40,310 nucleotides of DNA from a virus. Positions within the stretch are counted from its first letter, which is position 1. Each line of letters begins with the position of its first letter. This document shows, in pieces, positions 1-40,310 of the stretch. The notes below the pieces were generated by a model. The model made no database searches. It was not told the origin of the DNA and worked only from the letters and a program-made list of their open reading frames with translations. The position numbers and the translations under genes were made by a program. The stretch spans positions 1 to 40,310 of the IMG/VR virus record IMGVR_UViG_3300045988_159991, one strand, 5' to 3'.

Positions 1-55
1 CACCAGGCTACTCTTAGGATAGACTAAATGACCATCGATATTAAATCCTTTGACC
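1..55. repeat. 55-bp terminal direct repeat, copy 1 (circular-closure overlap)
   Basis: Bases 1-55 (caccaggctactcttagg...aatcctttgacc) are letter-for-letter identical to 40256-40310. Confidence 0.95.
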
Positions 56-843
56 CCGTTCAAAGTATAAGCTCGATAGCCACCAGCGTCTTGATAAGAT
101 ACACCAGCACTATGCCATAAGCCCTCACTATTCTGGATAAAAGAGTAGGCTGCTACCTGGTTATAATCCATACCGCCTGGCAATGGATAGAAGCTACTCT
201 CTTTCTTATCAAAAGTAGCCACCTTGACCGCCAGTACCAGCTGGCTCTGCACCATAGCGTTCAAGCCTAGCTTATTCGGGTCGGTCTCTTTAGGATTATC
301 GCTGAGGATATGTTTTAAGCCATAGTCATACGTCTCGCCCCAGTCAGTGGTGTCGGGCGTATCAAAATAAGGGTATTCAATATCGTGGCTAATATCTGCT
401 GCAACAAGCAAGGCTCTATCTTTAAGCGTCTGAGCCTTATGCTCGTTATATATGTTTAAGTCGTAAGTGGTAATCTCTTGATATATCCAGCTCTCGTTCC
501 ACCAAAAGCCTCGATATGGCTCGCCAAATGAGGCAGGTTTATCGGTCTCAATCAACATCGGCGGATAGCCTAGATTGTGTAGTAGCCTAGCCTTATACTT
601 GTAGACAGTTCTCATCTCACCGCTACGTATATCATATTCAGTAGTAGCACCGTCCTGTAATACCTGCCAGGGGCTATTCTGGTCAATAGTAGTTATCCAC
701 TGTAAGCAAGGAAAAGATGAGCAGTAGAGTAGGTTGACGTCTGAAGCTGTTCTGGCGTCATATCCTTTCTTAGCAATTTTGATACCGTAATCCTGCCTAG
801 GTCGCATTGTAGACGGCATCGGCTTTGGTTCAAGAGTTGGCAC
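1..843 (-). CDS. Tail-associated virion protein, 5' part of a junction-spanning gene (continues 40255 -> 40199)
   Basis: A minus-strand frame is open from GTG 843 (AGGAG 7 nt upstream; alternative ATG 819). It runs off position 1 and continues in frame after the 55-bp overlap to TGA 40199, about 299 aa in total. The ORF track misses it because it crosses the window edge. Its N-terminal PRxDYG(I/L)K(I/V) motif is shared with the next gene. Confidence 0.8.
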   Translation of the reverse strand, partial: MPTLEPKPMPSTMRPRQDYGIKIAKKGYDARTASDVNLLYCSSFPCLQWITTIDQNSPWQVLQDGATTEYDIRSGEMRTVYKYKARLLHNLGYPPMLIETDKPASFGEPYRGFWWNESWIYQEITTYDLNIYNEHKAQTLKDRALLVAADISHDIEYPYFDTPDTTDWGETYDYGLKHILSDNPKETDPNKLGLNAMVQSQLVLAVKVATFDKKESSFYPLPGGMDYNQVAAYSFIQNSEGLWHSAGVSYQDAGGYRAYTLNGVKGFNIDGHLVYPKSSLV

Positions 844-1103
844 TAGAAAGCTCCTGGTGAGTAACCCATCAGCACTACCACCCTGCCCTTATTGTCTTTG
901 ACCTGATAGAGGCCTTGCACCACCTGAGTGCCTCTAGTGACGCCTGTTCTAGTCTGGCGTGGTGCTATCTGAGTCTGTTGAGCAATATCCAGCTCATTGA
1001 CATTACCAATCTCCTCAAAGGTAGCTTTAAGCTCGGTCGGCTTAGTCTGAGAATAGCTGGTGACTAAATCGTTAGTATTCTGGTTATATACTGGTTCTGC
1101 CAT
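843..1103 (-). CDS. Hypothetical small virion-module protein (86 aa)
   Basis: The ORF lies inside the leftward structural operon. Its ATG overlaps the stop of the upstream gene (TAATG). No motif recognised. Confidence 0.7.
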   Translation of the reverse strand: MAEPVYNQNTNDLVTSYSQTKPTELKATFEEIGNVNELDIAQQTQIAPRQTRTGVTRGTQVVQGLYQVKDNKGRVVVLMGYSPGAF

Positions 1104-3118
1104 TATTTATGCATCTTGCCTTCTTCGGGCAAGCTCCTTATGTTAATCCCGATTGAGGTTATTCTAGCGGGCTTAGTAGCACCGTCGTTTATGCCCTCCA
1201 AGCCAAATTGTAGCACCCTAAATCGCTTGTTCACCTCAAAATACAGTTCTGTATCGCCCGCCTTAGCTTTACCCTCACTAAATACCCAGTTGCCACCGTT
1301 TATCTTGTATTTCAGCCTAATAGTACAGCCCTGTGGTAATGGGTCAAAGGTAGCCACCATTCTAAGTAGCTCCTTAGCTTTCCAAGGGTAACTACCGTCA
1401 TATTCCAAACTCTCGTACTTAAACTTCTTAGCAGGCTTTGATGAGTTATTGACTACAGTTATATACCAGGTATCAGAGTTGTTGACGTTGTCGTGGATAC
1501 GATTAGAGATGTAGAGGTTTTCGCCAAAGTTCCAAATACCACCCACCTCAAAACTATACTTATCTGTATTACAGTTGTCGGGCAGTCCAGGTAAAGCGTA
1601 TGAGTAGTAGTAGCTGTTCGGGTAGTTCTTATCTAATGAGCCATAGCTGTAGACGCCAGCTCTAGTTGTAAGAGTTGTCTTGCCTGGATAAGCTAGCAAC
1701 AATATCCCTTTCCTCACAGTCATAGCGTGGTCATAGACTATTGTCTGATTGTCTACACCTGAAAACTCGCCTAGGTCACTGGTGAGCGTTCGTATCTTAG
1801 CGATAGCTTTTGAGCCAGTGTAAGCATATAAGCCGTTATCTATCACCATGTAGATGATGTTCTGATGAGAATACAAGCTTTGAGGTGCGCCCTCTTCCAA
1901 ATCTACTCTAAAGTTGACGTTGTCGGCGACACAATCCCAAAAGCATAAGCTGCCTTGTTGAAAGTCCCTCGATTGACCCTTGCCAACCCTTTCGCAGCCC
2001 ATCACGATATATTCATCTGAACTGGTCAAGCTGGTTATTTCCATGCCATCTACAGCACTGACGCGGTTAGCTTGCATTACCTCTGGCGTCTCTGCCTCAG
2101 CTCCTGTCGGTAGCCACTGCATCAGATATCGACCATTACCAACCAACAGGGTGCCGTCTTTATACGCCATTATCGGGTGATAGCCACTGCTAGTGATATT
2201 TAGGGCATTAGCATAGTATCTGAAGTGTAGACCGTACATTTTACCGCTCTCGTATGTATCGACCGTCCAATCGTTAGTATCGGCTACTAGGTGGATATGA
2301 TATTCAGTTCCGCCTGTCTTATAAGTCACAATTTCGATCGGTTTAGTGAAGTTAAAGTTGATAGTGCCGTCTGCTTGGATATCGCTAACCGACGCCTTGG
2401 CTCTAGCTATCTCTTTATTGGCATTATTATGTAAAATCAGTGTCATCTCACCTGAGGCTGGATGAGACCTGACCCGTACCGCTATCTTAGCCATCGGTGA
2501 GACATCGGGGATAAAAACACACTTATCATCGTCCTGTTCAGATAATGACGTCTTAACTACTGTTGAGCCTGCGCCGCCACTCTTAAATGACCACCTATCC
2601 ACACCATTGCCAGTTAAATAGCCGGCCGGGCTCCTGACTAATAACTGAGCTACCGTATTAGACGTGCTGTAATTTAAGCTATGAACTACCACTATGCTTT
2701 CAAGATTATCGCCGATAACGTTGTCAAAACTGTACAGCCTGTCGTTAGCCGTGATATACAGTGTATCGTTCATATTCTGATAAGCGATATCAGCTCTACT
2801 GACGCTATCTGTCCAAACGTTAGCCATGACCGTCGCTATATTAGCTCTGTCTACTTTAGTCAGCTTGCCGTGGTCAGTTATCATCCACTTGACGCCATCA
2901 GCTGATTGCGTCATGCCCGTAACTAGACCTAGCTCGGTAGTTTTGCGAATAATATCAGCCTCAGCCAAAACAGTCATAGCACTTGGCTCTAGTCTGGCGT
3001 CTAGACACTCACTGTCTGCGTAAGCGTTCTTGATGCCAACTTTCTTGCCCGAGCCCTGCCCGCCATAAAATGACGTCTGACAGATAACTAAATCTGTATT
3101 GTCGTATCGGCTAGCCAT
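1103..3118 (-). CDS. Large tail protein (671 aa), possibly nozzle / tail-tubular-B-like
   Basis: Long ORF with GGAGG 4-5 nt upstream of the ATG. It is beta-rich and repetitive (YSFDN, LYAYTGS type strands). The functional call is by position after the first gene of the tail operon and by size only. Confidence 0.85.
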   Translation of the reverse strand: MASRYDNTDLVICQTSFYGGQGSGKKVGIKNAYADSECLDARLEPSAMTVLAEADIIRKTTELGLVTGMTQSADGVKWMITDHGKLTKVDRANIATVMANVWTDSVSRADIAYQNMNDTLYITANDRLYSFDNVIGDNLESIVVVHSLNYSTSNTVAQLLVRSPAGYLTGNGVDRWSFKSGGAGSTVVKTSLSEQDDDKCVFIPDVSPMAKIAVRVRSHPASGEMTLILHNNANKEIARAKASVSDIQADGTINFNFTKPIEIVTYKTGGTEYHIHLVADTNDWTVDTYESGKMYGLHFRYYANALNITSSGYHPIMAYKDGTLLVGNGRYLMQWLPTGAEAETPEVMQANRVSAVDGMEITSLTSSDEYIVMGCERVGKGQSRDFQQGSLCFWDCVADNVNFRVDLEEGAPQSLYSHQNIIYMVIDNGLYAYTGSKAIAKIRTLTSDLGEFSGVDNQTIVYDHAMTVRKGILLLAYPGKTTLTTRAGVYSYGSLDKNYPNSYYYSYALPGLPDNCNTDKYSFEVGGIWNFGENLYISNRIHDNVNNSDTWYITVVNNSSKPAKKFKYESLEYDGSYPWKAKELLRMVATFDPLPQGCTIRLKYKINGGNWVFSEGKAKAGDTELYFEVNKRFRVLQFGLEGINDGATKPARITSIGINIRSLPEEGKMHK

Positions 3119-4013
3119 TTAGCCTCCAAGGTGATACTCGTGGGTCATTGACAGGCAGTCTTGGATATGGATTGATAACTCCATCTGACGTCTTCAAGCC
3201 ATATGTTGTTCTGTATCGCTCTACTAGCTCATCGTATAGTTGCTTATAATATCCTGCTGTCTGCAAATCTTTGCGCATCAGATAAAACTGTTGACAAGCA
3301 TAGTAAACGATAGCATCGTGATACTCTTCTGGAATATCGACGCTTTGTCCGATTGTAACAGTAGTATTATCTGAACTGTCACCTTCATAGTAGTTCTGTA
3401 GTAGCAGATGAGTATCGTCAAGTCGTCTATCTATTTTAATCGCTCGTTCATCTGGGAATATCATATAGCAGTTATCAGCCACATCAGATCTGAACTTGTC
3501 GCCACCCACAGCCTCGACAGCATCGCTATTAGCCTCTAGCTTAACCTTAACTGTGTAATCGTCGATATGTAATCTAGTCGCTTTAGCTTCATAAATGACT
3601 TTTAATCCATCAGTGACGTTGACTGCACTTGGTGGCAATAGCTCAATCTGGCGTGGTGTCTTGACAAAATAGTATGTCGGTTGTGAGGCTAAAGTTAGCC
3701 AGTTATGCTTTACAGCTAGATATTCGCTCGTGCTCTTTATCTCAATCAGCTCATTATCTCTAGCTGTCACAGCTGTTATTCTCAAAACGTCATCGCTCAG
3801 TTGATATGACGCCTGTTTAGCAATCAGATCGGTTGTTTTGGTTTTAGTTACAGGATATCGTCTAGCCAGAGAATTGACGAGCTGAGCACCTGAACAGATA
3901 TCTTTAGCTATTTTAACCAACTCATCTGAACTGTCATCTAAACCGCACAGCTGAGCTACTTCTGTTTTCATCTGAGTAAACGTCTTCATGTCTGTATTAT
4001 AACGTATTATCAT
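3111..4013 (-). CDS. Virion protein, first gene of the leftward late operon (adaptor / tail-tubular-A-like by position)
   Basis: 300-aa ORF. The ATG at 4013 lies inside the conserved 36-bp element and has no good SD. The internal ATG at 3989 is preceded by TATAAT-N6 (leaderless candidate), which would give 292 aa. Confidence 0.8.
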   Translation of the reverse strand: MIIRYNTDMKTFTQMKTEVAQLCGLDDSSDELVKIAKDICSGAQLVNSLARRYPVTKTKTTDLIAKQASYQLSDDVLRITAVTARDNELIEIKSTSEYLAVKHNWLTLASQPTYYFVKTPRQIELLPPSAVNVTDGLKVIYEAKATRLHIDDYTVKVKLEANSDAVEAVGGDKFRSDVADNCYMIFPDERAIKIDRRLDDTHLLLQNYYEGDSSDNTTVTIGQSVDIPEEYHDAIVYYACQQFYLMRKDLQTAGYYKQLYDELVERYRTTYGLKTSDGVINPYPRLPVNDPRVSPWRLNG

Positions 4014-4045
4014 GACGTCAACCTGATGATGTTATTACAATGATG
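4010..4045 (-). promoter_or_regulatory. 36-bp conserved late-operon element (inverted copy of 21705-21740)
   Basis: tcatgacgtcaacctgatgatgttattacaatgatg is the exact reverse complement of 21705-21740. It contains the TGACGTCA palindrome. Confidence 0.7.
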
Positions 4046-4061
4046 AATGTGGCTAAAATGC

Positions 4062-4119
4062 TTGACTTTCAATAAGCACTTTGCTATTATAATAGTGTCA
4101 AGTTAATAAGGAGGACAAC
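4062..4119 (+). promoter_or_regulatory. Early promoter-leader cassette P1
   Basis: TTGACT (4062-4067), then N14, TGc, TATTAT (4085-4090), then the conserved leader aatagtgtcaagttaataAGGAGGacaac and the ATG at 4120. It is nearly identical to the cassette at 7882. Confidence 0.8.
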
Positions 4120-4581
4120 ATGACAACTACAGCTATAGTTAAAGATATCGCTTTTCAAGAAGCACACGCCACGAACGTAACAGTTTCGTATTCAGCCGGC
4201 GAGTTTATTTTGCCAAAATGGTTTATCAACAAAAATCTTTCACAGAACCAAGCGTACGCAGTCAGCGTTGAAGGCTGTGGGAAAGCGGTCAAAGAGACAG
4301 AGAAAGCTGTTGATATCGAATTCACTACTGATTACGGAAAAGTCTGGCTTTGGTGTCCAAAGTCAATTCTCAAAACAATCGAAGAAGTTGCAGATGAGTT
4401 GATTGCGAGTGCGAAAAAGTTCAATGATAAGATGAATAAGCGTGCTGAGCTTATCGAGAAAATGAGGGCTTTGGGCGTCAAAGGCATCAGCAATCATCAG
4501 CGAACTGAGACAATTTTTAGCAAAGCTAAAGAGCAGGGTGTCGATGTTTCTGATATTGAAAAGTGGTATTTTGATAAATAA
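4120..4581 (+). CDS. Hypothetical early protein (153 aa)
   Basis: ORF directly behind P1 with a perfect AGGAGG. No motif recognised. Confidence 0.85.
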   Translation: MTTTAIVKDIAFQEAHATNVTVSYSAGEFILPKWFINKNLSQNQAYAVSVEGCGKAVKETEKAVDIEFTTDYGKVWLWCPKSILKTIEEVADELIASAKKFNDKMNKRAELIEKMRALGVKGISNHQRTETIFSKAKEQGVDVSDIEKWYFDK

Positions 4582-4594
4582 GAAAGGACGAATT

Positions 4595-4735
4595 ATGAGA
4601 GCATCAGTTTACAGAAGATTACAAGAACAGAGAATTATAGAATTGTCAAAGCTTGCGGTTTCTGTCGGTTTACTAGTGATTTTAAGCCTAATCTTCATCA
4701 TATCGTTTGGATGTGCACTAGCTAAGTTCAACTAG
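4595..4735 (+). CDS. Small membrane protein (46 aa)
   Basis: The ATG at 4595 follows AAAGGA at 5-nt spacing. There is a C-terminal hydrophobic helix (VGLLVILSLIFIISFGCALA). The ORF-track start at 4538 overlaps the upstream gene and lacks an SD. Confidence 0.6.
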   Translation: MRASVYRRLQEQRIIELSKLAVSVGLLVILSLIFIISFGCALAKFN

Positions 4736-5021
4736 TCTCATCTAGTTCAGACGCCTCTTCTACAGTAGTAGAGGGGGCGTTTTCTTTCGGTATAAAACCG
4801 TAATCTTTAGCACTTTCGGGATAATAATCGATGAAGTCTTGATTTGGCGAGCCATCAGGATTATGAGGCTGAATTAGTTCATGAGCGTGAGCAATCGCCT
4901 CGTTAGTTAGTTGGTTATCTTGACTAATGGCGCTTATGGTTGTATTAGATGAGTTAGATATAGACTGCTTTTCATCACGTGCAATCAGCTTGTTATCTAG
5001 CGTTATTGTCCACCCAGCCAT
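4728..5021 (-). CDS. Hypothetical protein (97 aa), last gene of the chaperonin operon
   Basis: ORF with an AAAAGGGGG SD. It overlaps the upstream gene end by 29 nt. Its acidic C-terminus overlaps the convergent terminator. Confidence 0.6.
   Translation of the reverse strand: MAGWTITLDNKLIARDEKQSISNSSNTTISAISQDNQLTNEAIAHAHELIQPHNPDGSPNQDFIDYYPESAKDYGFIPKENAPSTTVEEASELDETS
4761..4798 (+). terminator. Intrinsic terminator of the P1 unit
   Basis: A 13-bp stem (acgcctcttctac / gtagagggggcgt, two G.U pairs) with a 4-nt loop, followed by tttctttc. Confidence 0.65.
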
Positions 5022-5310
5022 AGCCTGCCCCCTTTTCTATTTCACGTGAATGTTCTGCTCTAATCTGAGCGGGTGTTTTAGTGCCGACTACGCCCGATAC
5101 TTTTCTGAGAGGTAATTGATTAGCGCCCTTGAACGGATCGGTCACTTTGCCCGTGACGCCATAGCCCGGCACTAGAACTCTAATAGCTCTCTCGTTTAAG
5201 TCATCTAATCGTTTGGTGGCATTACGGATATCCATGTCCAGATAGTGAACTTTAACAGCTACTACTATCTGTAGTATGACGATAGCGATGAATGATATGG
5301 CTTCTATCAT
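4993..5310 (-). CDS. Membrane-anchored protein (105 aa)
   Basis: The ATG at 5310 lies 1 nt after the GroEL-like stop (TAAAATG). There is an N-terminal TM helix (IEAISFIAIVILQIVVAV). Confidence 0.7.
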   Translation of the reverse strand: MIEAISFIAIVILQIVVAVKVHYLDMDIRNATKRLDDLNERAIRVLVPGYGVTGKVTDPFKGANQLPLRKVSGVVGTKTPAQIRAEHSREIEKGAGYGWVDNNAR

Positions 5311-5311
5311 T

Positions 5312-6760
5312 TTAATCCAAGTCCTTTTCAAAAGGTAATGCTACTTTAATGCTGAGCAACTGCTTGACCGCACTAGCTGAATTAGCTACTGCTTCTTTAA
5401 TAGCCAAGGCACTATCTAGAACGCCTGCTTCTCTCATATCCTTAATCTCATCAGTTGTTAGATCTAAGCCTTGTTTTGGTGTGGTGCAATCATCAGAGGT
5501 GATCAGGCTGTAGATATCTTTCAGATAATTTAAGCTTTGAGAAGTGAGTGCAATATCCCTGAGTGCTGTGCCTGCGCCGTAAAGTGCGCCATGATTTTTA
5601 GCTGAAAGAACAGCACAGACGCCATCATCTATTCTTAATTTAGCTTCATGTCGTTCAGCTAAAGTATTAGCTCCGACAGAGATTTTAACTGTTTTAGATT
5701 TTAGACGCTTTTGACGGTCTTCAGGTAGCTTTTTAATATAGCTGTCAAGGTCTTGATTTAGCGAGCCATTTAGAACAGTTTCAGTGCTTGTGACTTGAGC
5801 ATTTTCAACCGTGCCTAGATATTCTTCTGAAAATTGTTCAGGCGATAGAGTAAATGGTTTACAGTTAGAATATTTTGCGACGTCTTGCAAGAACTCGTCA
5901 CGATTTTTGAAAGGCGGAGCAATAATCGAGACGTCAAGTTTGCCAGCTAGTTTATTAGAGACGATTGTTTCAAGTGCTTGACCAATGACATCAGCGATGA
6001 GAATTATTCCTTGACCAGGCTTAAGTTTAATCGCCCGCTCGAGGATCGGAATGATATCACTGTCAGTCTTGACAGTTTTGGGCAAAACTATTATGAGAGG
6101 ATTATCGTAATAGCTCTTGAAAGAGGTCAAGTCATTAGCTAAAGCGATAGTTGTTAATCCTTGACTGAAAGCAAAGCCCTCTACAATATCAACGTCAATC
6201 TGAGGCAGTTCTTGTTCAGATACGGTGATAGCACCGCCATCAGAATTAGTAACGGCTAAGTCGACGGCTTGAGCAAATCGCTCATCGCCTGTCGCCGTCA
6301 AGGCAATATTGTAATAATCTTTATCAGTCAGATCAGACGGTTTAATAGTAACTGCGTCAAGTCTCTTTAGAACATCGAAAGTGTCATGATCAATCATGCT
6401 GTTCAATTCACGTGGTGAGATGTCTTTTGAAAGAGGGCGATAGTTGTCGTAAGCAAGTTTAGTCAAGACTACTGTTAAAGTAGTGCCATCGCCAGCTTTC
6501 AGATCTGTTTTGGCACTAGCCTGACGAGCGATTGATATAGCGGCGTTTTCAATTGAATCGGACACTTGTAAACTGGCTATATTAGTAATTCCGTCGTGCG
6601 AGACGGTCGGCTCACCATATCGATTTTCAATTAAGACATTACCTGAATTAGCCCCAAAAGCACAGATAGCTGTATCGTATATCTTAGTCAGACCACTCTT
6701 TATCTTAGACGTCAAGTCGTCGCCTGTTACTACATTTCGCACTAAATTAGTTTTTGGCAT
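5312..6760 (-). CDS. groEL: GroEL-like group I chaperonin (Cpn60 family), 482 aa, lacks the GGM tail
   Basis: Matches GroEL as recalled from memory. KAGDGTTLTVVLT matches AGDGTTTATVLA. VSHDGIT matches ITKDGVS. VDIVEGFAFSQG matches LDVVEGMQFDRG. IILIADVIGQALETIV matches LIIAEDVEGEALATLV. GVLDSALAIKEA matches GILDPTKVTRSA. Confidence 0.85.
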   Translation of the reverse strand: MPKTNLVRNVVTGDDLTSKIKSGLTKIYDTAICAFGANSGNVLIENRYGEPTVSHDGITNIASLQVSDSIENAAISIARQASAKTDLKAGDGTTLTVVLTKLAYDNYRPLSKDISPRELNSMIDHDTFDVLKRLDAVTIKPSDLTDKDYYNIALTATGDERFAQAVDLAVTNSDGGAITVSEQELPQIDVDIVEGFAFSQGLTTIALANDLTSFKSYYDNPLIIVLPKTVKTDSDIIPILERAIKLKPGQGIILIADVIGQALETIVSNKLAGKLDVSIIAPPFKNRDEFLQDVAKYSNCKPFTLSPEQFSEEYLGTVENAQVTSTETVLNGSLNQDLDSYIKKLPEDRQKRLKSKTVKISVGANTLAERHEAKLRIDDGVCAVLSAKNHGALYGAGTALRDIALTSQSLNYLKDIYSLITSDDCTTPKQGLDLTTDEIKDMREAGVLDSALAIKEAVANSASAVKQLLSIKVALPFEKDLD

Positions 6761-6772
6761 CGTACACCTTTC

Positions 6773-7051
6773 TTAATTTAATTTATAGCCCATTATTTTA
6801 TTGTTCTGAATAAAGACGTAACGCTTGTCGTTAATTACGATCGGCTCGCCCGATTGGTGTGGCTGAAAATAAACTGTTGTGCCTTGTGGGCGAGTAATAG
6901 CATCCTTGCCAGAGCTTTTAATGAGAGTACCTTCTGTGATCTGCTCATACTTTTCACGAGAAAGTGTCAAGCCTGCGTCGCTTGTGGACGGCAGTTCCAC
7001 TAAAGTATAGCCAGGCGTCGGTTCTAACAATTTATCCCCCTTTTCAGTCAT
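6773..7051 (-). CDS. groES: GroES-like co-chaperonin (Cpn10 family), about 92 aa
   Basis: It sits immediately upstream of the GroEL-like gene. The pattern is Cpn10-like (LLEPTPGYTLVEL ... TEGTLIKSSG ... TVYFQP ... YVFIQNNKIMGY). The ORF-track TTG start at 7093 lies inside a hairpin, so I use the ATG at 7051, which has a weak SD. Confidence 0.65.
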   Translation of the reverse strand: MTEKGDKLLEPTPGYTLVELPSTSDAGLTLSREKYEQITEGTLIKSSGKDAITRPQGTTVYFQPHQSGEPIVINDKRYVFIQNNKIMGYKLN

Positions 7052-7074
7052 AATTACTACTGTTATTTTACTAA

Positions 7075-7102
7075 AAATGACGCTATATTGCAAGCGTCAT
7101 TT
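7075..7102 (-). terminator. Hairpin (partial terminator/attenuator) between the 168-aa gene and the groES-like gene
   Basis: A perfect 9-bp stem (aaatgacgc / gcgtcattt) with a 10-nt loop. On the minus strand it is followed by tttttag. Confidence 0.5.
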
Positions 7103-7122
7103 AGGTTGATCAGAGTGATCGG

Positions 7123-7629
7123 CTAAGCTATTTTTCCACCACCTTCTCTAATCCAGGTGTAATCGCCGGCTTTAGCTTTGACTTCCATAACGCCAAGAGC
7201 CTCGTTACCGGTTGCGCCCTTTACCACACCATTGAAAACACTGCTGTCAATAGAGACCGGGGTGTTAGCCGCGACATCAAAGTCAAGAGCGTCAGCCAGG
7301 CTGATATAGCCGTTGGTGTTCACGCCCTGAACCAGATACTGCACGTTAGCGATTGTTGCGATCGCATCAGTGAACTTGACCACCTCATCAGCGGTAAAAG
7401 TCGCAGCTATCTTTATGGTCGACATGCCTGCCGAAGCTGCTTCAGCATTGCCGCTCTTGTTACTTTTTTGAGCGATCACCTTGTCGCCAGGAACGACATC
7501 GCCGCCAATTCTACTGTAGCGATAGACTCGACCGTCAGCGGTGCGGGCGAACTTGCCTAGAACCTCCTGCTGCACATCTGACACGGCGTGAATATCACTG
7601 TTATTTAATACATTTCGTACATTTGCCAT
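7123..7629 (-). CDS. Hypothetical Ala/Val/Gly-rich protein (168 aa), possibly a decoration-like structural protein
   Basis: Good SD (AAGGAAGG). The C-terminal ALGVMEVKAKAGDYTWIREGG weakly recalls DUF2190-type capsid decoration proteins. Function is uncertain. Confidence 0.8.
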   Translation of the reverse strand: MANVRNVLNNSDIHAVSDVQQEVLGKFARTADGRVYRYSRIGGDVVPGDKVIAQKSNKSGNAEAASAGMSTIKIAATFTADEVVKFTDAIATIANVQYLVQGVNTNGYISLADALDFDVAANTPVSIDSSVFNGVVKGATGNEALGVMEVKAKAGDYTWIREGGGKIA

Positions 7630-7654
7630 AAACCTTCCTTTCGTTTATAGAATT

Positions 7655-7663
7655 ATTCTAACA
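7655..7663 (-). promoter_or_regulatory. Candidate extended -10 promoter for the leftward chaperonin operon
   Basis: The minus strand reads TGtTAGAAT about 26 nt upstream of the ATG at 7629. There is no good -35. Confidence 0.35.
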
Positions 7664-7770
7664 GAGAAAGTAGCTGATCGGCTGGTCAAGCTGTTTTTAT
7701 ATGGGAGCATTGATTGTAGTTTTGTCAATATAAAAAGCACTAGCAACGAGATATGAAGCTTGAGGACAAC

Positions 7771-7878
7771 ATGACCGACGCTAGTGCTTATGACAGTATA
7801 GTAGCGCAGATCGCCCAGCAGGTCAATATGAGTTATCCACAGTTTATGTTTTTATTACATCGTTATTATAGTGCTTAA
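7771..7878 (+). CDS. Possible 35-aa ORF in the divergent control region
   Basis: gaggacaacATG mimics the cassette RBS. The product is MTDASAYDSIVAQIAQQVNMSYPQFMFLLHRYYSA. Its RBS and start lie in the loop of the 10-bp inverted repeat at 7735-7789. Confidence 0.3.
   Translation: MTDASAYDSIVAQIAQQVNMSYPQFMFLLHRYYSA
7827..7841 (+). promoter_or_regulatory. DnaA-box-like site (TATGAGTTATCCACA) upstream of P2
   Basis: A perfect TTATCCACA at 7833-7841. The same 15-mer occurs at 10247-10261. Both end exactly 40 bp before the -35 hexamer. Confidence 0.6.
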
Positions 7879-7881
7879 GTC

Positions 7882-7939
7882 TTGCTTTTCAATAAGCACT
7901 TTGCTACTATAATAGTGTCAAGTTAATAAGGAGGACAGC
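7882..7939 (+). promoter_or_regulatory. Early promoter-leader cassette P2
   Basis: TTGCTT, then N14, TGc, TACTAT, then aatagtgtcaagttaataAGGAGGacagc and the ATG at 7940. Confidence 0.75.
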
Positions 7940-8698
7940 ATGACAGAAGTAGTAGATATTAAGAAAGCTATCAGAAGCTATCTGAGCAGCAATATTAAGA
8001 AGCAGATGGCGATCGAGAATAGGATTATCGGTCATTATCTGGACAGAAATGCGTGCTATATCAGCGACGTAGCGATTATCAAATACTATTTAGCTGATGA
8101 TCCTGATGTAGAAGAGATTTGGCAACTTTTTGATATTAGAGATACAAAGCAGAATAGAGAAGAGTTTTATCAGATGCTACTCGATTGTCTTGACAAGCGA
8201 AGAATTGCTGTCAAAGTATGGCGCAAGCGTAACAACAGTAGTGCATTTATGAACGATTATGATGTTGAGCTTGGCGTCTTCTATCTGATGTATCAAGATC
8301 CAAGACATGCGCTATCAGACGAATACGCGATTGTTCGTAAAGAGATGGTCAAGAATGCTATGACTAAAGTTTTCTTTAGTCACAAGCTATATCAGACTAG
8401 ACAAGATATTCTTAAACGTGTCGAGAAAGTAGCTGTTGAGGATAAAGACTGGGATAAGAATCCCGGCATAAAAGCAACGGGTGAGTTGCAAGATATCTCT
8501 AAAGAGGTAGTTGATGCTGTATTGGACACGTTAAAGCTGACTATGCACGATATCATTTACGAAGCAGTCGGTTTAGGCTGGTTTGAAAGCAAAGACTCTC
8601 TTATAATTCGAGACATGAGCTGGGTAGCTTACGAGATTGTTGAGAAGTTGGCTATCGAGGCTAGGCTTGGCGCATCGGATTATCTGTACTACAGATAA
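7940..8698 (+). CDS. Hypothetical early protein (252 aa)
   Basis: ORF directly behind P2. No motif recognised. Confidence 0.85.
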   Translation: MTEVVDIKKAIRSYLSSNIKKQMAIENRIIGHYLDRNACYISDVAIIKYYLADDPDVEEIWQLFDIRDTKQNREEFYQMLLDCLDKRRIAVKVWRKRNNSSAFMNDYDVELGVFYLMYQDPRHALSDEYAIVRKEMVKNAMTKVFFSHKLYQTRQDILKRVEKVAVEDKDWDKNPGIKATGELQDISKEVVDAVLDTLKLTMHDIIYEAVGLGWFESKDSLIIRDMSWVAYEIVEKLAIEARLGASDYLYYR

Positions 8699-8708
8699 TG
8701 AGTAAAAA

Positions 8709-8738
8709 TTATACCCTCTTATAAAAAAGAGGGTATAA
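8709..8738. terminator. Perfect 12-bp hairpin (attenuator, or terminator for antisense transcription)
   Basis: Arms ttataccctctt / aagagggtataa with loop ataaaa. The T-run (ttttt) follows only on the minus strand; the plus-strand tail is weak (tctagttt). Confidence 0.5.
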
Positions 8739-8776
8739 TCTAGTTTAGCAGTTAGTTAAAACTAAAGGAGGTTATT

Positions 8777-9094
8777 ATGACTGCAGATAACAACACACCT
8801 GGTTTTATTGTACCAGATGTAGGTGAGAAGTCAAGGTTTCATGTTGACACTTTTGACTCTACAATTCTTTATGACAATAGCATGACCAGTAACCAGAAGA
8901 TAGTTTACTTCTACTACTGTCAACACGACCAGATTAGCGAGACGGCTGAGCAAGTCGCTAGCTTTCTTTATTTAGGCGTCAGCACCGTGAAAGAGGCGTG
9001 GCGTCGGCTTGAGGAAGATGGCTATTTGAAGTTAATTGAAAGAAGGGGGCGGGTACGAACGTATTCTGCCATTTTTAAGTGCGGGCTGTGGTAA
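8777..9094 (+). CDS. Winged-helix DNA-binding protein (105 aa)
   Basis: SD AAAGGAGG. AEQVASFLYLGVSTVKEAWRRLEEDGYLKLIERRG is a MarR/DnaD-type wHTH pattern, paralogous to the N-terminus of the next gene. Confidence 0.75.
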   Translation: MTADNNTPGFIVPDVGEKSRFHVDTFDSTILYDNSMTSNQKIVYFYYCQHDQISETAEQVASFLYLGVSTVKEAWRRLEEDGYLKLIERRGRVRTYSAIFKCGLW

Positions 9095-9119
9095 AGAATA
9101 AGGAATAAGGAGGGAGAAC

Positions 9120-9998
9120 ATGCCAAGCAAAAATAAGCAAAACTATCTATTAACGCCACAATCGCTTTTTGCGTGTGATAAGTTCAGCTTAGCCGAGAAG
9201 GTGGTATTGGCTAGGGCGATGAGTTTCGGTAATCATCGCTATTACGAGTCGGTCGAGAAGACAGCATCGTTCTTGGGCATAAGCGAGTCGGTAGTTGAAA
9301 AGGCGAGGGCTAAGTTTATCAAGCTAGGCTACTTTAAGAAGGTCGGCTATAGCAACAATAGGGTAGTTTATGAAGTATGCGACGACATTATCGAGAAAGA
9401 TTGTCAAGTGAGAAGAATTACAAAAAATGACATTTCTTTTTGCCCGAAACAATCGCAGAATATGCAACCAACAATCGCAGAATCTGCGATTTCTCAAAAC
9501 GATACATATATATATAATAATAAAGAAGATAATAAAGATATAACCCCCCTTACCCCCCTTAGGGGGGCAGTGGCTGTCCAAAAAGTTAAAAATGATGAAA
9601 AAGAAGAGGTTGACAATATCTTCAATTTATGGCTTAGCTGTTTTGGGCTTTCAGGGCGCAAATTGACGCCCGGTCGGCAAGTGAAGATTAGGCGTCGTTT
9701 GAAGGATTGCGGTAAAGAGCAACTGGAGCTGGCTATCCAGAACGCCAGTCAGGACTACTTCTACCGTGGCGACAATGACCGTGGCTGGCAGGCGGATATC
9801 GACTACATCTGCCGTTCAGCCGAGATTGTCGAACGGTTGGCGAATATGACGCCTAGAGCCGAAAAGAAGCTGACCTGGTGGGAGAGAAAGCAGAAAGAAG
9901 AAGATGAGGAGCGGGAAGAGAGAATTAGACATCCAAAATATGACGAATTTGGTAGAGAAGCGCGAAGCGATGAAGAAGGGAACTTAGTCTATGTTTAG
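9120..9998 (+). CDS. Replisome organiser / replication initiator (N-terminal wHTH plus C-terminal conserved phage domain)
   Basis: The N-terminus has a wHTH (TASFLGISESVVEKARAKFIKLGYFKK). The C-terminal segment FNLWLSCFGLSGRKLTPGRQVKIRRRLKD...YFYRGDNDRGWQADIDYICR resembles the phage replication-protein C-terminal domain (Phg_2220_C-like, recalled from memory). An ori-like repeat cluster lies inside the gene. Confidence 0.7.
   Translation: MPSKNKQNYLLTPQSLFACDKFSLAEKVVLARAMSFGNHRYYESVEKTASFLGISESVVEKARAKFIKLGYFKKVGYSNNRVVYEVCDDIIEKDCQVRRITKNDISFCPKQSQNMQPTIAESAISQNDTYIYNNKEDNKDITPLTPLRGAVAVQKVKNDEKEEVDNIFNLWLSCFGLSGRKLTPGRQVKIRRRLKDCGKEQLELAIQNASQDYFYRGDNDRGWQADIDYICRSAEIVERLANMTPRAEKKLTWWERKQKEEDEEREERIRHPKYDEFGREARSDEEGNLVYV
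9448..9567. other. Candidate origin of replication inside the organiser gene
   Basis: Two 14-bp iterons (aacaatcgcagaat) at 9448 and 9470, 22 bp apart. A 17-bp palindrome atcgcagaatctgcgat (9474-9490). An AT-rich run of about 40 bp (9503-9543). Then cccccctta cccccctta gggggg (9544-9567). Confidence 0.55.
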
Positions 9999-10251
9999 TA
10001 TGAAAGAACCAGTTGCGCTGTGGAGCTGGCGAAAAAAGTTTTTCAAGAAGGTAGATCTTAGAAGCCCATTTTTAAGCAATCCGAGCTATATCAAGCTGTA
10101 TGAGACCACAGCTGGTGCTTGGCTAGCCTGGCGAGCGGTAGCAAAGATCGAGGATGGCAAAGTCACATTTTCAGAAGGATCAGAGCCGGTCAGCGTCTAT
10201 GAAGACGCTAGGTTAGATAGCATCTATGCTCAGCGTCACCCATATCTATGA
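9991..10251 (+). CDS. Hypothetical protein (86 aa)
   Basis: ORF overlapping the end of the organiser gene by 8 nt. Its stop lies within the DnaA-box-like 15-mer. Confidence 0.7.
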   Translation: MFSMKEPVALWSWRKKFFKKVDLRSPFLSNPSYIKLYETTAGAWLAWRAVAKIEDGKVTFSEGSEPVSVYEDARLDSIYAQRHPYL

Positions 10252-10261
10252 GTTATCCACA
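10247..10261 (+). promoter_or_regulatory. DnaA-box-like site (TATGAGTTATCCACA) upstream of P3
   Basis: A perfect TTATCCACA at 10253-10261, 40 bp before the TTGACA at 10302. Confidence 0.6.
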
Positions 10262-10301
10262 TTACGTTGTAAATAAAGTCATGATCGCATAAGTATACCG
10301 C

Positions 10302-10356
10302 TTGACATATTCAAAGCACTATGAGACAATAATAATGTCAAAGAAAGGAGGACAAC
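10302..10356 (+). promoter_or_regulatory. Early/middle promoter-leader cassette P3
   Basis: TTGACA, then N14, TGa, GACAAT, then aataatgtcaaagaaAGGAGGacaac and the ATG at 10357. Confidence 0.7.
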
Positions 10357-10599
10357 ATGAACGACGACAACGGTAACGAGATCAAGGGATTGGCAGTAGC
10401 CTATGATGGTTGCCATAAGATTTACATCTGTGAGACTGAGGCTGATATCGATCGGATGAAGAAGTTAAACTATCAGATCCACGATATGAGTGAGCTAGAG
10501 GATATCTACAACAGGTCTTGTAGTCTGAGGTTTATCAACAGCGCAGATCTGAAGAAGTGCTTTGTAGCACAAAGGTTAGATGACGACGATGAGTACTAA
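10357..10599 (+). CDS. Hypothetical acidic protein (80 aa)
   Basis: ORF directly behind P3 with AGGAGG. Confidence 0.85.
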   Translation: MNDDNGNEIKGLAVAYDGCHKIYICETEADIDRMKKLNYQIHDMSELEDIYNRSCSLRFINSADLKKCFVAQRLDDDDEY

Positions 10600-11497
10600 C
10601 AACAACGCTGTCGTGCCTCTCGACAAGTACTTGCGCCAAAACGCAATCCAGCAACGCTTATTGGAGAGGCTATCCGAAAGTGAAATGAGGAGCTTTGCTG
10701 CTGAGCTAATGGACGTTTACAAAAGCAATCCAAAGTTACAGGAGTGTCCGCCCGCGTCAGTAACGTCAGCCGGCCTGATCGCTAATACGATCGGACTGTC
10801 GCTGAATAGCAATCTCGGCTTAGCATTTTTAGTGCCGTATAAAAAAGGTGAGGCTGGATATCGATGCCAATTCCAGATCGGCTATAAGGGGTTGATGCAG
10901 CTGGCTTTGGCGTCGGGTGCTTATTCACGAGTGAACGCCAGCGACGTTAAAGAAGGTGAGTTGACCAGCAGGGATCGGCTAACAGGTGAGTTTGATTTTG
11001 ACTGGGAGATGGACGAGATTGCACGTGAAAAGTTAAAGACGATTGGTTATGTAGCGTTCTTTAGGCTGAACAACGGTTTTGAGAAAATGTTATACATGAC
11101 TAACGAACAATTGTATGATCACGCCAAGAAGTTTTCAAAAAGCTTTGGCGGTAAGTATCCAAAAAGCAGTCTCTGGCATACCGATTTTGAGTCGATGGCT
11201 AAGAAAACTGTATTGAAGCTGTTGCTGAGTAAGTTTGGACCGATATCGCCAAAGCTATCGATGGCGATCCGAGATGATCAGAAAGTCGACGGAAAATACG
11301 TCGATAATCCAGATAACAACCATGAAGGTGCTGATTTTCAAGCTAAGCGGGCTGAGATGAAAAATAACTTAAAGAAAGAGGAGGATGGAAAGACTGAACA
11401 CATAGAAGAAGCAGAGATTGTTACTGATGAGAGTCAGATATCTGAAGAAGAATTGGAGCTGATATTTAACAGTTGTGAAGAAGGATACAATGGTTAA
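10580..11497 (+). CDS. recT: RecT-family single-strand annealing protein
   Basis: LAFLVPYKKGEAGYRCQFQIGYKGLMQLALASGAYSRVNASDVKEGE is the RecT core pattern. The C-terminal tail is acidic. An alternative ATG is at 10589. Confidence 0.85.
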   Translation: MTTMSTNNNAVVPLDKYLRQNAIQQRLLERLSESEMRSFAAELMDVYKSNPKLQECPPASVTSAGLIANTIGLSLNSNLGLAFLVPYKKGEAGYRCQFQIGYKGLMQLALASGAYSRVNASDVKEGELTSRDRLTGEFDFDWEMDEIAREKLKTIGYVAFFRLNNGFEKMLYMTNEQLYDHAKKFSKSFGGKYPKSSLWHTDFESMAKKTVLKLLLSKFGPISPKLSMAIRDDQKVDGKYVDNPDNNHEGADFQAKRAEMKNNLKKEEDGKTEHIEEAEIVTDESQISEEELELIFNSCEEGYNG

Positions 11498-12473
11498 AAT
11501 AATACCGATATCGCAAGATACCGAGCGTGATGCTTGGATGGAGTTTAGACGAGGCAAAATTACGGGGACGTCGATTGGCAAGCTGTATGGTAAGACCAGA
11601 AGCAAAGTGGATAAAGAGCAATATGGTGTTTTCAATGACAAGCCTAACCAGGCTTTATGGAAAATTGTTGCTGAACGGATCGCTGTCGGCGATGATGGCG
11701 AGCCACCCCGAGAGAGAGGAATAAGGCTTGAGCATACAGCTTGTAAGCTGGCAGTTAAGAAACTTGGGCTGAAGCACGGCGAATATAACGGCTATGTTTT
11801 TCAATCTGAAGTATCAGAATACGCCATGTCGTCACCTGATAACTTTGAGCACGTCGATAACCCGACTTGGTTGATGGAGATTAAATGTCTATCAACGGCT
11901 AATCACTTGAAGATGGTCTTTGAAGGGGTCGTCGATGAAGAGTATCGCTGGCAAGTAGCTGATAGTTTTCTGAATTGCCCAAGTGCTAAAGTACTTTATT
12001 TTGTCTTGTTTGACCCAAGAGTAGTAATTGATGAGTTAGCACTGCACATCATCACCGTGAAGCGTGAAGATATCACTGATGATATTGAGACATTAGCCCA
12101 AGTGCGAGACCGAGCGTTGAAGCAGATTGACAATATTTTGGAGCAATTGAATGATATTGCTAAGAATAAGACAAAAGAGGAGGGCTTGCTAGACGATGAT
12201 GATATTAAGGCGATTGGAGCTGATGACGGGATCAGACAATACTACCCGGAAGAAGATGGCGAGGCGGGTGCGGAATTACCCGATCTACCAGAGTTGCCCG
12301 TACTGCCCGAAGAACCGGATGTATCTAGCTCATTGTCTGGCGAGTTATCTGGCGGAGAGAGAGGCGACATTGAGGCAGAGGGAAAAAATATGGCGAGCAA
12401 TGCAGTCTGTAGAAAGCAACGAGCAGGCAAAAAGATTGAAGAAACGCTGGAGCGAGCTAAGGAGATATTCTAA
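11490..12473 (+). CDS. YqaJ / lambda-Exo-like PD-(D/E)XK recombination exonuclease
   Basis: KITGTSIGKLYG and SSPDNFEH...WLMEIKCLS form a PD..ExK motif. It is paired with recT. The ATG at 11490 has GAAGGA 5 nt upstream; the ORF-track GTG at 11475 is less likely. A long acidic/Pro-rich C-terminal extension follows. Confidence 0.8.
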   Translation: MVKIIPISQDTERDAWMEFRRGKITGTSIGKLYGKTRSKVDKEQYGVFNDKPNQALWKIVAERIAVGDDGEPPRERGIRLEHTACKLAVKKLGLKHGEYNGYVFQSEVSEYAMSSPDNFEHVDNPTWLMEIKCLSTANHLKMVFEGVVDEEYRWQVADSFLNCPSAKVLYFVLFDPRVVIDELALHIITVKREDITDDIETLAQVRDRALKQIDNILEQLNDIAKNKTKEEGLLDDDDIKAIGADDGIRQYYPEEDGEAGAELPDLPELPVLPEEPDVSSSLSGELSGGERGDIEAEGKNMASNAVCRKQRAGKKIEETLERAKEIF

Positions 12474-13048
12474 TGGCGGGAACTAAAATAGGTGCCAAGA
12501 AAGCATCTAACACAATGAAGAAACGGTACGGCAATGATTATTACAGTCGGATCGGTAAGGTTGGCGGTCAGAACGGTCGTACGGGCGGTTTTTATGCTGA
12601 CCGTGAAGTGGCTAGAAGCGCAGGTGCTAAAGGCGATCGGATCAGCAAGCGTGGTAGCGTCAAGGATAAAAATAAACGACCACTTTGGACTCTGCTAATA
12701 AATTGGCGTCGGATTGTCAAAGAATACATTAGCGAGCATGCACATGACATAGCATACGACGTCGTAGATACAGCTTACGGCAAGGGCGTTAGCGTGGATG
12801 ATTTGTCTGATGCGAATATTGCGGCTGGATACTCAGCCGGCGACCTGGCTGATATATATATGGACGAGATTATCGAAGAAGTCGACACTACAGACGGTGC
12901 TTATGAGCCAAGTGAGTATGTTAGTAACAATTTATACAACATCCTTGCTGATGCTTTGCTAGACTACATCACCGACTCAAAACAGAGTGATCTGTATTGG
13001 CAGGCTTACTGTGAGTTTAAGGATGTGCAAGCGCGTGACGATGGATAG
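12473..13048 (+). CDS. KGG-repeat (YciG/GsiB-like stress-protein motif) protein with an acidic C-terminal domain
   Basis: YGNDYYSRIGKVGGQNGRTGGFYADREVARSAGAKG matches the KGG stress-repeat pattern. SD AAGGAG at 8 nt. Confidence 0.7.
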   Translation: MAGTKIGAKKASNTMKKRYGNDYYSRIGKVGGQNGRTGGFYADREVARSAGAKGDRISKRGSVKDKNKRPLWTLLINWRRIVKEYISEHAHDIAYDVVDTAYGKGVSVDDLSDANIAAGYSAGDLADIYMDEIIEEVDTTDGAYEPSEYVSNNLYNILADALLDYITDSKQSDLYWQAYCEFKDVQARDDG

Positions 13049-13382
13049 TATGCGCTTAAAGTCTATATCGTGCGGTGGGTTATACATGGCCTGCAAGAGG
13101 AGCGAGAAGTTTACTCTCTATCCGTGGGGTAACTTAGGCTACAAGGGGCTGATAGTTGTAACGATCAGCATGAAGTCTCATTATCGCAAGGCTGATGGGC
13201 GTTGGGCAACTAACCGTCTAAGAGAGCTATCTTTGCTAAGCAGTACGCTGGCTGACAGTTATGGGTATGCGATAGTCGTAGCCAGATCTGACGAGGAGGC
13301 TAACGATATTGCAACCTCATACGCTGACGGCAAGCCCGAAGCTAGACGTCTTATCCGATATTTTCAAGGCGTTGTAGATTAG
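13041..13382 (+). CDS. Hypothetical protein (about 113 aa)
   Basis: The ORF-track start at 12987 overlaps the upstream gene by 62 nt. The ATGs at 13041 and 13050 are more plausible, but neither has a clear SD. Confidence 0.6.
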   Translation: MDSMRLKSISCGGLYMACKRSEKFTLYPWGNLGYKGLIVVTISMKSHYRKADGRWATNRLRELSLLSSTLADSYGYAIVVARSDEEANDIATSYADGKPEARRLIRYFQGVVD

Positions 13383-13391
13383 GCATACCAC

Positions 13392-13446
13392 TTGACTTTC
13401 TATAAGCACTATGAGATACTAATAGTGTCAAAGAAAGGAGGACAAC
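13392..13446 (+). promoter_or_regulatory. Early/middle promoter-leader cassette P4
   Basis: TTGACT, then N14, TGa, GATACT, then aatagtgtcaaagaaAGGAGGacaac and the ATG at 13447. Confidence 0.7.
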
Positions 13447-13617
13447 ATGAACGAAGCAAGCCAGCGTAAGTATCACTGGCGCAACGGTCGAGTGATAATT
13501 GAGCGAGAGATTATCGACGACCATAACGATAAAAGCATTGCGATAGGCTTAGGGATAGTACTTCTATTATTCTTACAACTAGCAATACATGCTTTTGGAG
13601 CATTACTCATAGGATAA
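13447..13617 (+). CDS. Small membrane protein (56 aa), absent from the ORF track
   Basis: Translated by hand: MNEASQRKYHWRNGRVIIEREIIDDHNDKSIAIGLGIVLLLFLQLAIHAFGALLIG. It occupies the same position behind the cassette RBS as the other three first genes. Confidence 0.75.
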   Translation: MNEASQRKYHWRNGRVIIEREIIDDHNDKSIAIGLGIVLLLFLQLAIHAFGALLIG

Positions 13618-13620
13618 TGT

Positions 13621-13905
13621 ATGTGTAGCGGTTTTTCTAAAGAGGAGGGATTACGGGTAAAAGTACTAAGAAAGCTAGCCCAGCCATTCAAAAAGCTCAG
13701 GCTAAGCAAGCTGTCACTGGTAGCCGATTATCTAGGTTCAAGATTTACTTTGAAGCGATTTAACGGCAAGGCTAGACAGACTAAGTGTGAGGTCGAGCGT
13801 CGTCATAAGATATTCAACGATACAAGACCTCACGACGACACGGACGACTTGATAGAAGCATTAGAGTTTGAAAACTTTATGCGAGACGAATATGAGAAAA
13901 AGTAA
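13621..13905 (+). CDS. Hypothetical basic protein (94 aa)
   Basis: The ATG is 3 nt after the previous stop (coupled). There is no own SD. Confidence 0.6.
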   Translation: MCSGFSKEEGLRVKVLRKLAQPFKKLRLSKLSLVADYLGSRFTLKRFNGKARQTKCEVERRHKIFNDTRPHDDTDDLIEALEFENFMRDEYEKK

Positions 13906-13925
13906 TTTAACTTAAGGAGATAGTA

Positions 13926-14156
13926 ATGAGTAAGCTGACGCACGAAAAACTTCTGGAGTCGAAGCATAACTTCGACTTAGATATGGAGGTTATCTTTGCG
14001 CTTATGGGCGTGTTGCACAACGGTGGCTTAAGCGAGAGTGCCGTCACTGATATCGCCGATAAGCTAGAAAGTTATGTAATTGCCACTAGAGATATGTATA
14101 AAGACTTATGGCGATATGTCGATGAGACTGCGCCGAGCGAGAAAGGAGAGAAGTGA
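13926..14156 (+). CDS. Hypothetical protein (76 aa)
   Basis: ORF with SD AAGGAG. Confidence 0.8.
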   Translation: MSKLTHEKLLESKHNFDLDMEVIFALMGVLHNGGLSESAVTDIADKLESYVIATRDMYKDLWRYVDETAPSEKGEK

Positions 14157-14644
14157 ATAAAAAGTCAATTCTTGATCCGTGTTGCGGTGGCAAGATGTTT
14201 TACTTCGACAAGCATCATCCGCTCGTCATATGTGGCGATGTGCGTCAAGAGTCCGTCTCTATGACCGATCGGGGCAAGCTTAGGTCTCTGGACATTACTC
14301 CGGATGTGATACTGGACTTTACCTGTATGCCGTTTTTGGACGATAGCTTTAGCTTCGTGGTTTTTGACCCGCCTCACCTCATAAATTGCGGGAAGAACAG
14401 TTGGCTGGCGAAGAAGTATGGCAAGCTCGATAAGGACAATTGGCAAGAGACATTGAGCGCAGGCTTGAGCGAATGTATACGTGTGGTTAAGCCCGGTTGT
14501 GTTGTAGCTATGAAGTGGAGCGAGGGTGACATATCGACGGCTAAACTTCTAAAGGCATTGCCCTATAGCCCAGCCTTTGGCGATAAACAGGGCAAGAAGC
14601 GATGGTTGTTTTTTATTAAAGGAATGAAAGGAGGACAACAATGA
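14153..14644 (+). CDS. Small SAM-dependent amino-methyltransferase (DPPH motif), putative DNA N6-A/N4-C methylase
   Basis: Motif I-like ILDPCCGGKMF comes before motif IV FDPPHL. GTG start overlaps the previous stop (GTGA). 163 aa. No partner restriction gene. Confidence 0.55.
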   Translation: MNKKSILDPCCGGKMFYFDKHHPLVICGDVRQESVSMTDRGKLRSLDITPDVILDFTCMPFLDDSFSFVVFDPPHLINCGKNSWLAKKYGKLDKDNWQETLSAGLSECIRVVKPGCVVAMKWSEGDISTAKLLKALPYSPAFGDKQGKKRWLFFIKGMKGGQQ

Positions 14645-14952
14645 TTGATGAAGAGGTTATTGCTACAACAACAGCGTGTGTAGACTTGGGACAGCTTGCA
14701 AAAGCGGTTGCGGCTGTCTGTGCAATGATTGAAGCGGTTATCGAGCGACATGACGATACATCGACAAGTTTTAACGATGAGATACTTGCGCTAGGCAATG
14801 AAATGAAAGTTCATGCCGGCCATATCTACAATGTGGCAATCGAGTTCAGTGATGACGTCTCGCTTACAACTAAGATTAGGATTAAGTCTGAAATTGACAA
14901 GCTGGATAACCTCATCGATGCGTATGAGCAGGTTCAGAAGAAGTCTAAATAA
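14641..14952 (+). CDS. Hypothetical helical protein A1 (103 aa), paralogue of 15725..16048
   Basis: Shared blocks include KAVxxVCAMxEAxIExxDDxST, LGNEMKxHA and TTKIxIKSEIDKLDxLIDAxEQVQKK. Confidence 0.85.
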   Translation: MIDEEVIATTTACVDLGQLAKAVAAVCAMIEAVIERHDDTSTSFNDEILALGNEMKVHAGHIYNVAIEFSDDVSLTTKIRIKSEIDKLDNLIDAYEQVQKKSK

Positions 14953-14963
14953 GAAAGGAGTGG

Positions 14964-15557
14964 ATGATGAAGAGCGATAATATAACTGTATATAGATTAA
15001 AGGAAGATTGGGAGCCGTTTGATAAGGGAGCTGAGTTCATCGATAACAACGACGGTGCGTATGCGCTGAAAATAAATGCTGACGTGACGGCTAAAATACC
15101 AGCGGACCTCTTGGAGTTTGCTTATCAGAAGAGGTGGAGGCCGAAGCGTGGCGAGGAGTACTACTACATACATAACTACGGAAATATCGATACTACCTCA
15201 TTTTGCCCTGCTCATAAAGGTGATGAGAGCAAAGTTGCTATGGGCAATTGTTTTAAGACAAAGGAAGAAGCCAAAGATATGCGCAGTTGGCTCAAAGCCC
15301 GTCAGAGGCTAATTGATAGCGGGGCTGAGTTCATGAACTCAGTCGGTGTAGGTGAAGACGCTGTCTACTATGGTGTTGCGTTTGATAAGACTAATGGCGA
15401 ACTACATACGGTGGAGTGTCATAACGTTGGAGATGACGTCTTTGACAAAAGGTTATATTTTCTCAGTGAATATACTGCCGAGAAAAGCATCAGATACTAT
15501 CGAAGCGACTGGCTGACGTATTTAGGCGTGAAGAAGGATGGCGATGACCAAGACTAA
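14964..15557 (+). CDS. Hypothetical protein B1 (197 aa), paralogue of 17163..17762
   Basis: Shared KRWRxxRGxxYY, GNxFKTxEEAKxxR and RxxWLTxLGVKxxGD blocks. Confidence 0.85.
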   Translation: MMKSDNITVYRLKEDWEPFDKGAEFIDNNDGAYALKINADVTAKIPADLLEFAYQKRWRPKRGEEYYYIHNYGNIDTTSFCPAHKGDESKVAMGNCFKTKEEAKDMRSWLKARQRLIDSGAEFMNSVGVGEDAVYYGVAFDKTNGELHTVECHNVGDDVFDKRLYFLSEYTAEKSIRYYRSDWLTYLGVKKDGDDQD

Positions 15558-15732
15558 AAGACAATTTGACCTCATGGAGTTTATGGGCAATGCCTGTATG
15601 GCGACACTTGCGCTGGCACTCATTTACGGGTTAGTTGCCCATGCCTTCTTCATAACTGATGATGCGTTAAGAGAGAGGCAAAAGAAGATAGACGGTTGTT
15701 GCGCCCAGTGTAAGGAGGACAACAATGAGTGA
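15538..15732 (+). CDS. Small membrane protein C1 (64 aa, or 62 aa from the ATG at 15544) with a C-terminal DALRERQKKIDGCCAQCK module
   Basis: TM helix ACMATLALALIYGLVAHAFFI. The C-terminal module is repeated in 16393..16548. Confidence 0.7.
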   Translation: MAMTKTKRQFDLMEFMGNACMATLALALIYGLVAHAFFITDDALRERQKKIDGCCAQCKEDNNE

Positions 15733-16048
15733 AGAAATTACCAGAACAGCAACGATAACGGTAAACTTAAGTCAATTTACTAAGGCGGTCATGACTGTCT
15801 GCGCGATGGTCGAGGCGGCTATCGAGCAGTATGACGATGCGTCGACTGGTTTTAACGAGGGGATACTTGTGCTAGGCAATGAAATGAAGACTCATGCCGA
15901 CTATATCTACAACGCAGCAATCGAGTCTAGTAAGACCATTCAACTTACGACTAAGATTAGTATCAAGTCTGAGATTGACAAGCTAGACAGCCTCATAGAT
16001 GCGTTTGAGCAGGTTCAGAAGAAGCAGTCGAGTGATGATAATTCATAA
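15725..16048 (+). CDS. Hypothetical helical protein A2 (107 aa), paralogue of 14641..14952
   Basis: SD AAGGAGG. High similarity to A1 at both protein and DNA level. Confidence 0.85.
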   Translation: MSEEITRTATITVNLSQFTKAVMTVCAMVEAAIEQYDDASTGFNEGILVLGNEMKTHADYIYNAAIESSKTIQLTTKISIKSEIDKLDSLIDAFEQVQKKQSSDDNS

Positions 16049-16403
16049 CCTTGGTGCTGAGACTACGTATATTGAGCACTTGCGAACGACGTGGCTCATC
16101 CGGACAGACATAGACGTTGTTGAGTATTCTGACGTCTCAGCTATTCGTTACATCGATGATAGTAGCGACCATCGATATGGCACGTTTGTCTACCGGGTAG
16201 GAGGCGGGGCTTGGCGTATCGCTCGGATTGAGCGTGGATCGAGCAATAAAGAACTTGTTGTAACTCAGAAGAGCGATAAGGTCTATGCCCTACACGAAGT
16301 AATTCCCGCCTTAGCTAGAGGTGGCTATCACGGGGCTAAACAGATAGCTAGTTATATGATGAAGCATTACGGTTTAGAAAAGGAGATAAGCGATGAAGAT
16401 TGA
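16035..16403 (+). CDS. Hypothetical protein (about 122 aa)
   Basis: The ORF-track start at 15999 overlaps A2 by 50 nt, so I use the ATG at 16035 (GTGATG). The SD is weak. Confidence 0.65.
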   Translation: MIIHNLGAETTYIEHLRTTWLIRTDIDVVEYSDVSAIRYIDDSSDHRYGTFVYRVGGGAWRIARIERGSSNKELVVTQKSDKVYALHEVIPALARGGYHGAKQIASYMMKHYGLEKEISDED

Positions 16404-16548
16404 CAACAATGTGCCTCATTTTATCTGTGATGGTGCGTCGGTGACCCGTCTCGGCGATGCTCTAAGAGAGAGGCAAAAGAAGATAGACGGTTGTTGCGCT
16501 CAGTGTAAAGATTTAAGTAATAAGAAAGGAGTAAACAATGAAAAGTAA
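16393..16548 (+). CDS. Small protein C2 (51 aa), absent from the ORF track, shares the CCAQC module with C1
   Basis: Translated by hand: MKIDNNVPHFICDGASVTRLGDALRERQKKIDGCCAQCKDLSNKKGVNNEK. SD AAGGAG at 7 nt. Confidence 0.65.
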   Translation: MKIDNNVPHFICDGASVTRLGDALRERQKKIDGCCAQCKDLSNKKGVNNEK

Positions 16549-16798
16549 TAAGTGTGCGACTAGCACTGAGGTAAATATTGCGTTTACAACAATTTTGGCG
16601 TGTTTAGTGGTATTGCTAGGTGCTATATCAGCACTCTTCGTCCGTGGCGTCATTCATAGCGCCACCCTACCCGATGAAGACCAAGCCCAGTGTGAAAGCT
16701 TGGGCGGGCGGTGGTCGGTCAATCACCAGTGCTATAACGCAGGTGAACCGACGACGATTAAGAAGCTGAAAGATAGCCTGAGGAGTGTCAAAGAGTAA
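16538..16798 (+). CDS. Signal-anchored small protein (86 aa) with an extracytoplasmic Cys pair
   Basis: SD AAAGGAG. TM helix FTTILACLVVLLGAISALFV, then CESLGGRWSVNHQC. Confidence 0.8.
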   Translation: MKSNKCATSTEVNIAFTTILACLVVLLGAISALFVRGVIHSATLPDEDQAQCESLGGRWSVNHQCYNAGEPTTIKKLKDSLRSVKE

Positions 16799-16887
16799 AA
16801 AACAAGGCGTGCCTAAGAAAGGAAGACACGCCATGAATTGCATCTACAGCATGGTAGAGCAACATCGTTATTGTATACGAAAGGGGA

Positions 16888-17148
16888 ATGATGGACAAGG
16901 ACAAGGATAAAGATGTCTATGCGGGCATAATGCGAGTCTATAACATGGACAAAGACTACTGATACACGACGCTACATGCGCTTAAAAACTCCATTACTGC
17001 TGGCGAGAAGGCACAGGCAGAAGAGAGGCTTGACTGGCTGACCAAGTGCCTTGATGACCTAACTAAAACTGCAGACATAGTAGCAGAGTTGCTTAAGGAG
17101 GCACTGGAGCTCGCGGATAAGCATTCTGACAAGAAAGAGAACGATTAG
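16888..17148 (+). pseudogene. 86-codon reading frame interrupted by an in-frame TGA at 16960-16962 (nonsense allele or programmed readthrough)
   Basis: MMDKDKDKDVYAGIMRVYNMDKDY-TGA-YTTLHALKNSITAGEKAQAEERLDWLTKCLDDLTKTADIVAELLKEALELADKHSDKKEND. The 61 sense codons after the TGA look protein-like (helical), but the only in-frame ATG/GTG/TTG is a TTG far downstream (about 20 codons before the stop), so nothing can initiate the segment. Confidence 0.55.
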
Positions 17149-17162
17149 AAAGGAGCAATATC

Positions 17163-17762
17163 ATGGCAAAGTATAGGTTGCTAAAGAATTGGCTTGGCGT
17201 CAAAGCCGGCACTATCTGCGAGACTAACGAGGATGGGTTTGCGGAACTAAAAGCTGACGATGGGTGTATTGTTGCGACCCTCAGTACTAAAGCCGATTGG
17301 TTTGGCGAGTATTTTGAGGAAGTAGGCGATGAATACAAGCGTTGGCGAGCCGACAGGGGCGGTGACTACTATTGCGTCGATAGTGATGGCTCACTGGCAA
17401 CGTATGGGGAATATAACGACAATACTGATAATAGCCTCTATAAAATAGGTAACTATTTTAAGACCGGAGAAGAAGCAAAGCGATGGCGAAACTACATGGT
17501 TGCCTTGCAGACTATCAAGGATGACGCCAAGGGTTTTGCGCCCGACTGGAGTGATAGAGGCGAGTGTAAACATTTTGTCGTGCACGACCACTGTAGCAGT
17601 GCTCTTACTACGGACTATACTAGCACGCTGAACTTCGGCGTTCCCGCCTGCTTTGCCACCGAAGACGACGCTAGAGCGTCTATTGAGAAGCATCGCAAAG
17701 AGTGGCTCACCGTGCTAGGCGTAAAGGGGGGGGGTGACAGCGATGATATGTGTAAGAAATGA
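17163..17762 (+). CDS. Hypothetical protein B2 (199 aa), paralogue of 14964..15557
   Basis: SD AAAGGAG. It has the shared blocks listed for B1. Its C-terminus is encoded partly by a G9 run. Confidence 0.85.
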   Translation: MAKYRLLKNWLGVKAGTICETNEDGFAELKADDGCIVATLSTKADWFGEYFEEVGDEYKRWRADRGGDYYCVDSDGSLATYGEYNDNTDNSLYKIGNYFKTGEEAKRWRNYMVALQTIKDDAKGFAPDWSDRGECKHFVVHDHCSSALTTDYTSTLNFGVPACFATEDDARASIEKHRKEWLTVLGVKGGGDSDDMCKK

Positions 17763-18783
17763 AGTTCCGAAAAAAGCAACCTTGGACGACTATGTCAAAA
17801 GAAACCTAGTCAAATGCCGTCGTGATGATGAGCGTGGCTTGAACGTTTACGTTTACACTGTTCACACCCAGATAAACCGCTTTTGGAATTACGCAACCTT
17901 AGCCGCTAGAGGAATTGTCTACGACGATAAAGGCAGACTTATTCAGCGTTGTTTGCCAAAGTTCTTTAACTATAACGAGCCCGACGGAATTGCCATGGCA
18001 GAACATTATAAAATTGTCCGCCCGACAATTCAGGAGAAACTAGACGGCTCACTGATAAAAGTGACCAACGACCAAGAGTATGGGCTAGTTGTTACCTCAA
18101 AAGGTAGCTTTGACAGTGAGCAGGTCAAGATGGCAAATAAGCTTTTGGAAGACAAGCGTAGACTATGGCAGTTCGAGCCTGGACTAACTTATCACTTTGA
18201 GCTTGTGTCACCTAAGAACAAGATAGTAGTTCCTTACAGGGACACCGAGCTTGTTCTGTTTTGTGTCATAAAAAACGACAGTGGCGTCGAATTAGACCTA
18301 AACGACCGACGGTTCATCAAGTTTACCAAGCCACTCACTTATGATGTTAGGGTTCTTGATGACGTCAACAGCCTCAATGCTCACGGCTTACATGAAGGCG
18401 TGGTAGCCAACTTTACTTATTATCGGTTGAAGTTCAAGACCGACGAGTACCTGAGATTGCACCGCCTCGTGACCGACTTGACGCCAAAAAGGGTTTGGGA
18501 AGCGTTGTCCATCGGGCAAGAGATAGACCGTCTTTGTGTGCCTGAAGAGTTTATCAACTGGCTGGATAGGACAGAGGAGCAGCTAAAGGGGAAATATCAC
18601 GATTTATCATCTGATGTCGCCATGGCTATCCTCTATTGTAGGGATATGACTAACAAGGAGGTAGCTACCTGCCCGAACCCATTTATTAGAAACCATAAGA
18701 GTTACGTTTTAGCTTATCGTTCAGGCAAAGACGTACCACAGATGATGTGGCAAGCTATTAAACCGAAAGGAGGAGTGAAATGA
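17743..18783 (+). CDS. rnlA: T4 Rnl1-type RNA ligase
   Basis: ARGIVYD, PKFFNYNE, IQEKLDGSLIKV (KxDGSL adenylylation motif), SKGSFDSEQVKMAN and HFELVSPKNKIVVPY parallel T4 Rnl1 (recalled from memory: CRGIMFE, EKFFNLNE, TKEDGSLV, SKGSIKSEQ, NFEFVAPTNRIVLAY). I use the ATG at 17743 after the G-rich SD. Confidence 0.85.
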   Translation: MICVRNEVPKKATLDDYVKRNLVKCRRDDERGLNVYVYTVHTQINRFWNYATLAARGIVYDDKGRLIQRCLPKFFNYNEPDGIAMAEHYKIVRPTIQEKLDGSLIKVTNDQEYGLVVTSKGSFDSEQVKMANKLLEDKRRLWQFEPGLTYHFELVSPKNKIVVPYRDTELVLFCVIKNDSGVELDLNDRRFIKFTKPLTYDVRVLDDVNSLNAHGLHEGVVANFTYYRLKFKTDEYLRLHRLVTDLTPKRVWEALSIGQEIDRLCVPEEFINWLDRTEEQLKGKYHDLSSDVAMAILYCRDMTNKEVATCPNPFIRNHKSYVLAYRSGKDVPQMMWQAIKPKGGVK

Positions 18784-19622
18784 AACTCTTACTACTAAAA
18801 GGCTTACCCGCCTCTGGTAAAACCACCTTTGCCAAGGAGCTTGTCAGAAATGACGGAAATTGGATACGGGTGAATAAAGATGATTTGCGCAACATGCTAA
18901 ATGGTGGTAAGTGGTCATCTGGGCGAGAAAGGAAAATAATTGTGTGTGAGCGAACGCTTGTCGAATTATCGCTAGACCAGAAAAAGAACGTAGTGGTGGA
19001 TGATACTAATCTGAACCCAACTCACGAGCGATATTTTAAGGGGTTAGCTGAAAGCCACAACGCCGACTTTGAGATAAAGGAGTTTGATACACCGCTAGAG
19101 GAATGTATTAAGCGTGACAATGCCCGCCCCAACGGCGTCGGTGAGACGGTGATACGGAGAATGTACAATCAGTATCTTAAGCCCGCACCTGCTAAATATA
19201 CGCCAGACCCCATGTTGCAGCCCGCTATCGTTTGCGATATCGATGGCACACTGGCGCACATGCACGACAGGTCGCCGTACGACTGGAGTAAGGTAGGCAA
19301 TGACATGGTAGATATACCCATTGCTTGGCTCACCAGCATCTTGTTTAGAAGCGTCAGCGTAATTCTGGTATCAGGCAGAGATGAGAGCTGTCACAAGGAA
19401 ACTCAAGATTGGCTAGCCAAGAACGGTATCTGTTACACCAAGTTGATTATGCGAAAGGAGGGAGATAATCGACCAGATGAGGTAGTCAAAGAGGAGATAT
19501 TTAACGAGAATATCAGAGGAAGCTATAACGTCAGATTTGTCTTGGATGACCGAAATAAGGTGGTCGACATGTGGCGTCAATTAGGATTAAAATGCTTACA
19601 AGTAGCGGAAGGAGATTTTTAA
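18780..19622 (+). CDS. pseT: Polynucleotide 5'-kinase / 3'-phosphatase (T4 Pnkp type)
   Basis: P-loop GLPASGKTT. DDTNLNP. HAD phosphatase motif VCDIDGTLA. VSGR. DEVVKEEIF. C-terminal LQVAEGDF matches T4 WQVASGDF (recalled from memory). ATGA overlap with the ligase gene. Confidence 0.9.
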   Translation: MKLLLLKGLPASGKTTFAKELVRNDGNWIRVNKDDLRNMLNGGKWSSGRERKIIVCERTLVELSLDQKKNVVVDDTNLNPTHERYFKGLAESHNADFEIKEFDTPLEECIKRDNARPNGVGETVIRRMYNQYLKPAPAKYTPDPMLQPAIVCDIDGTLAHMHDRSPYDWSKVGNDMVDIPIAWLTSILFRSVSVILVSGRDESCHKETQDWLAKNGICYTKLIMRKEGDNRPDEVVKEEIFNENIRGSYNVRFVLDDRNKVVDMWRQLGLKCLQVAEGDF

Positions 19623-19623
19623 G

Positions 19624-19869
19624 ATGTGTGACGAGCTTGCGCACAAAATACGTCTCAGCCTAAACGAGGAGGTGGACTTTCTACATACATGCGCAGACAC
19701 CATAGAAGATATAGTCAAAGAGTCAGGAGATTGTATCGATGTGGCAAGGCTATATCGAACTATCGACATATTGAAACAGTCAATCGACAGAGTGCGCCAT
19801 GACGTTGATGACCTAAACCGATATCACAAGGAGTTAGAGAAGAATGCCGAACCTAAACGAACAAGCTAA
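19624..19869 (+). CDS. Hypothetical protein (81 aa)
   Basis: ORF with SD GAAGGAG. Confidence 0.8.
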   Translation: MCDELAHKIRLSLNEEVDFLHTCADTIEDIVKESGDCIDVARLYRTIDILKQSIDRVRHDVDDLNRYHKELEKNAEPKRTS

Positions 19870-20188
19870 GAACCTAATGGGTGAGGTGCTCATTTGGCTA
19901 GATAACGCCAGGATGCTCAAGATATACGCTAGAATGGCTCACGTTATCATTGATGCGGAATTAGACCCTATAGATTTAGACAATGCTGGTGGAGCATATT
20001 TAGACATATCCGATGAGGTATATAAGTCATTTGCCGTCGGTCACACCAAGACGATAAATAAGCTAGGCGACGTACTCGTTAGGATAATGCTGAGGACTGG
20101 CGTGTACGGCAGGATTATGGATAAGCCAAGCGAGTATTTAGAAGTAATGAGTAAATGTGTCAAGATAAATGAGGAGAGGAAGAAATGA
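19844..20188 (+). CDS. Hypothetical protein (114 aa)
   Basis: ORF overlapping the upstream gene by 26 nt. Confidence 0.75.
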   Translation: MPNLNEQAKNLMGEVLIWLDNARMLKIYARMAHVIIDAELDPIDLDNAGGAYLDISDEVYKSFAVGHTKTINKLGDVLVRIMLRTGVYGRIMDKPSEYLEVMSKCVKINEERKK

Positions 20189-20586
20189 ACAATGTCTATC
20201 CAGACATAACACTTAGTAAAGGGTGTGTACTACTAAGTCAGGCCGATAAATTGTTTAGCACCGTAACACCCATGCCCGATACACTCAGTAGAGGCTATGG
20301 TATCGTTGTCAAGTCAAACAATAGAAGAATAAACAAGCTGTTGCGCAAGGCTACATCCCCTAAGAAAGAAATTAGTATCGTAGTTTTCTTTACTCAGTAT
20401 AGCAGTAGTAACAATATTTGGTATAGAAACAATCCATGCGTCATTGTTCCTAGCAATGGGATTTTAGGAGTGATGGAGTTATCCGATAGCCACGTAAAAC
20501 AATATATCGATGACAGAAAACGTGAAGAGCGTGAGCTACTCGACGAGTTGGAGTCGTCGCAGAGGGGGCAAAGGATTTACCGATGA
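20185..20586 (+). CDS. Hypothetical protein (133 aa)
   Basis: ORF with SD GAGGAGAGG and an ATGA overlap. Confidence 0.8.
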   Translation: MNNVYPDITLSKGCVLLSQADKLFSTVTPMPDTLSRGYGIVVKSNNRRINKLLRKATSPKKEISIVVFFTQYSSSNNIWYRNNPCVIVPSNGILGVMELSDSHVKQYIDDRKREERELLDELESSQRGQRIYR

Positions 20587-20795
20587 TACAGAAATGGTAC
20601 TGCTTAGTATGTGACCACTGTGGCGATGTGATGAACTACTGGGAGCGTTCATCAGTAAAAGAAGCATTAGCTGCTGAGCGTGAATTCGTCAGTGGTAGCG
20701 TTATATTCTCGAACGGTAAGACGTTTTGTAATAGAGAGTGCTACAAAAACTATCTGGCTAAACACCGCCGTAGTCAAGATGAGACGGATAAATAA
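20583..20795 (+). CDS. Small zinc-finger protein (70 aa), CxxC...CxxxC
   Basis: CLVCDHC ... CNRECY. Basic C-terminus. It lies near the end of the early/middle operon. Confidence 0.75.
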   Translation: MIQKWYCLVCDHCGDVMNYWERSSVKEALAAEREFVSGSVIFSNGKTFCNRECYKNYLAKHRRSQDETDK

Positions 20796-20811
20796 CGGAT
20801 AACTTTACGTG

Positions 20812-21228
20812 ATGACCGAAGCTGATTTACAAGTGCAAGTAGCTTATTACCTCAGGTTGCAATACCCCGACGTCATTTTTCACTCTGATTATGGCTCAGG
20901 GGTTAGGCTAACCAGATATCAGGCTAATGTGCAACGTAAACAGAACGGTGGACGTCGAGCCTACCCAGATATGTTCATCGCCAAAATGATGAACGGTAAG
21001 GGTGGGCTATTCATTGAACTGAAAAAGGAGGGTACTAAATTAAAGAAGAAAGATGGCACTTGGCTTACCTCTCATCTAGCTGAACAAGCGGAGATGCTGG
21101 AGAAGCTAAGGAGCGAGGGTTATGAAGCCACTTTTGCTGTAGGCTTTGACGAGGCTAAAGAGATAATCGATAATTATCTAGGTAAGAGAATGACTAACAA
21201 GGAGCGGGTAGATAAGGAGGGCTTTTGA
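20812..21228 (+). CDS. VRR-NUC family PD-(D/E)XK nuclease
   Basis: EADLQVQVAYYL ... YPDMFI ... GGLFIELKKEG ... EQAEMLEKLRSEGYEATFAVGFDEA fits the VRR-NUC pattern. Confidence 0.75.
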   Translation: MTEADLQVQVAYYLRLQYPDVIFHSDYGSGVRLTRYQANVQRKQNGGRRAYPDMFIAKMMNGKGGLFIELKKEGTKLKKKDGTWLTSHLAEQAEMLEKLRSEGYEATFAVGFDEAKEIIDNYLGKRMTNKERVDKEGF

Positions 21229-21229
21229 T

Positions 21230-21493
21230 GTGAGCAGAAAATACACCACACATAAAAGTAAGTTATCTAAAATTGAAGGAGGGTATAAGACTAGAGATAA
21301 GAATATAGCCAAGTATGGCGCAGACTACTACAAGAGGATTGGTTCAAAAGGCGGTAAAAACAGTACTATGCGCTGGTTTAGAGATGTGCCTGGAAGTGCC
21401 AGACGAGCCAGATTGGCTAGACAACGTCGACGACTAGGGCGCATAAAGGGCTGGAAATATGATTTGGCTGATTTATTGGGGTTAAGGTCATGA
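21230..21493 (+). CDS. KGG-motif basic protein (87 aa)
   Basis: GTG start with AAGGAGGG 8 nt upstream. YGADYYKRIGSKGGKNS parallels YGNDYYSRIGKVGGQNG of 12473..13048. Confidence 0.7.
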   Translation: MSRKYTTHKSKLSKIEGGYKTRDKNIAKYGADYYKRIGSKGGKNSTMRWFRDVPGSARRARLARQRRRLGRIKGWKYDLADLLGLRS

Positions 21494-21579
21494 AGAAAGA
21501 TTTATGGGACAGCATAGCTAACGTTATATTGATTGTCGGTTGGGTGATAATAACGATATTGATGATTGTCACCCGTTGA
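21490..21579 (+). CDS. Possible 29-aa membrane peptide
   Basis: ATGA overlap with the previous stop. MKKDLWDSIANVILIVGWVIITILMIVTR. Below the ORF-track cutoff. Confidence 0.4.
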   Translation: MKKDLWDSIANVILIVGWVIITILMIVTR

Positions 21580-21653
21580 CGTGATATGTAAGTATGGTAG
21601 ACTAGCTACATACAATCGTGAATGCATCAGCCGGCAGTAGTCACGGTTGGAAG

Positions 21654-21698
21654 CCCACATCAAAAGGTCTTGTGCCTGAGGTGTGGGTTTTTTGTTTT
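21654..21698 (+). terminator. Intrinsic terminator ending the early/middle operon
   Basis: Stem cccacatc / ggtgtggg (with inner agg/cct) followed by ttttttgtttt. Confidence 0.75.
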
Positions 21699-21704
21699 AC
21701 CACC

Positions 21705-21740
21705 CATCATTGTAATAACATCATCAGGTTGACGTCATGA
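21705..21740 (+). promoter_or_regulatory. 36-bp conserved late-operon element (copy 2)
   Basis: catcattgtaataacatcatcaggttgacgtcatga is the exact reverse complement of 4010-4045. It is followed by TATAAT (21743-21748), N6, then the ATG at 21755. Confidence 0.7.
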
Positions 21741-21754
21741 GGTATAATTAGTCT

Positions 21755-22234
21755 ATGAGCAAAAGGACAGACGGCAAGAGTGGTTTTGCAATCGGCGTCG
21801 GAAAACGCATGAATGGCACTTGGAAGAAAGAGCGAACGCCACGTGGACGATTAGAGATATTATTAAATGACGTTAGCTATGAGCAGTTGAAAGACTTGTT
21901 CAGACGATTAGACAATGACGAGTTTGACGGCACAGCTAGAGTTGGTGACGTTTTAGATATTGCCGTTTTGAAAGAGATTTTCGTCAGAAATGCGCCTGGC
22001 GAAAAGATAAAAGTCTCTAGCGACAAATTGTTAAAACTTTACGATTTTATTTATGGCAAGAAGTCTGAAAACAGTCTAAACGGCAAAATTGACGTCGATA
22101 TTGACGCCAAAATGACTAGCGTCAGAGGCTTTATATTGCCAGTATCAGGTCAAGACTTTATCGATGAAAAAGGGCGACAGATTGAGCAAGGTGACGTCAA
22201 GCCGTCTGAAGACGCTGGGAAACGACAAAGCTAA
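21755..22234 (+). CDS. Putative small terminase subunit (159 aa)
   Basis: The call is by position only, immediately upstream of and overlapping terL. Basic N-terminus. No SD (leaderless candidate). Confidence 0.5.
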   Translation: MSKRTDGKSGFAIGVGKRMNGTWKKERTPRGRLEILLNDVSYEQLKDLFRRLDNDEFDGTARVGDVLDIAVLKEIFVRNAPGEKIKVSSDKLLKLYDFIYGKKSENSLNGKIDVDIDAKMTSVRGFILPVSGQDFIDEKGRQIEQGDVKPSEDAGKRQS

Positions 22235-23804
22235 TAAGTTACGTTCATCAGGCTACTGGGTGCCGATGCCGGGGCCTCAGACGCTAGCCTCAGCCGTAGC
22301 TAGTGATAGGCGTTTTCGTGAGATTTTATACGGCGGGGCAAGAGGCGGTGGTAAAACGGATCTGTCGATAGCCCTGCTTGGCGTTAGGTTGGCTAATAAG
22401 AGAGCTAAACAATTAGTTATTAGACGTAACGCTGATGATTTAACTGATTTTGAGTGGCGAGCTAAAGAGGCGTATCAATTCTTGGGGATTAAAACAACGC
22501 ATAAACCTCTATTATTCACGGGTAACGGTAGAGGCAGATTGCTCGGCGGTCATCTGAACGACGAGGATAGCTATACGAAGTATCAGGGGCACGAATATTG
22601 CCGTATCAATATCGAAGAGTTGACCCAGATACCTTACGAGGACATGTATCTCAGGCTTATCAGCTCAGCAAGAAGCAAATATCATGATTTGTATCCTCAG
22701 GTATTCAGCACTACTAATCCAGGTGGCGTGGGTATGGCGTGGGTCAAAGAACGTTTTGTCACGCCCGATACTGACCTGTGCGATGTGGTTCATAACACCT
22801 ATAAATGGTATGACTACGATGGCAAAGAGCATAAAACTCACTGGCAGGTGGTTATTGACAAGCAGACGGGATTATGGCGAGCATACATACCAGCTACTAT
22901 CGACAGCAATCCTATCTTGATGAAAGCTGACCCTGAATACGTTAGGCAGTTGGAGGGACTGAAACAGACTAACCCTGAGCTATACGAGGCTTGGCGTAAT
23001 GGCTCATGGGACGTCCAGTTCGGTGCAGTTTTCGACGACTTTAGCACCGAAAGGCACGTATTTGATAAGTTTGCTGAGTTCGGCATAACTCAAAAACAAT
23101 ACAAGTCGTCATGGAAGATATGCGGTATGGACTGGGGCTACAACGATGAATGTGTGCTACTGTGGGCGATGTTTGACAAAATAGGCGACGGTAAAGAACG
23201 AGCGTTCATCTTTCGGGAAAAGCACGGCAATCATCATGGCTCAGAGTGGTGGGCTAAGGAGTTTGCCCGCATCCAAGAGAAAGACCCGGTCGATGTCTTT
23301 GCCGTGCCACATGACGCTTATGCTCACTCGGGCGGGGCTGATAAGACTATTGCTGAAGCGTTCAAAGAGCAGACCGATTTGTTACCGCCCGACATAAGAC
23401 CTATCTATGTGCGAGCCGACAAGATGATGAGAGATAAGAAGATTAGCGCTATTGATACATTACACAACATGTTTGCTAACGCTTTAGATAACGAGCCGTC
23501 ATTACTTTTTCACCGCACCTGCAACTATCTGATAAAAACGCTACCGACCATCGTTTACGCTAAAGAGACAGGCGGTGAGGAGCTGGATAAAGATAACGTT
23601 GACCATGCCCTTGACGCCCTATTCTACACACTACTGACGGCTGACCGAGTGAGAGGCTCGTTAGTCAATCGTAGCCAGATAATCAAGAAGGTGACGCCGT
23701 CGTTTGTCACCGGGCTACACAACGTATACAAAGATGTTGGGTTGGATATTGAACGCCTTGTCAAAGAGGCTAATCAGCCAAAACGTGATTGGCGCACTAT
23801 TTAG
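22164..23804 (+). CDS. terL: Terminase large subunit
   Basis: Walker A YGGARGGGKTD. Walker B-like RINIEELTQ. Nuclease-domain acidic motifs GMDWGYND and DHALDALFY. The exact start is uncertain: there is no SD, the ORF-track ATG overlaps terS by 71 nt, and an ATG at 22266 is an alternative. Confidence 0.85.
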   Translation: MKKGDRLSKVTSSRLKTLGNDKANKLRSSGYWVPMPGPQTLASAVASDRRFREILYGGARGGGKTDLSIALLGVRLANKRAKQLVIRRNADDLTDFEWRAKEAYQFLGIKTTHKPLLFTGNGRGRLLGGHLNDEDSYTKYQGHEYCRINIEELTQIPYEDMYLRLISSARSKYHDLYPQVFSTTNPGGVGMAWVKERFVTPDTDLCDVVHNTYKWYDYDGKEHKTHWQVVIDKQTGLWRAYIPATIDSNPILMKADPEYVRQLEGLKQTNPELYEAWRNGSWDVQFGAVFDDFSTERHVFDKFAEFGITQKQYKSSWKICGMDWGYNDECVLLWAMFDKIGDGKERAFIFREKHGNHHGSEWWAKEFARIQEKDPVDVFAVPHDAYAHSGGADKTIAEAFKEQTDLLPPDIRPIYVRADKMMRDKKISAIDTLHNMFANALDNEPSLLFHRTCNYLIKTLPTIVYAKETGGEELDKDNVDHALDALFYTLLTADRVRGSLVNRSQIIKKVTPSFVTGLHNVYKDVGLDIERLVKEANQPKRDWRTI

Positions 23805-23815
23805 ACAGTGGTGGA

Positions 23816-25996
23816 ATGGCTATAGCGTGCTATGATAGCCATAATATGAACGACAATCAGCAACCACTTTTTCATGACCCCTCAGTAGACGTTATCACTG
23901 ACCAGACAGACGTCGTAGATGAACAAGCTGTCTTAAAGCTGGATATTGACGATAGACAGCTCATCTCTAACTTTAGACGCTGGATTGATGACAGCAAGGA
24001 TTATTGGAATGATACGGACGGTTACAATCTGGAGAACGTACGCAATCAGAATGAGCGATATTACTTGGGCAAGCAGATAGACAAGACGTTGCTTTATCCT
24101 CATCAAGTGCCGTATCAAGAGAACGTTATCTTTACCGATGTGCAAGCCATCATGGCTTACGTTACTGCCTCAGAGCCGTCATGTGAGGTAGTACCAGATA
24201 ATGACAAAACTCAGTCAATGGTCATGGCTGAAGATTTGGAGCGGGCTATCAATATTCACACCGAACGTCACAAGCTAGCTGAAAAGATAAAGTCTGCCGT
24301 CAAGAACATGTATCTCAAGCGAGTCGGCATTATTAAGCTGATGTGGGATGAAAAGTCGAATGATATCAAGCCTGTCGCCGTTGACCCTGCCCGAGTGATT
24401 TTAGATAAGAACTGTCTCTTAGGTGAAGAGCCACGGTTTATATGTGAGGTGTGTCTGAAGAGCGTGGGTGAACTGGTGAAACAATTCCCTGACAAGAAAG
24501 ATGCACTGCTCAAAGCCTTAGGTAGAGAGCGATGGAGTCAAAAGCTACTTAACGAGATGATAGCCTATAACGAGATATGGTTTACTGACGACACGGCCGA
24601 CTATGGCGAGCAGGAGTGTGTAGCCTGGTATTACAAGGACGTCGTCTTTGATAAAATGAAAAACCCGAATTATCTCTATGACGGTGAGGGCGTGGCTGTC
24701 AATAACTTCTTAGATAGACCGACAAAACCGTATGTCTTCTTTAACTATATCAATGACGGCTCATCACTGATTGACCAGACCACCCCGCTGGAGCAGGTTA
24801 TACCGTTACAAGACGTCTTGAATAAGCGAGGGCGACAGATTGTTGAAAATGCCGACACGGCTAACTCTATCCTGGTGTTTAAGGCTGGGGCAATCAAGCA
24901 AGAGACGGCAGAGAATATCACCCGTGACCCTAACCAGAAGATATTGCTAGAGACACCGCCAGAACAGCCTGTCAGCAGTGCCTATGGTGAGATAGAACCG
25001 CACCTGTTGCCTAACTACGTTATAAACGATAAACAGGATATTAAGAATGCTATCCATGATATTTTAGGTGCACCAAGCCAGTTCAGAGGCAGTAACGACA
25101 ACGACAACGTCAATACTTTAGGTGAGGCTCAGATGATTAAGTCTCAAGCTAGCGGTAGGCAGGACGAGATTGTACGTGCTATCGAGATGAGTTTGGACAG
25201 CTACTTTAAGTTGCTGGTTCAGATGATGAAAGTTTACTATGACGAAAAACATCCGTTTGCCACCAGAGATACTGACGGTAAGTTTGTCTACACTGAACTA
25301 TCCAGGGCTACTATGCCCGATATTGCCTCTATCTCTATCTCTCATGGCTCATTACTTAAGGTAGACCGTGAGAGACGAGAGAATGTAGCTATGGCGATGG
25401 CTAAGATGGGGCTGATTGACCCGTACAACTTATTCAAAGACCTATCACTACATGATGCCGATAAACGTTATGAAGCTTTAGTTAAGTTTAAAGTAGACCC
25501 GACCAGTCTGGTTAGCGACGTTAAGACTGAGGTGGACAACCGTGAAGCTTATATCGACTTTGCCACTATCATGGGCGGTAATAATGCCGAGCCACGTCAA
25601 GATATCGAGCCTGGCTATATCTTAGCTATGCGTAAATTGCTGATGACTGACCAATTCTTGTATGCTAAGCCTGACCGACAGAAAAAGTTGCTGGACTACA
25701 TCCAAGGTTGCGTGATTGATTTAGGTAACCGAGTGAGACTGGAGCAGGCTGACCAAGCTGGATTACTGGTAGACCCGAGCATACCGATTACCCCAGAGCC
25801 ACCCGAAGTGCCACCCGAGATGATGGCTCAGCAACAGCAACCCCAGCCACCGATGCCACCTGACCAAGCCCAGCCCGAACAACCACCTGTTCAGAATATG
25901 CCCAATGTACCTAACCAGGAAGCCCCTGTCTCTATCCAGGACGCAGGTATACCTCAAGACGCCATTAGTACACTAGGTGGATTGCTAGGAGGCTAG
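23816..25996 (+). CDS. Portal protein (about 726 aa) with a Pro/Gln-rich C-terminal tail
   Basis: The call is by size and position directly after terL. The ORF-track TTG at 23789 overlaps terL, so I use the ATG at 23816. The start is uncertain. Confidence 0.7.
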   Translation: MAIACYDSHNMNDNQQPLFHDPSVDVITDQTDVVDEQAVLKLDIDDRQLISNFRRWIDDSKDYWNDTDGYNLENVRNQNERYYLGKQIDKTLLYPHQVPYQENVIFTDVQAIMAYVTASEPSCEVVPDNDKTQSMVMAEDLERAINIHTERHKLAEKIKSAVKNMYLKRVGIIKLMWDEKSNDIKPVAVDPARVILDKNCLLGEEPRFICEVCLKSVGELVKQFPDKKDALLKALGRERWSQKLLNEMIAYNEIWFTDDTADYGEQECVAWYYKDVVFDKMKNPNYLYDGEGVAVNNFLDRPTKPYVFFNYINDGSSLIDQTTPLEQVIPLQDVLNKRGRQIVENADTANSILVFKAGAIKQETAENITRDPNQKILLETPPEQPVSSAYGEIEPHLLPNYVINDKQDIKNAIHDILGAPSQFRGSNDNDNVNTLGEAQMIKSQASGRQDEIVRAIEMSLDSYFKLLVQMMKVYYDEKHPFATRDTDGKFVYTELSRATMPDIASISISHGSLLKVDRERRENVAMAMAKMGLIDPYNLFKDLSLHDADKRYEALVKFKVDPTSLVSDVKTEVDNREAYIDFATIMGGNNAEPRQDIEPGYILAMRKLLMTDQFLYAKPDRQKKLLDYIQGCVIDLGNRVRLEQADQAGLLVDPSIPITPEPPEVPPEMMAQQQQPQPPMPPDQAQPEQPPVQNMPNVPNQEAPVSIQDAGIPQDAISTLGGLLGG

Positions 25997-25997
25997 A

Positions 25998-27293
25998 ATG
26001 AGCGTTTTAAGCAGTTTATTTAAGAGATTGCTCAAGGGTAGAGGCGATGATATCGCTGAAAAGGTAGCTCAGAATTATGGTGATGATGCTATTAGGATTG
26101 CTACTAACGGCATTAAGAACCATTTGGATGAGGGGCTTGACTCTGCCAGTAACCTGATAGCTACCCACCAGATATCGCCCGAAAAGTTAGCTCAGGCAAC
26201 CGAGATGGGTGGTTTTATGCACCCGTCTTTAGCTGTCACTGCCCCAGGACGAGGTGGTGGCACATTAAACCCCAGTTATGGCGATATTGTTATGGTGGCC
26301 AACCGCAACCAATTCTCACCGACCGCAGGCAAGTCTGTTATTGCCGACCGAGACATTTGGTCGCCGACCGTACCGGAGAGTATTGCCGAGGTTGACAAGA
26401 AGGCGCTAGATAGAATACTTAAGGCGAACGGAGCAAAGGAGTCTGCCTCTGACCTAATGAGGTCTGGCGGGCTTGACCTAAATAATCCAGAGAGTGGGCT
26501 AGCTAATTTATATCGTATTATTATGGGCGAATCAGATGCTTGGTTGCCTGATGTTATTAGGGCTGACGACTACAAAGCTTTTGCTAAAGACATTGCCGAT
26601 AAAATTACTAAAAGGCGCGTCTTTGACGTACAAGACGGTAAAGGCAACTGGGTAACTAAGCCGTACACGCCCGAAAATGTCGATAAATATATGAGCCAAG
26701 GCTCAGCTATCAATCGTGTGGGGTACGATAACCCATACAACGATATGATTATCAATCACAACCAACAGTTCAAGTCAACCACCCCGCTTTATAAACAAGC
26801 TAATCGGCTGATGAGCAAAGAACTATCCGAACCCTCTTACAATGCTATGATTGACGAATTTGAGCGCATAAAAGACCTGCTTGGCAGTAAGGATATACCT
26901 AGCGATTATGCCCCAAGCTATGCTTTGTCTGAAATGCTGGCAGGCAATCTACCCGTTACTAAAAGTATAAGACCGCAAGTAGATGAGTTCCGTACCGCCC
27001 TGAAGAATATCCCTGTGCCGTATTTTGAGGCTAAACTCAGACGTATCGAGCCAGGTAGTAACTTCTATGGAGCTTTAGTGCCTGATGATGTCTCTGGTGA
27101 GGTGATGGACAATCTGGCTAAACTAGGCGTCAATAATATCCAGCCATACAACGTTGATGAAGGTATTCAATCTTACCTTGGCAACATGGCTAAAAGAGGG
27201 CGACGGCTTGTCAATCCATACGTACTTGGACTAGGCGGAGCAGGCGTCTTATCCAGTTTGTTCAGTGGTCAAAACGGCTCAGATAACGTATAG
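25998..27293 (+). CDS. Head-associated / internal virion protein candidate (431 aa)
   Basis: SD AGGAGG. It follows the portal gene. The N-terminal motif LFKRLLKGRGDDIAEKVAQNYGDD is shared with the 609-aa protein on the other strand. Confidence 0.85.
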   Translation: MSVLSSLFKRLLKGRGDDIAEKVAQNYGDDAIRIATNGIKNHLDEGLDSASNLIATHQISPEKLAQATEMGGFMHPSLAVTAPGRGGGTLNPSYGDIVMVANRNQFSPTAGKSVIADRDIWSPTVPESIAEVDKKALDRILKANGAKESASDLMRSGGLDLNNPESGLANLYRIIMGESDAWLPDVIRADDYKAFAKDIADKITKRRVFDVQDGKGNWVTKPYTPENVDKYMSQGSAINRVGYDNPYNDMIINHNQQFKSTTPLYKQANRLMSKELSEPSYNAMIDEFERIKDLLGSKDIPSDYAPSYALSEMLAGNLPVTKSIRPQVDEFRTALKNIPVPYFEAKLRRIEPGSNFYGALVPDDVSGEVMDNLAKLGVNNIQPYNVDEGIQSYLGNMAKRGRRLVNPYVLGLGGAGVLSSLFSGQNGSDNV

Positions 27294-27346
27294 TGACATA
27301 AACAACATTTTAAGATAGACTAAAATTGTAATAAGAAAGGAGATAG

Positions 27347-28432
27347 ATGAGCGATATCGCCGATATCTTAGAGAACGCTTTGGCTAATGAAGAGCAACCC
27401 GAGCAGCCAGATACTGGGCAGGATAATCAGCCAGAACAGCCAGAGCAAGAGACTCAGGACGAGGGGCAATCAGACACCAACCAAGACGAAGCTCAGTTTG
27501 AAGCTAACCAGGAAGAGTCTCAGAATGATGAGGCTGACCAAGAGCAATCCGACCAAGAGCAAGAGGATAAGCAAGAGGGCGAAGGCGAACAAAAAGACGA
27601 GCAATCCGAGCCTGAACAGCCTCAGGAAAAACAAGAACCAGAAGTTCAGAAAAAGCAGGAACAGCCTCAGTCAGTCAGTGACGAGATGTTGCGAGCTGAA
27701 CTTGAACGACGGGGTATGGTAGCCACCAAAAAGCAAGACCAGCCTCAGCCCGAAGACCCCCGTTTTAGCCAGCCAAGAGAGCTACCTGACGCCGTGTGGT
27801 CAAGGATGACCGAAGAGGGCAAGTATATCTACAACCAGTTGCCCTATCTGACCATTAGAGGTAAGGACGGTATTCTTAGGGTTAAGTCTGATGAACAGAT
27901 ACCGCCAGATTTTGAGTGGGCTGATGAGGCGGAAAAGACACAATTCTACTCTAAGGAGCTACCCGCTCAGGTTTATAGGGCAGAACAACTCAACGCTCAG
28001 GTGACTAAAGCTGTCGAGGACTACAATCGAGAGCTGGAACGGCAACGTGAGGCTCAGACGATAGTACAGGGCGTCGAGAAGCTACAGGCTAGTGGTATTT
28101 TGCCTAAAATACCTGGCGAGCGTGGCAGTAAAGAGTACGAGGGATCGGCAGAGCTGGCTTATGTAAACAACGTACTTGGCTTATGGGAACAGCATCATCG
28201 TCAAGGTGAGAACATCTCTATCGAGACCGCAGCCTATCTATATAAGGCTCAACACCCCGATGCATTGAAGCCTAAGCCGACTACCACCCCTACGGACAAG
28301 ATGCGCAAGGCTAAGTCAACTAATATCAACGGCGGAGCAAAGGGTAAAGCTATGCCTGAACAGAGGCACACTTTCCCGCCAGGGACAATGCCGAGCGACA
28401 TAATAGATTATTATCTGGATGATTTTGAATAA
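27347..28432 (+). CDS. Putative scaffolding-like protein (361 aa) with an acidic Q/E/P-rich N-terminal third
   Basis: SD AAAGGAG. Low-complexity EQPEQ repeats, then helical segments. The call is positional only. Confidence 0.8.
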   Translation: MSDIADILENALANEEQPEQPDTGQDNQPEQPEQETQDEGQSDTNQDEAQFEANQEESQNDEADQEQSDQEQEDKQEGEGEQKDEQSEPEQPQEKQEPEVQKKQEQPQSVSDEMLRAELERRGMVATKKQDQPQPEDPRFSQPRELPDAVWSRMTEEGKYIYNQLPYLTIRGKDGILRVKSDEQIPPDFEWADEAEKTQFYSKELPAQVYRAEQLNAQVTKAVEDYNRELERQREAQTIVQGVEKLQASGILPKIPGERGSKEYEGSAELAYVNNVLGLWEQHHRQGENISIETAAYLYKAQHPDALKPKPTTTPTDKMRKAKSTNINGGAKGKAMPEQRHTFPPGTMPSDIIDYYLDDFE

Positions 28433-28441
28433 AGGAGGGAT

Positions 28442-29086
28442 ATGGCAGAAAACACTAGTAATGCAGACCAGAGCGACAATTTAGAAGATACGCTGACTCA
28501 AGACCTTGACTCAAGCACTAGGGGGACTGAAGTAGCTTCATCTCAATCAATGCGTGAGATTTTGCGAGGTATGTTTGAACCGAGCGATTACGTTAAGCTA
28601 ACTAACCCGTTCAAGTATTCTATGGGGTGGGTATACGCTAATCCTGCCAAGCAACCTAAGTCGGAGCAGACATCAGGTGCAGGCAAGCGTGTTTATCACG
28701 GCGTGCAGGATAAGAAGATACTCGAGCCTGGCGAGAGTACCGCAGTAACAGGCGGAGAGGCTTATGTGGCTATCGAGCGAATGTACAAGCGTTACGTACA
28801 GATAGAGGGCGACGTGATTATCATGTTCAATAACCCCGAGTTTATGCGTGAGTTTATCCCACGTGTCTACAAAGGCAAGGTCGATGTGGCAGAGCTAATC
28901 GACATGATAGACAACAAGCACCAACCAGCCCCCGTCGAGGTTAAAACCGAAGACTTAGCGCAGATGCGTGAGAACATCGCTGACGATATCGACACTCTGG
29001 GTTTTGCTGACGAGGACGAGCCCGAAGCACCTAAAGAGATAAAGTTCAAGAAGCCTGTCGGTAGACCGCCCAAAAATAGTAAGTAG
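28442..29086 (+). CDS. Hypothetical head-module protein (214 aa) with a C-terminal AT-hook-like KKPVGRPPKNSK
   Basis: SD AAAGGAGGG. GRP core flanked by Lys residues at the extreme C-terminus. Confidence 0.8.
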   Translation: MAENTSNADQSDNLEDTLTQDLDSSTRGTEVASSQSMREILRGMFEPSDYVKLTNPFKYSMGWVYANPAKQPKSEQTSGAGKRVYHGVQDKKILEPGESTAVTGGEAYVAIERMYKRYVQIEGDVIIMFNNPEFMREFIPRVYKGKVDVAELIDMIDNKHQPAPVEVKTEDLAQMRENIADDIDTLGFADEDEPEAPKEIKFKKPVGRPPKNSK

Positions 29087-29102
29087 TTGCTAAAATGAGG
29101 GT

Positions 29103-29435
29103 ATGGATGAAGTTAGTCGGCAGATTGGAGAACTTAGAGGACGTCTAGACACCTTTGAGCGTGACCTGTCTAAGGAGCTTGGGGAGCACGCTCAGAGCCT
29201 AGACCATATACAAGCCTCAGTCACTCAGATAGAGACCAGATTAGCCGTTAAAGATAACTCACTAATCGGTAAACTATCGCAAGTACTGGAGAACTCACTA
29301 ATTAAGATTGTCGGAGCAGGCTTTGTAACAGTGATAATGATATCTATCACTAATCACTATCAGAGCCAGCTAGATGAGCTTAAGGCGCAAGTAACTAAGA
29401 CCATGACAGTGGTCAAGGAAAGGGAGATAAAATAG
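29103..29435 (+). CDS. Coiled-coil membrane protein (110 aa) adjacent to the lysis cassette
   Basis: TM helix IVGAGFVTVIMISI flanked by coiled-coil-like segments. Confidence 0.7.
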   Translation: MDEVSRQIGELRGRLDTFERDLSKELGEHAQSLDHIQASVTQIETRLAVKDNSLIGKLSQVLENSLIKIVGAGFVTVIMISITNHYQSQLDELKAQVTKTMTVVKEREIK

Positions 29436-29515
29436 TGGACATTAGACCTGGAGAATTAGAGGTGGCTATCCCCGTAGACCCCGAAGAGCTGGAAGCTATG
29501 GGTAAGGGGGAGTAG

Positions 29516-30571
29516 ATGGCATATTTTGAACAGAAGTGGCTATCGCCTAACCACACCATTGGCAGGGATGGAGCTACCATAGATAAAATTGTCTTGCATC
29601 ACGCCGCTACAACCAGTTTTGCGGGTATTGGAGCGACTTTTCAGAATAGGAACATTGCCACCAGTGCTCACTATGGCGTATCACCAGGGCAAGTCTGTCA
29701 ATACGTCGAACCTCAGAACACGGCTTGGGCGGTAGGTAACTGGGAGCAGAACAAGCGTTCAATTAGCATCGAGTTTGTCAACTCTACTGGCGCACCAGGT
29801 TGGGATATTGCCCGAGAGACCTTAGACACCGGCGCAGAGCTGGTGGCTAATATCGCTAAGTACCTAGGTTGGGGCGGGCTGAAGATAGGTGAGAATGTCT
29901 TCTATCACAGTGACTTTTTCCCGACCGCTTGCCCTGGCGTGCTTAAGAACACACCGAGGGGACAGTATGTAGTAGATAGAGCTAACGCCATTATTGGCGG
30001 TGGTGACTTTACCGTACCGTCACAGTCGAAAGTACCTGTACCGAGATTGGCTAGTCAATCTCTCAACCCGGGTATGTGGCTATATCATGACTATAATGGT
30101 AATTGGCGCAATAAGCCGTCACTAACGGGTGAGATAATGGCTACTTACCCTGCTAACACCTGGGTCAAGATGAAGGGCTATGTGCATGGCGAGACGGTCG
30201 ATGGTGACGATAGATGGCTGGTATCTGACGTTCATGGCTGGTTTGCTCATGTCTCTATCTTTGGCGGGGTTTATCTACTGCCTGATTTAGGCAAGGTCAA
30301 CCCTGATGAGGCAAAACCGTCAGGAGCTCATACATTGGTTGAACAGCACGCCACCTATAAGGCTACCGATACGATGAATATCCGCCGAGAGCCGTCTGTT
30401 GGGGCTGGTGCTGTCGTGGGCACATTAGCACCCGGTGAGACGGTCAACTATGAAGGCTATATCGATATCAACGGTTATCGCTGGATTAGTTACATGGGTA
30501 ACTCAGGCATGAGGTGCTATATCGCTAGACGTAATCTATCGACTGGCGAGATTTATGGAGAATGTTATTAA
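29516..30571 (+). CDS. Endolysin: N-acetylmuramoyl-L-alanine amidase (Amidase_2/PGRP) plus C-terminal SH3-type wall-binding repeats
   Basis: IVLHHAAT, SAHYGV, WAVGNW, SISIEF and FYHSDFFPTACPG fit the Amidase_2 pattern. The C-terminal GYRWISYMGNSGMRCYIARRN is SH3_5-like. Confidence 0.85.
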   Translation: MAYFEQKWLSPNHTIGRDGATIDKIVLHHAATTSFAGIGATFQNRNIATSAHYGVSPGQVCQYVEPQNTAWAVGNWEQNKRSISIEFVNSTGAPGWDIARETLDTGAELVANIAKYLGWGGLKIGENVFYHSDFFPTACPGVLKNTPRGQYVVDRANAIIGGGDFTVPSQSKVPVPRLASQSLNPGMWLYHDYNGNWRNKPSLTGEIMATYPANTWVKMKGYVHGETVDGDDRWLVSDVHGWFAHVSIFGGVYLLPDLGKVNPDEAKPSGAHTLVEQHATYKATDTMNIRREPSVGAGAVVGTLAPGETVNYEGYIDINGYRWISYMGNSGMRCYIARRNLSTGEIYGECY

Positions 30572-30581
30572 AGGAGGAACT

Positions 30582-30809
30582 ATGAATAACTTAGAATTAA
30601 ATAACAAGACTTATGACCGATTAAAGTTAGCGGTACAGGTAATATTACCTGCCTTACTGACCTGCTACACTACTATCGCTGTAGCGTTAGGGCTACCCGC
30701 CACTGAAGTAGTCACTATCATCGCAGGGGCGGTCATCACCTGCCTGGGTACTATCTTGGGTATCAGCTCAAAGAACTATGAAAAGAACAAGATGGACAAT
30801 AACGCCTAA
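30582..30809 (+). CDS. Holin (Dp-1 / phi-LC3-like, 75 aa)
   Basis: AAAGGAGG lies 6 nt before the ATG at 30582. LNNKTYDRLKLAVQVILPALLTCYTTIAVALGLP...LGTILGISSKNY matches the family pattern as recalled from memory. Two TM helices. It lies directly after the endolysin. Confidence 0.8.
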   Translation: MNNLELNNKTYDRLKLAVQVILPALLTCYTTIAVALGLPATEVVTIIAGAVITCLGTILGISSKNYEKNKMDNNA

Positions 30810-31236
30810 AGCCCCTTTTGTTTGGACTGCCCTGTTCAGAGACGGTCATGCTATTGAGCAGGGCGGTAACCATGAGGAGGCACTAAACCGATTAGCCTGG
30901 TATCTGCACGGTGACCCTCACGAGTTCACCAGACGTTCACATTATCTTATCTGGTTCAAGCTGTACGACAAAGACAACACCGATATGCTCACCGTCAACT
31001 TTGACCCCGATGGGGATGCTTATATATCTCTTATCGGTGGTCATTTTATTATGACTGAACACAAGATGCGGTCAGCCGAGTTACTCTATCGAATTATGTA
31101 CGACAAGCTATTCATCGGCTTTGGCGGACTAAATAGTCTAGGCAAGCTGGACGCTAAGGTGGTGGTAGTCAATCCTAACACCTCTATTAAGCAGGCACGC
31201 ACGGCGACGCTATTATATGATAAGCTTAAGGTATGA
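30778..31236 (+). CDS. Hypothetical accessory protein (152 aa), distant paralogue of 31757..32224
   Basis: The ORF overlaps the holin end by 32 nt. No SD. N-terminal WTALFRDGHAIEQ compares with WQAIFSDGTRITQ. Confidence 0.65.
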   Translation: MKRTRWTITPKAPFVWTALFRDGHAIEQGGNHEEALNRLAWYLHGDPHEFTRRSHYLIWFKLYDKDNTDMLTVNFDPDGDAYISLIGGHFIMTEHKMRSAELLYRIMYDKLFIGFGGLNSLGKLDAKVVVVNPNTSIKQARTATLLYDKLKV

Positions 31237-31754
31237 CAGCAATCGCACAATGGCAAGAAGACAACGGAACTGCCACGGGAAGCCCGGCTAAAGGTGCTAC
31301 CCGCAATAACACTAATAACGTCAACTGGAAGTCAGTAGACGATACTACAACGTCACCCGCTAACGCTACTATCTTAGCTGGCACTAATAGTTACCCTAAG
31401 TATACCTTTGTTAAGTTTACAGGTACGTTCAATCAGCTATCCATGGGCAGATTTGCTCACACTGGTGGCTCAGTTAGCCCTAACACTAAGCTAGTTGGAC
31501 TAGTCACCAGCACCTACACTACACCGACCAGAGGGGCTTTGGCGGGGGCTAAAGACCTAAGCAATCCCGTATCTCTGGACAACGGTGAACCGGTCAAGTT
31601 TGCACCAGCAGGACCGGAGGGTACGGCTGTAGGAGACAGACTAACGATGGCTGGCTACACCCAGTACATGGTTACTCAGTTGCAGACCACAGGGAGTGCT
31701 CAGCCGGGCGATACACCTGAACTAACGTTAGCTTTTAGGTGGAATGAGAATTAG
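31233..31754 (+). CDS. Hypothetical Thr/Gly/Asn-rich beta-type protein (173 aa)
   Basis: ATGA overlap with the upstream gene. No motif recognised. Confidence 0.75.
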   Translation: MTAIAQWQEDNGTATGSPAKGATRNNTNNVNWKSVDDTTTSPANATILAGTNSYPKYTFVKFTGTFNQLSMGRFAHTGGSVSPNTKLVGLVTSTYTTPTRGALAGAKDLSNPVSLDNGEPVKFAPAGPEGTAVGDRLTMAGYTQYMVTQLQTTGSAQPGDTPELTLAFRWNEN

Positions 31755-31756
31755 TG

Positions 31757-32224
31757 ATGACAGACGGACAACGATACAGGTGGCAAGCTATCTTTAGTGA
31801 CGGTACACGGATAACTCAGCCGGACGACGACCATTATTCTAAGCATGACCCGACCAAAGAGCATAATCCGTCTGCCTTTAGGGACGTGGAGGATAAGCGT
31901 GAGAGTACACCTCTAGTAGCTTTTGTTTTAAGAGATATTGCCGATGATAGCCAAGCCGTTTTGTTAGACCTGGAAGCCCGTATCTTTTATGTCAACAACA
32001 TGCCACTTAAGTTAGCAGGTGATGAACAATTTATTTATGACATTAACTGTAAGCCTGCCGACCTCATCTACTACCGCACCATGGAGCAGAAGATGGAAGA
32101 CGGCTCAAGACCGATAGTCAAGAGCCACACTATCGGCTACAGATACAACAACGTGTCATACGTGATTGTCATACCTGATGCGCCATATTTAGAAGTTATA
32201 GAGGGAGAGCAGAAGAATGAGTGA
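31757..32224 (+). CDS. Hypothetical accessory protein (155 aa)
   Basis: The ATG at 31757 lies next to the GTG at 31754. It shares an N-terminal motif with 30778..31236. Confidence 0.75.
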   Translation: MTDGQRYRWQAIFSDGTRITQPDDDHYSKHDPTKEHNPSAFRDVEDKRESTPLVAFVLRDIADDSQAVLLDLEARIFYVNNMPLKLAGDEQFIYDINCKPADLIYYRTMEQKMEDGSRPIVKSHTIGYRYNNVSYVIVIPDAPYLEVIEGEQKNE

Positions 32225-32271
32225 ATATCGACAGGCTGGCTATCTGGATGGTGTAATAATTACAAAATAGC

Positions 32272-32300
32272 TTGTAGTTAGCTACCTAGCTTGGTACTAT
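32272..32300 (+). promoter_or_regulatory. Candidate sigma70 promoter with an extended -10
   Basis: TTGTAG (32272-32277), then N14, TGg, TACTAT (32295-32300). This is the same -10 hexamer as P2. Confidence 0.4.
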
Positions 32301-32306
32301 ATCGGT

Positions 32307-32510
32307 GTAGCATATTGGGTTTTTGGTTGATTTTACTAGTATGCTTTGTACTTTCACCACACACAATCTTTTCTCGTAAACAGGTTTTCTCTTAATCTTT
32401 TCCTGTTTGCGGGTCATTACCTGTCGTGAGAGTGGTTTTTTGGCTAGTTTATCCCACTCTTACGATGCATATTGTGAAGACGCTCCACCTCACCCGGGGC
32501 GTCTTTTTTG
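32307..32510 (+). ncRNA. Candidate ~200-nt non-coding RNA or structured leader (promoter to terminator, no ORF)
   Basis: No ORF longer than 12 codons in this stretch. Internal stems: gtaaacagg/cctgtttgc (32377-32410) and agagtgg/ccactct (32430-32459). It ends in a strong intrinsic terminator. Confidence 0.4.
32476..32510 (+). terminator. Strong intrinsic terminator
   Basis: A stem of about 11 bp (gaagacgctcc / ggggcgtcttt) with a 9-nt loop, followed by ttttttgttt. Confidence 0.8.
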
Positions 32511-32533
32511 TTTACTGGTAAGATAGTAACAAG

Positions 32534-33727
32534 ATGAATGAATATTTTACTGATTTTTCTAATGAGCCACCGGGCAATATCCCCAGGGATAACCCTAACT
32601 GGATAGTTGACCAGAACCCAGGTAACTACATCGCTTTTACACCTGACCAGCATGGCTGTATCTGGATTAAGGCAGACAATAAGGGGCAAGTCTTTATCCG
32701 TTGTCGGCAATATGAGCCTGGCGCATCAGTTGTTGAGTCACTTACCAGGGTTATCGTCTGGACTAGCAATCAAAATATAGGTAGTTATGGTATTTTAGGA
32801 CACCGCTATAATAGGTCAGCCCCACAAGGTTTGACGCTAGGCTATATTCCCAGCTATGGACGATTGTCGCTGTTTCTATATGACGACACCCGGAATGAGG
32901 GGATAGCTTATCACTGGTATGACTGGTTACTAAACACACCTTATTGGGTGAGGTTTAGGTCAGATAATAATCGCCAGTACGCTAAGATATGGCGTGACGG
33001 CGAGGCTGAACCGGCCAACTGGCAGATAGATGCTGTACGTAGGTTCGGTGATAATAGTGGTGAGATAGGCTTAGTCAATTACACAGGTAGACCGGGTGAA
33101 GTAAGTGTGGCCTATACCCAGTACTCGTTCGCTACAGGCGGTGCTAGTGCACCTAGGTCACAAAACGCCATTGCCATCCAGGGCTCAGCTAGGATAGAAC
33201 GGGCTAATATTGATGTAATTAGGGGTAGGGCGGTCATAAATAAGAACATGTCTACCCAGCTATCTGGTAGGGCAGATATTCTTAAGTCGGTCGCCGCATC
33301 GATTGTCGGCAAGTCTAAGGTCGTCACGGGCGTAAACAAAGATATTCAACTTAGAGGCAAGGCTAGACTGAATAAGTATCAGACTAAGCAGATTAGCGGT
33401 AAGTCGGTTGTCAGCGTCTTTATTAAGCAGGCGTTTATCAAGGGCAGGACTAGGATACATATCCAACCGTCTCTCATACTGCTTGGAAGTGCCGTCGTTG
33501 CTAATGAAGCGACTACTACGATAAAGGGTGCATCTCGGATATATGGCGTATTCACAGCGTCTCTAAAGGGCAAGTCTGTTTTAAGACGACCACCACGACC
33601 AATGACACCACAGCACTGGCGCAACGCTGATACGCACTCACCTACCAAATGGCAAGGTGTAACCACCAAACCACAGCACTGGCGCAACGCTGATACGCAC
33701 TCACCGACCAAGTGGCAAGAACAATAA
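32534..33727 (+). CDS. Repeat-rich protein (397 aa): ConA/LamG-like N-domain (guess), ten ~14-aa xIxGxAxI repeats, duplicated Trp-containing C-terminal peptide
   Basis: Long ORF without an SD, bracketed by terminators. TGgTAAGAT lies 9 nt upstream of the ATG. Confidence 0.8.
   Translation: MNEYFTDFSNEPPGNIPRDNPNWIVDQNPGNYIAFTPDQHGCIWIKADNKGQVFIRCRQYEPGASVVESLTRVIVWTSNQNIGSYGILGHRYNRSAPQGLTLGYIPSYGRLSLFLYDDTRNEGIAYHWYDWLLNTPYWVRFRSDNNRQYAKIWRDGEAEPANWQIDAVRRFGDNSGEIGLVNYTGRPGEVSVAYTQYSFATGGASAPRSQNAIAIQGSARIERANIDVIRGRAVINKNMSTQLSGRADILKSVAASIVGKSKVVTGVNKDIQLRGKARLNKYQTKQISGKSVVSVFIKQAFIKGRTRIHIQPSLILLGSAVVANEATTTIKGASRIYGVFTASLKGKSVLRRPPRPMTPQHWRNADTHSPTKWQGVTTKPQHWRNADTHSPTKWQEQ
33607..33719 (+). 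repeat. Two 50-bp direct repeats with 63-bp period inside the CDS
   Basis: 33607-33656 and 33670-33719 differ at 2 positions, both synonymous (CCT/CCG, AAA/AAG). Each encodes PQHWRNADTHSPTKWQ. Confidence 0.9.
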
Positions 33728-33755
33728 AAAGCCACCCCGTAAGAGGTGGCTTTTT
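33726..33755. terminator. Bidirectional intrinsic terminator between convergent genes
   Basis: aaaaagccacc-ccgtaaga-ggtggcttttt. An A-tract lies on one side and a T-tract on the other. Confidence 0.85.
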
Positions 33756-33772
33756 AGTTGCGGCTGGGCGTA

Positions 33773-34864
33773 CTAGGCTATCGACTTGATGCCAGTAATC
33801 ACACTGTTGCGTCGTGGCTGTCGGTGGATTAGGTTACCAAGCATTACTAACCAACCAATCTTACCGTACTGGTTGATAGGCTGCATGAAGTCACGCATCT
33901 GCAAGAACGACGGTACTTGGTCTTTGATGTCTGAATATGTACCCTCAGTTATGTTGTTCTTGTTGTTGTAGTTGTTCAGGTCTTGACCCTTTAGATTGCG
34001 GTACTCCAAGTAGTGCTCGTTAATCCAGTAGAACCGACCGTTCGGGCACTTGTCATCAGCCACTACAGGCTTGCCACGGTAGCTGATAGCATCGACACCC
34101 CAAGCACCTTTCAGAGACTGAGCTGGTACGCTAGTGCCACGTGGGGTCTTGCCATTCACACGGTTGTAACCCGTAATGGCTGTAGCGTCATAGTGCGCCT
34201 GCAAGCTGTTGTTTTTGTGCAACAAGCTTTCAAACAGACTCCAAATCTGAGAGGTGGTGAAGGCAATGTCAGGTGACTCTTGCGATGAGCCCGCCGCTGA
34301 AGCATCGTCAAACGCCTTAGAGACAAGGTCAAGAGTCATCTTGCCGGCAGCCGCTGCGGTGACGTGACCGTTAATGTTCGGCAGTTCAGCACGGCTTAAA
34401 CCTGCATAAGAAGAGGTGGCAGTACCGTCGTCGACGATAAGCCCCAATCCATCAAAGTCTTTGCCGTTACCATAGCCATACAACAGATTGCCGACACCAT
34501 CAGCTAGAGAGTTCGCCGCCTCATCCATCTTTGCACCAAGCAAGCGTACAGCCCCCTTATTGGCGGTCTCGTTGACAGACTGCTCGATACCAGGGATAAC
34601 GATGCTCTGCTCATAACCCTTGACATACCAAGTCATGCTGCGCACGTTGTTAGTGGCTGAGGTGTCAAACTCATCCATACCATCAAATGAGCCACCAGTT
34701 GTTGAGTTAGCAATCTGGATAGGCTGATTGACAGTAGTACCTCGCCATGGCTTAGGGTTAGATAACGCCCTGGCGGTAAAGATGTTGCTCTGATTGACTG
34801 TATCCACAATCGACGGCAATATCTCGTTGTAGGTAATTGACTTAATTCGTTCAGAAAATACCAT
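33773..34864 (-). CDS. Major capsid protein (HK97-fold type), 363 aa
   Basis: Strong SD (TAAGGAGAAGAA). Blocks typical of podovirus-type MCPs as recalled from memory: SYAGLSRAE, MTLDLVSKAFD, PDIAFTT...W, YRGKPVVADDKCPNGRFYWINEHYL. It is flanked by a hairpin and a terminator. Confidence 0.7.
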   Translation of the reverse strand: MVFSERIKSITYNEILPSIVDTVNQSNIFTARALSNPKPWRGTTVNQPIQIANSTTGGSFDGMDEFDTSATNNVRSMTWYVKGYEQSIVIPGIEQSVNETANKGAVRLLGAKMDEAANSLADGVGNLLYGYGNGKDFDGLGLIVDDGTATSSYAGLSRAELPNINGHVTAAAAGKMTLDLVSKAFDDASAAGSSQESPDIAFTTSQIWSLFESLLHKNNSLQAHYDATAITGYNRVNGKTPRGTSVPAQSLKGAWGVDAISYRGKPVVADDKCPNGRFYWINEHYLEYRNLKGQDLNNYNNKNNITEGTYSDIKDQVPSFLQMRDFMQPINQYGKIGWLVMLGNLIHRQPRRNSVITGIKSIA

Positions 34865-34888
34865 TTCTTCTCCTTACTTATCTTATAG

Positions 34889-34913
34889 GGTGAATATACC
34901 ACAGATATTCACC
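34889..34913 (-). promoter_or_regulatory. Perfect 9-bp hairpin upstream of the capsid gene (processing/stability site, or overlapping TGgTATATT extended -10)
   Basis: ggtgaatat-N7-atattcacc. The minus strand reads ctgTGgTATATTcacc 24 nt before the SD. Confidence 0.45.
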
Positions 34914-34932
34914 TAAACTGTGACCGTTTTAG

Positions 34933-36762
34933 TTATTGCCCCAGCATGTTATAGATTGACTGTATCTTAAGTCTAGCTTTCACCGGATTGTCGGCGATAT
35001 CAGGCACCATTGACATGTATGACTTGATATCCATATCAGATAATGTGCCGCTATCACCACTGGCTCTAGCTAAAGCTACGGCTAAAGCTTGACGCTGAGT
35101 GTTGTATGCTCCTGCCGCCGGGTTGACGCTGTCAGCGGTAATGGCATTGAGGGCATTAGTTAAGTGCCCACCTACACCATGCCCGCCACCGGCTTGTCGG
35201 TACAGTTTCATCAAGTTGCTCATCTGAGTGCGGGCAGAGTTCTGTTTAGCTGCCGTTTTAGCATCAGCGGCACTGCTTTTAGCGGTTGAGGCTTTAGCGG
35301 CGGCTTTAGTTCTGCTATCTAACAGGTCGATAATACCGCCGATAGACTTGGCTGCGTTAGTATTGCCGTCAGTTAGTGCCTTGACGTAAGCATTCTCTAA
35401 ATCTTCTCTGGTGTAGCCCGCAATAGTGTCATTATTCACTGAATTAGCAGCAGCTAGCCCGTTAGATACATCTCTTGAGTTACCGGTAACGCCGCCCATA
35501 GCTGAGCCCATTCCGTCATCCTCTGAGCCGGCACCGGGCATACTAGCACCTCTAGCCCGTCTACCGCCCAGCTGGTCACCCAGTATGGATAGTGCTCCAA
35601 TACCGCCTACTGCGACTGCGCCTCGCTTGATAGCCTTCTGTACGCCCTCGTCTCTAAGCTTATCGGCAGCGCCTACTAAGGTTGAGCCAAGCTTGCCTGT
35701 CGCCGCTTGAGCCGGTGTGCCGACTAAGGTATCCAGTAAGTTAGTCAGCCCTTTAGGCATACCGCCCATACCACGACCACCACCTGAGTTACCCAGCAAA
35801 GCACCACCGCCCTGAGCCTGGTCAGATAATCGCTCCAGCTTCTCACCGTTGACAAAGTCACGCTTAAATGAGCGCAAGTTAGCAATAGTCCTCTCTGCCG
35901 CCGGGGTGGCTTCCAGTTCCTGAGCCAGCTTATCGTAAGCTTTCATGAAAGGTGTATTGTTCTGCAACCTAGCCTCACCTGCCAGTCTTTTTAGCTCATT
36001 GATAGAGTTCTCGTACAGTTCTTGAGTGGCACCCGGTCTAACCTGTTCTACGGCGTTATCGATACCTGTAGCAATCTTGTCGCCCATATCCATCATCAAT
36101 CCGCCCAAGGTCTTATCACCAGCTTTGTTGGCTGTATACATCAGCCTACTGCCCTCGCTCTTGAGTAATTTCTCCATCTGTGTAGGCGTGTAGTGGTCGA
36201 TTAGCGGTCGTAAATTAGACGGAAAGCTGTTCAATACCGCCTCGTATTCACGGGTAGGTAAGTCAAAATGAGTCATATCCAGTACATCAGTAGCCGACCT
36301 GGTGCTGTTGATTGCTTTGTCCAAAATGGCGTCTTCAGTGCCCGTTAATGTCCGTCCCAGCTCTGCCTGAGCCCCTGGGTCTGAGATACCTGTCCGTCTG
36401 AACACTTCGGCAATGTTGTGCTTAGCGTCCGGGGCAACTTTAGCCATACCGGCTCTGGTGACGCTTCTGCCCGTGTTCATTGCCGTCTCGCCGCTCTTCT
36501 CCAGCAAATCAGCCACTGAGTTCAGAAAACCACCTTTTTTGACCACGCTCTGAGCAGTATCATCAGCTATCTCACGCCCTAGATTAGATAAGGCACTCTT
36601 GCCTAAGCCTCTAGAGGCACTGGCTACTGCGACATTAGCTAAATCGTCGCCATAGTTTCTAGCTAGGCTACTTGCTAACCCCCTGGAGGCACTATTAGCA
36701 ACTCCTCGGGCAATATCATCGCCTGAGCTTCTAAATAGCTTGCTTAAAATGTTACTAAACAT
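34933..36762 (-). CDS. Internal virion / ejection-like protein candidate (609 aa), Ala/Gly-rich
   Basis: SD GGAGGAGG. N-terminal ILSKLFRSSGDDIARGVA...RNYGDD is shared with 25998..27293. Gly-rich segments are present. No tail-tube context is present that would support a tape-measure call. Confidence 0.85.
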   Translation of the reverse strand: MFSNILSKLFRSSGDDIARGVANSASRGLASSLARNYGDDLANVAVASASRGLGKSALSNLGREIADDTAQSVVKKGGFLNSVADLLEKSGETAMNTGRSVTRAGMAKVAPDAKHNIAEVFRRTGISDPGAQAELGRTLTGTEDAILDKAINSTRSATDVLDMTHFDLPTREYEAVLNSFPSNLRPLIDHYTPTQMEKLLKSEGSRLMYTANKAGDKTLGGLMMDMGDKIATGIDNAVEQVRPGATQELYENSINELKRLAGEARLQNNTPFMKAYDKLAQELEATPAAERTIANLRSFKRDFVNGEKLERLSDQAQGGGALLGNSGGGRGMGGMPKGLTNLLDTLVGTPAQAATGKLGSTLVGAADKLRDEGVQKAIKRGAVAVGGIGALSILGDQLGGRRARGASMPGAGSEDDGMGSAMGGVTGNSRDVSNGLAAANSVNNDTIAGYTREDLENAYVKALTDGNTNAAKSIGGIIDLLDSRTKAAAKASTAKSSAADAKTAAKQNSARTQMSNLMKLYRQAGGGHGVGGHLTNALNAITADSVNPAAGAYNTQRQALAVALARASGDSGTLSDMDIKSYMSMVPDIADNPVKARLKIQSIYNMLGQ

Positions 36763-37604
36763 TAGTAGTAGCCTCCTCCATATTCATCTTCATCATCTTG
36801 ATACTGGTCTTGATACTGGTTCTGTCCACCGCCAAATAACGGTAATAGTTTACTGCCACCATATAAAGCACCGCCGCCTAAAGCTACCTTGCCCATAGTA
36901 GACTTGGGCAGATACTTACGCCAATCAGTGCCTGCCAGCTTATTCTTTAGGCTGCCAAACTTTTCAAACCCGATAGGCATAGCTGCGCCCATTGCTGCGC
37001 CCATAGGTATGCGCCCCAAAGCATCACTGAGCTTTGTGTTTTGACCACCTTCACGATAGGTACTAGCCACATCTCTCGCTGCACCTGCTAGGGCGTTCCT
37101 AACCAGCGCACCTCGGCCAATCTTGCCTGCTGAGGTTAAGGCTTTGACGCCTGACGCTCCCGGGATGATGTTCATAAGGCTCTCGACACCAGCTCCAATA
37201 TCTGAGACGGGGTCACGATTGTTCTGCTTGTAAGTATTACCCATCAAATCGACCGCCGCTGTTCCAGCTTGGTACATCGGGTTGACAATACCGCCGATTA
37301 TCCCGTTACCAAGAGGCTTATATCGCCAATCTTTCTCCTCCTGTTCATAGGCTTTGCCCAGCGTGTCCAGTCCGCTCTTAGCTTGAGCTCTGGCATTGTT
37401 GTAAGAGTTCATGATTGCTGAACGTCTAGCCTGCTCCTCGGGGTTAAGGCTACCCCAATCGACACCCTCGATATTTTTGGCGTAATAGTCATTAGCCTGT
37501 TGGTTCAGCTGATTAGCTTTATCTATCTGGCTGTTGACCGTATCACGGTCATATTGCCGTCCTGTGCCAAACAGTAGCTTGCCTAAATTACCTAGAATAT
37601 CCAT
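36762..37604 (-). CDS. Internal virion protein candidate (280 aa)
   Basis: SD GGAGGGAG. N-terminal MDILGNLGKLLFG. The C-terminus ends ...DDEDEYGGGYY. Confidence 0.85.
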   Translation of the reverse strand: MDILGNLGKLLFGTGRQYDRDTVNSQIDKANQLNQQANDYYAKNIEGVDWGSLNPEEQARRSAIMNSYNNARAQAKSGLDTLGKAYEQEEKDWRYKPLGNGIIGGIVNPMYQAGTAAVDLMGNTYKQNNRDPVSDIGAGVESLMNIIPGASGVKALTSAGKIGRGALVRNALAGAARDVASTYREGGQNTKLSDALGRIPMGAAMGAAMPIGFEKFGSLKNKLAGTDWRKYLPKSTMGKVALGGGALYGGSKLLPLFGGGQNQYQDQYQDDEDEYGGGYY

Positions 37605-37606
37605 AT

Positions 37607-38539
37607 TTACCAGCTCCCTCCGCCATTGTCGCTAGGTTGATCGCCCCAGCGGTCTTCTATACCTTTATTAGCCCACAGTGAACCACCGCCAAACAAAGCT
37701 AACGGTCCATACATTTTAATAGCGTCACCAAAGTTGTTAGCCTTGGTGGCATAAAACGGCTGTTGTCGCTTTCTCGGAGTGTAGGTGTTGTTGTTGGGGG
37801 GCTTATCGGTATTGCTTCTACTAGGCTGACGCTGAGACAGATAGTTGCCTATGCTCGCCGCCTTTACTCGGGCATCAGCGGCTAACTTAGCGCGGTAGTT
37901 CTCCTGTTGCGCTTTCCACCTATCTAACGCCATCTGGTCTTGTGCTAACTGATACTTATCTCGTGCACCATACTCATTAGCCAGCAAGCCTCTATCTTGC
38001 TGGTTCATCTGGTAAGCAGAGTTGCGCTGACCAAGTAAAGTTGACCAGACGCTACGCAAAGCATCCAAGGTCTTCTCCTGGTCGCTCATCTGATTGCCAG
38101 CCACGTACTGCGTCTCCTGCATACCTCGATTAGCTAAATCAGTGTAATCCTGCAAAGTGTTGTTGTAGTTCTGACTGAGCATGTTCATGGTGTTAGCGTT
38201 ATCACCTTGCCTTGACTGCGTAATCCGTGATAACTGAGCCTGGGTCAAATTGCCGCCGTACTGCTGTCTGATAGTATCGGGCATGCGGTTGATAGTATCG
38301 TTGAGCTGGTCTACTGCGCCTCTGGCTTGCTGGTAACTAGTCCTAGCCTTATTTATCTCATCGGTGTTGAGATACCTGTCTCTGGCTGCGTTATATATGT
38401 CACCAAAGCTCTGACGCTTATCAAAGGCGTTGTTATACTTGCCATACGCCTCATCTGCCTGTTGTTGGTAGGCATTGTATTTCTGATAACTAGCGTCTGC
38501 GTTTCGGTTAGCTGATGCAATACGTCCACTAAAATCCAT
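37607..38539 (-). CDS. Q/N-rich coiled-coil virion protein (310 aa), tandem paralogue of 38582..39409
   Basis: SD TAGGAG. Shared blocks include QQYGGNLTQAQLSRI against QRFGGNLTEEELERV. It ends GGGSW. Confidence 0.85.
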   Translation of the reverse strand: MDFSGRIASANRNADASYQKYNAYQQQADEAYGKYNNAFDKRQSFGDIYNAARDRYLNTDEINKARTSYQQARGAVDQLNDTINRMPDTIRQQYGGNLTQAQLSRITQSRQGDNANTMNMLSQNYNNTLQDYTDLANRGMQETQYVAGNQMSDQEKTLDALRSVWSTLLGQRNSAYQMNQQDRGLLANEYGARDKYQLAQDQMALDRWKAQQENYRAKLAADARVKAASIGNYLSQRQPSRSNTDKPPNNNTYTPRKRQQPFYATKANNFGDAIKMYGPLALFGGGSLWANKGIEDRWGDQPSDNGGGSW

Positions 38540-38581
38540 CTAAACTCCTATTCTTAGGATTATCGTAACACAGTAGCCTCG

Positions 38582-39409
38582 CTAATAAGCCCCCGCATAA
38601 GCACCGCCTTCGTATCTTCTGAAGTATTCAGCCAGTGATAGCTCACCTGACTGGGTCTTAGCAATATCTGACCGCTTGCGGGCAGTAGCTAACATAGCAT
38701 TGTATTCACGCTCTGAACTAGCTTTGGCTCGGCTAAGCTCTGAGTTGATAGCGTTCTGGTATCGTTTAGTTCTGTTAGCCTCTATCTCTCGCTCCATCTG
38801 CATCCAGCGTTGCTTAATATTCCACCAGTCATAAGCACTCTGAACCGATTGTTGCTGGTATCTAGCCTGGGTAGCCATATCTGACCACTGCTCTTCGTTC
38901 TTAACTGCCGTATTCCAGTCATCAGCCCGCCTCTTGATACCTGACCAGTAGCTGTCACTTTGCTTATTAGTTAGCCCTAGTGCCTGATTGAAAGCTTTCT
39001 CCACCCTAGAGTGGTAATCGTTAAACTTGGTCTGGTAGCTAGCCTCGTATTGCTTAAATCGGCTGGTGAGGGCTTCTTCTTGAGGCTCTTTGACCCTCTC
39101 TAGCTCCTCTTCGGTTAGGTTGCCGCCAAAACGTTGAACAATAGTAGTACTGAGCCTATCCAGCTGGTCTTTAACTACCGCTAGTGCCTCTTTAGACTTA
39201 TCTAGGGTAGTTTTAGTGCCTGATACGTCTAAGTCTTGTTCTGATTGACGCTTGTACTGGTCATATATCGTCTGGTAATCGGGGCGTTGATTGAAAGCAA
39301 TATCATAAGCTTGCTTAGCCTGCTTGGTCTGCTCTTGTGCGGCACCGTATGCACCGTAAGTCTGGTCTACATATTGTTGAGCTTCTTGTAGCCGTCTTTG
39401 CCAATCCAT
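38582..39409 (-). CDS. Q-rich coiled-coil virion protein (275 aa), tandem paralogue of 37607..38539
   Basis: No SD. TATAAT-N6-ATG lies directly upstream (39421-39407, minus strand). It ends GGAYAGAY. Confidence 0.85.
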   Translation of the reverse strand: MDWQRRLQEAQQYVDQTYGAYGAAQEQTKQAKQAYDIAFNQRPDYQTIYDQYKRQSEQDLDVSGTKTTLDKSKEALAVVKDQLDRLSTTIVQRFGGNLTEEELERVKEPQEEALTSRFKQYEASYQTKFNDYHSRVEKAFNQALGLTNKQSDSYWSGIKRRADDWNTAVKNEEQWSDMATQARYQQQSVQSAYDWWNIKQRWMQMEREIEANRTKRYQNAINSELSRAKASSEREYNAMLATARKRSDIAKTQSGELSLAEYFRRYEGGAYAGAY

Positions 39410-39416
39410 AGTCTTA

Positions 39417-40202
39417 TTATAAATGGTAAGGGGTAATTAGCGTCGTGATATCAAAAGTGATACCAGTTAGCCACCACCAGCTCCACCATTGTGAGGTAAA
39501 CCACCATTGACCGCCAGCCGACCTATTACCCCACGCCCACGCCACAGTAGAGTAGATATCGATATCGCCATTATCTCTTGGCTCGATAGAAAAACCACAA
39601 TGGATACTCGGGTCAGTCATCATCGACATGGTCGGCTGTGAGCCGTTGATATAACCCCTAGTCGGATAATTACCACTTGGTGAAAATGCCCAGACAAATA
39701 GTTCGTTAGTCGCACCGACAGATGTCACGTTTTCTGTAATATTGAAGTTAGAGTAGGCAAAGATAGCGTCGGTGCTGTTAGCTGGAAAATAGACATCAAA
39801 GTTGCCATCACCATCATACTGCCACCAAGCCTCATGGATAGTTGACCTGAGGTTACCGTTGCCAATCTCGCTATGAGCTAGATTGATTATTCTAAGTTGT
39901 CCTTTAGGTATACCAGTCCTAATGGTATGAACATGCTTTTTGTGCATACCTTGACCTGACCTGAAGACGTTATCCCAAGTAAATGGATTGGGTGTAACTG
40001 GTGGTTCTGGGGCATCACCTAGTACAGTGAACTTATACGTTCTAATCTGAGGTGTTTTACGTGATATATCCGTCCCAATCAGCTTGTAGGCACTGTTCAG
40101 ATAGACGACGTTATCGTCATAAGGTGATAGTACTTTTAGCCCATAATCTGCTCTTGGTACAATGCCGCCATCTTTGGGCGGTAGTTCATACTCGTCAATC
40201 AT
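39417..40202 (-). CDS. Tail-associated protein (261 aa) with an extreme Trp cluster near the C-terminus
   Basis: SD GGTGG. ATGA overlap with the junction-spanning gene. QWWFTSQWWSWWW is encoded at 39471-39509. Confidence 0.85.
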   Translation of the reverse strand: MIDEYELPPKDGGIVPRADYGLKVLSPYDDNVVYLNSAYKLIGTDISRKTPQIRTYKFTVLGDAPEPPVTPNPFTWDNVFRSGQGMHKKHVHTIRTGIPKGQLRIINLAHSEIGNGNLRSTIHEAWWQYDGDGNFDVYFPANSTDAIFAYSNFNITENVTSVGATNELFVWAFSPSGNYPTRGYINGSQPTMSMMTDPSIHCGFSIEPRDNGDIDIYSTVAWAWGNRSAGGQWWFTSQWWSWWWLTGITFDITTLITPYHL

Positions 40203-40310
40203 GGATTGACCACCAATCTAGTCACCTCACTAGCTACCATCGGCTGTCTGACCACCACCAGGCTACTCTTAGGATAGACTAAATGACCATCGATATTAAA
40301 TCCTTTGACC
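40199..40310 (-). CDS. 3' part of the junction-spanning tail gene (see 1..843)
   Basis: The frame is continuous with 1..843 once the duplicated 55 bp is removed. It ends ...VVVRQPMVASEVTRLVVNP-TGA at 40199. Confidence 0.8.
   Translation of the reverse strand, partial: VKGFNIDGHLVYPKSSLVVVRQPMVASEVTRLVVNP
40256..40310. repeat. 55-bp terminal direct repeat, copy 2
   Basis: Identical to bases 1-55. Confidence 0.95.

Follow-up and report, generated by a model that had tools for sequence, protein, structure and literature searches.

The window analysed here, a stretch of 40,310 nt, comes from an uncultured phage whose sole relative in GenBank is a TM7 (Saccharibacteria) phage. Exact matches to TATAAT-N6-ATG (TATAATNNNNNNATG) were found at three places in it, 3987-4001 (minus strand), 21743-21757 (plus strand), and 39407-39421 (minus strand). 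An earlier note on this DNA had reported the motif at three gene starts, and the enumeration confirmed its coordinates: there are exactly three matches, and all of them are gene starts. The features concerned are as follows.

3996..4001, minus strand: site 1, TATAAT (exact match), proposed -10 box of the tail-operon promoter
3111..3989, minus strand: first tail-operon gene, 292 aa, with its ATG at 3989-3987 as the proposed +1; PHROG matches to structural and tail proteins
21743..21748, plus strand: site 2, TATAAT (exact match), proposed -10 box of the head/packaging operon promoter
21755..22234, plus strand: terS candidate, 159 aa, with the ATG at 21755 as the proposed +1; directly upstream of terL
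39416..39421, minus strand: site 3, TATAAT, putative -10 box of an internal promoter, sharing bases with the stop codon (TAA, 39419-39417) of the 261-aa ORF before it
38582..39409, minus strand: 275-aa gene, phrog_37153 (PHROG match), with the ATG at 39409 as the proposed +1

The window contains 18 TATAAT hexamers. When the distance from TATAAT to ATG was scanned from 3 to 10 nt, the N6 spacing gave three matches (3/3 gene starts), and the N4, N7, and N8 spacings gave one match apiece, none of which was a gene start. No TATAAT was found 3–5 or 7–10 nt ahead of a gene start in the window. The three N6 matches compare with 0.48 expected from dinucleotide shuffles, an enumeration that upheld the by-eye count of the earlier note, and the single TATAAT-N6-GTG mentioned there was located at 4077-4091 (minus strand), within the first early promoter. 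Under random hexamer placement, the probability of at least three hexamers at N6 before any of the 57 gene starts was approximately 3e-7, and it was approximately 0.004 with all 18 TATAAT restricted to the 60-nt upstream regions. For the relaxed form TAnAAT, gene starts accounted for 4/4 of the N6 matches in the window versus 0/17 for the other spacings (Fisher p = 1.7e-4). The corresponding fractions at 15 loci of distant relatives were 7/10 and 4/52 (p = 7e-5, or p = 0.004 once the site-3 orthologues count as one). That an AT-rich hexamer should fall before three start codons by chance is scarcely credible: at least three matches did arise in 1 of 100 shuffles, but those in the window lie at gene starts in 3/3 cases, occur only at N6, and are conserved down to 32–46% protein identity, and these comparative data effectively refute a chance co-occurrence.

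All three start codons (3989, 21755, and 39409) are ATG. The Shine-Dalgarno (SD) scan found no match to the SD core at 3989 and 39409, and its single match at 21755 was GAGGT, which overlaps the start of the TATAAT and ends approximately 10 nt before the ATG, and thus lies upstream of the proposed transcript. The suggestion that these starts alone lack an SD was overstated, as no recognisable SD precedes the starts at 23789, 30555, 30778, 31233, 39417, 15999, 12987, and 20809 either; several of these further starts have an uncertain start codon or overlap the upstream gene. The base at -1 was a pyrimidine in 20/20 distinct N6 variants, which gives Y(-1)R(+1), and RNA structure prediction left the 5' ends of the proposed mRNAs unpaired.

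The early genes have canonical TTGACx-17-TAxxAT promoters followed by a leader of approximately 25 nt with AAGGAGG. The promoter scan, which called pairs with at least 4/6 matches in each hexamer and the -35 at 16–18 nt, listed none of the three hexamers, and therefore each of them lacks a -35 with 4/6 or more matches at that distance. The TTGACG of a repeat that precedes sites 1 and 2 (described below) is merely 8 or 14 nt from the hexamers. The TG extension is absent from the hexamers of the window (cgtTATAAT, aggTATAAT, and attTATAAT), and the T4-type late motif TATAAATA (gp55/gp33) was not found there, the window having TATAATAC, TATAATTA, and TATAATAA. Promoters that consist of a -10 box without TG or -35 are weak on an E. 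coli-type polymerase unless helped. No late sigma factor, activator, invertase, or single-subunit phage RNA polymerase was recognised by Pfam and PHROGs among 38 ORFs, the early and middle ORFs scanned gave no sigma-like hit, and Rfam and tRNA scans of the window returned nothing.

Taken as a whole, the observations are probably best explained by leaderless promoters with a -10 box only at the three starts, as judged from the sequence and its relatives. The three TATAAT hexamers, together with a weaker GATAGT/TAAGAT before a 397-aa gene, would be the -10 boxes of promoters without a -35 element, read by the host RNA polymerase with its primary sigma factor. With the hexamer ending 6 nt before the ATG, the first transcribed base would be the A of the start codon. 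Neither a 5' leader nor an SD would then be present on the mRNAs that begin with terS in the head/packaging operon, with the first tail gene in the tail operon, and, from an internal promoter, with the 275-aa gene, and ribosomes would bind the 5'-terminal AUG directly. The position of the transcription start, the leaderless translation, and the late timing are what we infer from sequence and conservation, and a phage factor may shift the RNA polymerase from -35-dependent to -10-only promoters.

The start of the first tail gene was placed at 3989 rather than 4013 in the earlier note, and the homologues agree: the N-terminus of the protein is MKTFTQM or MRTFTQM in all of them, and four close relatives have the upstream ATG in another frame or with a stop behind it. 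The equivalent of the 4013 ATG meets an in-frame TGA in contigs 166694, 144796, and 154683, and it is out of frame and reaches a TAA in contig 137474. The hexamer of site 1 is TATAAT in 10 close relatives (TATAGT in one), and the six following nucleotides are variable. The tail gene of distant relatives is preceded by TGATATAAT, CGTTATAAT, TGTTACAAT, or TGATACAAT, and then by a leader of 19–24 nt with AGGAG and the MKTFTQM start; TGATATAAT, TGTTACAAT, and TGATACAAT carry the extended -10 (TG). The TGnTATAAT/CGTTATAAT box of these relatives corresponds to the tail gene hexamer (for example, CGTTATAAT in the distant relative L028 matches site 1, and L028 has a leader with an SD), and the equivalent box in the window's clade is only 6 nt from the ATG. 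This comparison indicates that the window's clade has lost the SD-carrying leader of the tail gene.

An unlikely alternative is that the genes are expressed from long upstream transcripts, produced by terminator read-through or antitermination, and translated without an SD through an A/U-rich upstream region or by termination-reinitiation, with TATAAT being no promoter but a by-product of A/U-richness or of coding and stop codons. The occurrence of further genes in the window that are SD-less and overlap their neighbours is in its favour. The upstream neighbour of the tail gene, however, is divergent in the window's arrangement, so no co-oriented transcript enters the gene and the tail promoter must lie within approximately 130 nt upstream; no SD was found in those approximately 130 nt. 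The two operons have exchanged their upstream contexts in contig 144796, and hence each operon must have its own promoter within approximately 56 nt. In addition, the box of the distant relatives stands approximately 20 nt before a start that has an SD, a position that excludes a role as a signal for translation. A different promoter for site 1, ATAACA-18-GATAAT (4035-4006), would give a leader of approximately 10 nt without an SD; it was given less weight because its GATAAT is replaced in contig 137474.

Upstream of terS, the early/middle operon is closed by an intrinsic terminator.

21654..21697, plus strand: intrinsic terminator (hairpin and T-run), 8 nt before the repeat

A relative, L010, has an A-to-G change in this terminator, and the pairing is retained as G-U. 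The terS candidate has an in-frame TAG two codons before its ATG, and its alignment with the terS of relative L039 begins at residue 7. All 10 close relatives have the TATAAT of site 2, and six different N6 sequences follow it among them. The terS of L039 (46% protein identity) also has a terminator followed by gaggtTATAAT-tagaac-ATG, so that the arrangement anticipated for terS, TATAAT-N6-ATG, is preserved at this distance right after a terminator. A promoter-like site at 21576-21603 precedes the terminator of the window, and such a site followed by a terminator is found before terS in both the window and L039, as expected if read-through supplied this gene; read-through transcripts into terS may also exist beside those started at the putative -10 box.

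The same succession of a promoter-like site, 60–90 nt, and a terminator upstream of terS in the window and L039 recalls the lambda pR'-tR' arrangement. By analogy with lambda Q, transcripts might start upstream, and TATAAT might be a -10-like, sigma-dependent pause for loading an antiterminator. We judge this to be very improbable: the hexamer is downstream of the terminator and not between promoter and terminator, the coding sequence starts 7 nt past the hexamer, a cassette of this type is missing from the tail operon in the common arrangement, and no Q-like gene was recognised.

Site 3 precedes the gene of the 275-aa protein, which has an invariant M1 and D2 across all homologues, and no in-frame start exists upstream of 39409. 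In six lineages with 32–86% protein identity, the hexamers are TATAAT, TACAAT, TATAAT, TAAAAT, TATAAT, and TAGAAT, all at N6 before the ATG. All four bases were seen at position 3 and the remaining five positions are invariant, and the 6 nt on either side vary among the six lineages. The upstream ORF reads position 3 as the first letter of a codon, TAA, CAA, AAA, or GAA, and thus the stop of that ORF moves while the hexamer and its spacing are unchanged. The internal promoter proposed for this gene therefore has a counterpart, TA-N-AAT at exactly N6, in all six lineages, the most distant of them with 32% protein identity. In the TM7 phage, the motif occurs at 1 of 50 annotated genes, the orthologue of the 275-aa gene. 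Part of the conservation could be coding, as the upstream ORF has its final sense codon and its stop partly within the hexamer; xTA makes up approximately 36% of Leu/Ile codons. The hexamer is absent from the orthologous junction of a second group of relatives (L076-78, L082, and L085-87), which has AGGT/GGTGG-like sequence instead.

The TAA of the upstream ORF falls within the hexamer, and its distance of 7 nt from the ATG would allow translational coupling at this junction, in line with the read-through explanation. A/U-richness, on the other hand, does not explain five invariant hexamer positions amid variable N6 and upstream bases, nor does it explain the fixed N6 and the constant pyrimidine at -1. 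From their conservation in relatives with variable flanks, the hexamer and its spacing can be considered to be under selection, which fits the proposed -10 boxes.

Two weaker candidates were found on the plus strand.

32519..32527, plus strand: site 4 (weaker), upstream of the 397-aa gene that starts at 32534 and after a terminator, with TGgTAAGAT at N9 or GATAGT at N6
29091..29096, plus strand: possible fifth case from the enumeration, TAAAAT-gagggt-ATG, before the 110-aa gene at 29103; the relatives available for comparison are near-identical

Both forms at the 397-aa gene, TGgTAAGAT-N9-ATG and GATAGT-N6-ATG, are present as described in the earlier note. The terminator directly upstream (~32478-32509) shows compensatory stem changes in relatives, and in the close relatives, which alone were available, the hexamers are invariant and the spacer is variable. 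At 29103 the reading is ambiguous, since GAGGG may instead be an SD at close spacing. A TANNNT-N6-ATG at 31233 was rejected as a coupling overlap. Terminators lie directly upstream at sites 2 and 4, at the terS of L039, and at an ATG of the TM7 phage (18485); the gene of that phage annotated with TTG at 18506 more likely starts at this ATG.

Both late operons are headed by a 36-nt repeat that the earlier note had overlooked.

4010..4045, minus strand: tail-gene copy, with the spurious ATG at 4013 inside it
21705..21740, plus strand: copy upstream of terS; absent from L039

The two copies are 100% identical and in inverted orientation, and they contain the palindrome TGACGTCA. The 4013-type ATG within the terS copy opens a 4-codon ORF. 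Comparison of the repeat region with GenBank phages gave no meaningful match. Two further ideas about the repeat were dropped: a divergent promoter on its reverse strand, ATGACG-18-TACAAT (shuffled sequence has pairs with 9/12 matches at least as often), and homology of its 3' end, seen by eye, with the 3' end of the ancestral upstream gene (too weak).

The repeat itself might be the essential determinant of the late promoters, as a site for an activator or repressor or as a phage-specific promoter, with TATAAT-N6-ATG being secondary. A perfect repeat with a palindrome at the head of both late operons is what this would predict, and copying the repeat to the tail operon would co-regulate the two after the orientation of the tail module became opposite to that in the TM7 phage. 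We consider it quite improbable, as the repeat and the hexamer are 8 nt apart at the tail gene and 2 nt apart at terS, and a single promoter element of fixed spacing could not fit both. Moreover, the terS of L039 has TATAAT-N6-ATG without the repeat, site 3 has no such element, and the 38 ORFs searched yielded no recognisable regulator, sigma factor, or single-subunit RNA polymerase. The copies co-vary, in that positions differing between genomes match within each related genome; this within-genome identity fits gene conversion and not protein-DNA co-evolution. Sites 1 and 2 share upstream sequence because of the repeat, and their -10 boxes nevertheless appear independent, each matching the box of relatives without the repeat. 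A regulatory role of the repeat can coexist with leaderless transcription from -10-only promoters as an add-on.

The segment between the copies, which is the whole early region (16–17.7 kb), occurs in both orientations among the relatives, and assemblies of related phages break at the repeat. The repeat explains the assembly break into a late contig of approximately 24 kb and an early contig of approximately 16 kb. These data suggest genome isomers, which binning and completeness tools would misjudge. The ORFs scanned yielded no resolvase or invertase domain but did contain RecT and YqaJ, and this recombination pair is the likelier cause of the inversion.

The only clue to the host is the similarity to the TM7 phage. 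A TerL search for a prophage or host clue gave nothing in 185,579 species genomes, and a literature search on leaderless mRNA or translation in Saccharibacteria or the candidate phyla radiation (CPR) found nothing relevant. We tentatively put forward, as a possible but doubtful picture, a phage lineage that probably infects Saccharibacteria (CPR) and whose late operons are self-contained by means of -10-only leaderless promoters and the 36-nt module on both. The module would serve as a shared late-control site and as a recombination substrate, RecT/YqaJ would continually flip the whole early region so that populations mix two genome isomers, and the loss of the SD leader of the tail gene would be recent and still visible. 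If this is true, the ribosomes of these ultrasmall bacteria would have to be efficient at translating leaderless mRNA, and if the host is a Saccharibacterium, it would be the first hint found that leaderless translation matters in the phylum.

Gene-calling programs that rely on an SD will put such starts in the wrong place. The proposal also gives a testable promoter grammar for a barely studied phage group, with -35/-10 promoters and SD leaders for early genes and -10-only, leaderless starts for late operons. The tail gene, with a leader in distant relatives and none here, is a natural before-and-after pair useful for studying the origins of leaderless genes.

Known systems can be compared with the window on both counts, inversion and leaderless expression. 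The G segment of Mu (Gin) and the C segment of P1 (Cin) are invertible segments between short inverted repeats. They resemble the 36-nt repeat only, in having inverted repeats of approximately 34–36 bp and a segment found in both orientations. They differ in that no serine invertase was recognised here, the segment is the whole early region and not a tail-fibre switch, and the inversion in the window's phage group alters no coding sequence.

Leaderless expression is known but uncommon. The lambda cI mRNA from PRM, described by Shean and Gottesman in 1992 (cited in PMC12340547), is reportedly the classic leaderless phage mRNA. Its transcript starts from the A of the AUG and its -10 box abuts the coding sequence, as proposed here. 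However, PRM is an activator-dependent lysogeny promoter of a repressor gene, whereas the starts in the window belong to structural operons of an apparently lytic phage, since no integrase was found in the ORFs scanned.

In Deinococcus radiodurans, TANNNT located 6–7 bp upstream of ORFs drives leaderless genes, and experiments in Deinococcus-Thermus have tested both the start sites and the required spacing, with the motif at approximately one-third of host genes (PMC12340547). The likeness lies in a -10-type hexamer 6–7 bp before the start codon with no SD and no need of a -35, and in the coexistence of SD-led genes in the same genome. Here, by contrast, the promoters are proposed from sequence and conservation for a few phage structural-gene starts, and the host probably belongs to another phylum. 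Most transcripts of the Thermus phages YS40 and Lalka27a are leaderless according to a preprint (bioRxiv 10.64898/2026.04.20.719267), and P23-45 has -35-independent middle and late promoters together with gp39, which disables -35 recognition (PMC7403470). As proposed for the window, the early genes of these phages have -35/-10 promoters, and their later genes have no -35 and are transcribed from the A/G of the initiator codon. The -10 of the Thermus phages is extended (TGn) or a special TAGGGT, unlike the hexamers here, which have no TG extension; most of their transcripts are leaderless and gp39 is known, compared with a few candidate operon starts and no such factor identified in the window. 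The kind of promoter is already known from Deinococcus-Thermus and from Thermus phages, and the window's phage would be a new case of it.

The earlier note had reported TATAAT followed by a 6-nt gap (N6) and ATG at three gene starts without a Shine-Dalgarno (SD) sequence, and all three 15-mers were recovered as exact matches.

4001-3987, - strand: site 1, TATAATACAGACATG, before the first tail-operon gene (292 aa)
21743-21757, + strand: site 2, TATAATTAGTCTATG, before the terS candidate (159 aa)
39421-39407, - strand: site 3, TATAATAAGACTATG, before the 275-aa gene

The enumeration against a shuffled control that the note had suggested gave three matches versus 0.48 expected, and three were reached in one of 100 dinucleotide shuffles of the window. 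The window contains 18 TATAAT hexamers, and for spacings of 3-10 nt to an ATG, N6 alone had three matches, all at the starts of long ORFs; N4, N7, and N8 had one match each, none of which was a gene start. With gene starts taken as 57 among 1239 ATGs, the probability of the N6 matches was ~3e-7 under random placement and still ~0.004 when every hexamer was confined to 60-nt upstream regions. For TAnAAT in the window, four of four N6 matches fell at gene starts versus 0/17 for other spacings (p = 1.7e-4). These statistics confirm that the observation is real, and chance is hardly credible as its source. The statement that only three starts lacked an SD was overstated: AAGGAG(G) is present at most of the 57 starts surveyed, but the number without it clearly exceeds three, and many of the SD-less starts overlap an upstream gene or have doubtful start codons.

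Across the 6-nt gap, base seven downstream of the hexamer is the A of the ATG, at the usual start position for the primary-sigma polymerase. A pyrimidine is present at -1 in 20/20 distinct spacer variants, and the predicted mRNAs are unpaired over their 5'-terminal 7-16 nt. The promoter scan found no -35 match at 16-18 nt for any of the three window hexamers, and none has a TG extension. Motif statistics, relatives, and geometry together support the leaderless interpretation of the note, and it is likely that these genes are expressed as leaderless transcripts, beginning at the AUG itself, from -10-only promoters. Where transcription starts, its late timing, and a possible phage factor in favour of -10-only promoters are inferences; that a lambda-Q-like pause site is involved is very improbable.

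The window ends are identical (1-55 = 40256-40310), and such a 55-nt overlap is what assembly of a circular genome at k = 55 produces, giving a genome of ~40,255 bp; one tail-operon gene crosses the circular junction. Among GenBank phages, TM7 phage DolZOral124_53_65 is the sole relative, 66.6% identical in nucleotide sequence over terL, and it has a GroEL-like gene, an exonuclease, and the structural module in common with the window. Among the ORFs scanned with Pfam and PHROGs, none was recognised as an integrase, a sigma factor, an RNA polymerase, or an invertase.

~4046-21704: early region with five canonical -35/-10 promoters
4061-4125, 7881-7945, 10301-10365, and 13391-13455, + strand: early promoter family, TTGACx-17-TAxxAT
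7892-7865, - strand: near-consensus leftward promoter, TTGAAA-16-TATAAT
From terS at 21755, rightward: head/packaging operon
3989 through the window end to 33773, leftward: tail operon
4045-4010 (-) and 21705-21740 (+): copies of a 36-nt inverted repeat, flanking the whole early region
21654-21697, + strand: terminator before terS, ending 8 nt before the 36-nt repeat

Four of the five early promoters form one repeat family, each followed by a ~25-nt leader with AAGGAGG, and each sits within an operator-like CTTGAC...GTCAAG inverted repeat. The phage also encodes a chaperonin pair, consisting of a divergent Cpn60/GroEL-like protein (5312-6760, -; Pfam E = 3.6e-26), whose gene is annotated in the TM7 phage too, and a weak Cpn10-like protein (6773-7093, -), as well as an RNA-repair pair of RNA ligase and polynucleotide kinase-phosphatase (17734-19622) and a small DNA methyltransferase (14153-14644). 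Paralogous early genes of unassigned function form a small array, marked by diverged direct repeats (14680-14943 / 15761-16024, 78% identity; 15661-15716 / 16456-16511, 93%).

At site 1, the earlier proposal that the tail gene starts at 3989 and not 4013 is borne out, as the N-terminus MKTFTQM (MRTFTQM in the TM7 phage) is common to every homologue, even to distant ones whose SD is well placed, and the upstream ATG is blocked in four relatives. Its equivalent meets an in-frame TGA in contigs 166694, 144796, and 154683 and is out of frame, reaching a TAA, in contig 137474. ATG 4013 falls inside the 36-nt repeat, and the equivalent ATG in the terS copy opens a 4-codon ORF. TATAAT (TATAGT in one case) lies exactly 6 nt from the tail-gene ATG in ten close relatives, with the spacers acagac, tgagat, acagat, and acagtt. 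At the corresponding place, TGATATAAT, CGTTATAAT, TGTTACAAT, or TGATACAAT is present in the TM7 phage and in four distant relatives (37-43% protein identity), followed by 19-24 nt with AGGAG and the same start; the window box, CGTTATAAT, is identical to that of the related locus L028. In our reading, the -10 box would be ancestral and the window clade would have lost a ~14-18-nt leader bearing the SD, so that the tail gene would display a shift from leadered to leaderless expression.

At site 2, TATAAT-N6-ATG is kept in ten close relatives with six different spacers. In the related locus L039 (contig 3300026549_000020; terS 46% protein identity), a terminator is followed by gaggtTATAAT-tagaac-ATG; more distant terS genes are leadered (TGTATAAT, ~75 nt, GGGAGG). 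Given the terminator at 21654-21697, the terS promoter has to lie in the 57 nt preceding the ATG. This terminator is preceded by a 29-aa hydrophobic ORF (21491-21580) and a promoter-like TTGACG-16-TAGACT (21576-21603), and L039 has an analogous cassette (~3400-3500; TGATATAAT, ~55 nt, then a terminator). The promoter-terminator cassette may yield a short RNA or be attenuator-like.

The 36-nt inverted repeat, CATCATTGTAATAACATCATCAGGTTGACGTCATGA, which the earlier note missed, is perfect and has one copy each before sites 1 and 2. Both copies carry the same variant within each related genome, and the genomes differ from one another.

Repeat variants in related contigs
166694: aacaGcatc
094417: catcatGttgacg
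130562: caAgttgacg
154683: cagCttgacg
3300019471_000058: caaCttgacg
137474: gacgtTatgagtTata

This co-variation amounts to concerted evolution, for which gene conversion is the simplest explanation. The early segment of contig 144796 is inverted relative to the window and four other complete contigs, and five contigs of 23-25 kb contain the late region only, with their ends at the repeat or inside it. The overlap between a 24,236-bp late contig and a 16,135-bp early contig from sample 3300019471 is precisely the repeat they share, 32 nt long. As k = 55 exceeds the repeat, contig breaks there would be expected only if both orientations were present, and the evidence (loci L012, L017, L093, L099, L101, and L106 for repeat and inversion) suggests genome isomers made by recombination at the repeat. 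No invertase was found, and the phage encodes RecT and a YqaJ exonuclease (10580-12473); a pair of this type recombines homologies of ~35-50 bp. Inversion exchanges the sequence upstream of both late operons, so each operon must carry its own promoter, which independently supports promoters immediately before the ATGs. It is quite unlikely that the repeat is the true late determinant, because its offset to TATAAT differs (8 nt at the tail gene versus 2 nt at terS) and L039 keeps TATAAT-N6-ATG without it; it could be a regulatory add-on.

At site 3, a hexamer lies exactly 6 nt from the ATG of the 275-aa gene orthologues in six lineages.

Site 3 by lineage (L handles, loci of related contigs; protein identity to the window; hexamer; N6)
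Window clade: reference; TATAAT; aagact
L056: 86%; TACAAT; aagacc
L057/L075: 40%; TATAAT; gtagtt
L058/59/83/84: 32%; TAAAAT; aagact
TM7 phage/L079: 36%; TATAAT; agagct
L080/81: 35%; TAGAAT; agtatt

Five positions are invariant across these lineages, and all four bases occur at the third, which is the least constrained in a -10 box; the six bases flanking the hexamer vary on both sides. The third base is the first base of a TAA, CAA, AAA, or GAA codon of the upstream ORF, so the upstream stop moves by one codon, whereas neither the hexamer nor its spacing to the ATG changes. A conserved TACCCC.. upstream was rejected as a regulatory element, as its conservation is accounted for by a peptide, (L/I)NTPYK, that is conserved at the C-terminus of the protein encoded upstream. 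Transcripts that read through from upstream, translated by coupling or independently of an SD, would accord with the stop codon inside this hexamer and with the promoter-plus-terminator cassette before terS, but they leave the position-specific conservation, the fixed spacing, and the pyrimidine at -1 unexplained and are at odds with the tail operon, which has a divergent gene upstream; we regard them as unlikely. Among the 50 annotated genes of the TM7 phage, only the 275-aa orthologue has the motif. A second group of relatives (L076-78, L082, and L085-87) has a different upstream C-terminus and an AGGT/GGTGG-like sequence before the ATG without a TAnAAT-N6 hexamer, so the site-3 architecture is lineage-specific and not universal; the leaderless junction would have been gained or lost within the family.

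At the 397-aa gene (32534), the order is a terminator and then tggTAAGATAGT-aa(c/t)aag-ATG. Among close relatives, the terminator stem shows compensatory changes, and the hexamers are invariant with a variable spacer. Read as GATAGT-N6 or as TGgTAAGAT-N9, the box would place the start at, or at most 3 nt from, the ATG; the case is weaker because the relatives found were all close ones. At the 3' end of this gene is a 50-nt near-tandem repeat (33607-33656 / 33670-33719, 96% identity), and a strong hairpin with a 14-bp stem (33725-33756), resembling a bidirectional terminator, lies between the convergent head and tail operons. Across 125 kb from 15 distant-relative loci, seven of ten TAnAAT-N6-ATG matches were gene starts, defined as the ATG that comes first in an ORF of 60 aa or more, versus 4/52 for spacings 2-5 and 7-12 (background 8%); the N6 excess had p = 7e-5, or 0.004 with site-3 orthologues counted once. 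One of the new cases was the 66-aa ORF at 18485 of the TM7 phage (L046, MG269973.1), where TATAAT-N6-ATG directly follows a terminator. The annotated CDS (18285-18506, -) has a TTG start in the terminator T-tail, with the in-frame ATG at 18485; its start is probably mis-annotated, which would make the gene another leaderless candidate. A terminator followed by hexamer-N6-ATG occurs at four places (window terS, window 397-aa gene, L039 terS, and TM7 18485). For the major-capsid-like gene (27347), a TAAAAT box of its own precedes a 20-nt leader with AAGGAG (27299-27346, +), and at the orthologous position in the TM7 phage (upstream of 2554, -), a terminator is followed by TGTTATAAT and a leader; internal late promoters therefore exist in leadered and leaderless forms.

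In Deinococcus radiodurans, a -10 motif 6-7 bp upstream of the ORF was demonstrated by experiment to give leaderless genes (PMC12340547), the same geometry as at the window sites. Transcripts of the Thermus phages YS40 and Lalka27a mostly begin at the initiator codon (bioRxiv 10.64898/2026.04.20.719267), matching the geometry proposed here, and P23-45 switches to -35-independent promoters via gp39 (PMC7403470). We class the feature with an established type, genes whose leaderless expression is driven by a -10 box adjoining the ORF, here in a phage lineage that is new and poorly known.

Follow-up and report, generated by a model that had tools for sequence, protein, structure and literature searches.

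The characterised phage chaperonins, EL gp146, OBP gp246 and AR9 gp228, are GroEL homologs that all work independently of a co-chaperonin, with those of OBP and AR9 forming single-ring heptamers (PMC9598537). They are encoded in genomes of more than 200 kb, without a lid. T4 gp31 and RB49 CocO are phage lids of the GroES fold, proposed to tailor the folding chamber to a capsid protein; T4 supplies the lid only and uses the GroEL of its host. Phage GroES/GroEL pairs are already established, also within the phage lineage described here. According to Marine et al. (2017), 133 of 337 viral contigs with GroEL also carry GroES, and in viromes GroES-only viruses are commoner than GroEL carriers (PMC5649160). 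GroEL homologs are present in 213 phage records. Flavobacterium Elemovirus (60 kb) and Cellulophaga phage Calle_3 (73 kb) each have both genes annotated, and a small ORF followed by Cpn60 is also found in MG269973 and MW202566, both of about 39 kb. The preliminary description of the present locus, which had regarded a complete pair in a small genome as unusual, thus overstated its rarity, and our finding is a further example of a known principle. Among the complete phage genomes found in this search to have a full chaperonin system, those of 38–40 kb are nonetheless the smallest, and the expenditure of about 4% of the genome on this system argues for a strong selective need.

The window, the whole 40,310-nt stretch of DNA analysed here, is the complete genome of a podovirus-like phage from the human mouth. 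Completeness was judged from a 55-bp terminal overlap, and TerL, portal, MCP, SU10 adaptor and endolysin genes identify it as a phage genome. A nucleotide search with positions 4700–7700 against 50,697 phage records gave no match, relatives being detected at the protein level only; the 47 related loci lie nearly all on phage contigs of ~36–40 kb from oral metagenomes. The lineage is widespread in the human mouth, and since its type record is named TM7 phage DolZOral124_53_65 (MG269973, 38.8 kb), the host is probably a member of the Saccharibacteria (lineage and host, PMC9160773), episymbionts whose cells are tiny and whose genomes are reduced. The assignment is indirect, as phage-sized contigs occur in MAGs of both Saccharibacteria and Atopobium/Atopobiaceae, and the window contains no tRNAs that could give a further clue. 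In papers on the phages of oral Saccharibacteria there is no mention of chaperonins, and with Saccharibacteria as probable hosts, host proteostasis as a limit on phage production becomes a concrete question. We consider it likely that this phage possesses a group I chaperonin system of its own, with a GroES-type lid of 85 aa and a GroEL-type ATPase of 482 aa encoded in adjacent genes.

The closest described locus is that of MG269973, which belongs to the same lineage (MCP 65% identical) and shows the same order of a ~165-aa ORF, a ~100-aa ORF, Cpn60 and small ORFs. Its CQ476_27, annotated as 'chaperonin Cpn60/TCP-1 family protein', is 43% identical to the window Cpn60 over the full length, and CQ476_26, annotated as 'hypothetical protein' and not as a lid, belongs to the same co-chaperonin family (P0124). 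MG269973 stems from a dolphin mouth and a different subclade; unlike it, the window subclade carries G88, G415A and a shorter variable lid segment at the position of the roof hairpin. The circular genome of Caudoviricetes sp. MW202566 (38,956 bp, freshwater spring) has a related MCP (27%) and, as in the window, a small ORF directly upstream of GroEL that matches Pfam Cpn10 below the threshold. The HDG (K51H) and FGAxS signatures are common to both chaperonins, but the MW202566 GroEL has 541 aa, keeps the equatorial segments and is 24% identical to the window Cpn60. The virioplankton GroES–GroEL operons (PMC5649160), Elemovirus and Calle_3 likewise combine a group I chaperonin with its own lid, the latter with divergent mobile loops, in medium-sized and often podovirus-like genomes. 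In contrast to the window, their GroELs are full-length (~520–545 aa; 22–26% identical to the window Cpn60), the two genes often stand in the opposite order or are not contiguous, and the genomes are marine and 1.5–1.8 times larger. Mitochondrial Hsp60/Hsp10 is a group I system that requires its lid and can cycle as a single ring; structural alignments of single-ring mtHsp60 structures with the window Cpn60 gave TM values of 0.76–0.82 at ~21–22% identity. Unlike the window Cpn60, mtHsp60 has the full length of ~550 aa and a GGM-type tail. Such a tail is typical of group I chaperonins, though not universal, and the double-ring contacts, too, are weak or missing in recognised members, for example mtHsp60.

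The ORF at 5312..6760 (minus strand) encodes a compact group I chaperonin of the Cpn60/GroEL type with 482 aa, as evidenced by profile, structure and residue conservation. It matched Pfam PF00118 (Cpn60_TCP1) with E=3.6e-26 and 92.4 bits (cut-off 34.3), phrog_5725 'chaperonin groEL' with E=7e-73 covering residues 6–474, and GroELs in the PDB with E=1e-39 to 1e-31; the jumbo-phage chaperonins are much more distant, the E-values against 6TMT and 6HDD being 4.9e-19 and 2.8e-10, respectively, compared with 1e-39 for cellular GroELs. By this distance and by the lid gene that always lies next to it, the window Cpn60 falls outside the co-chaperonin-independent EL/OBP/AR9 group. The AF2 model (pLDDT 86.6) exhibited the three-domain equatorial, intermediate and apical fold, and Foldseek aligned it to GroEL and mtHsp60 chains with E~1e-34 and TM 0.75–0.83 over ~525 alignment columns. 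A verified E. coli GroEL sequence served as residue-by-residue reference, complemented by a family alignment of 75 Cpn60 sequences. Every motif that had been read from the ORF as tracking GroEL was recovered in this alignment: AGDGTTL corresponds to D87/T89/T90, IVEGFAFSQG aligns with VVEGMQFDRG, and GVLDS with GILDP (D495). The two deviations named at the same time, HDG for KDG (K51H) and GAG for GGG (G415A), as well as the missing Gly-Met tail, were also seen.

Across the family, the residues for ATP binding and hydrolysis, D52, D87, T89–T90 (GDGTT), D398, G414/G416 and D495, are invariant (75/75). K51H is invariant as well (75/75), and G415A is restricted to the subclade of the window (3/75). 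Further changes of the nucleotide pocket and of allosteric positions relative to cellular GroEL comprise T91L, P33A/V and R36G, and the R197/E386 and D83/K327 salt bridges are lost, so that kinetics and cooperativity may diverge greatly from those of cellular GroEL. In the apical domain the hydrophobic groove of helices H and I is kept, with I/L/V at L234, L at L237, L at L259 (75/75) and V/I at V263; N265 is also N in all 75 members, and the Y199/Y203/F204 positions of GroEL are occupied by the aliphatic residues L/A/L. In the equatorial domain, positions 108–109, 429–442 and 461–465 are deleted in 75/75 members. The segments providing the E. coli inter-ring contacts (K105/A109/E434 and R452/E461/S463/V464) are therewith gone, R452 being unconserved in the phage family, and the helix K/L hairpin is lost family-wide. 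Between the GAG motif and the β-hairpin the AF2 model shows a single helix (408–421), with ~27 residues fewer than in E. coli. The GGM tail positions 529–548 are missing in all 75 sequences, which instead share a conserved ALPFxEDME-type ending. With the inter-ring segments deleted throughout the family, a single ring, or a different and weaker interface, is probable.

The gene upstream of Cpn60 encodes a divergent Cpn10, a probable GroES-type co-chaperonin identified by family profile, fold and synteny. Counted from its ATG, the ORF spans 6773..7051 (minus strand; 92 aa). No SD precedes this ATG at 7051, which is not conserved, its frame being closed by a stop in three close relatives; the TTG at 7030 is preceded by AAGGGGG, and TTG together with the SD is conserved in relatives. 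Translation therefore probably starts at TTG 7030, giving a protein of 85 aa (6773..7030, minus strand), and of the 92-aa Cpn10-like protein described initially the likeness held and the length did not. Taken alone, the ORF scored 19.5–19.9 bits against Pfam Cpn10 (PF00166), below the cut-off of 21.1, its single-sequence PHROG match was marginal, and with E. coli GroES as the sole target hhalign gave no significant match (E=0.07). At the family level, where members share 18–42% identity, 6 of 16 matched Pfam Cpn10 (best 2.1e-5), the family profile hit M. tuberculosis Cpn10 in the PDB over the full length (E=1.8e-4), and hhalign against the Cpn10 alignment gave 91.5% and E=8.4e-7, again at full length and with the mobile-loop motif in register. 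In the sister lineage P0077 the Cpn10 upstream of Cpn60 passes the Pfam threshold with 25.1 bits. The AF2 model of the co-chaperonin (pLDDT 79.4, pTM 0.74) retrieved exclusively Cpn10/Hsp10/GroES chains among the top 16 Foldseek PDB matches (prob 1.00, TM 0.5–0.64), human Hsp10 (4PJ1) being the best; 1G31, of the T4 gp31 type, and quinone oxidoreductases were also among the fold matches, and the top BFVD matches were viral GroES (best TM 0.70). A low-pLDDT segment, residues 25–30, falls at the position of the mobile loop and carries A-G-L-T-L. The lid family consensus S-G-L-S aligns with G-G-I-V-L of GroES, with a mostly polar second or third position; a polar residue at the second or third mobile-loop position occurs in 23% of viral GroES (PMC5649160).

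These data bear on a different reading, in which Cpn60 works alone in the manner of EL, OBP and AR9 and the small GroES barrel serves otherwise, for instance in structure or assembly. It can draw on the biochemically studied phage chaperonins all being co-chaperonin-free (PMC9598537), on a small ORF that is highly divergent and individually below the Pfam threshold, and on the occurrence of the GroES fold in unrelated enzymes such as the quinone oxidoreductases retrieved here. We nevertheless regard it as improbable, as the top fold matches are true Cpn10 chains and not dehydrogenase domains, the profile–profile match runs over the whole protein and aligns the mobile-loop motif, and the low-confidence loop of the lid model lies exactly at the mobile-loop position. 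Moreover, the co-chaperonin gene precedes Cpn60 in 47 of 47 related loci, with stop and start within ~13 nt, and this adjacency extends to the sister lineage and MW202566.

The same arrangement speaks to the equally unlikely alternative that the lid acts on the GroEL of the host, with the phage Cpn60 working separately or in mixed complexes with host subunits. T4 gp31 and RB49 CocO (cited in PMC9598537) provide the precedent, and the excess of GroES-only viruses over GroEL carriers in viromes (PMC5649160) would fit. In this lineage, however, a lid gene never occurs without a Cpn60 gene (47 loci), the two genes are nearly contiguous, with a gap of 12 nt in the window and overlapping frames in many relatives, and the phage Cpn60 keeps the helix H/I groove on which a lid would dock.

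Both chaperonin genes are under strong purifying selection, with dN/dS of 0.04–0.07 for Cpn60 and 0.06–0.13 for the co-chaperonin, and 0.02–0.09 for the 168-aa gene upstream. Cpn60 is 22–27% (~24%) identical to cellular GroELs, which share ~55% among themselves, and among 5.8 billion proteins no cellular one exceeded 29% identity to it. In a tree with cellular GroELs, the Cpn60s of this lineage form an old, monophyletic clade (100/100) on a long branch, so that a recent capture is not borne out; nor is the locus a decayed fragment, given significant profile matches, invariant catalytic residues and purifying selection. A recently captured host groES–groEL operon or a decaying, functionless remnant is thus hardly tenable and was rejected: several nucleotide-pocket substitutions and the ~66 residues missing relative to E. 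coli GroEL could be taken in its favour, but identity search, alignment, dN/dS (0.04–0.13) and tree all stand against it, with catalytic residues kept in 75/75 and deletions at identical positions family-wide. As an apparent phage counterpart, a match to 'Acinetobacter phage MD-2021a' was dropped as phage evidence, since it lies in a bacterial groS/groL context (lipid kinase, dgkA).

For the phage-encoded pair of lid and ATPase, a working cycle can be proposed. Cpn60 would form heptameric rings, the apical groove of which would bind non-native phage proteins; upon ATP binding the lid would dock via its mobile loop and enclose the client, and ATP hydrolysis would time its release. The ring state would probably be a single ring, or one with a different, weaker ring–ring interface, as for mitochondrial Hsp60/Hsp10. 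Likely clients would be late structural proteins, either the major head protein (33773..34864) or the 168-aa virion protein, and the precedent of T4 gp23/gp31 makes the idea of a capsid client plausible.

A bolder reading, which we put forward tentatively and hold to be possible but not the likelier case, is a minimal chaperonin that is confined to a single ring but still depends on a lid, with a ~480-aa subunit and an 85–100-aa lid with a weakened (G-L-S/T) mobile loop. The weakened loop would allow the lid to be released without a trans-ring signal, and such a streamlined chaperonin may exist because ultrasmall, genome-reduced Saccharibacteria hosts give too little folding capacity for capsids. 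The phage Cpn60 represents a natural deletion series of GroEL, devoid of inter-ring contacts, K/L hairpin, tail and allosteric salt bridges, and yet the lid is kept. The characterised lid-dependent chaperonins are double-ring or mitochondrial and the characterised phage chaperonins lid-free, which makes a compact single-ring, lid-dependent system useful for comparison. If true, it would inform on the coupling of ring–ring communication and lid release.

Directly upstream of the pair lies a gene for a conserved 168-aa protein (7123..7629, minus strand), in conserved position in nearly all loci. PHROG family matches point to a probable virion structural protein (8 of 13 members match phrog_26298 'virion structural protein', best 7.4e-7); the protein matched nothing in Pfam or the PDB, even with the family profile. 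Between this gene and the co-chaperonin gene we found a hairpin with a U-run resembling an intrinsic terminator or attenuator (7073..7102, minus strand), with a predicted dG of −12.9 kcal/mol (z=−4.97; 0 of 200 shuffles equally stable). It is identical in 7 close relatives, and 10 of 10 distant relatives have a hairpin and T-run of unrelated sequence at the equivalent spot, often followed by extended −10 (TGnTATAAT-like) boxes. In the window, a promoter-like TTGCAA N17 TAAAAT (7065..7093, minus strand), matching the consensus at 9 of 12 positions and weak alone, overlaps the hairpin as candidate promoter of the chaperonin operon. Hairpins and −10 boxes make an own chaperonin promoter, or attenuated read-through, probable, and the co-transcription with the 168-aa gene proposed at first is doubtful, as the conserved terminator hairpin separates it from the chaperonin genes. 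The association with the small membrane and acidic proteins downstream is sustained, since each gene abuts or overlaps the preceding one. Neither of these two proteins matched a Pfam or PHROG family. The membrane protein gene begins 2 nt past the Cpn60 stop, most likely at ATG 5310 as chosen by gene callers in identical contigs, and encodes 105 aa (4993..5310, minus strand; ORF list and gene calls) that begin with a hydrophobic helix and carry the conserved motif PDQIR..E..YG towards the C-terminus; orthologs are found at the same position across the lineage. The gene for the 97-aa acidic protein (4728..5021, minus strand; ORF list) overlaps it by 29 nt and is conserved in position in close relatives.

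The first and last 55 bp of the window are identical, so that the window is a complete circular assembly with a genome length of 40,255 bp. It encodes a large terminase, portal, major head protein, SU10-type adaptor and endolysin, as well as RecT plus an exonuclease, and an RNA ligase paired with a polynucleotide kinase; the source is therefore a small tailed phage, and this gene content bears out the genome type assumed in the preliminary description. The ORF list places five consecutive ORFs on the minus strand at the chaperonin locus: the 168-aa ORF (7123..7629), the small lid ORF (6773..7051 if started at ATG), the 482-aa Cpn60 ORF (5312..6760), a membrane-protein ORF of ~105–112 aa (4993..5310/5331) and a 97-aa acidic-protein ORF (4728..5021).

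Both profile searches and fold comparison identify the 482-aa protein as a true group I chaperonin. It scored 92.4 bits against Pfam Cpn60_TCP1 (cut-off 34.3; E=3.6e-26), its residues 6–474 matched PHROG 'chaperonin groEL' (E=7e-73), and dozens of solved GroEL/Hsp60 chains were matched with E values of 1e-39 to 1e-25. The AlphaFold2 model, calculated from an alignment of 31 family members, was confident (pLDDT 86.6), and its superposition on subunits of GroEL and mitochondrial Hsp60 gave TM-scores of 0.75–0.83. An alignment of the E. coli GroEL sequence (reference checked to be identical to PDB 4PKN) and 75 family members recovered each of the motifs recognized earlier (GDGTT, VEG..F..G, GxLD) and confirmed all deviations, namely HDG for KDG, GAG for GGG and the missing Gly-Met tail. 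K51H is a signature of the whole family (75/75), whereas G415A is restricted to the subclade of the window (3/75). GDGTT and the catalytic Asp residues have not been lost: G32, D52, G53, D87, T89, T90, D398, G414 and D495 are invariant in 75/75 members, and so are the apical-groove residues L259 and N265.

The small ORF, initially read as 92 aa, does lie directly upstream of Cpn60, but its start is corrected to TTG 7030 as the probable one, yielding 85 aa. ATG 7051 has no Shine-Dalgarno sequence, and its frame runs into a stop in three close relatives (ATG ATT GAT TAA). The in-frame TTG 7030 follows AAGGGGG/AAGGAGG by 5 nt and is kept in 7/7 close relatives, in which the 85-aa form was likewise the one picked by gene callers; the protein would then begin M-L-E-P-T-P-G-Y, like the short N-terminus of canonical GroES.

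This ORF is a divergent GroES. Alone, it gave marginal matches: 19.5 bits against Pfam Cpn10, below the cut-off of 21.1, and E=0.007 against PHROG GroES. An equivalent small ORF sits at the Cpn60 start in all 47 related loci examined, ending within ~13 nt and often overlapping; these homologues are 18–42% identical to the lid of the window and have the motifs PxPGYxLVxL, SGLS/T, VYFxPY and EYVFVP in common. A family profile of 16 diverse members matched M. tuberculosis Cpn10 across the full length (E=1.8e-4); Cpn20, M. leprae Cpn10 and Thermus GroES were further matches. Of the 16 members, 6 matched Pfam Cpn10 individually (best 2.1e-5). Profile–profile comparison with the Cpn10 alignment resulted in 91.5% probability (E=8.4e-7, 79 columns), with S-G-L in register with the mobile-loop G-G-I-V-L of the verified GroES reference. 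The AF2 model adopts a β-barrel (pLDDT 79, pTM 0.74) that is disordered exactly at the mobile-loop position. In the PDB, its best 16 fold matches were all Hsp10/Cpn10/GroES chains, with T4 gp31 lower in the list; among viral proteins the best were almost all annotated GroES, headed by a 98-aa '10 kDa chaperonin' from a metagenomic podovirus (TM 0.70, 26% identity); in both length and identity this protein agrees with the main clade of the lid family. Profiles, fold models and adjacency thus support well both the Cpn10-like reading of the small ORF and the GroES/GroEL-type pair as previously proposed.

Decay of the chaperonin genes is ruled out by their low dN/dS: between the window and seven relatives (~95% protein identity, dS 0.35–0.83), we obtained 0.04–0.07 for Cpn60, 0.06–0.13 for the lid and 0.02–0.09 for the 168-aa gene. 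Recent capture from the host is ruled out as well, because the Cpn60 family (~75 clusters at 90% identity, mostly on contigs topping out at 38–40.5 kb) was monophyletic on a long branch in 100/100 bootstrap NJ trees, and the window Cpn60 shares 22–27% identity with cellular GroELs, whose average identity to each other is 55%. No cellular protein more than 29% identical to it was found among 5.8 billion clustered sequences. Judged by their sequences, the Cpn60 and lid genes are functional and old.

Members of the Cpn60 family comprise 473–502 aa versus ~545 aa in cellular GroELs, with deletions at the same places in >80% of members. Deleted (E. coli numbering) are 108–109, 281–282, 303–305, 353–366 (helix K/L hairpin), 429–442, 461–465 and 529–548 (GGM tail). 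In GroEL, the inter-ring contacts are formed by K105/A109/E434 and R452/E461/S463/V464. Of these residues, E434, E461, S463 and V464 map to segments that are deleted, and R452 is not conserved. In the model, one helix only (408–421) lies between the GAG motif and the β-hairpin, and the allosteric salt bridges R197–E386 and D83–K327 are replaced by K/Q and R/L. From alignment and model we infer that the ring–ring interface was lost or rebuilt, in which case the phage Cpn60 would function in single-ring form, a state in which mitochondrial Hsp60 can also act. The OBP and AR9 phage chaperonins act as single rings (PMC9598537). We propose only tentatively that compaction with the lid kept reflects a mechanism that is at once single-ring and lid-dependent; among the chaperonin-encoding phages found in our search, these are the smallest. 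The systematic compaction of Cpn60 despite lid retention is an aspect so far unreported.

GroES/GroEL-type phage pairs as such are already known. The rarity of a full pair in a small genome, as initially claimed, is only partly supported, and the premise that full-length phage chaperonins belong mainly to very large phages and that a complete pair is unusual in a small one is outdated: a GroEL homologue is encoded by 213 of 50,697 phage records, 133 of 337 viral GroEL contigs carry a co-chaperonin gene, in both gene orders (Marine et al. 2017, PMC5649160), and annotated pairs occur in Flavobacterium Elemovirus phages (60 kb) and Cellulophaga phage Calle_3 (73 kb). Many viral GroEL contigs have been linked to podoviruses (Marine et al. 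2017, PMC5649160). A further case is MW202566.1, a freshwater phage of 38,956 bp deposited as 'Myoviridae sp.' with a capsid distantly related to that of the window. At 5695–7646, a 107-aa ORF labelled 'mhsp60', with a weak, sub-threshold Pfam Cpn10 match, directly precedes a 541-aa full-length groEL; this GroEL has the K51H (HDG) and FGAxS signatures in common with the oral clade, the ~36–40-kb phages related to the window, and the compact Cpn60 may derive from a full-length ancestor of this kind. P0077, the sister protein of the oral clade, has a Pfam-passing Cpn10 upstream. The biochemically studied chaperonins of EL, OBP and AR9 work without a lid and stem from genomes >200 kb (PMC9598537); they differ in kind from the window pair and are far more distant in sequence. 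By analogy with T4 gp23/gp31, the capsid protein would be a reasonable candidate client of the phage pair. We rejected CAKLQH020000021.1 ('Acinetobacter phage MD-2021a'), whose groS/groL surroundings look bacterial (lipid kinase, dgkA, glpQ, hydroxyacylglutathione hydrolase). Most likely bacterial DNA was deposited here under a phage name, and the record should not count as a phage chaperonin.

With spacings of +12, +1 and −29 nt, the genes for the lid, Cpn60, the 105-aa membrane protein and the 97-aa acidic protein very likely form one operon. The co-transcription suggested in the preliminary description thus very likely holds for the membrane and acidic genes and is only partly supported for the 168-aa gene, which looks like a separately terminated unit because a hairpin with U-run (7073–7102, minus strand; dG −12.9 kcal/mol, z=−4.97) separates it from the lid gene. 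This hairpin is identical in close relatives, and 10/10 distant relatives possess a different strong hairpin with T-run at the equivalent intergenic position, usually preceding a TGnTATAAT-like box. A weak promoter-like site (TTGCAA N17 TAAAAT, 7093–7065) overlaps the window hairpin. Expression of the chaperonin genes would then depend on a promoter of their own or on read-through. Within the 168-aa family, 8/13 members match PHROG 'virion structural protein'. Its link to the chaperonins is not universal in the lineage, since L044 and L046, IMG/VR contigs (~36.5 kb) of a divergent subclade with a Cpn60 of 473 aa and a lid of 99–103 aa, carry other small ORFs upstream of the pair in place of the ~165-aa structural gene. 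In the related loci L001, L012, L017, L022, L027, L031 and L039, a stem-loop right after the stop of the ~165-aa gene shows the loop ACCCUUUCUU, complementary to the Shine-Dalgarno region of the lid gene (AAGAAAGGG) 100–150 nt downstream. Present in distant relatives and absent from the clade of the window, it may be an anti-SD element silencing lid translation on read-through transcripts.

In GenBank, only TM7 phage DolZOral124_53_65 (38.8 kb, dolphin mouth) is closely related; its genes are arranged in the same order, and its Cpn60 and major head protein are 43% and 65% identical, respectively. Lid protein copies identical to that of the window occur in human oral metagenomes (PRJEB6997), related phage-sized contigs were binned with Saccharibacteria and with Atopobium/Atopobiaceae MAGs, and a prevalent clade of ~35-kb oral phages has Saccharibacteria as predicted hosts (PMC9160773). 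Together, these data make Saccharibacteria the probable host. The papers examined on oral Saccharibacteria phages, including PMC9160773, do not mention chaperonins.

Elsewhere in the window, the adjoining genes for RNA ligase (17734–18783, plus strand; phrog_562, E=2e-56) and polynucleotide kinase (18780–19622, plus strand; phrog_505, E=2e-100) form a tRNA-repair pair of the T4 type within this 40-kb genome, suggesting that the host uses an anticodon-nuclease-type defence. Inside the structural gene block, two adjoining minus-strand paralogues of 310 and 275 aa (37607–38539 and 38582–39409) each have a match to phrog_37153, a family of unknown function (E=1e-62 and 1e-43). A 264-nt direct repeat (14680–14943 versus 15761–16024, 78% identity) and a 56-nt repeat (15661–15716 versus 16456–16511, 93%) indicate duplication of small early genes (103- and 107-aa ORFs). 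The 397-aa ORF 32534..33727 has at its 3' end (33607–33719, plus strand) a 50-nt sequence that occurs twice in tandem (96% identical, period 63 nt) and gives a C-terminal peptide repeat; the major head protein gene, which runs convergently, ends immediately beyond it. Finally, a ~65-nt plus-strand cassette is present in four copies (4061–4125, 7881–7945, 10301–10365 and 13391–13455; 60–94% identical). In each copy, TTGAC(T/A) and a TATAAT-like box are separated by 17 nt and accompanied by a GGAGG Shine-Dalgarno and an ATG. The cassette resembles a strong promoter/leader used repeatedly to drive plus-strand, probably early, genes, among them the 153-aa ORF 4120..4581, which is wedged between minus-strand structural genes.

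Follow-up and report, generated by a model that had tools for sequence, protein, structure and literature searches.

Flip-flop isomerisation is known from the L and S segments of herpes simplex virus and from the yeast 2-micron plasmid, in which the inversion uses a dedicated recombinase, FLP. In the phages Mu (Gin/gix), P1 (Cin/cix) and their relatives, short inverted sites bound an invertible segment and both orientations occur; a serine invertase is encoded alongside, the sites measure 26 bp and have a defined crossover dinucleotide, an enhancer takes part, and the segment of 3-4 kb switches tail-fibre genes. Repeated signals that head co-timed operons are likewise familiar, for example nutL and nutR of lambda and the Ogr-dependent late promoters of P2.

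Chloroplast genomes exist as orientation isomers, with inverted repeats separating their unique segments (PMC7145664). The Red system of lambda inverts a segment between inverted repeats flanking pL, as seen in an engineered construct whose repeats, IS10 or oxa, are hundreds of base pairs long; for recombination of this Red/RecET type about 30 bp of homology are required, and most events are non-reciprocal, crossovers being the minority (PMC2327257). Recombineering reviews give a working homology of about 40-50 nt (PMC7516269). In the lytic Anabaena cyanophages A-1(L), N-1 and A-Lf14, a region of ~30 kb is invertible between inverted repeats of 400-700 nt, and PCR and read mapping proved that the isomers coexist; the study identified no dedicated recombinase and suggested an exchange driven by homology (bioRxiv 10.64898/2026.02.14.705889).

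The invertible region of these cyanophages is the nearest precedent for the locus reported here, where a large fraction of the genome also lies between inverted repeats and is found in either orientation among related phages. The DNA analysed is a stretch of 40,310 nt, positions 1 to 40,310 of the IMG/VR virus record IMGVR_UViG_3300045988_159991, referred to below as the window. It is a circular contig of 40,255 bp with a 55-nt terminal overlap (1-55 = 40256-40310), which gives k = 55 for its assembly, and it represents the circular genome of a podophage, a phage of human-oral Saccharibacteria (TM7). Its closest described relative is the TM7 (Saccharibacteria) phage DolZOral124_53_65, with 63.5% identity of the terL protein. 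The contig of one relative was binned in a Saccharibacteria MAG, and the portal and adaptor proteins match SU10-type Pfam families (SU10_adaptor for the adaptor).

Genome layout and the inverted repeat

A 36-mer, CATCATTGTAATAACATCATCAGGTTGACGTCATGA, is present twice in the window, with copy 1 at 21705-21740 (+) and its exact reverse complement, copy 2, at 4010-4045 (-). The pair is the longest inverted repeat of the window, and its arms are 17,659 nt apart. No further copies were found in the window at <=3 mismatches (0 expected, from 100 shuffles), nor did a search across the window reveal a third, diverged copy of either half. The two copies split the circle into an early/replication segment of 17.7 kb (E) and a late/structural segment of 22.6 kb (L). 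Their flanks were labelled T (early-operon terminator flank), P (early-promoter flank), S (terS side) and Q (adaptor side), so that the junctions of the window are T/S at copy 1 and P/Q at copy 2. The main features of the layout are as follows.

21705..21740, plus strand: inverted-repeat copy 1 (T/S), between the early-operon terminator and the terS -10 box; exact match, clade-wide, inversion breakpoint in contig 144796
4010..4045, minus strand: inverted-repeat copy 2 (P/Q), between the early-promoter cassette and the adaptor -10 box; co-varies with copy 1 in 10/10 genomes, second breakpoint
4046..21704, no strand: early/replication segment E, between the repeats; both orientations among relatives (blastn of 144796 against the window; T/Q junction in ERZ772766 NODE_3164)
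4061..4125, plus strand: early-promoter cassette (P flank), TTGACT-N17-TATTAT with a Shine-Dalgarno site; promoter of the 153-aa gene, pointing away from the repeat
21669..21697, plus strand: intrinsic terminator (T flank), ending the early operon or a small-RNA unit; lowest diversity in the region (pi 0.022)
21755..33727, plus strand: late operon 1, with terS, terL, portal, amidase-SH3 endolysin, holin and more
1..3989, minus strand: proximal part of late operon 2, with the adaptor (292 aa) and proteins of 671 aa and 86 aa
33773..40255, minus strand: distal part of late operon 2, continuing from 3989 over the circular junction; the last gene encodes the major head protein (33773-34864)
33727..33757, no strand: bidirectional terminator hairpin common to both convergent late operons, AAAAAGCCACC...GGTGGCTTTTT, read directly

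Segment E contains the 153-aa gene, a Cpn60/Cpn10 module and a long plus-strand operon under the control of a 65-nt cassette, a sigma-70 promoter plus SD, present in four copies. The cassette at 4061..4125 is one of these four direct copies, which are 60-94% identical. The genes of the operon code for a replication initiator, for RecT and a YqaJ exonuclease, for a DNA methyltransferase and for an RNA ligase plus PNKP; three further products are a Zn-ribbon protein of 70 aa, a resolvase-like nuclease and a basic protein of 87 aa (21230-21493). Segment E also encodes a wHTH-like protein of 105 aa (8777-9094). A search for tRNA genes in the window and in DolZ was negative, and an Rfam search of the whole window returned no family.

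Most of the description given in the original prediction was borne out. The coordinates of both copies were confirmed by exact match, and each copy does point into a late operon, one on the terS side and the other on the side that runs from the adaptor to the major head protein. The copy at 21.7 kb directly follows the early-operon terminator, which was confirmed at 21669-21697. The flanks are unrelated to each other except for a short CCAC/CAC at the outer edge, as had been noted, and the ATG within one copy indeed opens an ORF of only four codons (ATG AGG TAT AAT TAG). The ATG within the other copy (4013) had been thought to open a 300-aa ORF, but the real start of this gene is the in-frame ATG at 3989, as its homologues begin MKTFTQMK or MRTFTQMK. 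With the true adaptor start at 3989, both copies of the 36-mer are wholly intergenic. By direct reading, the only dyads within the 36-mer are the 8-bp TGACGTCA and an overlapping 6-bp TCATGA, and a TTGACG occupies positions 25-30 in both copies.

A scan of host genomes found the 36-mer only on the phage contig binned into a Saccharibacteria MAG, by which a host repeat was discarded as its identity. Megablast of the 36-mer region against GenBank phages gave no match.

Orientation of the early segment and identity of the repeat copies

The distribution of the repeat was surveyed in about 25 clade genomes from IMG/VR, ENA and JGI, all from human oral metagenomes. These genomes share ~90% nucleotide identity and are 9-14% divergent from one another in every flank. 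The original prediction had proposed a search of related genomes for the 36-mer, and this showed that both copies are kept in every relative with the same operon layout. The 36-mer is absent from the more distant relatives, all of them collinear, namely DolZOral124, MW202566, the IMG/VR loci L027-L030 and the ~60% terL group. No lineage intermediate between the clade and these collinear relatives was present among the relatives examined. From this comparison of layouts, the second copy appears to have arisen when the adaptor-capsid module became inverted relative to a collinear ancestor with the arrangement of DolZOral124 and MW202566.

The T/S and P/Q junctions of the window were recovered in at least five independent human-oral assemblies of its strain and are no assembly quirk of the window contig. 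A different arrangement was seen in contig 144796 (ERZ773093 NODE_262, 39,828 bp, 55x), which carries T/Q and P/S junctions, that is, with E inverted. Its blastn alignments to the window switch strand at 4012-4045 and 21707-21740 and overlap by 32-36 nt on the 36-mer. An independent T/Q junction with different flank haplotypes was found in ERZ772766 NODE_3164. The two genomes with the inverted (B-type) arrangement sit in different T-flank clades, which suggests more than one inversion event. Among the resolved genomes, about 14 are A-type and 2 are B-type, and the window's strain is A in every assembly; the dominance of the A arrangement indicates that flipping is not fast. The original prediction had listed a recombination site among its alternatives, and this is directly supported by breakpoints that lie inside the 36-mer and by the presence of both orientations among relatives. 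By these alignments, the 36-mer is the exact inversion breakpoint, which makes it no less a substrate of recombination than a promoter signal.

Several assemblies stop at the repeat. Five contigs of 23-25 kb cover nothing but the late segment and terminate within or at the 36-mer on either side, and one contig of a Saccharibacteria MAG likewise ends in the 36-mer, so that six assemblies in all break at the repeat despite a k of 55 that is greater than the repeat length. In ERZ773057, the pieces have equal coverage: the late-segment contig (10.8x) breaks off on its terS side at the outer edge of the repeat, here 40 nt long, and two early-segment contigs (9.5x and 10.7x) stop exactly at its inner edge. 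The k of 55 for the assemblies of that study was taken from the 55-nt circular overlap of NODE_206; as it exceeds the 40-nt repeat, the repeat alone would not break the graph. Other samples assemble through the repeat in one orientation. These contig-break patterns suggest that both isomers coexist in one sample, a picture that mixed strains would also produce. Isomerism may account for the frequent assembly of these common oral phages as a 23-25-kb late fragment plus early fragments.

The same contigs could be taken as signs of an artefact of chimeric assembly or of a packaging element, either a pac/cos site or, on a linear replicon, a terminal inverted repeat, and a packaging site was another alternative raised in the original prediction. 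The 36-mer adjoins terS, a frequent place for pac/cos sites, and several of the 23-25-kb contigs have the repeat at either end, in the manner of a linear genome with terminal inverted repeats. However, the same junctions were obtained in metaSPAdes, MEGAHIT and JGI assemblies from many samples, and a repeat shorter than k cannot collapse the graph by itself. The 23-25-kb contigs contain no replication genes, and the early contigs that match them within one sample stop at the repeat too; gene content and these matching contigs led us to reject the packaging site. Were it a cos/pac site, the inverted copy at a distance of 17.7 kb would moreover cause the genome to be cut in two, and no protein-primed polymerase was found for a linear replicon. 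We regard this whole group of explanations as hardly credible.

Both copies could be read in 10 genomes of the clade, and in 10/10 of these they are perfectly identical to each other over a block of 32-41 nt. Between genomes the block differs, with seven haplotypes defined by GG, GC, TG, AG or AC at positions 23-24 plus T17G and C32T. When the copies were paired at random in a permutation, 2.2 pairs were identical on average, and 10/10 identical pairs correspond to p = 6.6e-6. The edges of the identical block vary from genome to genome, and in genome 137474 the tract has carried 5-6 nt of the terS-side flank into the adaptor-side copy. Variable edges and this spill of flank sequence point to templated conversion.

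The diversity of the 36-mer (pi 0.053, with 11/36 sites segregating among 18 T-side sequences) is similar to that of its neighbours, as the adjacent ORF, the intergenic DNA and the small-RNA-like region have pi 0.045-0.058; only the terminator hairpin is lower (0.022). Individual bases within the presumed motifs also change. The T-side variant of L148 (ERZ28657963 scaffold_282) has TTTACG in place of TTGACG, and that of L149 (ERZ27248747 k141_869221) has a 1-nt deletion plus TTGAGATCA, which destroys the TGACGTCA palindrome and leaves TTGACG in the disrupted stretch. Drift at the local rate between genomes, together with no divergence within a genome, argues for gene conversion and against selection on each base. 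The perfect identity of the two copies is thus most readily read, on these alignments, as the product of gene conversion and concerted evolution rather than of purifying selection.

Short inverted sequences with breakpoints exactly within them could also be the target of a dedicated site-specific recombinase, which would operate a programmed switch of the late operon located downstream of the early operon. The overlapping palindromes TGACGTCA and TCATGA would suit such a site, both orientations occur in nature, and many early proteins have no annotation among which an enzyme might be sought. Against this, no serine or tyrosine recombinase domain was detected in any of the about 56 ORFs scanned with Pfam and PHROGs. 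Identity extends over 32-41 nt with variable edges and tracts that spill into the flank, and is not confined to a core; an architecture of two inverted arms around a spacer is missing, and the palindrome is disrupted in L149. The isomer ratios are, in addition, strongly skewed. A dedicated recombinase is accordingly considered very unlikely.

Two known types of site were checked by name. A Gin/Hin/Cin serine-invertase site was rejected, with no Resolvase or Recombinase match in the about 56 ORFs and no fixed crossover core. A lox/FRT/fim tyrosine site was likewise dismissed, with no Phage_integrase match and no 11-13-bp arms around a 6-8-bp spacer.

Late starts and a possible transcriptional role

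Each late operon begins with a short pattern that stands outside the repeat.

21743..21757, plus strand: putative -10 box and leaderless start of terS (TATAAT-N6-ATG), the ATG is at 21755, and 2 nt separate the box from the repeat's inner edge
3987..4001, minus strand: putative -10 box and leaderless start of the head-tail adaptor gene (TATAAT-N6-ATG), the ATG is at 3989, and 8 nt separate the box from the repeat's inner edge

The TATAAT hexamer and the 6-nt gap to the ATG are invariant across relatives, while the six spacer bases themselves vary. The homologues of the adaptor gene all begin M(K/R)TFTQMK at the ATG at 3989, and no Shine-Dalgarno site was found at the starts of terS and the adaptor gene. 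The pattern, as read from the conserved bases, fits -10 boxes of leaderless late mRNAs. The repeat does not accompany every such start: a third conserved TAYAAT-N6-ATG start, at 39421 (275-aa ORF), has no upstream 36-mer, and the collinear relatives carry TGnTAYAAT extended -10 promoters at both equivalent places without the 36-mer. In the clade that has the 36-mer, the TG of this ancestral extended -10 has been lost.

The original prediction held that the distance from TTGACG to TATAAT differs between the copies and that the element is not a canonical -35 region. Both statements hold: the spacer is 8 nt at the terS copy and 14 nt at the adaptor copy. A -35-like hexamer close to TTGACA is present in both copies (TTGACG), but the 16-18-nt spacer of a sigma-70 promoter, equal in both copies, is absent. 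Placed only 8 or 14 nt from the -10 box, TTGACG cannot act as a -35 element, and the 36-mer was rejected as a canonical sigma-70 -35 region on its spacing. The two -10 boxes, at 2 and 8 nt from the repeat, are half a helical turn apart in register. A consensus promoter scan found no forward-strand sigma-70 promoter common to both copies.

The same scan returned a reverse-strand ATGACG-N18-TACAAT within the 36-mer in both copies. It was dropped as a promoter, as its -10 is not conserved (T9C, changing TACAAT to TGCAAT, in the full-length L151, L152 and L157).

Two known classes of late control were considered as well. A nut/put antitermination RNA was excluded, as the forward-strand fold is weaker than that of shuffles (z = +1.65 to +1.85) and there is no Rfam match. 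A late promoter of the P2 Ogr type was also excluded; the TGT-N12-ACA dyad that this class has near -55 does not occur, and 12 nt beyond the sole TGT (positions 7-9) stands AGG instead of ACA. The 70-aa CxxC...CxxxC Zn-ribbon protein (20583..20795) gave no Ogr/Delta family match.

A purely transcriptional reading would make the 36-mer a late activator site, an alternative-sigma site or a non-canonical promoter in which every base is selected, with the inversion as a rare accident. The repeat heads both late operons right after the early terminator, it combines TTGACG with a conserved downstream TATAAT-N6-ATG, and both copies are retained clade-wide. A small Zn-ribbon protein is encoded just upstream, and with the clade lacking the TG of its relatives' TGnTAYAAT, a compensating upstream element is plausible. 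Selection alone is, however, insufficient to explain flank-level diversity together with within-genome identity in seven haplotypes. The 6-bp difference in -10 register, to which no -35 spacing fits and for which no common forward promoter exists, is also at odds with this reading, as are L149 without the palindrome, L148 with TTTACG, and the third TAYAAT-N6-ATG start that does without a 36-mer. No sigma factor or known activator family was recognized among the scanned ORFs. We therefore consider the purely transcriptional reading unlikely.

A narrower transcriptional role, as an upstream module of the late promoters, is plausible from the position of the 36-mer; the 6-bp register difference, the neutral-level diversity and the L148 and L149 variants speak against a strict form of it. 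The late-gene activator or non-canonical promoter originally predicted thus stands in part: the position at the operon heads and the conserved TATAAT-N6-ATG agree with it, while nothing ties promoter or activator function to the 36-mer itself.

Probable recombination between the copies and comparison with known systems

The reading that we favour, and hold to be probable, is that a short repeat in the late-promoter regions undergoes homology-driven conversion and flip-flop inversion of E relative to L. The 36-mer would be the core of a 32-41-bp inverted repeat placed at both early/late boundaries, whose copies recombine by homology. Non-crossover events would copy one repeat onto the other, which would keep the copies identical within a genome as their sequence drifts between genomes. 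Crossovers would flip E relative to L and yield two genome isomers. Both isomers are expected to be viable, as each transcription unit would keep its own -10 box, start codon and terminator, and the sole change on flipping would be which of the late operons comes after the early-operon terminator. From gene content, the likely enzymes would be the phage's RecT/YqaJ pair and the resolvase-like nuclease.

10580..11497, plus strand: RecT-family single-strand annealing protein (Pfam RecT, E = 3.7e-40)
11475..12473, plus strand: YqaJ-type exonuclease, partner of RecT (Pfam YqaJ, E = 4.5e-09)
20809..21228, plus strand: VRR-NUC/Holliday-junction-resolvase-like nuclease (phrog_5702, E = 6e-11; weak Pfam VRR_NUC match)

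The features of a flip-flop system found here are breakpoints inside the bounding inverted repeats, concerted evolution, and RecT/YqaJ genes together with sufficient homology. The identical block of 32-41 nt is just above the threshold when set against the minimal homology of about 30 bp for Red-type recombination. The closest pair of direct-repeat early cassettes (4061 and 7881, 94% identical) has perfect runs of <=30 nt. Such short runs fit the expectation that exchange between direct repeats would cause a lethal deletion, whereas exchange between inverted repeats would be harmless.

Every genome keeps both copies, and these sit at the heads of the two late operons, which hints at a selected function beyond conversion and inversion. 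One such possibility is a selected isomerisation device, with a length of ~36 bp that lies just above the RecT pairing threshold and with isomers that differ in the late operon located behind the leaky terminator of the early operon; it would tune the dosage or timing of head versus tail proteins as a form of bet-hedging. Another is that one of the many orphan early genes encodes an unrecognised recombinase, with the repeat as its site. We find either version quite unlikely.

If homology-driven exchange is the correct reading, 32-41 bp of repeat, about as short as SSAP-type recombination allows, suffice in nature for the copies to homogenise each other and for 44% of a phage genome to be inverted. 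Identity of short repeats that resembles functional constraint may then be the signature of ongoing conversion, which calls for caution in motif-based promoter calling in uncultured phages. The repeat junctions would also offer a simple PCR or read-mapping assay of recombination in an uncultured phage-host system.

Set against signals that head co-timed operons, the TM7 phage repeat shares with the nut and Ogr systems two opposed copies heading two operons and, as in P2 with Ogr, a small Zn-finger gene nearby. It differs in lacking a nut/put RNA structure, a TGT-N12-ACA dyad and a fixed distance to the -10 box, and its identity would be maintained by conversion. As for the invertible segments of Mu and P1, none of their invertase, crossover dinucleotide, enhancer or tail-fibre switch was found in the TM7 phage.

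The likeness to chloroplasts, herpes simplex virus and the 2-micron plasmid lies in recombination between repeats that would produce isomers and in repeats kept identical by concerted evolution. The repeats of those systems measure hundreds of base pairs to tens of kilobases and their isomers are about equimolar, whereas the repeat of the TM7 phage is near the minimal length and one isomer predominates. With the lambda Red system, the phage shares an SSAP/exonuclease pair and, presumably, mostly conversion with minor crossovers, the part played by RecT/YqaJ being deduced here; unlike the engineered lambda construct, its substrate is natural and about 36 bp long. Compared with the Anabaena cyanophages, the repeat is an order of magnitude shorter (32-41 nt), is located in late-promoter regions and belongs to a phage of a Saccharibacteria host. 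Concerted evolution is demonstrable in the TM7 phages, and coexistence of their isomers is deduced from assembly breaks. Isomerism mediated by inverted repeats, as described for cyanophages (400-700 nt), organelles and herpesviruses, would in this way extend to phages of oral Saccharibacteria (CPR).

Assembly ends and element variants

The window carries an exact 55-nt terminal direct repeat (positions 1-55 are identical to 40256-40310). From this repeat the window is recognised as a k = 55 assembly that closes into a circle, and the true length of the genome is 40,255 bp. Variants of the 36-bp inverted repeat were read in two related oral phage loci, in each case from the copy adjoining the early-operon terminator flank. 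In L149 (ERZ27248747 k141_869221, a 39-kb relative) the element has a 1-nt deletion, and in addition TTGACGTCA is replaced by TTGAGATCA; in L148 it contains TTTACG.

Late operons and their starts

The following features were annotated in the late operons:

39407-39421, minus strand: third TATAAT-N6-ATG, opening a 275-aa ORF
37607-39409, minus strand: adjacent 275-aa and 310-aa proteins, paralogues, both phrog_37153
25998-27293, plus strand: 431-aa protein after portal, with a PBECR5 (Barnase/EndoU/RelE-like) nuclease domain

The start at 39407-39421 overlaps the stop codon of a 261-aa ORF, and the 275-aa ORF that it opens lacks a Shine-Dalgarno site. It is kept as TAYAAT-N6-ATG in 12 relatives and may represent an internal leaderless promoter of the adaptor-capsid operon. 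At 3987-4013 (minus strand), the 300-aa ORF that opens at the element-internal ATG was found to be 8 codons too long: homologues set the start at ATG 3989, giving a SU10-type head-tail adaptor of 292 aa. Public gene calls for the adaptor are a mix of 300-, 292- and 286-aa versions.

Both converging late operons are served by one bidirectional terminator hairpin (33727-33757) with an A-run and a T-run beside it. Just upstream, at 33607-33719, a 63-bp tandem duplication (50 nt, 96% identical) is located in the 3' end of a 397-aa ORF.

A small-RNA candidate and a basic protein before the repeat

Two features lie close to the repeat, on its early-operon side:

21230-21493, plus strand: 87-aa very basic KGG-like protein, encoded immediately ahead of both the small-RNA-like unit and the repeat
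21576-21697, plus strand: candidate small RNA (~90 nt), located after the last early ORF and ahead of the repeat

A sigma-70-like promoter (TTGACG-N16-TAGACT, with TG) precedes the two hairpins of the candidate small RNA, and the downstream hairpin is the terminator. The candidate has a fold z-score of -3.7, is kept in relatives (pi 0.045), and matched no Rfam family. The 87-aa protein is a candidate DNA-binding protein; the index of the public collection shows an identical sequence in 186 blocks, which makes it far more conserved than its neighbours.

Early genes and promoter cassettes

The early segment contains the following:

4061-4125, 7881-7945, 10301-10365 and 13391-13455, plus strand: 65-nt early promoter cassettes, four direct copies
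5312-7093, minus strand: phage-encoded chaperonin module, Cpn60 (482 aa) with a weakly Cpn10-like protein (106 aa)
14680-14943 and 15761-16024: diverged direct duplication, 78% identical, inside the early operon
15661-15716 and 16456-16511: diverged direct duplication, 93% identical, inside the early operon
17734-19622, plus strand: T4-type RNA ligase, then polynucleotide kinase/phosphatase (PNKP)

The two diverged duplications indicate paralogous small early genes. The RNA ligase and PNKP look like a tRNA-repair pair, which hints that the Saccharibacteria host has an anticodon-nuclease defence.

Each early cassette is composed of TTGACT-N17-TATTAT, AAGGAGG and ATG. The four copies share 60-94% identity, and even the closest pair has no perfect run longer than 30 nt. 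In contrast to the inverted late repeat, these direct repeats are not homogenised. An analogous family is present in the more distant collinear relative DolZOral124, with three cassettes of 75 nt instead of four of 65 nt. The chaperonin module, encoded on the opposite strand from the early operon, is common to this phage, DolZOral124 and MW202566, another such relative.

Follow-up and report, generated by a model that had tools for sequence, protein, structure and literature searches.

Between the last gene of its lysis block and a gene for a 397-aa protein, the phage genome analysed here (a stretch of 40,310 nt, referred to as the window) carries a unit at positions 32272–32510 that raises the question of whether it encodes an RNA acting on its own, a leader governing the gene behind it, or simply the tail of the operon in front of it. 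Our sequence comparisons indicate that the unit is a conserved promoter followed by three hairpins and a terminator, and that it is an RNA family absent from Rfam. We favour, with a probability of roughly 55 %, the reading that it is an independent phage sRNA gene of ~200 nt extending from the promoter (P1) to the terminator (T), a new sequence family found so far in one clade of oral phages. The functions of P1, of T and of a further promoter downstream (P2) are predicted, as are the ends of the RNA, and we infer an action in trans.

The window is a circular assembly, its terminal 55 nt being identical to its first 55 nt (40,255 unique bp), and has a G+C content of ~45 %. It encodes tailed-phage proteins (SU10-type portal and adaptor, large terminase and major head protein) together with an Amidase_2+SH3_5 endolysin, a Dp-1-type holin, RecT/YqaJ and a GroEL-like chaperonin; a 431-aa protein encoded beside the portal gene (25998–27293) has a PBECR5 nuclease domain (Barnase/EndoU/colicin-like). 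Adjacent genes at 17734–19622 encode a T4 Rnl1-like RNA ligase and a polynucleotide kinase-phosphatase (PNKP), an RNA (tRNA) repair pair which implies an anticodon-nuclease-type host defence; the phage itself is without tRNA genes, neither tRNA nor tmRNA genes having been found in the window. We consider the phage to be lytic and SU10-like, with a genome of ~40 kb, and its host to belong probably to the Saccharibacteria, an assignment that derives from a single similarity, namely that of the major head protein to its counterpart in TM7 phage DolZOral124_53_65 (65 % identity). Related contigs stem from human oral metagenomes. The capsid gene and protein and the RNA gave no match in 185,579 reference genomes. 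Similarly, blastn and tblastn searches of the locus against 50,697 phage records left the RNA and the 397-aa protein unmatched, the sole match from the region being that of the capsid gene to TM7 phage DolZOral124. To our knowledge, Saccharibacteria/CPR phages are known almost solely from metagenomes, and we know of no report on their gene regulation.

The lysis block runs in the order endolysin, holin and three small genes, with its final stop at 32224. The preliminary description held that the region beyond this stop contains no ORF longer than 12 codons, which is an overstatement: ORFs of 31–39 aa (TTG or GTG starts, + strand), 43 aa (ATG start, − strand) and 17 aa (32217–32270) exist, none of them conserved. 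The 17-codon ORF has a good Shine–Dalgarno (SD) sequence, overlaps the stop of the 156-aa gene and is a remnant of a ~60-nt duplication at the 3′ end of that gene (YLEVI... / YLDGVIITK); it is missing from the relatives L007, L010 and L147, and a TAG at 32268–32270 terminates the upstream gene in two of these (L007 and L147). We also considered an insertion scar, given the likeness of ATGAGTGAATAT (32217) to ATGAATGAATAT (32534), and rejected it, since the duplication remnant just described accounts for this likeness.

Homologues of the 397-aa protein led to 16 distinct versions of the element, ten from IMG/VR, five from ENA/Logan contigs and that of the window itself. All 16 are syntenic and belong to one phage clade in which the neighbouring protein is at least 77 % identical; since the homologues are syntenic and so closely related, the RNA is never seen uncoupled from the 397-aa gene, and its covariation derives from few independent events. 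Further copies were sought in several ways. A 15-mer scan of IMG/VR gave matches mostly at chance level, nhmmer over the loci assembled by then returned the same clade only, pattern scans recovered the same four contigs in metagenomes and none in reference genomes, and the covariance model R1, run on the rest of the window, the TM7 phage and two distant relatives (L024 and L025), detected no further copy.

The sequence of the predicted promoter P1 (TTGTAG-N14-TGg-TACTAT, 32272–32300, + strand), which had been proposed from the window alone, is present, and its consensus positions are invariant in the 16 homologues. It comprises a −35 element TTGTAG (32272–32277), a 17-nt spacer with a terminal TGG (32292–32294) and a −10 element TACTAT (32295–32300), with transcription predicted to start near G32307. 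Among the homologues AGCTTG, TTGnTAnnAT and the downstream GGTGTAGC do not vary, and the changes fall in the remaining −35 positions, the spacer, −10 positions 3–4 and the discriminator. P1 therefore carries the marks of a sigma-70 extended −10 promoter (a −35 TTG, a spacer of ~17 nt, TGn and a −10 TAnnnT, with selection at these positions), and its substitution pattern is what would be expected if this promoter were a working one. That a consensus scanner missed both P1 and T is due solely to the limits of that scanner, which accepts promoters from 9/12 matching hexamer positions upwards and terminator loops of up to 8 nt. The pattern TTGNNN-N13–15-TGNTANNNT is matched five times on the + strand, in four cases (4062, 7882, 21576 and 32272) within intergenic DNA ahead of + strand units, and P1 thus shares its format with further intergenic promoters of the phage. 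Two of these promoters (4062 and 7882) are part of an early promoter/operator module present in four genomic copies (4061–4125, 7881–7945, 10301–10365 and 13391–13455), which reads CTTGAC...TGnTAnTAT...GTCAAG followed by AAGGAGGACAAC and ATG; its palindromic CTTGAC/GTCAAG arms suggest a common repressor site.

The RNA that would run from the predicted start to the end of T (32307–32510) folds at −64.3 kcal/mol, with z = −5.7 for the + strand against −3.4 for the − strand when compared with dinucleotide shuffles. Hairpin H1 (32309–32345, + strand; arms 32309–32318/32336–32345) begins 2 nt from the predicted 5′ end, is found in both the MFE and the centroid structure and encloses a 17-nt U/G-rich loop (GGUUUUUGGUUGAUUUUA). 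It had been overlooked in the preliminary description, the two stems of which were nonetheless both found: these are H2 (32373–32413, + strand; arms 32373–32384/32402–32413), with a 17-nt pyrimidine-rich loop whose sequence varies freely and is unconserved in divergent members, and H3 (32423–32466, + strand; arms 32423–32435/32454–32466), with an 18-nt loop (GUUUUUUGGCUAGUUUAU) like that of H1. The U/G-rich loop motif common to H1 and H3 is lost from each of them in some homologues, at least one copy being kept in every one. H1 and H2 are separated by an unpaired linker (32346–32372, + strand; UUUGUACUUUCACCACACACAAUCUUU) in which almost every column is invariant in the 16 sequences, and this CA-rich segment is our best candidate for a seed or a protein-binding segment.

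Some smaller features of the RNA deserve mention. The direct repeat GCATATTG reported earlier is present, but its coordinates had been given one base off (the copies lie at 32310–32317 and 32467–32474) and an 8-mer is insignificant alone. A helix P0 (GGUG 32304–32307 with CACC 32356–32359) shows no variation and falls at the predicted start or ahead of it, and we do not claim it. A boxA-like CACUCUUA in H3 was likewise set aside; it lies inside the stem and is unconserved in L023.

Covariation across related phages, which had been named as a check on the RNA, was looked at in two alignments, and in both of them changes on both sides of a pair lie above those in shuffles. In the model-guided alignment A6 (16 sequences), which was fitted to the model and so leans towards it, 98.4 % of pair cells are standard pairs and 11 of the 47 pairs have changes in both partners, where shuffles give 4.9 ± 1.4 (0/500) and slid controls 0–3; with 11 sequences aligned by plain MAFFT, standard pairs make up 98.3 % of the pair cells and 5 pairs have changes in both partners, where shuffles give 2.1 ± 1.1 (3/500). 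A direct reading of the sequences matches these counts, four helices (H1, H2, H3 and T) being kept via compensatory changes. H1 has 99.4 % of its cells paired and two pairs changed on both sides (A-U to G-C via G·U, with both intermediates seen). H2 has such changes in 6 of its 12 pairs (e.g. ACAGG/CCUGU to GCGGG/CCCGC), and its stem is built from at least three unrelated sequences among the homologues, that of L147 being wholly different; in H3, which is 98 % paired, U-A to C-G and G·U to G-C changes are found in L023 and L145. Since G·U pairs are numerous (97 of 739 pair cells, 13 %) and would be mismatches if read on the other strand, it is the + strand RNA, and not the DNA, that forms the structure.

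As had been claimed, T (32477–32510, + strand) is among the strongest terminators of the genome: a 10-bp stem (arms 32477–32486/32496–32505) with a 9-nt loop that contains CUCACC, at −18.2 kcal/mol, and a U6 tract at 32504–32509. It presents the G+C-rich hairpin directly followed by a U tract that is characteristic of Rho-independent terminators, termination itself being predicted, and its stem has undergone compensatory changes (C-G to U-A and G-C to A-U) with the U tract kept in 16/16. The loop CUCACC is kept in 15/16 homologues despite the variation of the stem, and is complementary to GUGAG of the H3 5′ arm.

The U tract of T is separated by 24 nt from the ATG (32534) of the 397-aa gene (32534–33727, + strand); this distance and the lack of an SD, both noted before, are confirmed. 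The gene, which we treat as a neighbour of the RNA unit, and the major head gene are convergent and meet at a bidirectional terminator (33725–33756). The 397-aa product is unmatched in Pfam, in the PDB (also when PDB sequences were searched with a profile) and in phage databases, and its N-terminal half is all-beta; an AlphaFold2 model is mostly beta and is unusable for a fold search because its pLDDT is 43. In distant relatives the homologues of this gene precede the SU10-type adaptor gene, and the protein is probably virion-associated. The 3′ end of the gene contains a tandem 50-nt duplication (33607–33719; 96 % identical, 63 nt apart) that encodes a repeated C-terminal peptide PQHWRNADTHSP.KW.

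Nearly all genes of the window have AAGGAGG 5–9 nt ahead of the start codon, and the 397-aa gene, in contrast, is preceded by a candidate promoter, P2 (32516–32533, + strand), with TGg-TAAGAT at 32516–32524, 9 nt before the ATG; GATAGT (32522–32527), 6 nt before the ATG, is an alternative −10, and there is no −35 element. All 16 homologues have TGnTAAnAT at an unchanged distance from the ATG (in L145 as TGcTAAAAT), and the stretch between T and P2 tolerates the loss of 4 nt in L145 and L023. A −10 element ~6–10 nt before the start codon together with a missing SD is what distinguishes leaderless mRNAs, and the 397-aa gene has both, its transcription start being predicted. P2 thus appears to drive the 397-aa gene and would yield a near-leaderless mRNA with a 0–3 nt leader; such an mRNA from its own promoter would explain why the gene lacks an SD, and would require no read-through of T. 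We know of no documented case of leaderless translation in this host group. In the L025 clade, whose homologue of the 397-aa protein is 31 % identical, the RNA is absent at the locus, which there consists of a non-coding region, a terminator, TACAAT, 11 nt and an ATG, the gene heading a structural operon. The non-coding region of that clade (L025 2756–3000, also in L153, L154 and L155) is a different one of 245 nt, 92 % conserved within the clade, and may encode an analogous RNA that is unrelated to the one described here (z = −2.0).

Two other genes of the window, terS (21755) and a 275-aa gene (39409, − strand), also have no SD, and in each of them a perfect TATAAT precedes the ATG by exactly 6 nt (regions 21743–21757 and 39410–39424 on the − strand); their mRNAs may be leaderless, the alternative for terS being coupling to a mini-ORF. 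The terS gene lies beside one copy of a perfect 36-nt inverted repeat (4010–4045 and 21705–21740) that flanks a 17.6-kb early/replication segment. On one side the repeat comes with TTGTAATAAC and the adaptor start codon, and on the other with a 4-codon mini-ORF 3 nt before the terS ATG. In contig IMGVR 3300045988_144796 (L162, L168) terS and the adaptor gene have exchanged their upstream sequences as compared with the window and four other relatives; therefore the segment is inverted there, and both orientations occur among close relatives. Many related contigs break at the 36-nt repeat, and several of 23–25 kb end there. Since the repeat carries TTGTAATAAC and the adaptor start codon, it probably holds a late promoter and leader that would be shared by two late operons, and the segment is probably an invertible one. 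Another candidate late-promoter element is TGTAATAA, which occurs 7 times in the genome against 2 expected; five copies (4032–4039 and 7852–7859 on the − strand; 21711–21718, 27327–27334 and 32252–32259 on the + strand) are intergenic and directed at morphogenesis-type genes or the RNA unit, and the copy at 32252 is unconserved in 5/16 relatives.

Considering the choice left by the preliminary description between a stand-alone RNA and an attenuator-type leader, we favour the stand-alone RNA because P2 is conserved at a fixed 9 nt from the ATG of the 397-aa gene, because no conserved antiterminator pairing of the kind needed by an attenuator was found, and because the distant clade keeps the order of terminator, −10 and ATG without the RNA. 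A cis-acting leader, in which P1 would drive the 397-aa gene with T as a regulated attenuator, is in our judgement unlikely, though it has a good deal of the layout on its side: promoter, structured RNA, terminator and a gene 24 nt further on form a classical attenuator or PR′–tR′ arrangement, the 5′ end of the gene and the spacer from T to the ATG are unusually conserved (97 % in 32501–32550), and the conserved T loop is, as read from the sequences, complementary to H3. Read-through of T could in principle be brought about by an HK022 put-like RNA antiterminator, by a phage protein of the Q/N type or by an alternative fold. However, when T is forbidden its 5′ arm pairs differently among the homologues, with no conserved sequestering pairing, and a long-range helix (32362–32367/32471–32476, CACAAU/AUUGUG) together with the second GCAUAUUG copy is broken by substitutions in several homologues; moreover, Pfam and PHROG scans of ~50 ORFs, which cover known families only, revealed no Q, N, sigma or antiterminator family. 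A 230-nt leader without an SD would also be poorly translated in a genome where AAGGAGG is the rule, and the conserved −10 right before the ATG offers a simpler route of expression. The leader might further be argued from a second promoter-then-terminator unit ahead of terS (21576–21693; TTGACG-N14-TGgTAGACT, ~80 nt, a hairpin of −18.8 kcal/mol with U6), but this unit, with the inverted repeat and terS directly behind it, forms the end of the invertible early segment and is no dedicated leader.

We rate lower still the proposal that the element is only the 3′ UTR and terminator of the lysis operon, with P1 unused and the hairpins serving as exonuclease protection or processing sites. The preliminary description had named a late-operon 3′ UTR as the case that would overturn its reading, and one part of that case stands: since there is no terminator between the stop of the upstream gene (32224; 32270 in L007 and L147) and T, transcripts of the lysis operon must run through the element and end at T, and the element therefore doubles as a 3′ UTR. 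Stable hairpins ahead of terminators are, besides, common in 3′ UTRs. What this proposal leaves unexplained is the conservation of P1, where the substitutions spare exactly TTG, TGn and TAnnAT, a pattern unexpected for a passive 3′ UTR; a near-invariant unpaired linker is needless for stabilizing hairpins, and the distant clade has a different sequence at the locus.

It is very improbable that the unit is a DNA-level element (inverted repeats for protein binding or recombination) or encodes a small protein (a hydrophobic + strand peptide LGFWLILLVCFVLS..., type I toxin-like, or a basic 43-aa product of the − strand): there are indeed three inverted repeats of 10–13 bp with arms 17–18 bp apart, a near-palindrome centred on AGCT within the P1 spacer, and ORFs of 26–43 aa, but the many G·U cells would be mismatches in cruciforms or symmetric operators and the + strand folds much better than the − strand, and the small-ORF or type I toxin idea is contradicted by lost starts (the TTG of the + strand ORF is TTA in most homologues), by frame shifts at the CUUUUCUC indel, by substitutions that are mostly non-synonymous yet preserve pairing, and by a − strand ORF that is shortened to 20 aa or absent in 9/16 homologues.

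With regard to known RNA families, the search of the whole window against Rfam 15 gave no match at gathering scores, and a permissive search (E ≤ 10) likewise gave none, the best hit in 32150–32600 being IsrR, on the opposite strand and with 19 bits against a threshold of 52; riboswitches, T-box, pRNA, c4, 6S, Y RNA and HEARO are among the families left unmatched. The earlier remark that no known riboswitch motif is recognizable is in agreement with this result at both thresholds, and the Rfam check that had been advised accordingly leaves a sequence family that is not catalogued there. Among better-studied phage and prophage RNAs, lambda OOP, P22 sar, P1/P7 c4 and DicF are stand-alone sRNAs that have their own promoter and terminator and whose antisense partners or known targets lie in the phage or the host. 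The unit described here resembles them in being a short non-coding transcript that host RNA polymerase would make from a phage genome, with a 5′ hairpin, a 3′ Rho-independent terminator and a conserved unpaired segment; it differs in that no complementary phage target is found and in that most of them are smaller than this RNA of ~200 nt with its three long-loop hairpins. HK022 put RNA consists of two specific stem-loops in ~70 nt, and its processive antitermination has been demonstrated. Promoter-proximal stem-loops ahead of a terminator on one transcript are common to put and to our unit, but our unit numbers three hairpins, whose loops vary, read-through of its terminator is conjectural, and the gene behind it is probably served by a promoter of its own.

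ToxIN-like loci have a comparable order of promoter, non-coding RNA, terminator and a protein gene reached by read-through; the downstream protein here, in contrast, has 397 aa, is mostly beta according to a low-confidence model and has no toxin-family match. A type III toxin–antitoxin system was rejected on the side of the RNA as well: there is no ToxI-like tandem array of ~34–36 nt, only the H1 and H3 loops, 117 nt apart, being alike, and Tandem Repeats Finder detected none in 32200–32560. In layout the unit also resembles the lambdoid PR′–tR′ region (lambda 6S RNA, StxS), where a constitutive-type promoter, a transcript of ~70–200 nt and a strong terminator are followed by a late-region gene, and the succession of promoter, short terminated RNA and late gene is indeed found at 32272–32534. 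In Stx phages the short PR′–tR′ transcript StxS is itself a functional trans-acting sRNA (PMC7547250). The differences are that no Q antiterminator gene is recognized in the window, that the host is non-enterobacterial, that the downstream DNA holds one SD-less gene with its own −10 and no long late operon, and that the two units have no sequence or Rfam similarity.

In the stand-alone sRNA reading, host RNA polymerase of the sigma-70 type would start at P1 near 32307 and produce a transcript of ~200 nt that folds into H1, H2 and H3 consecutively, with conserved unpaired linkers between them, and ends at T. The terminator would then have a triple role, ending the sRNA, ending read-through from the lysis operon and insulating the next gene, while the 397-aa gene would be transcribed from its own extended −10 promoter P2 and translated off its near-leaderless mRNA. 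The features expected of a trans-acting sRNA gene, i.e. a promoter of the P1 type, a terminator, lack of coding capacity and a conserved unpaired segment, are all found here as predicted signals. The sRNA would act in trans through the CA-rich linker and/or the U/G-rich loop motif. With respect to its partner, duplexes between segments of the RNA and 52 phage translation-initiation regions were no better than those formed by shuffled segments, exact complementary k-mers elsewhere in the phage genome were limited to chance-level 11–12-mers, and whole-RNA duplexfold against the phage was uninformative; since no phage target was found, we suggest that the partner may be a host RNA or an RNA-binding protein. 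A bolder proposal, which we regard as rather doubtful, is that this is the first regulatory or anti-defence RNA described for a phage of the ultrasmall CPR bacteria (Saccharibacteria), that it is produced early from a host-type promoter, and that its duplicated loop motif and its linker might sequester an RNA-binding protein of the host, or else an RNA that serves defence or regulation, the RNA serving as a decoy or sponge and not as an antisense molecule.

Finally, the locus offers a compact transcription map, in which an extended −10 promoter of host type and a conserved, structured RNA are followed by a strong terminator and by a gene of late type that is probably leaderless. Were the RNA merely a leader or a 3′ UTR, it would be an ordinary one. 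The family could join Rfam once more divergent members turn up, and, if the RNA acts on the host, it would provide a first handle on post-transcriptional control or counter-defence in an episymbiont system.
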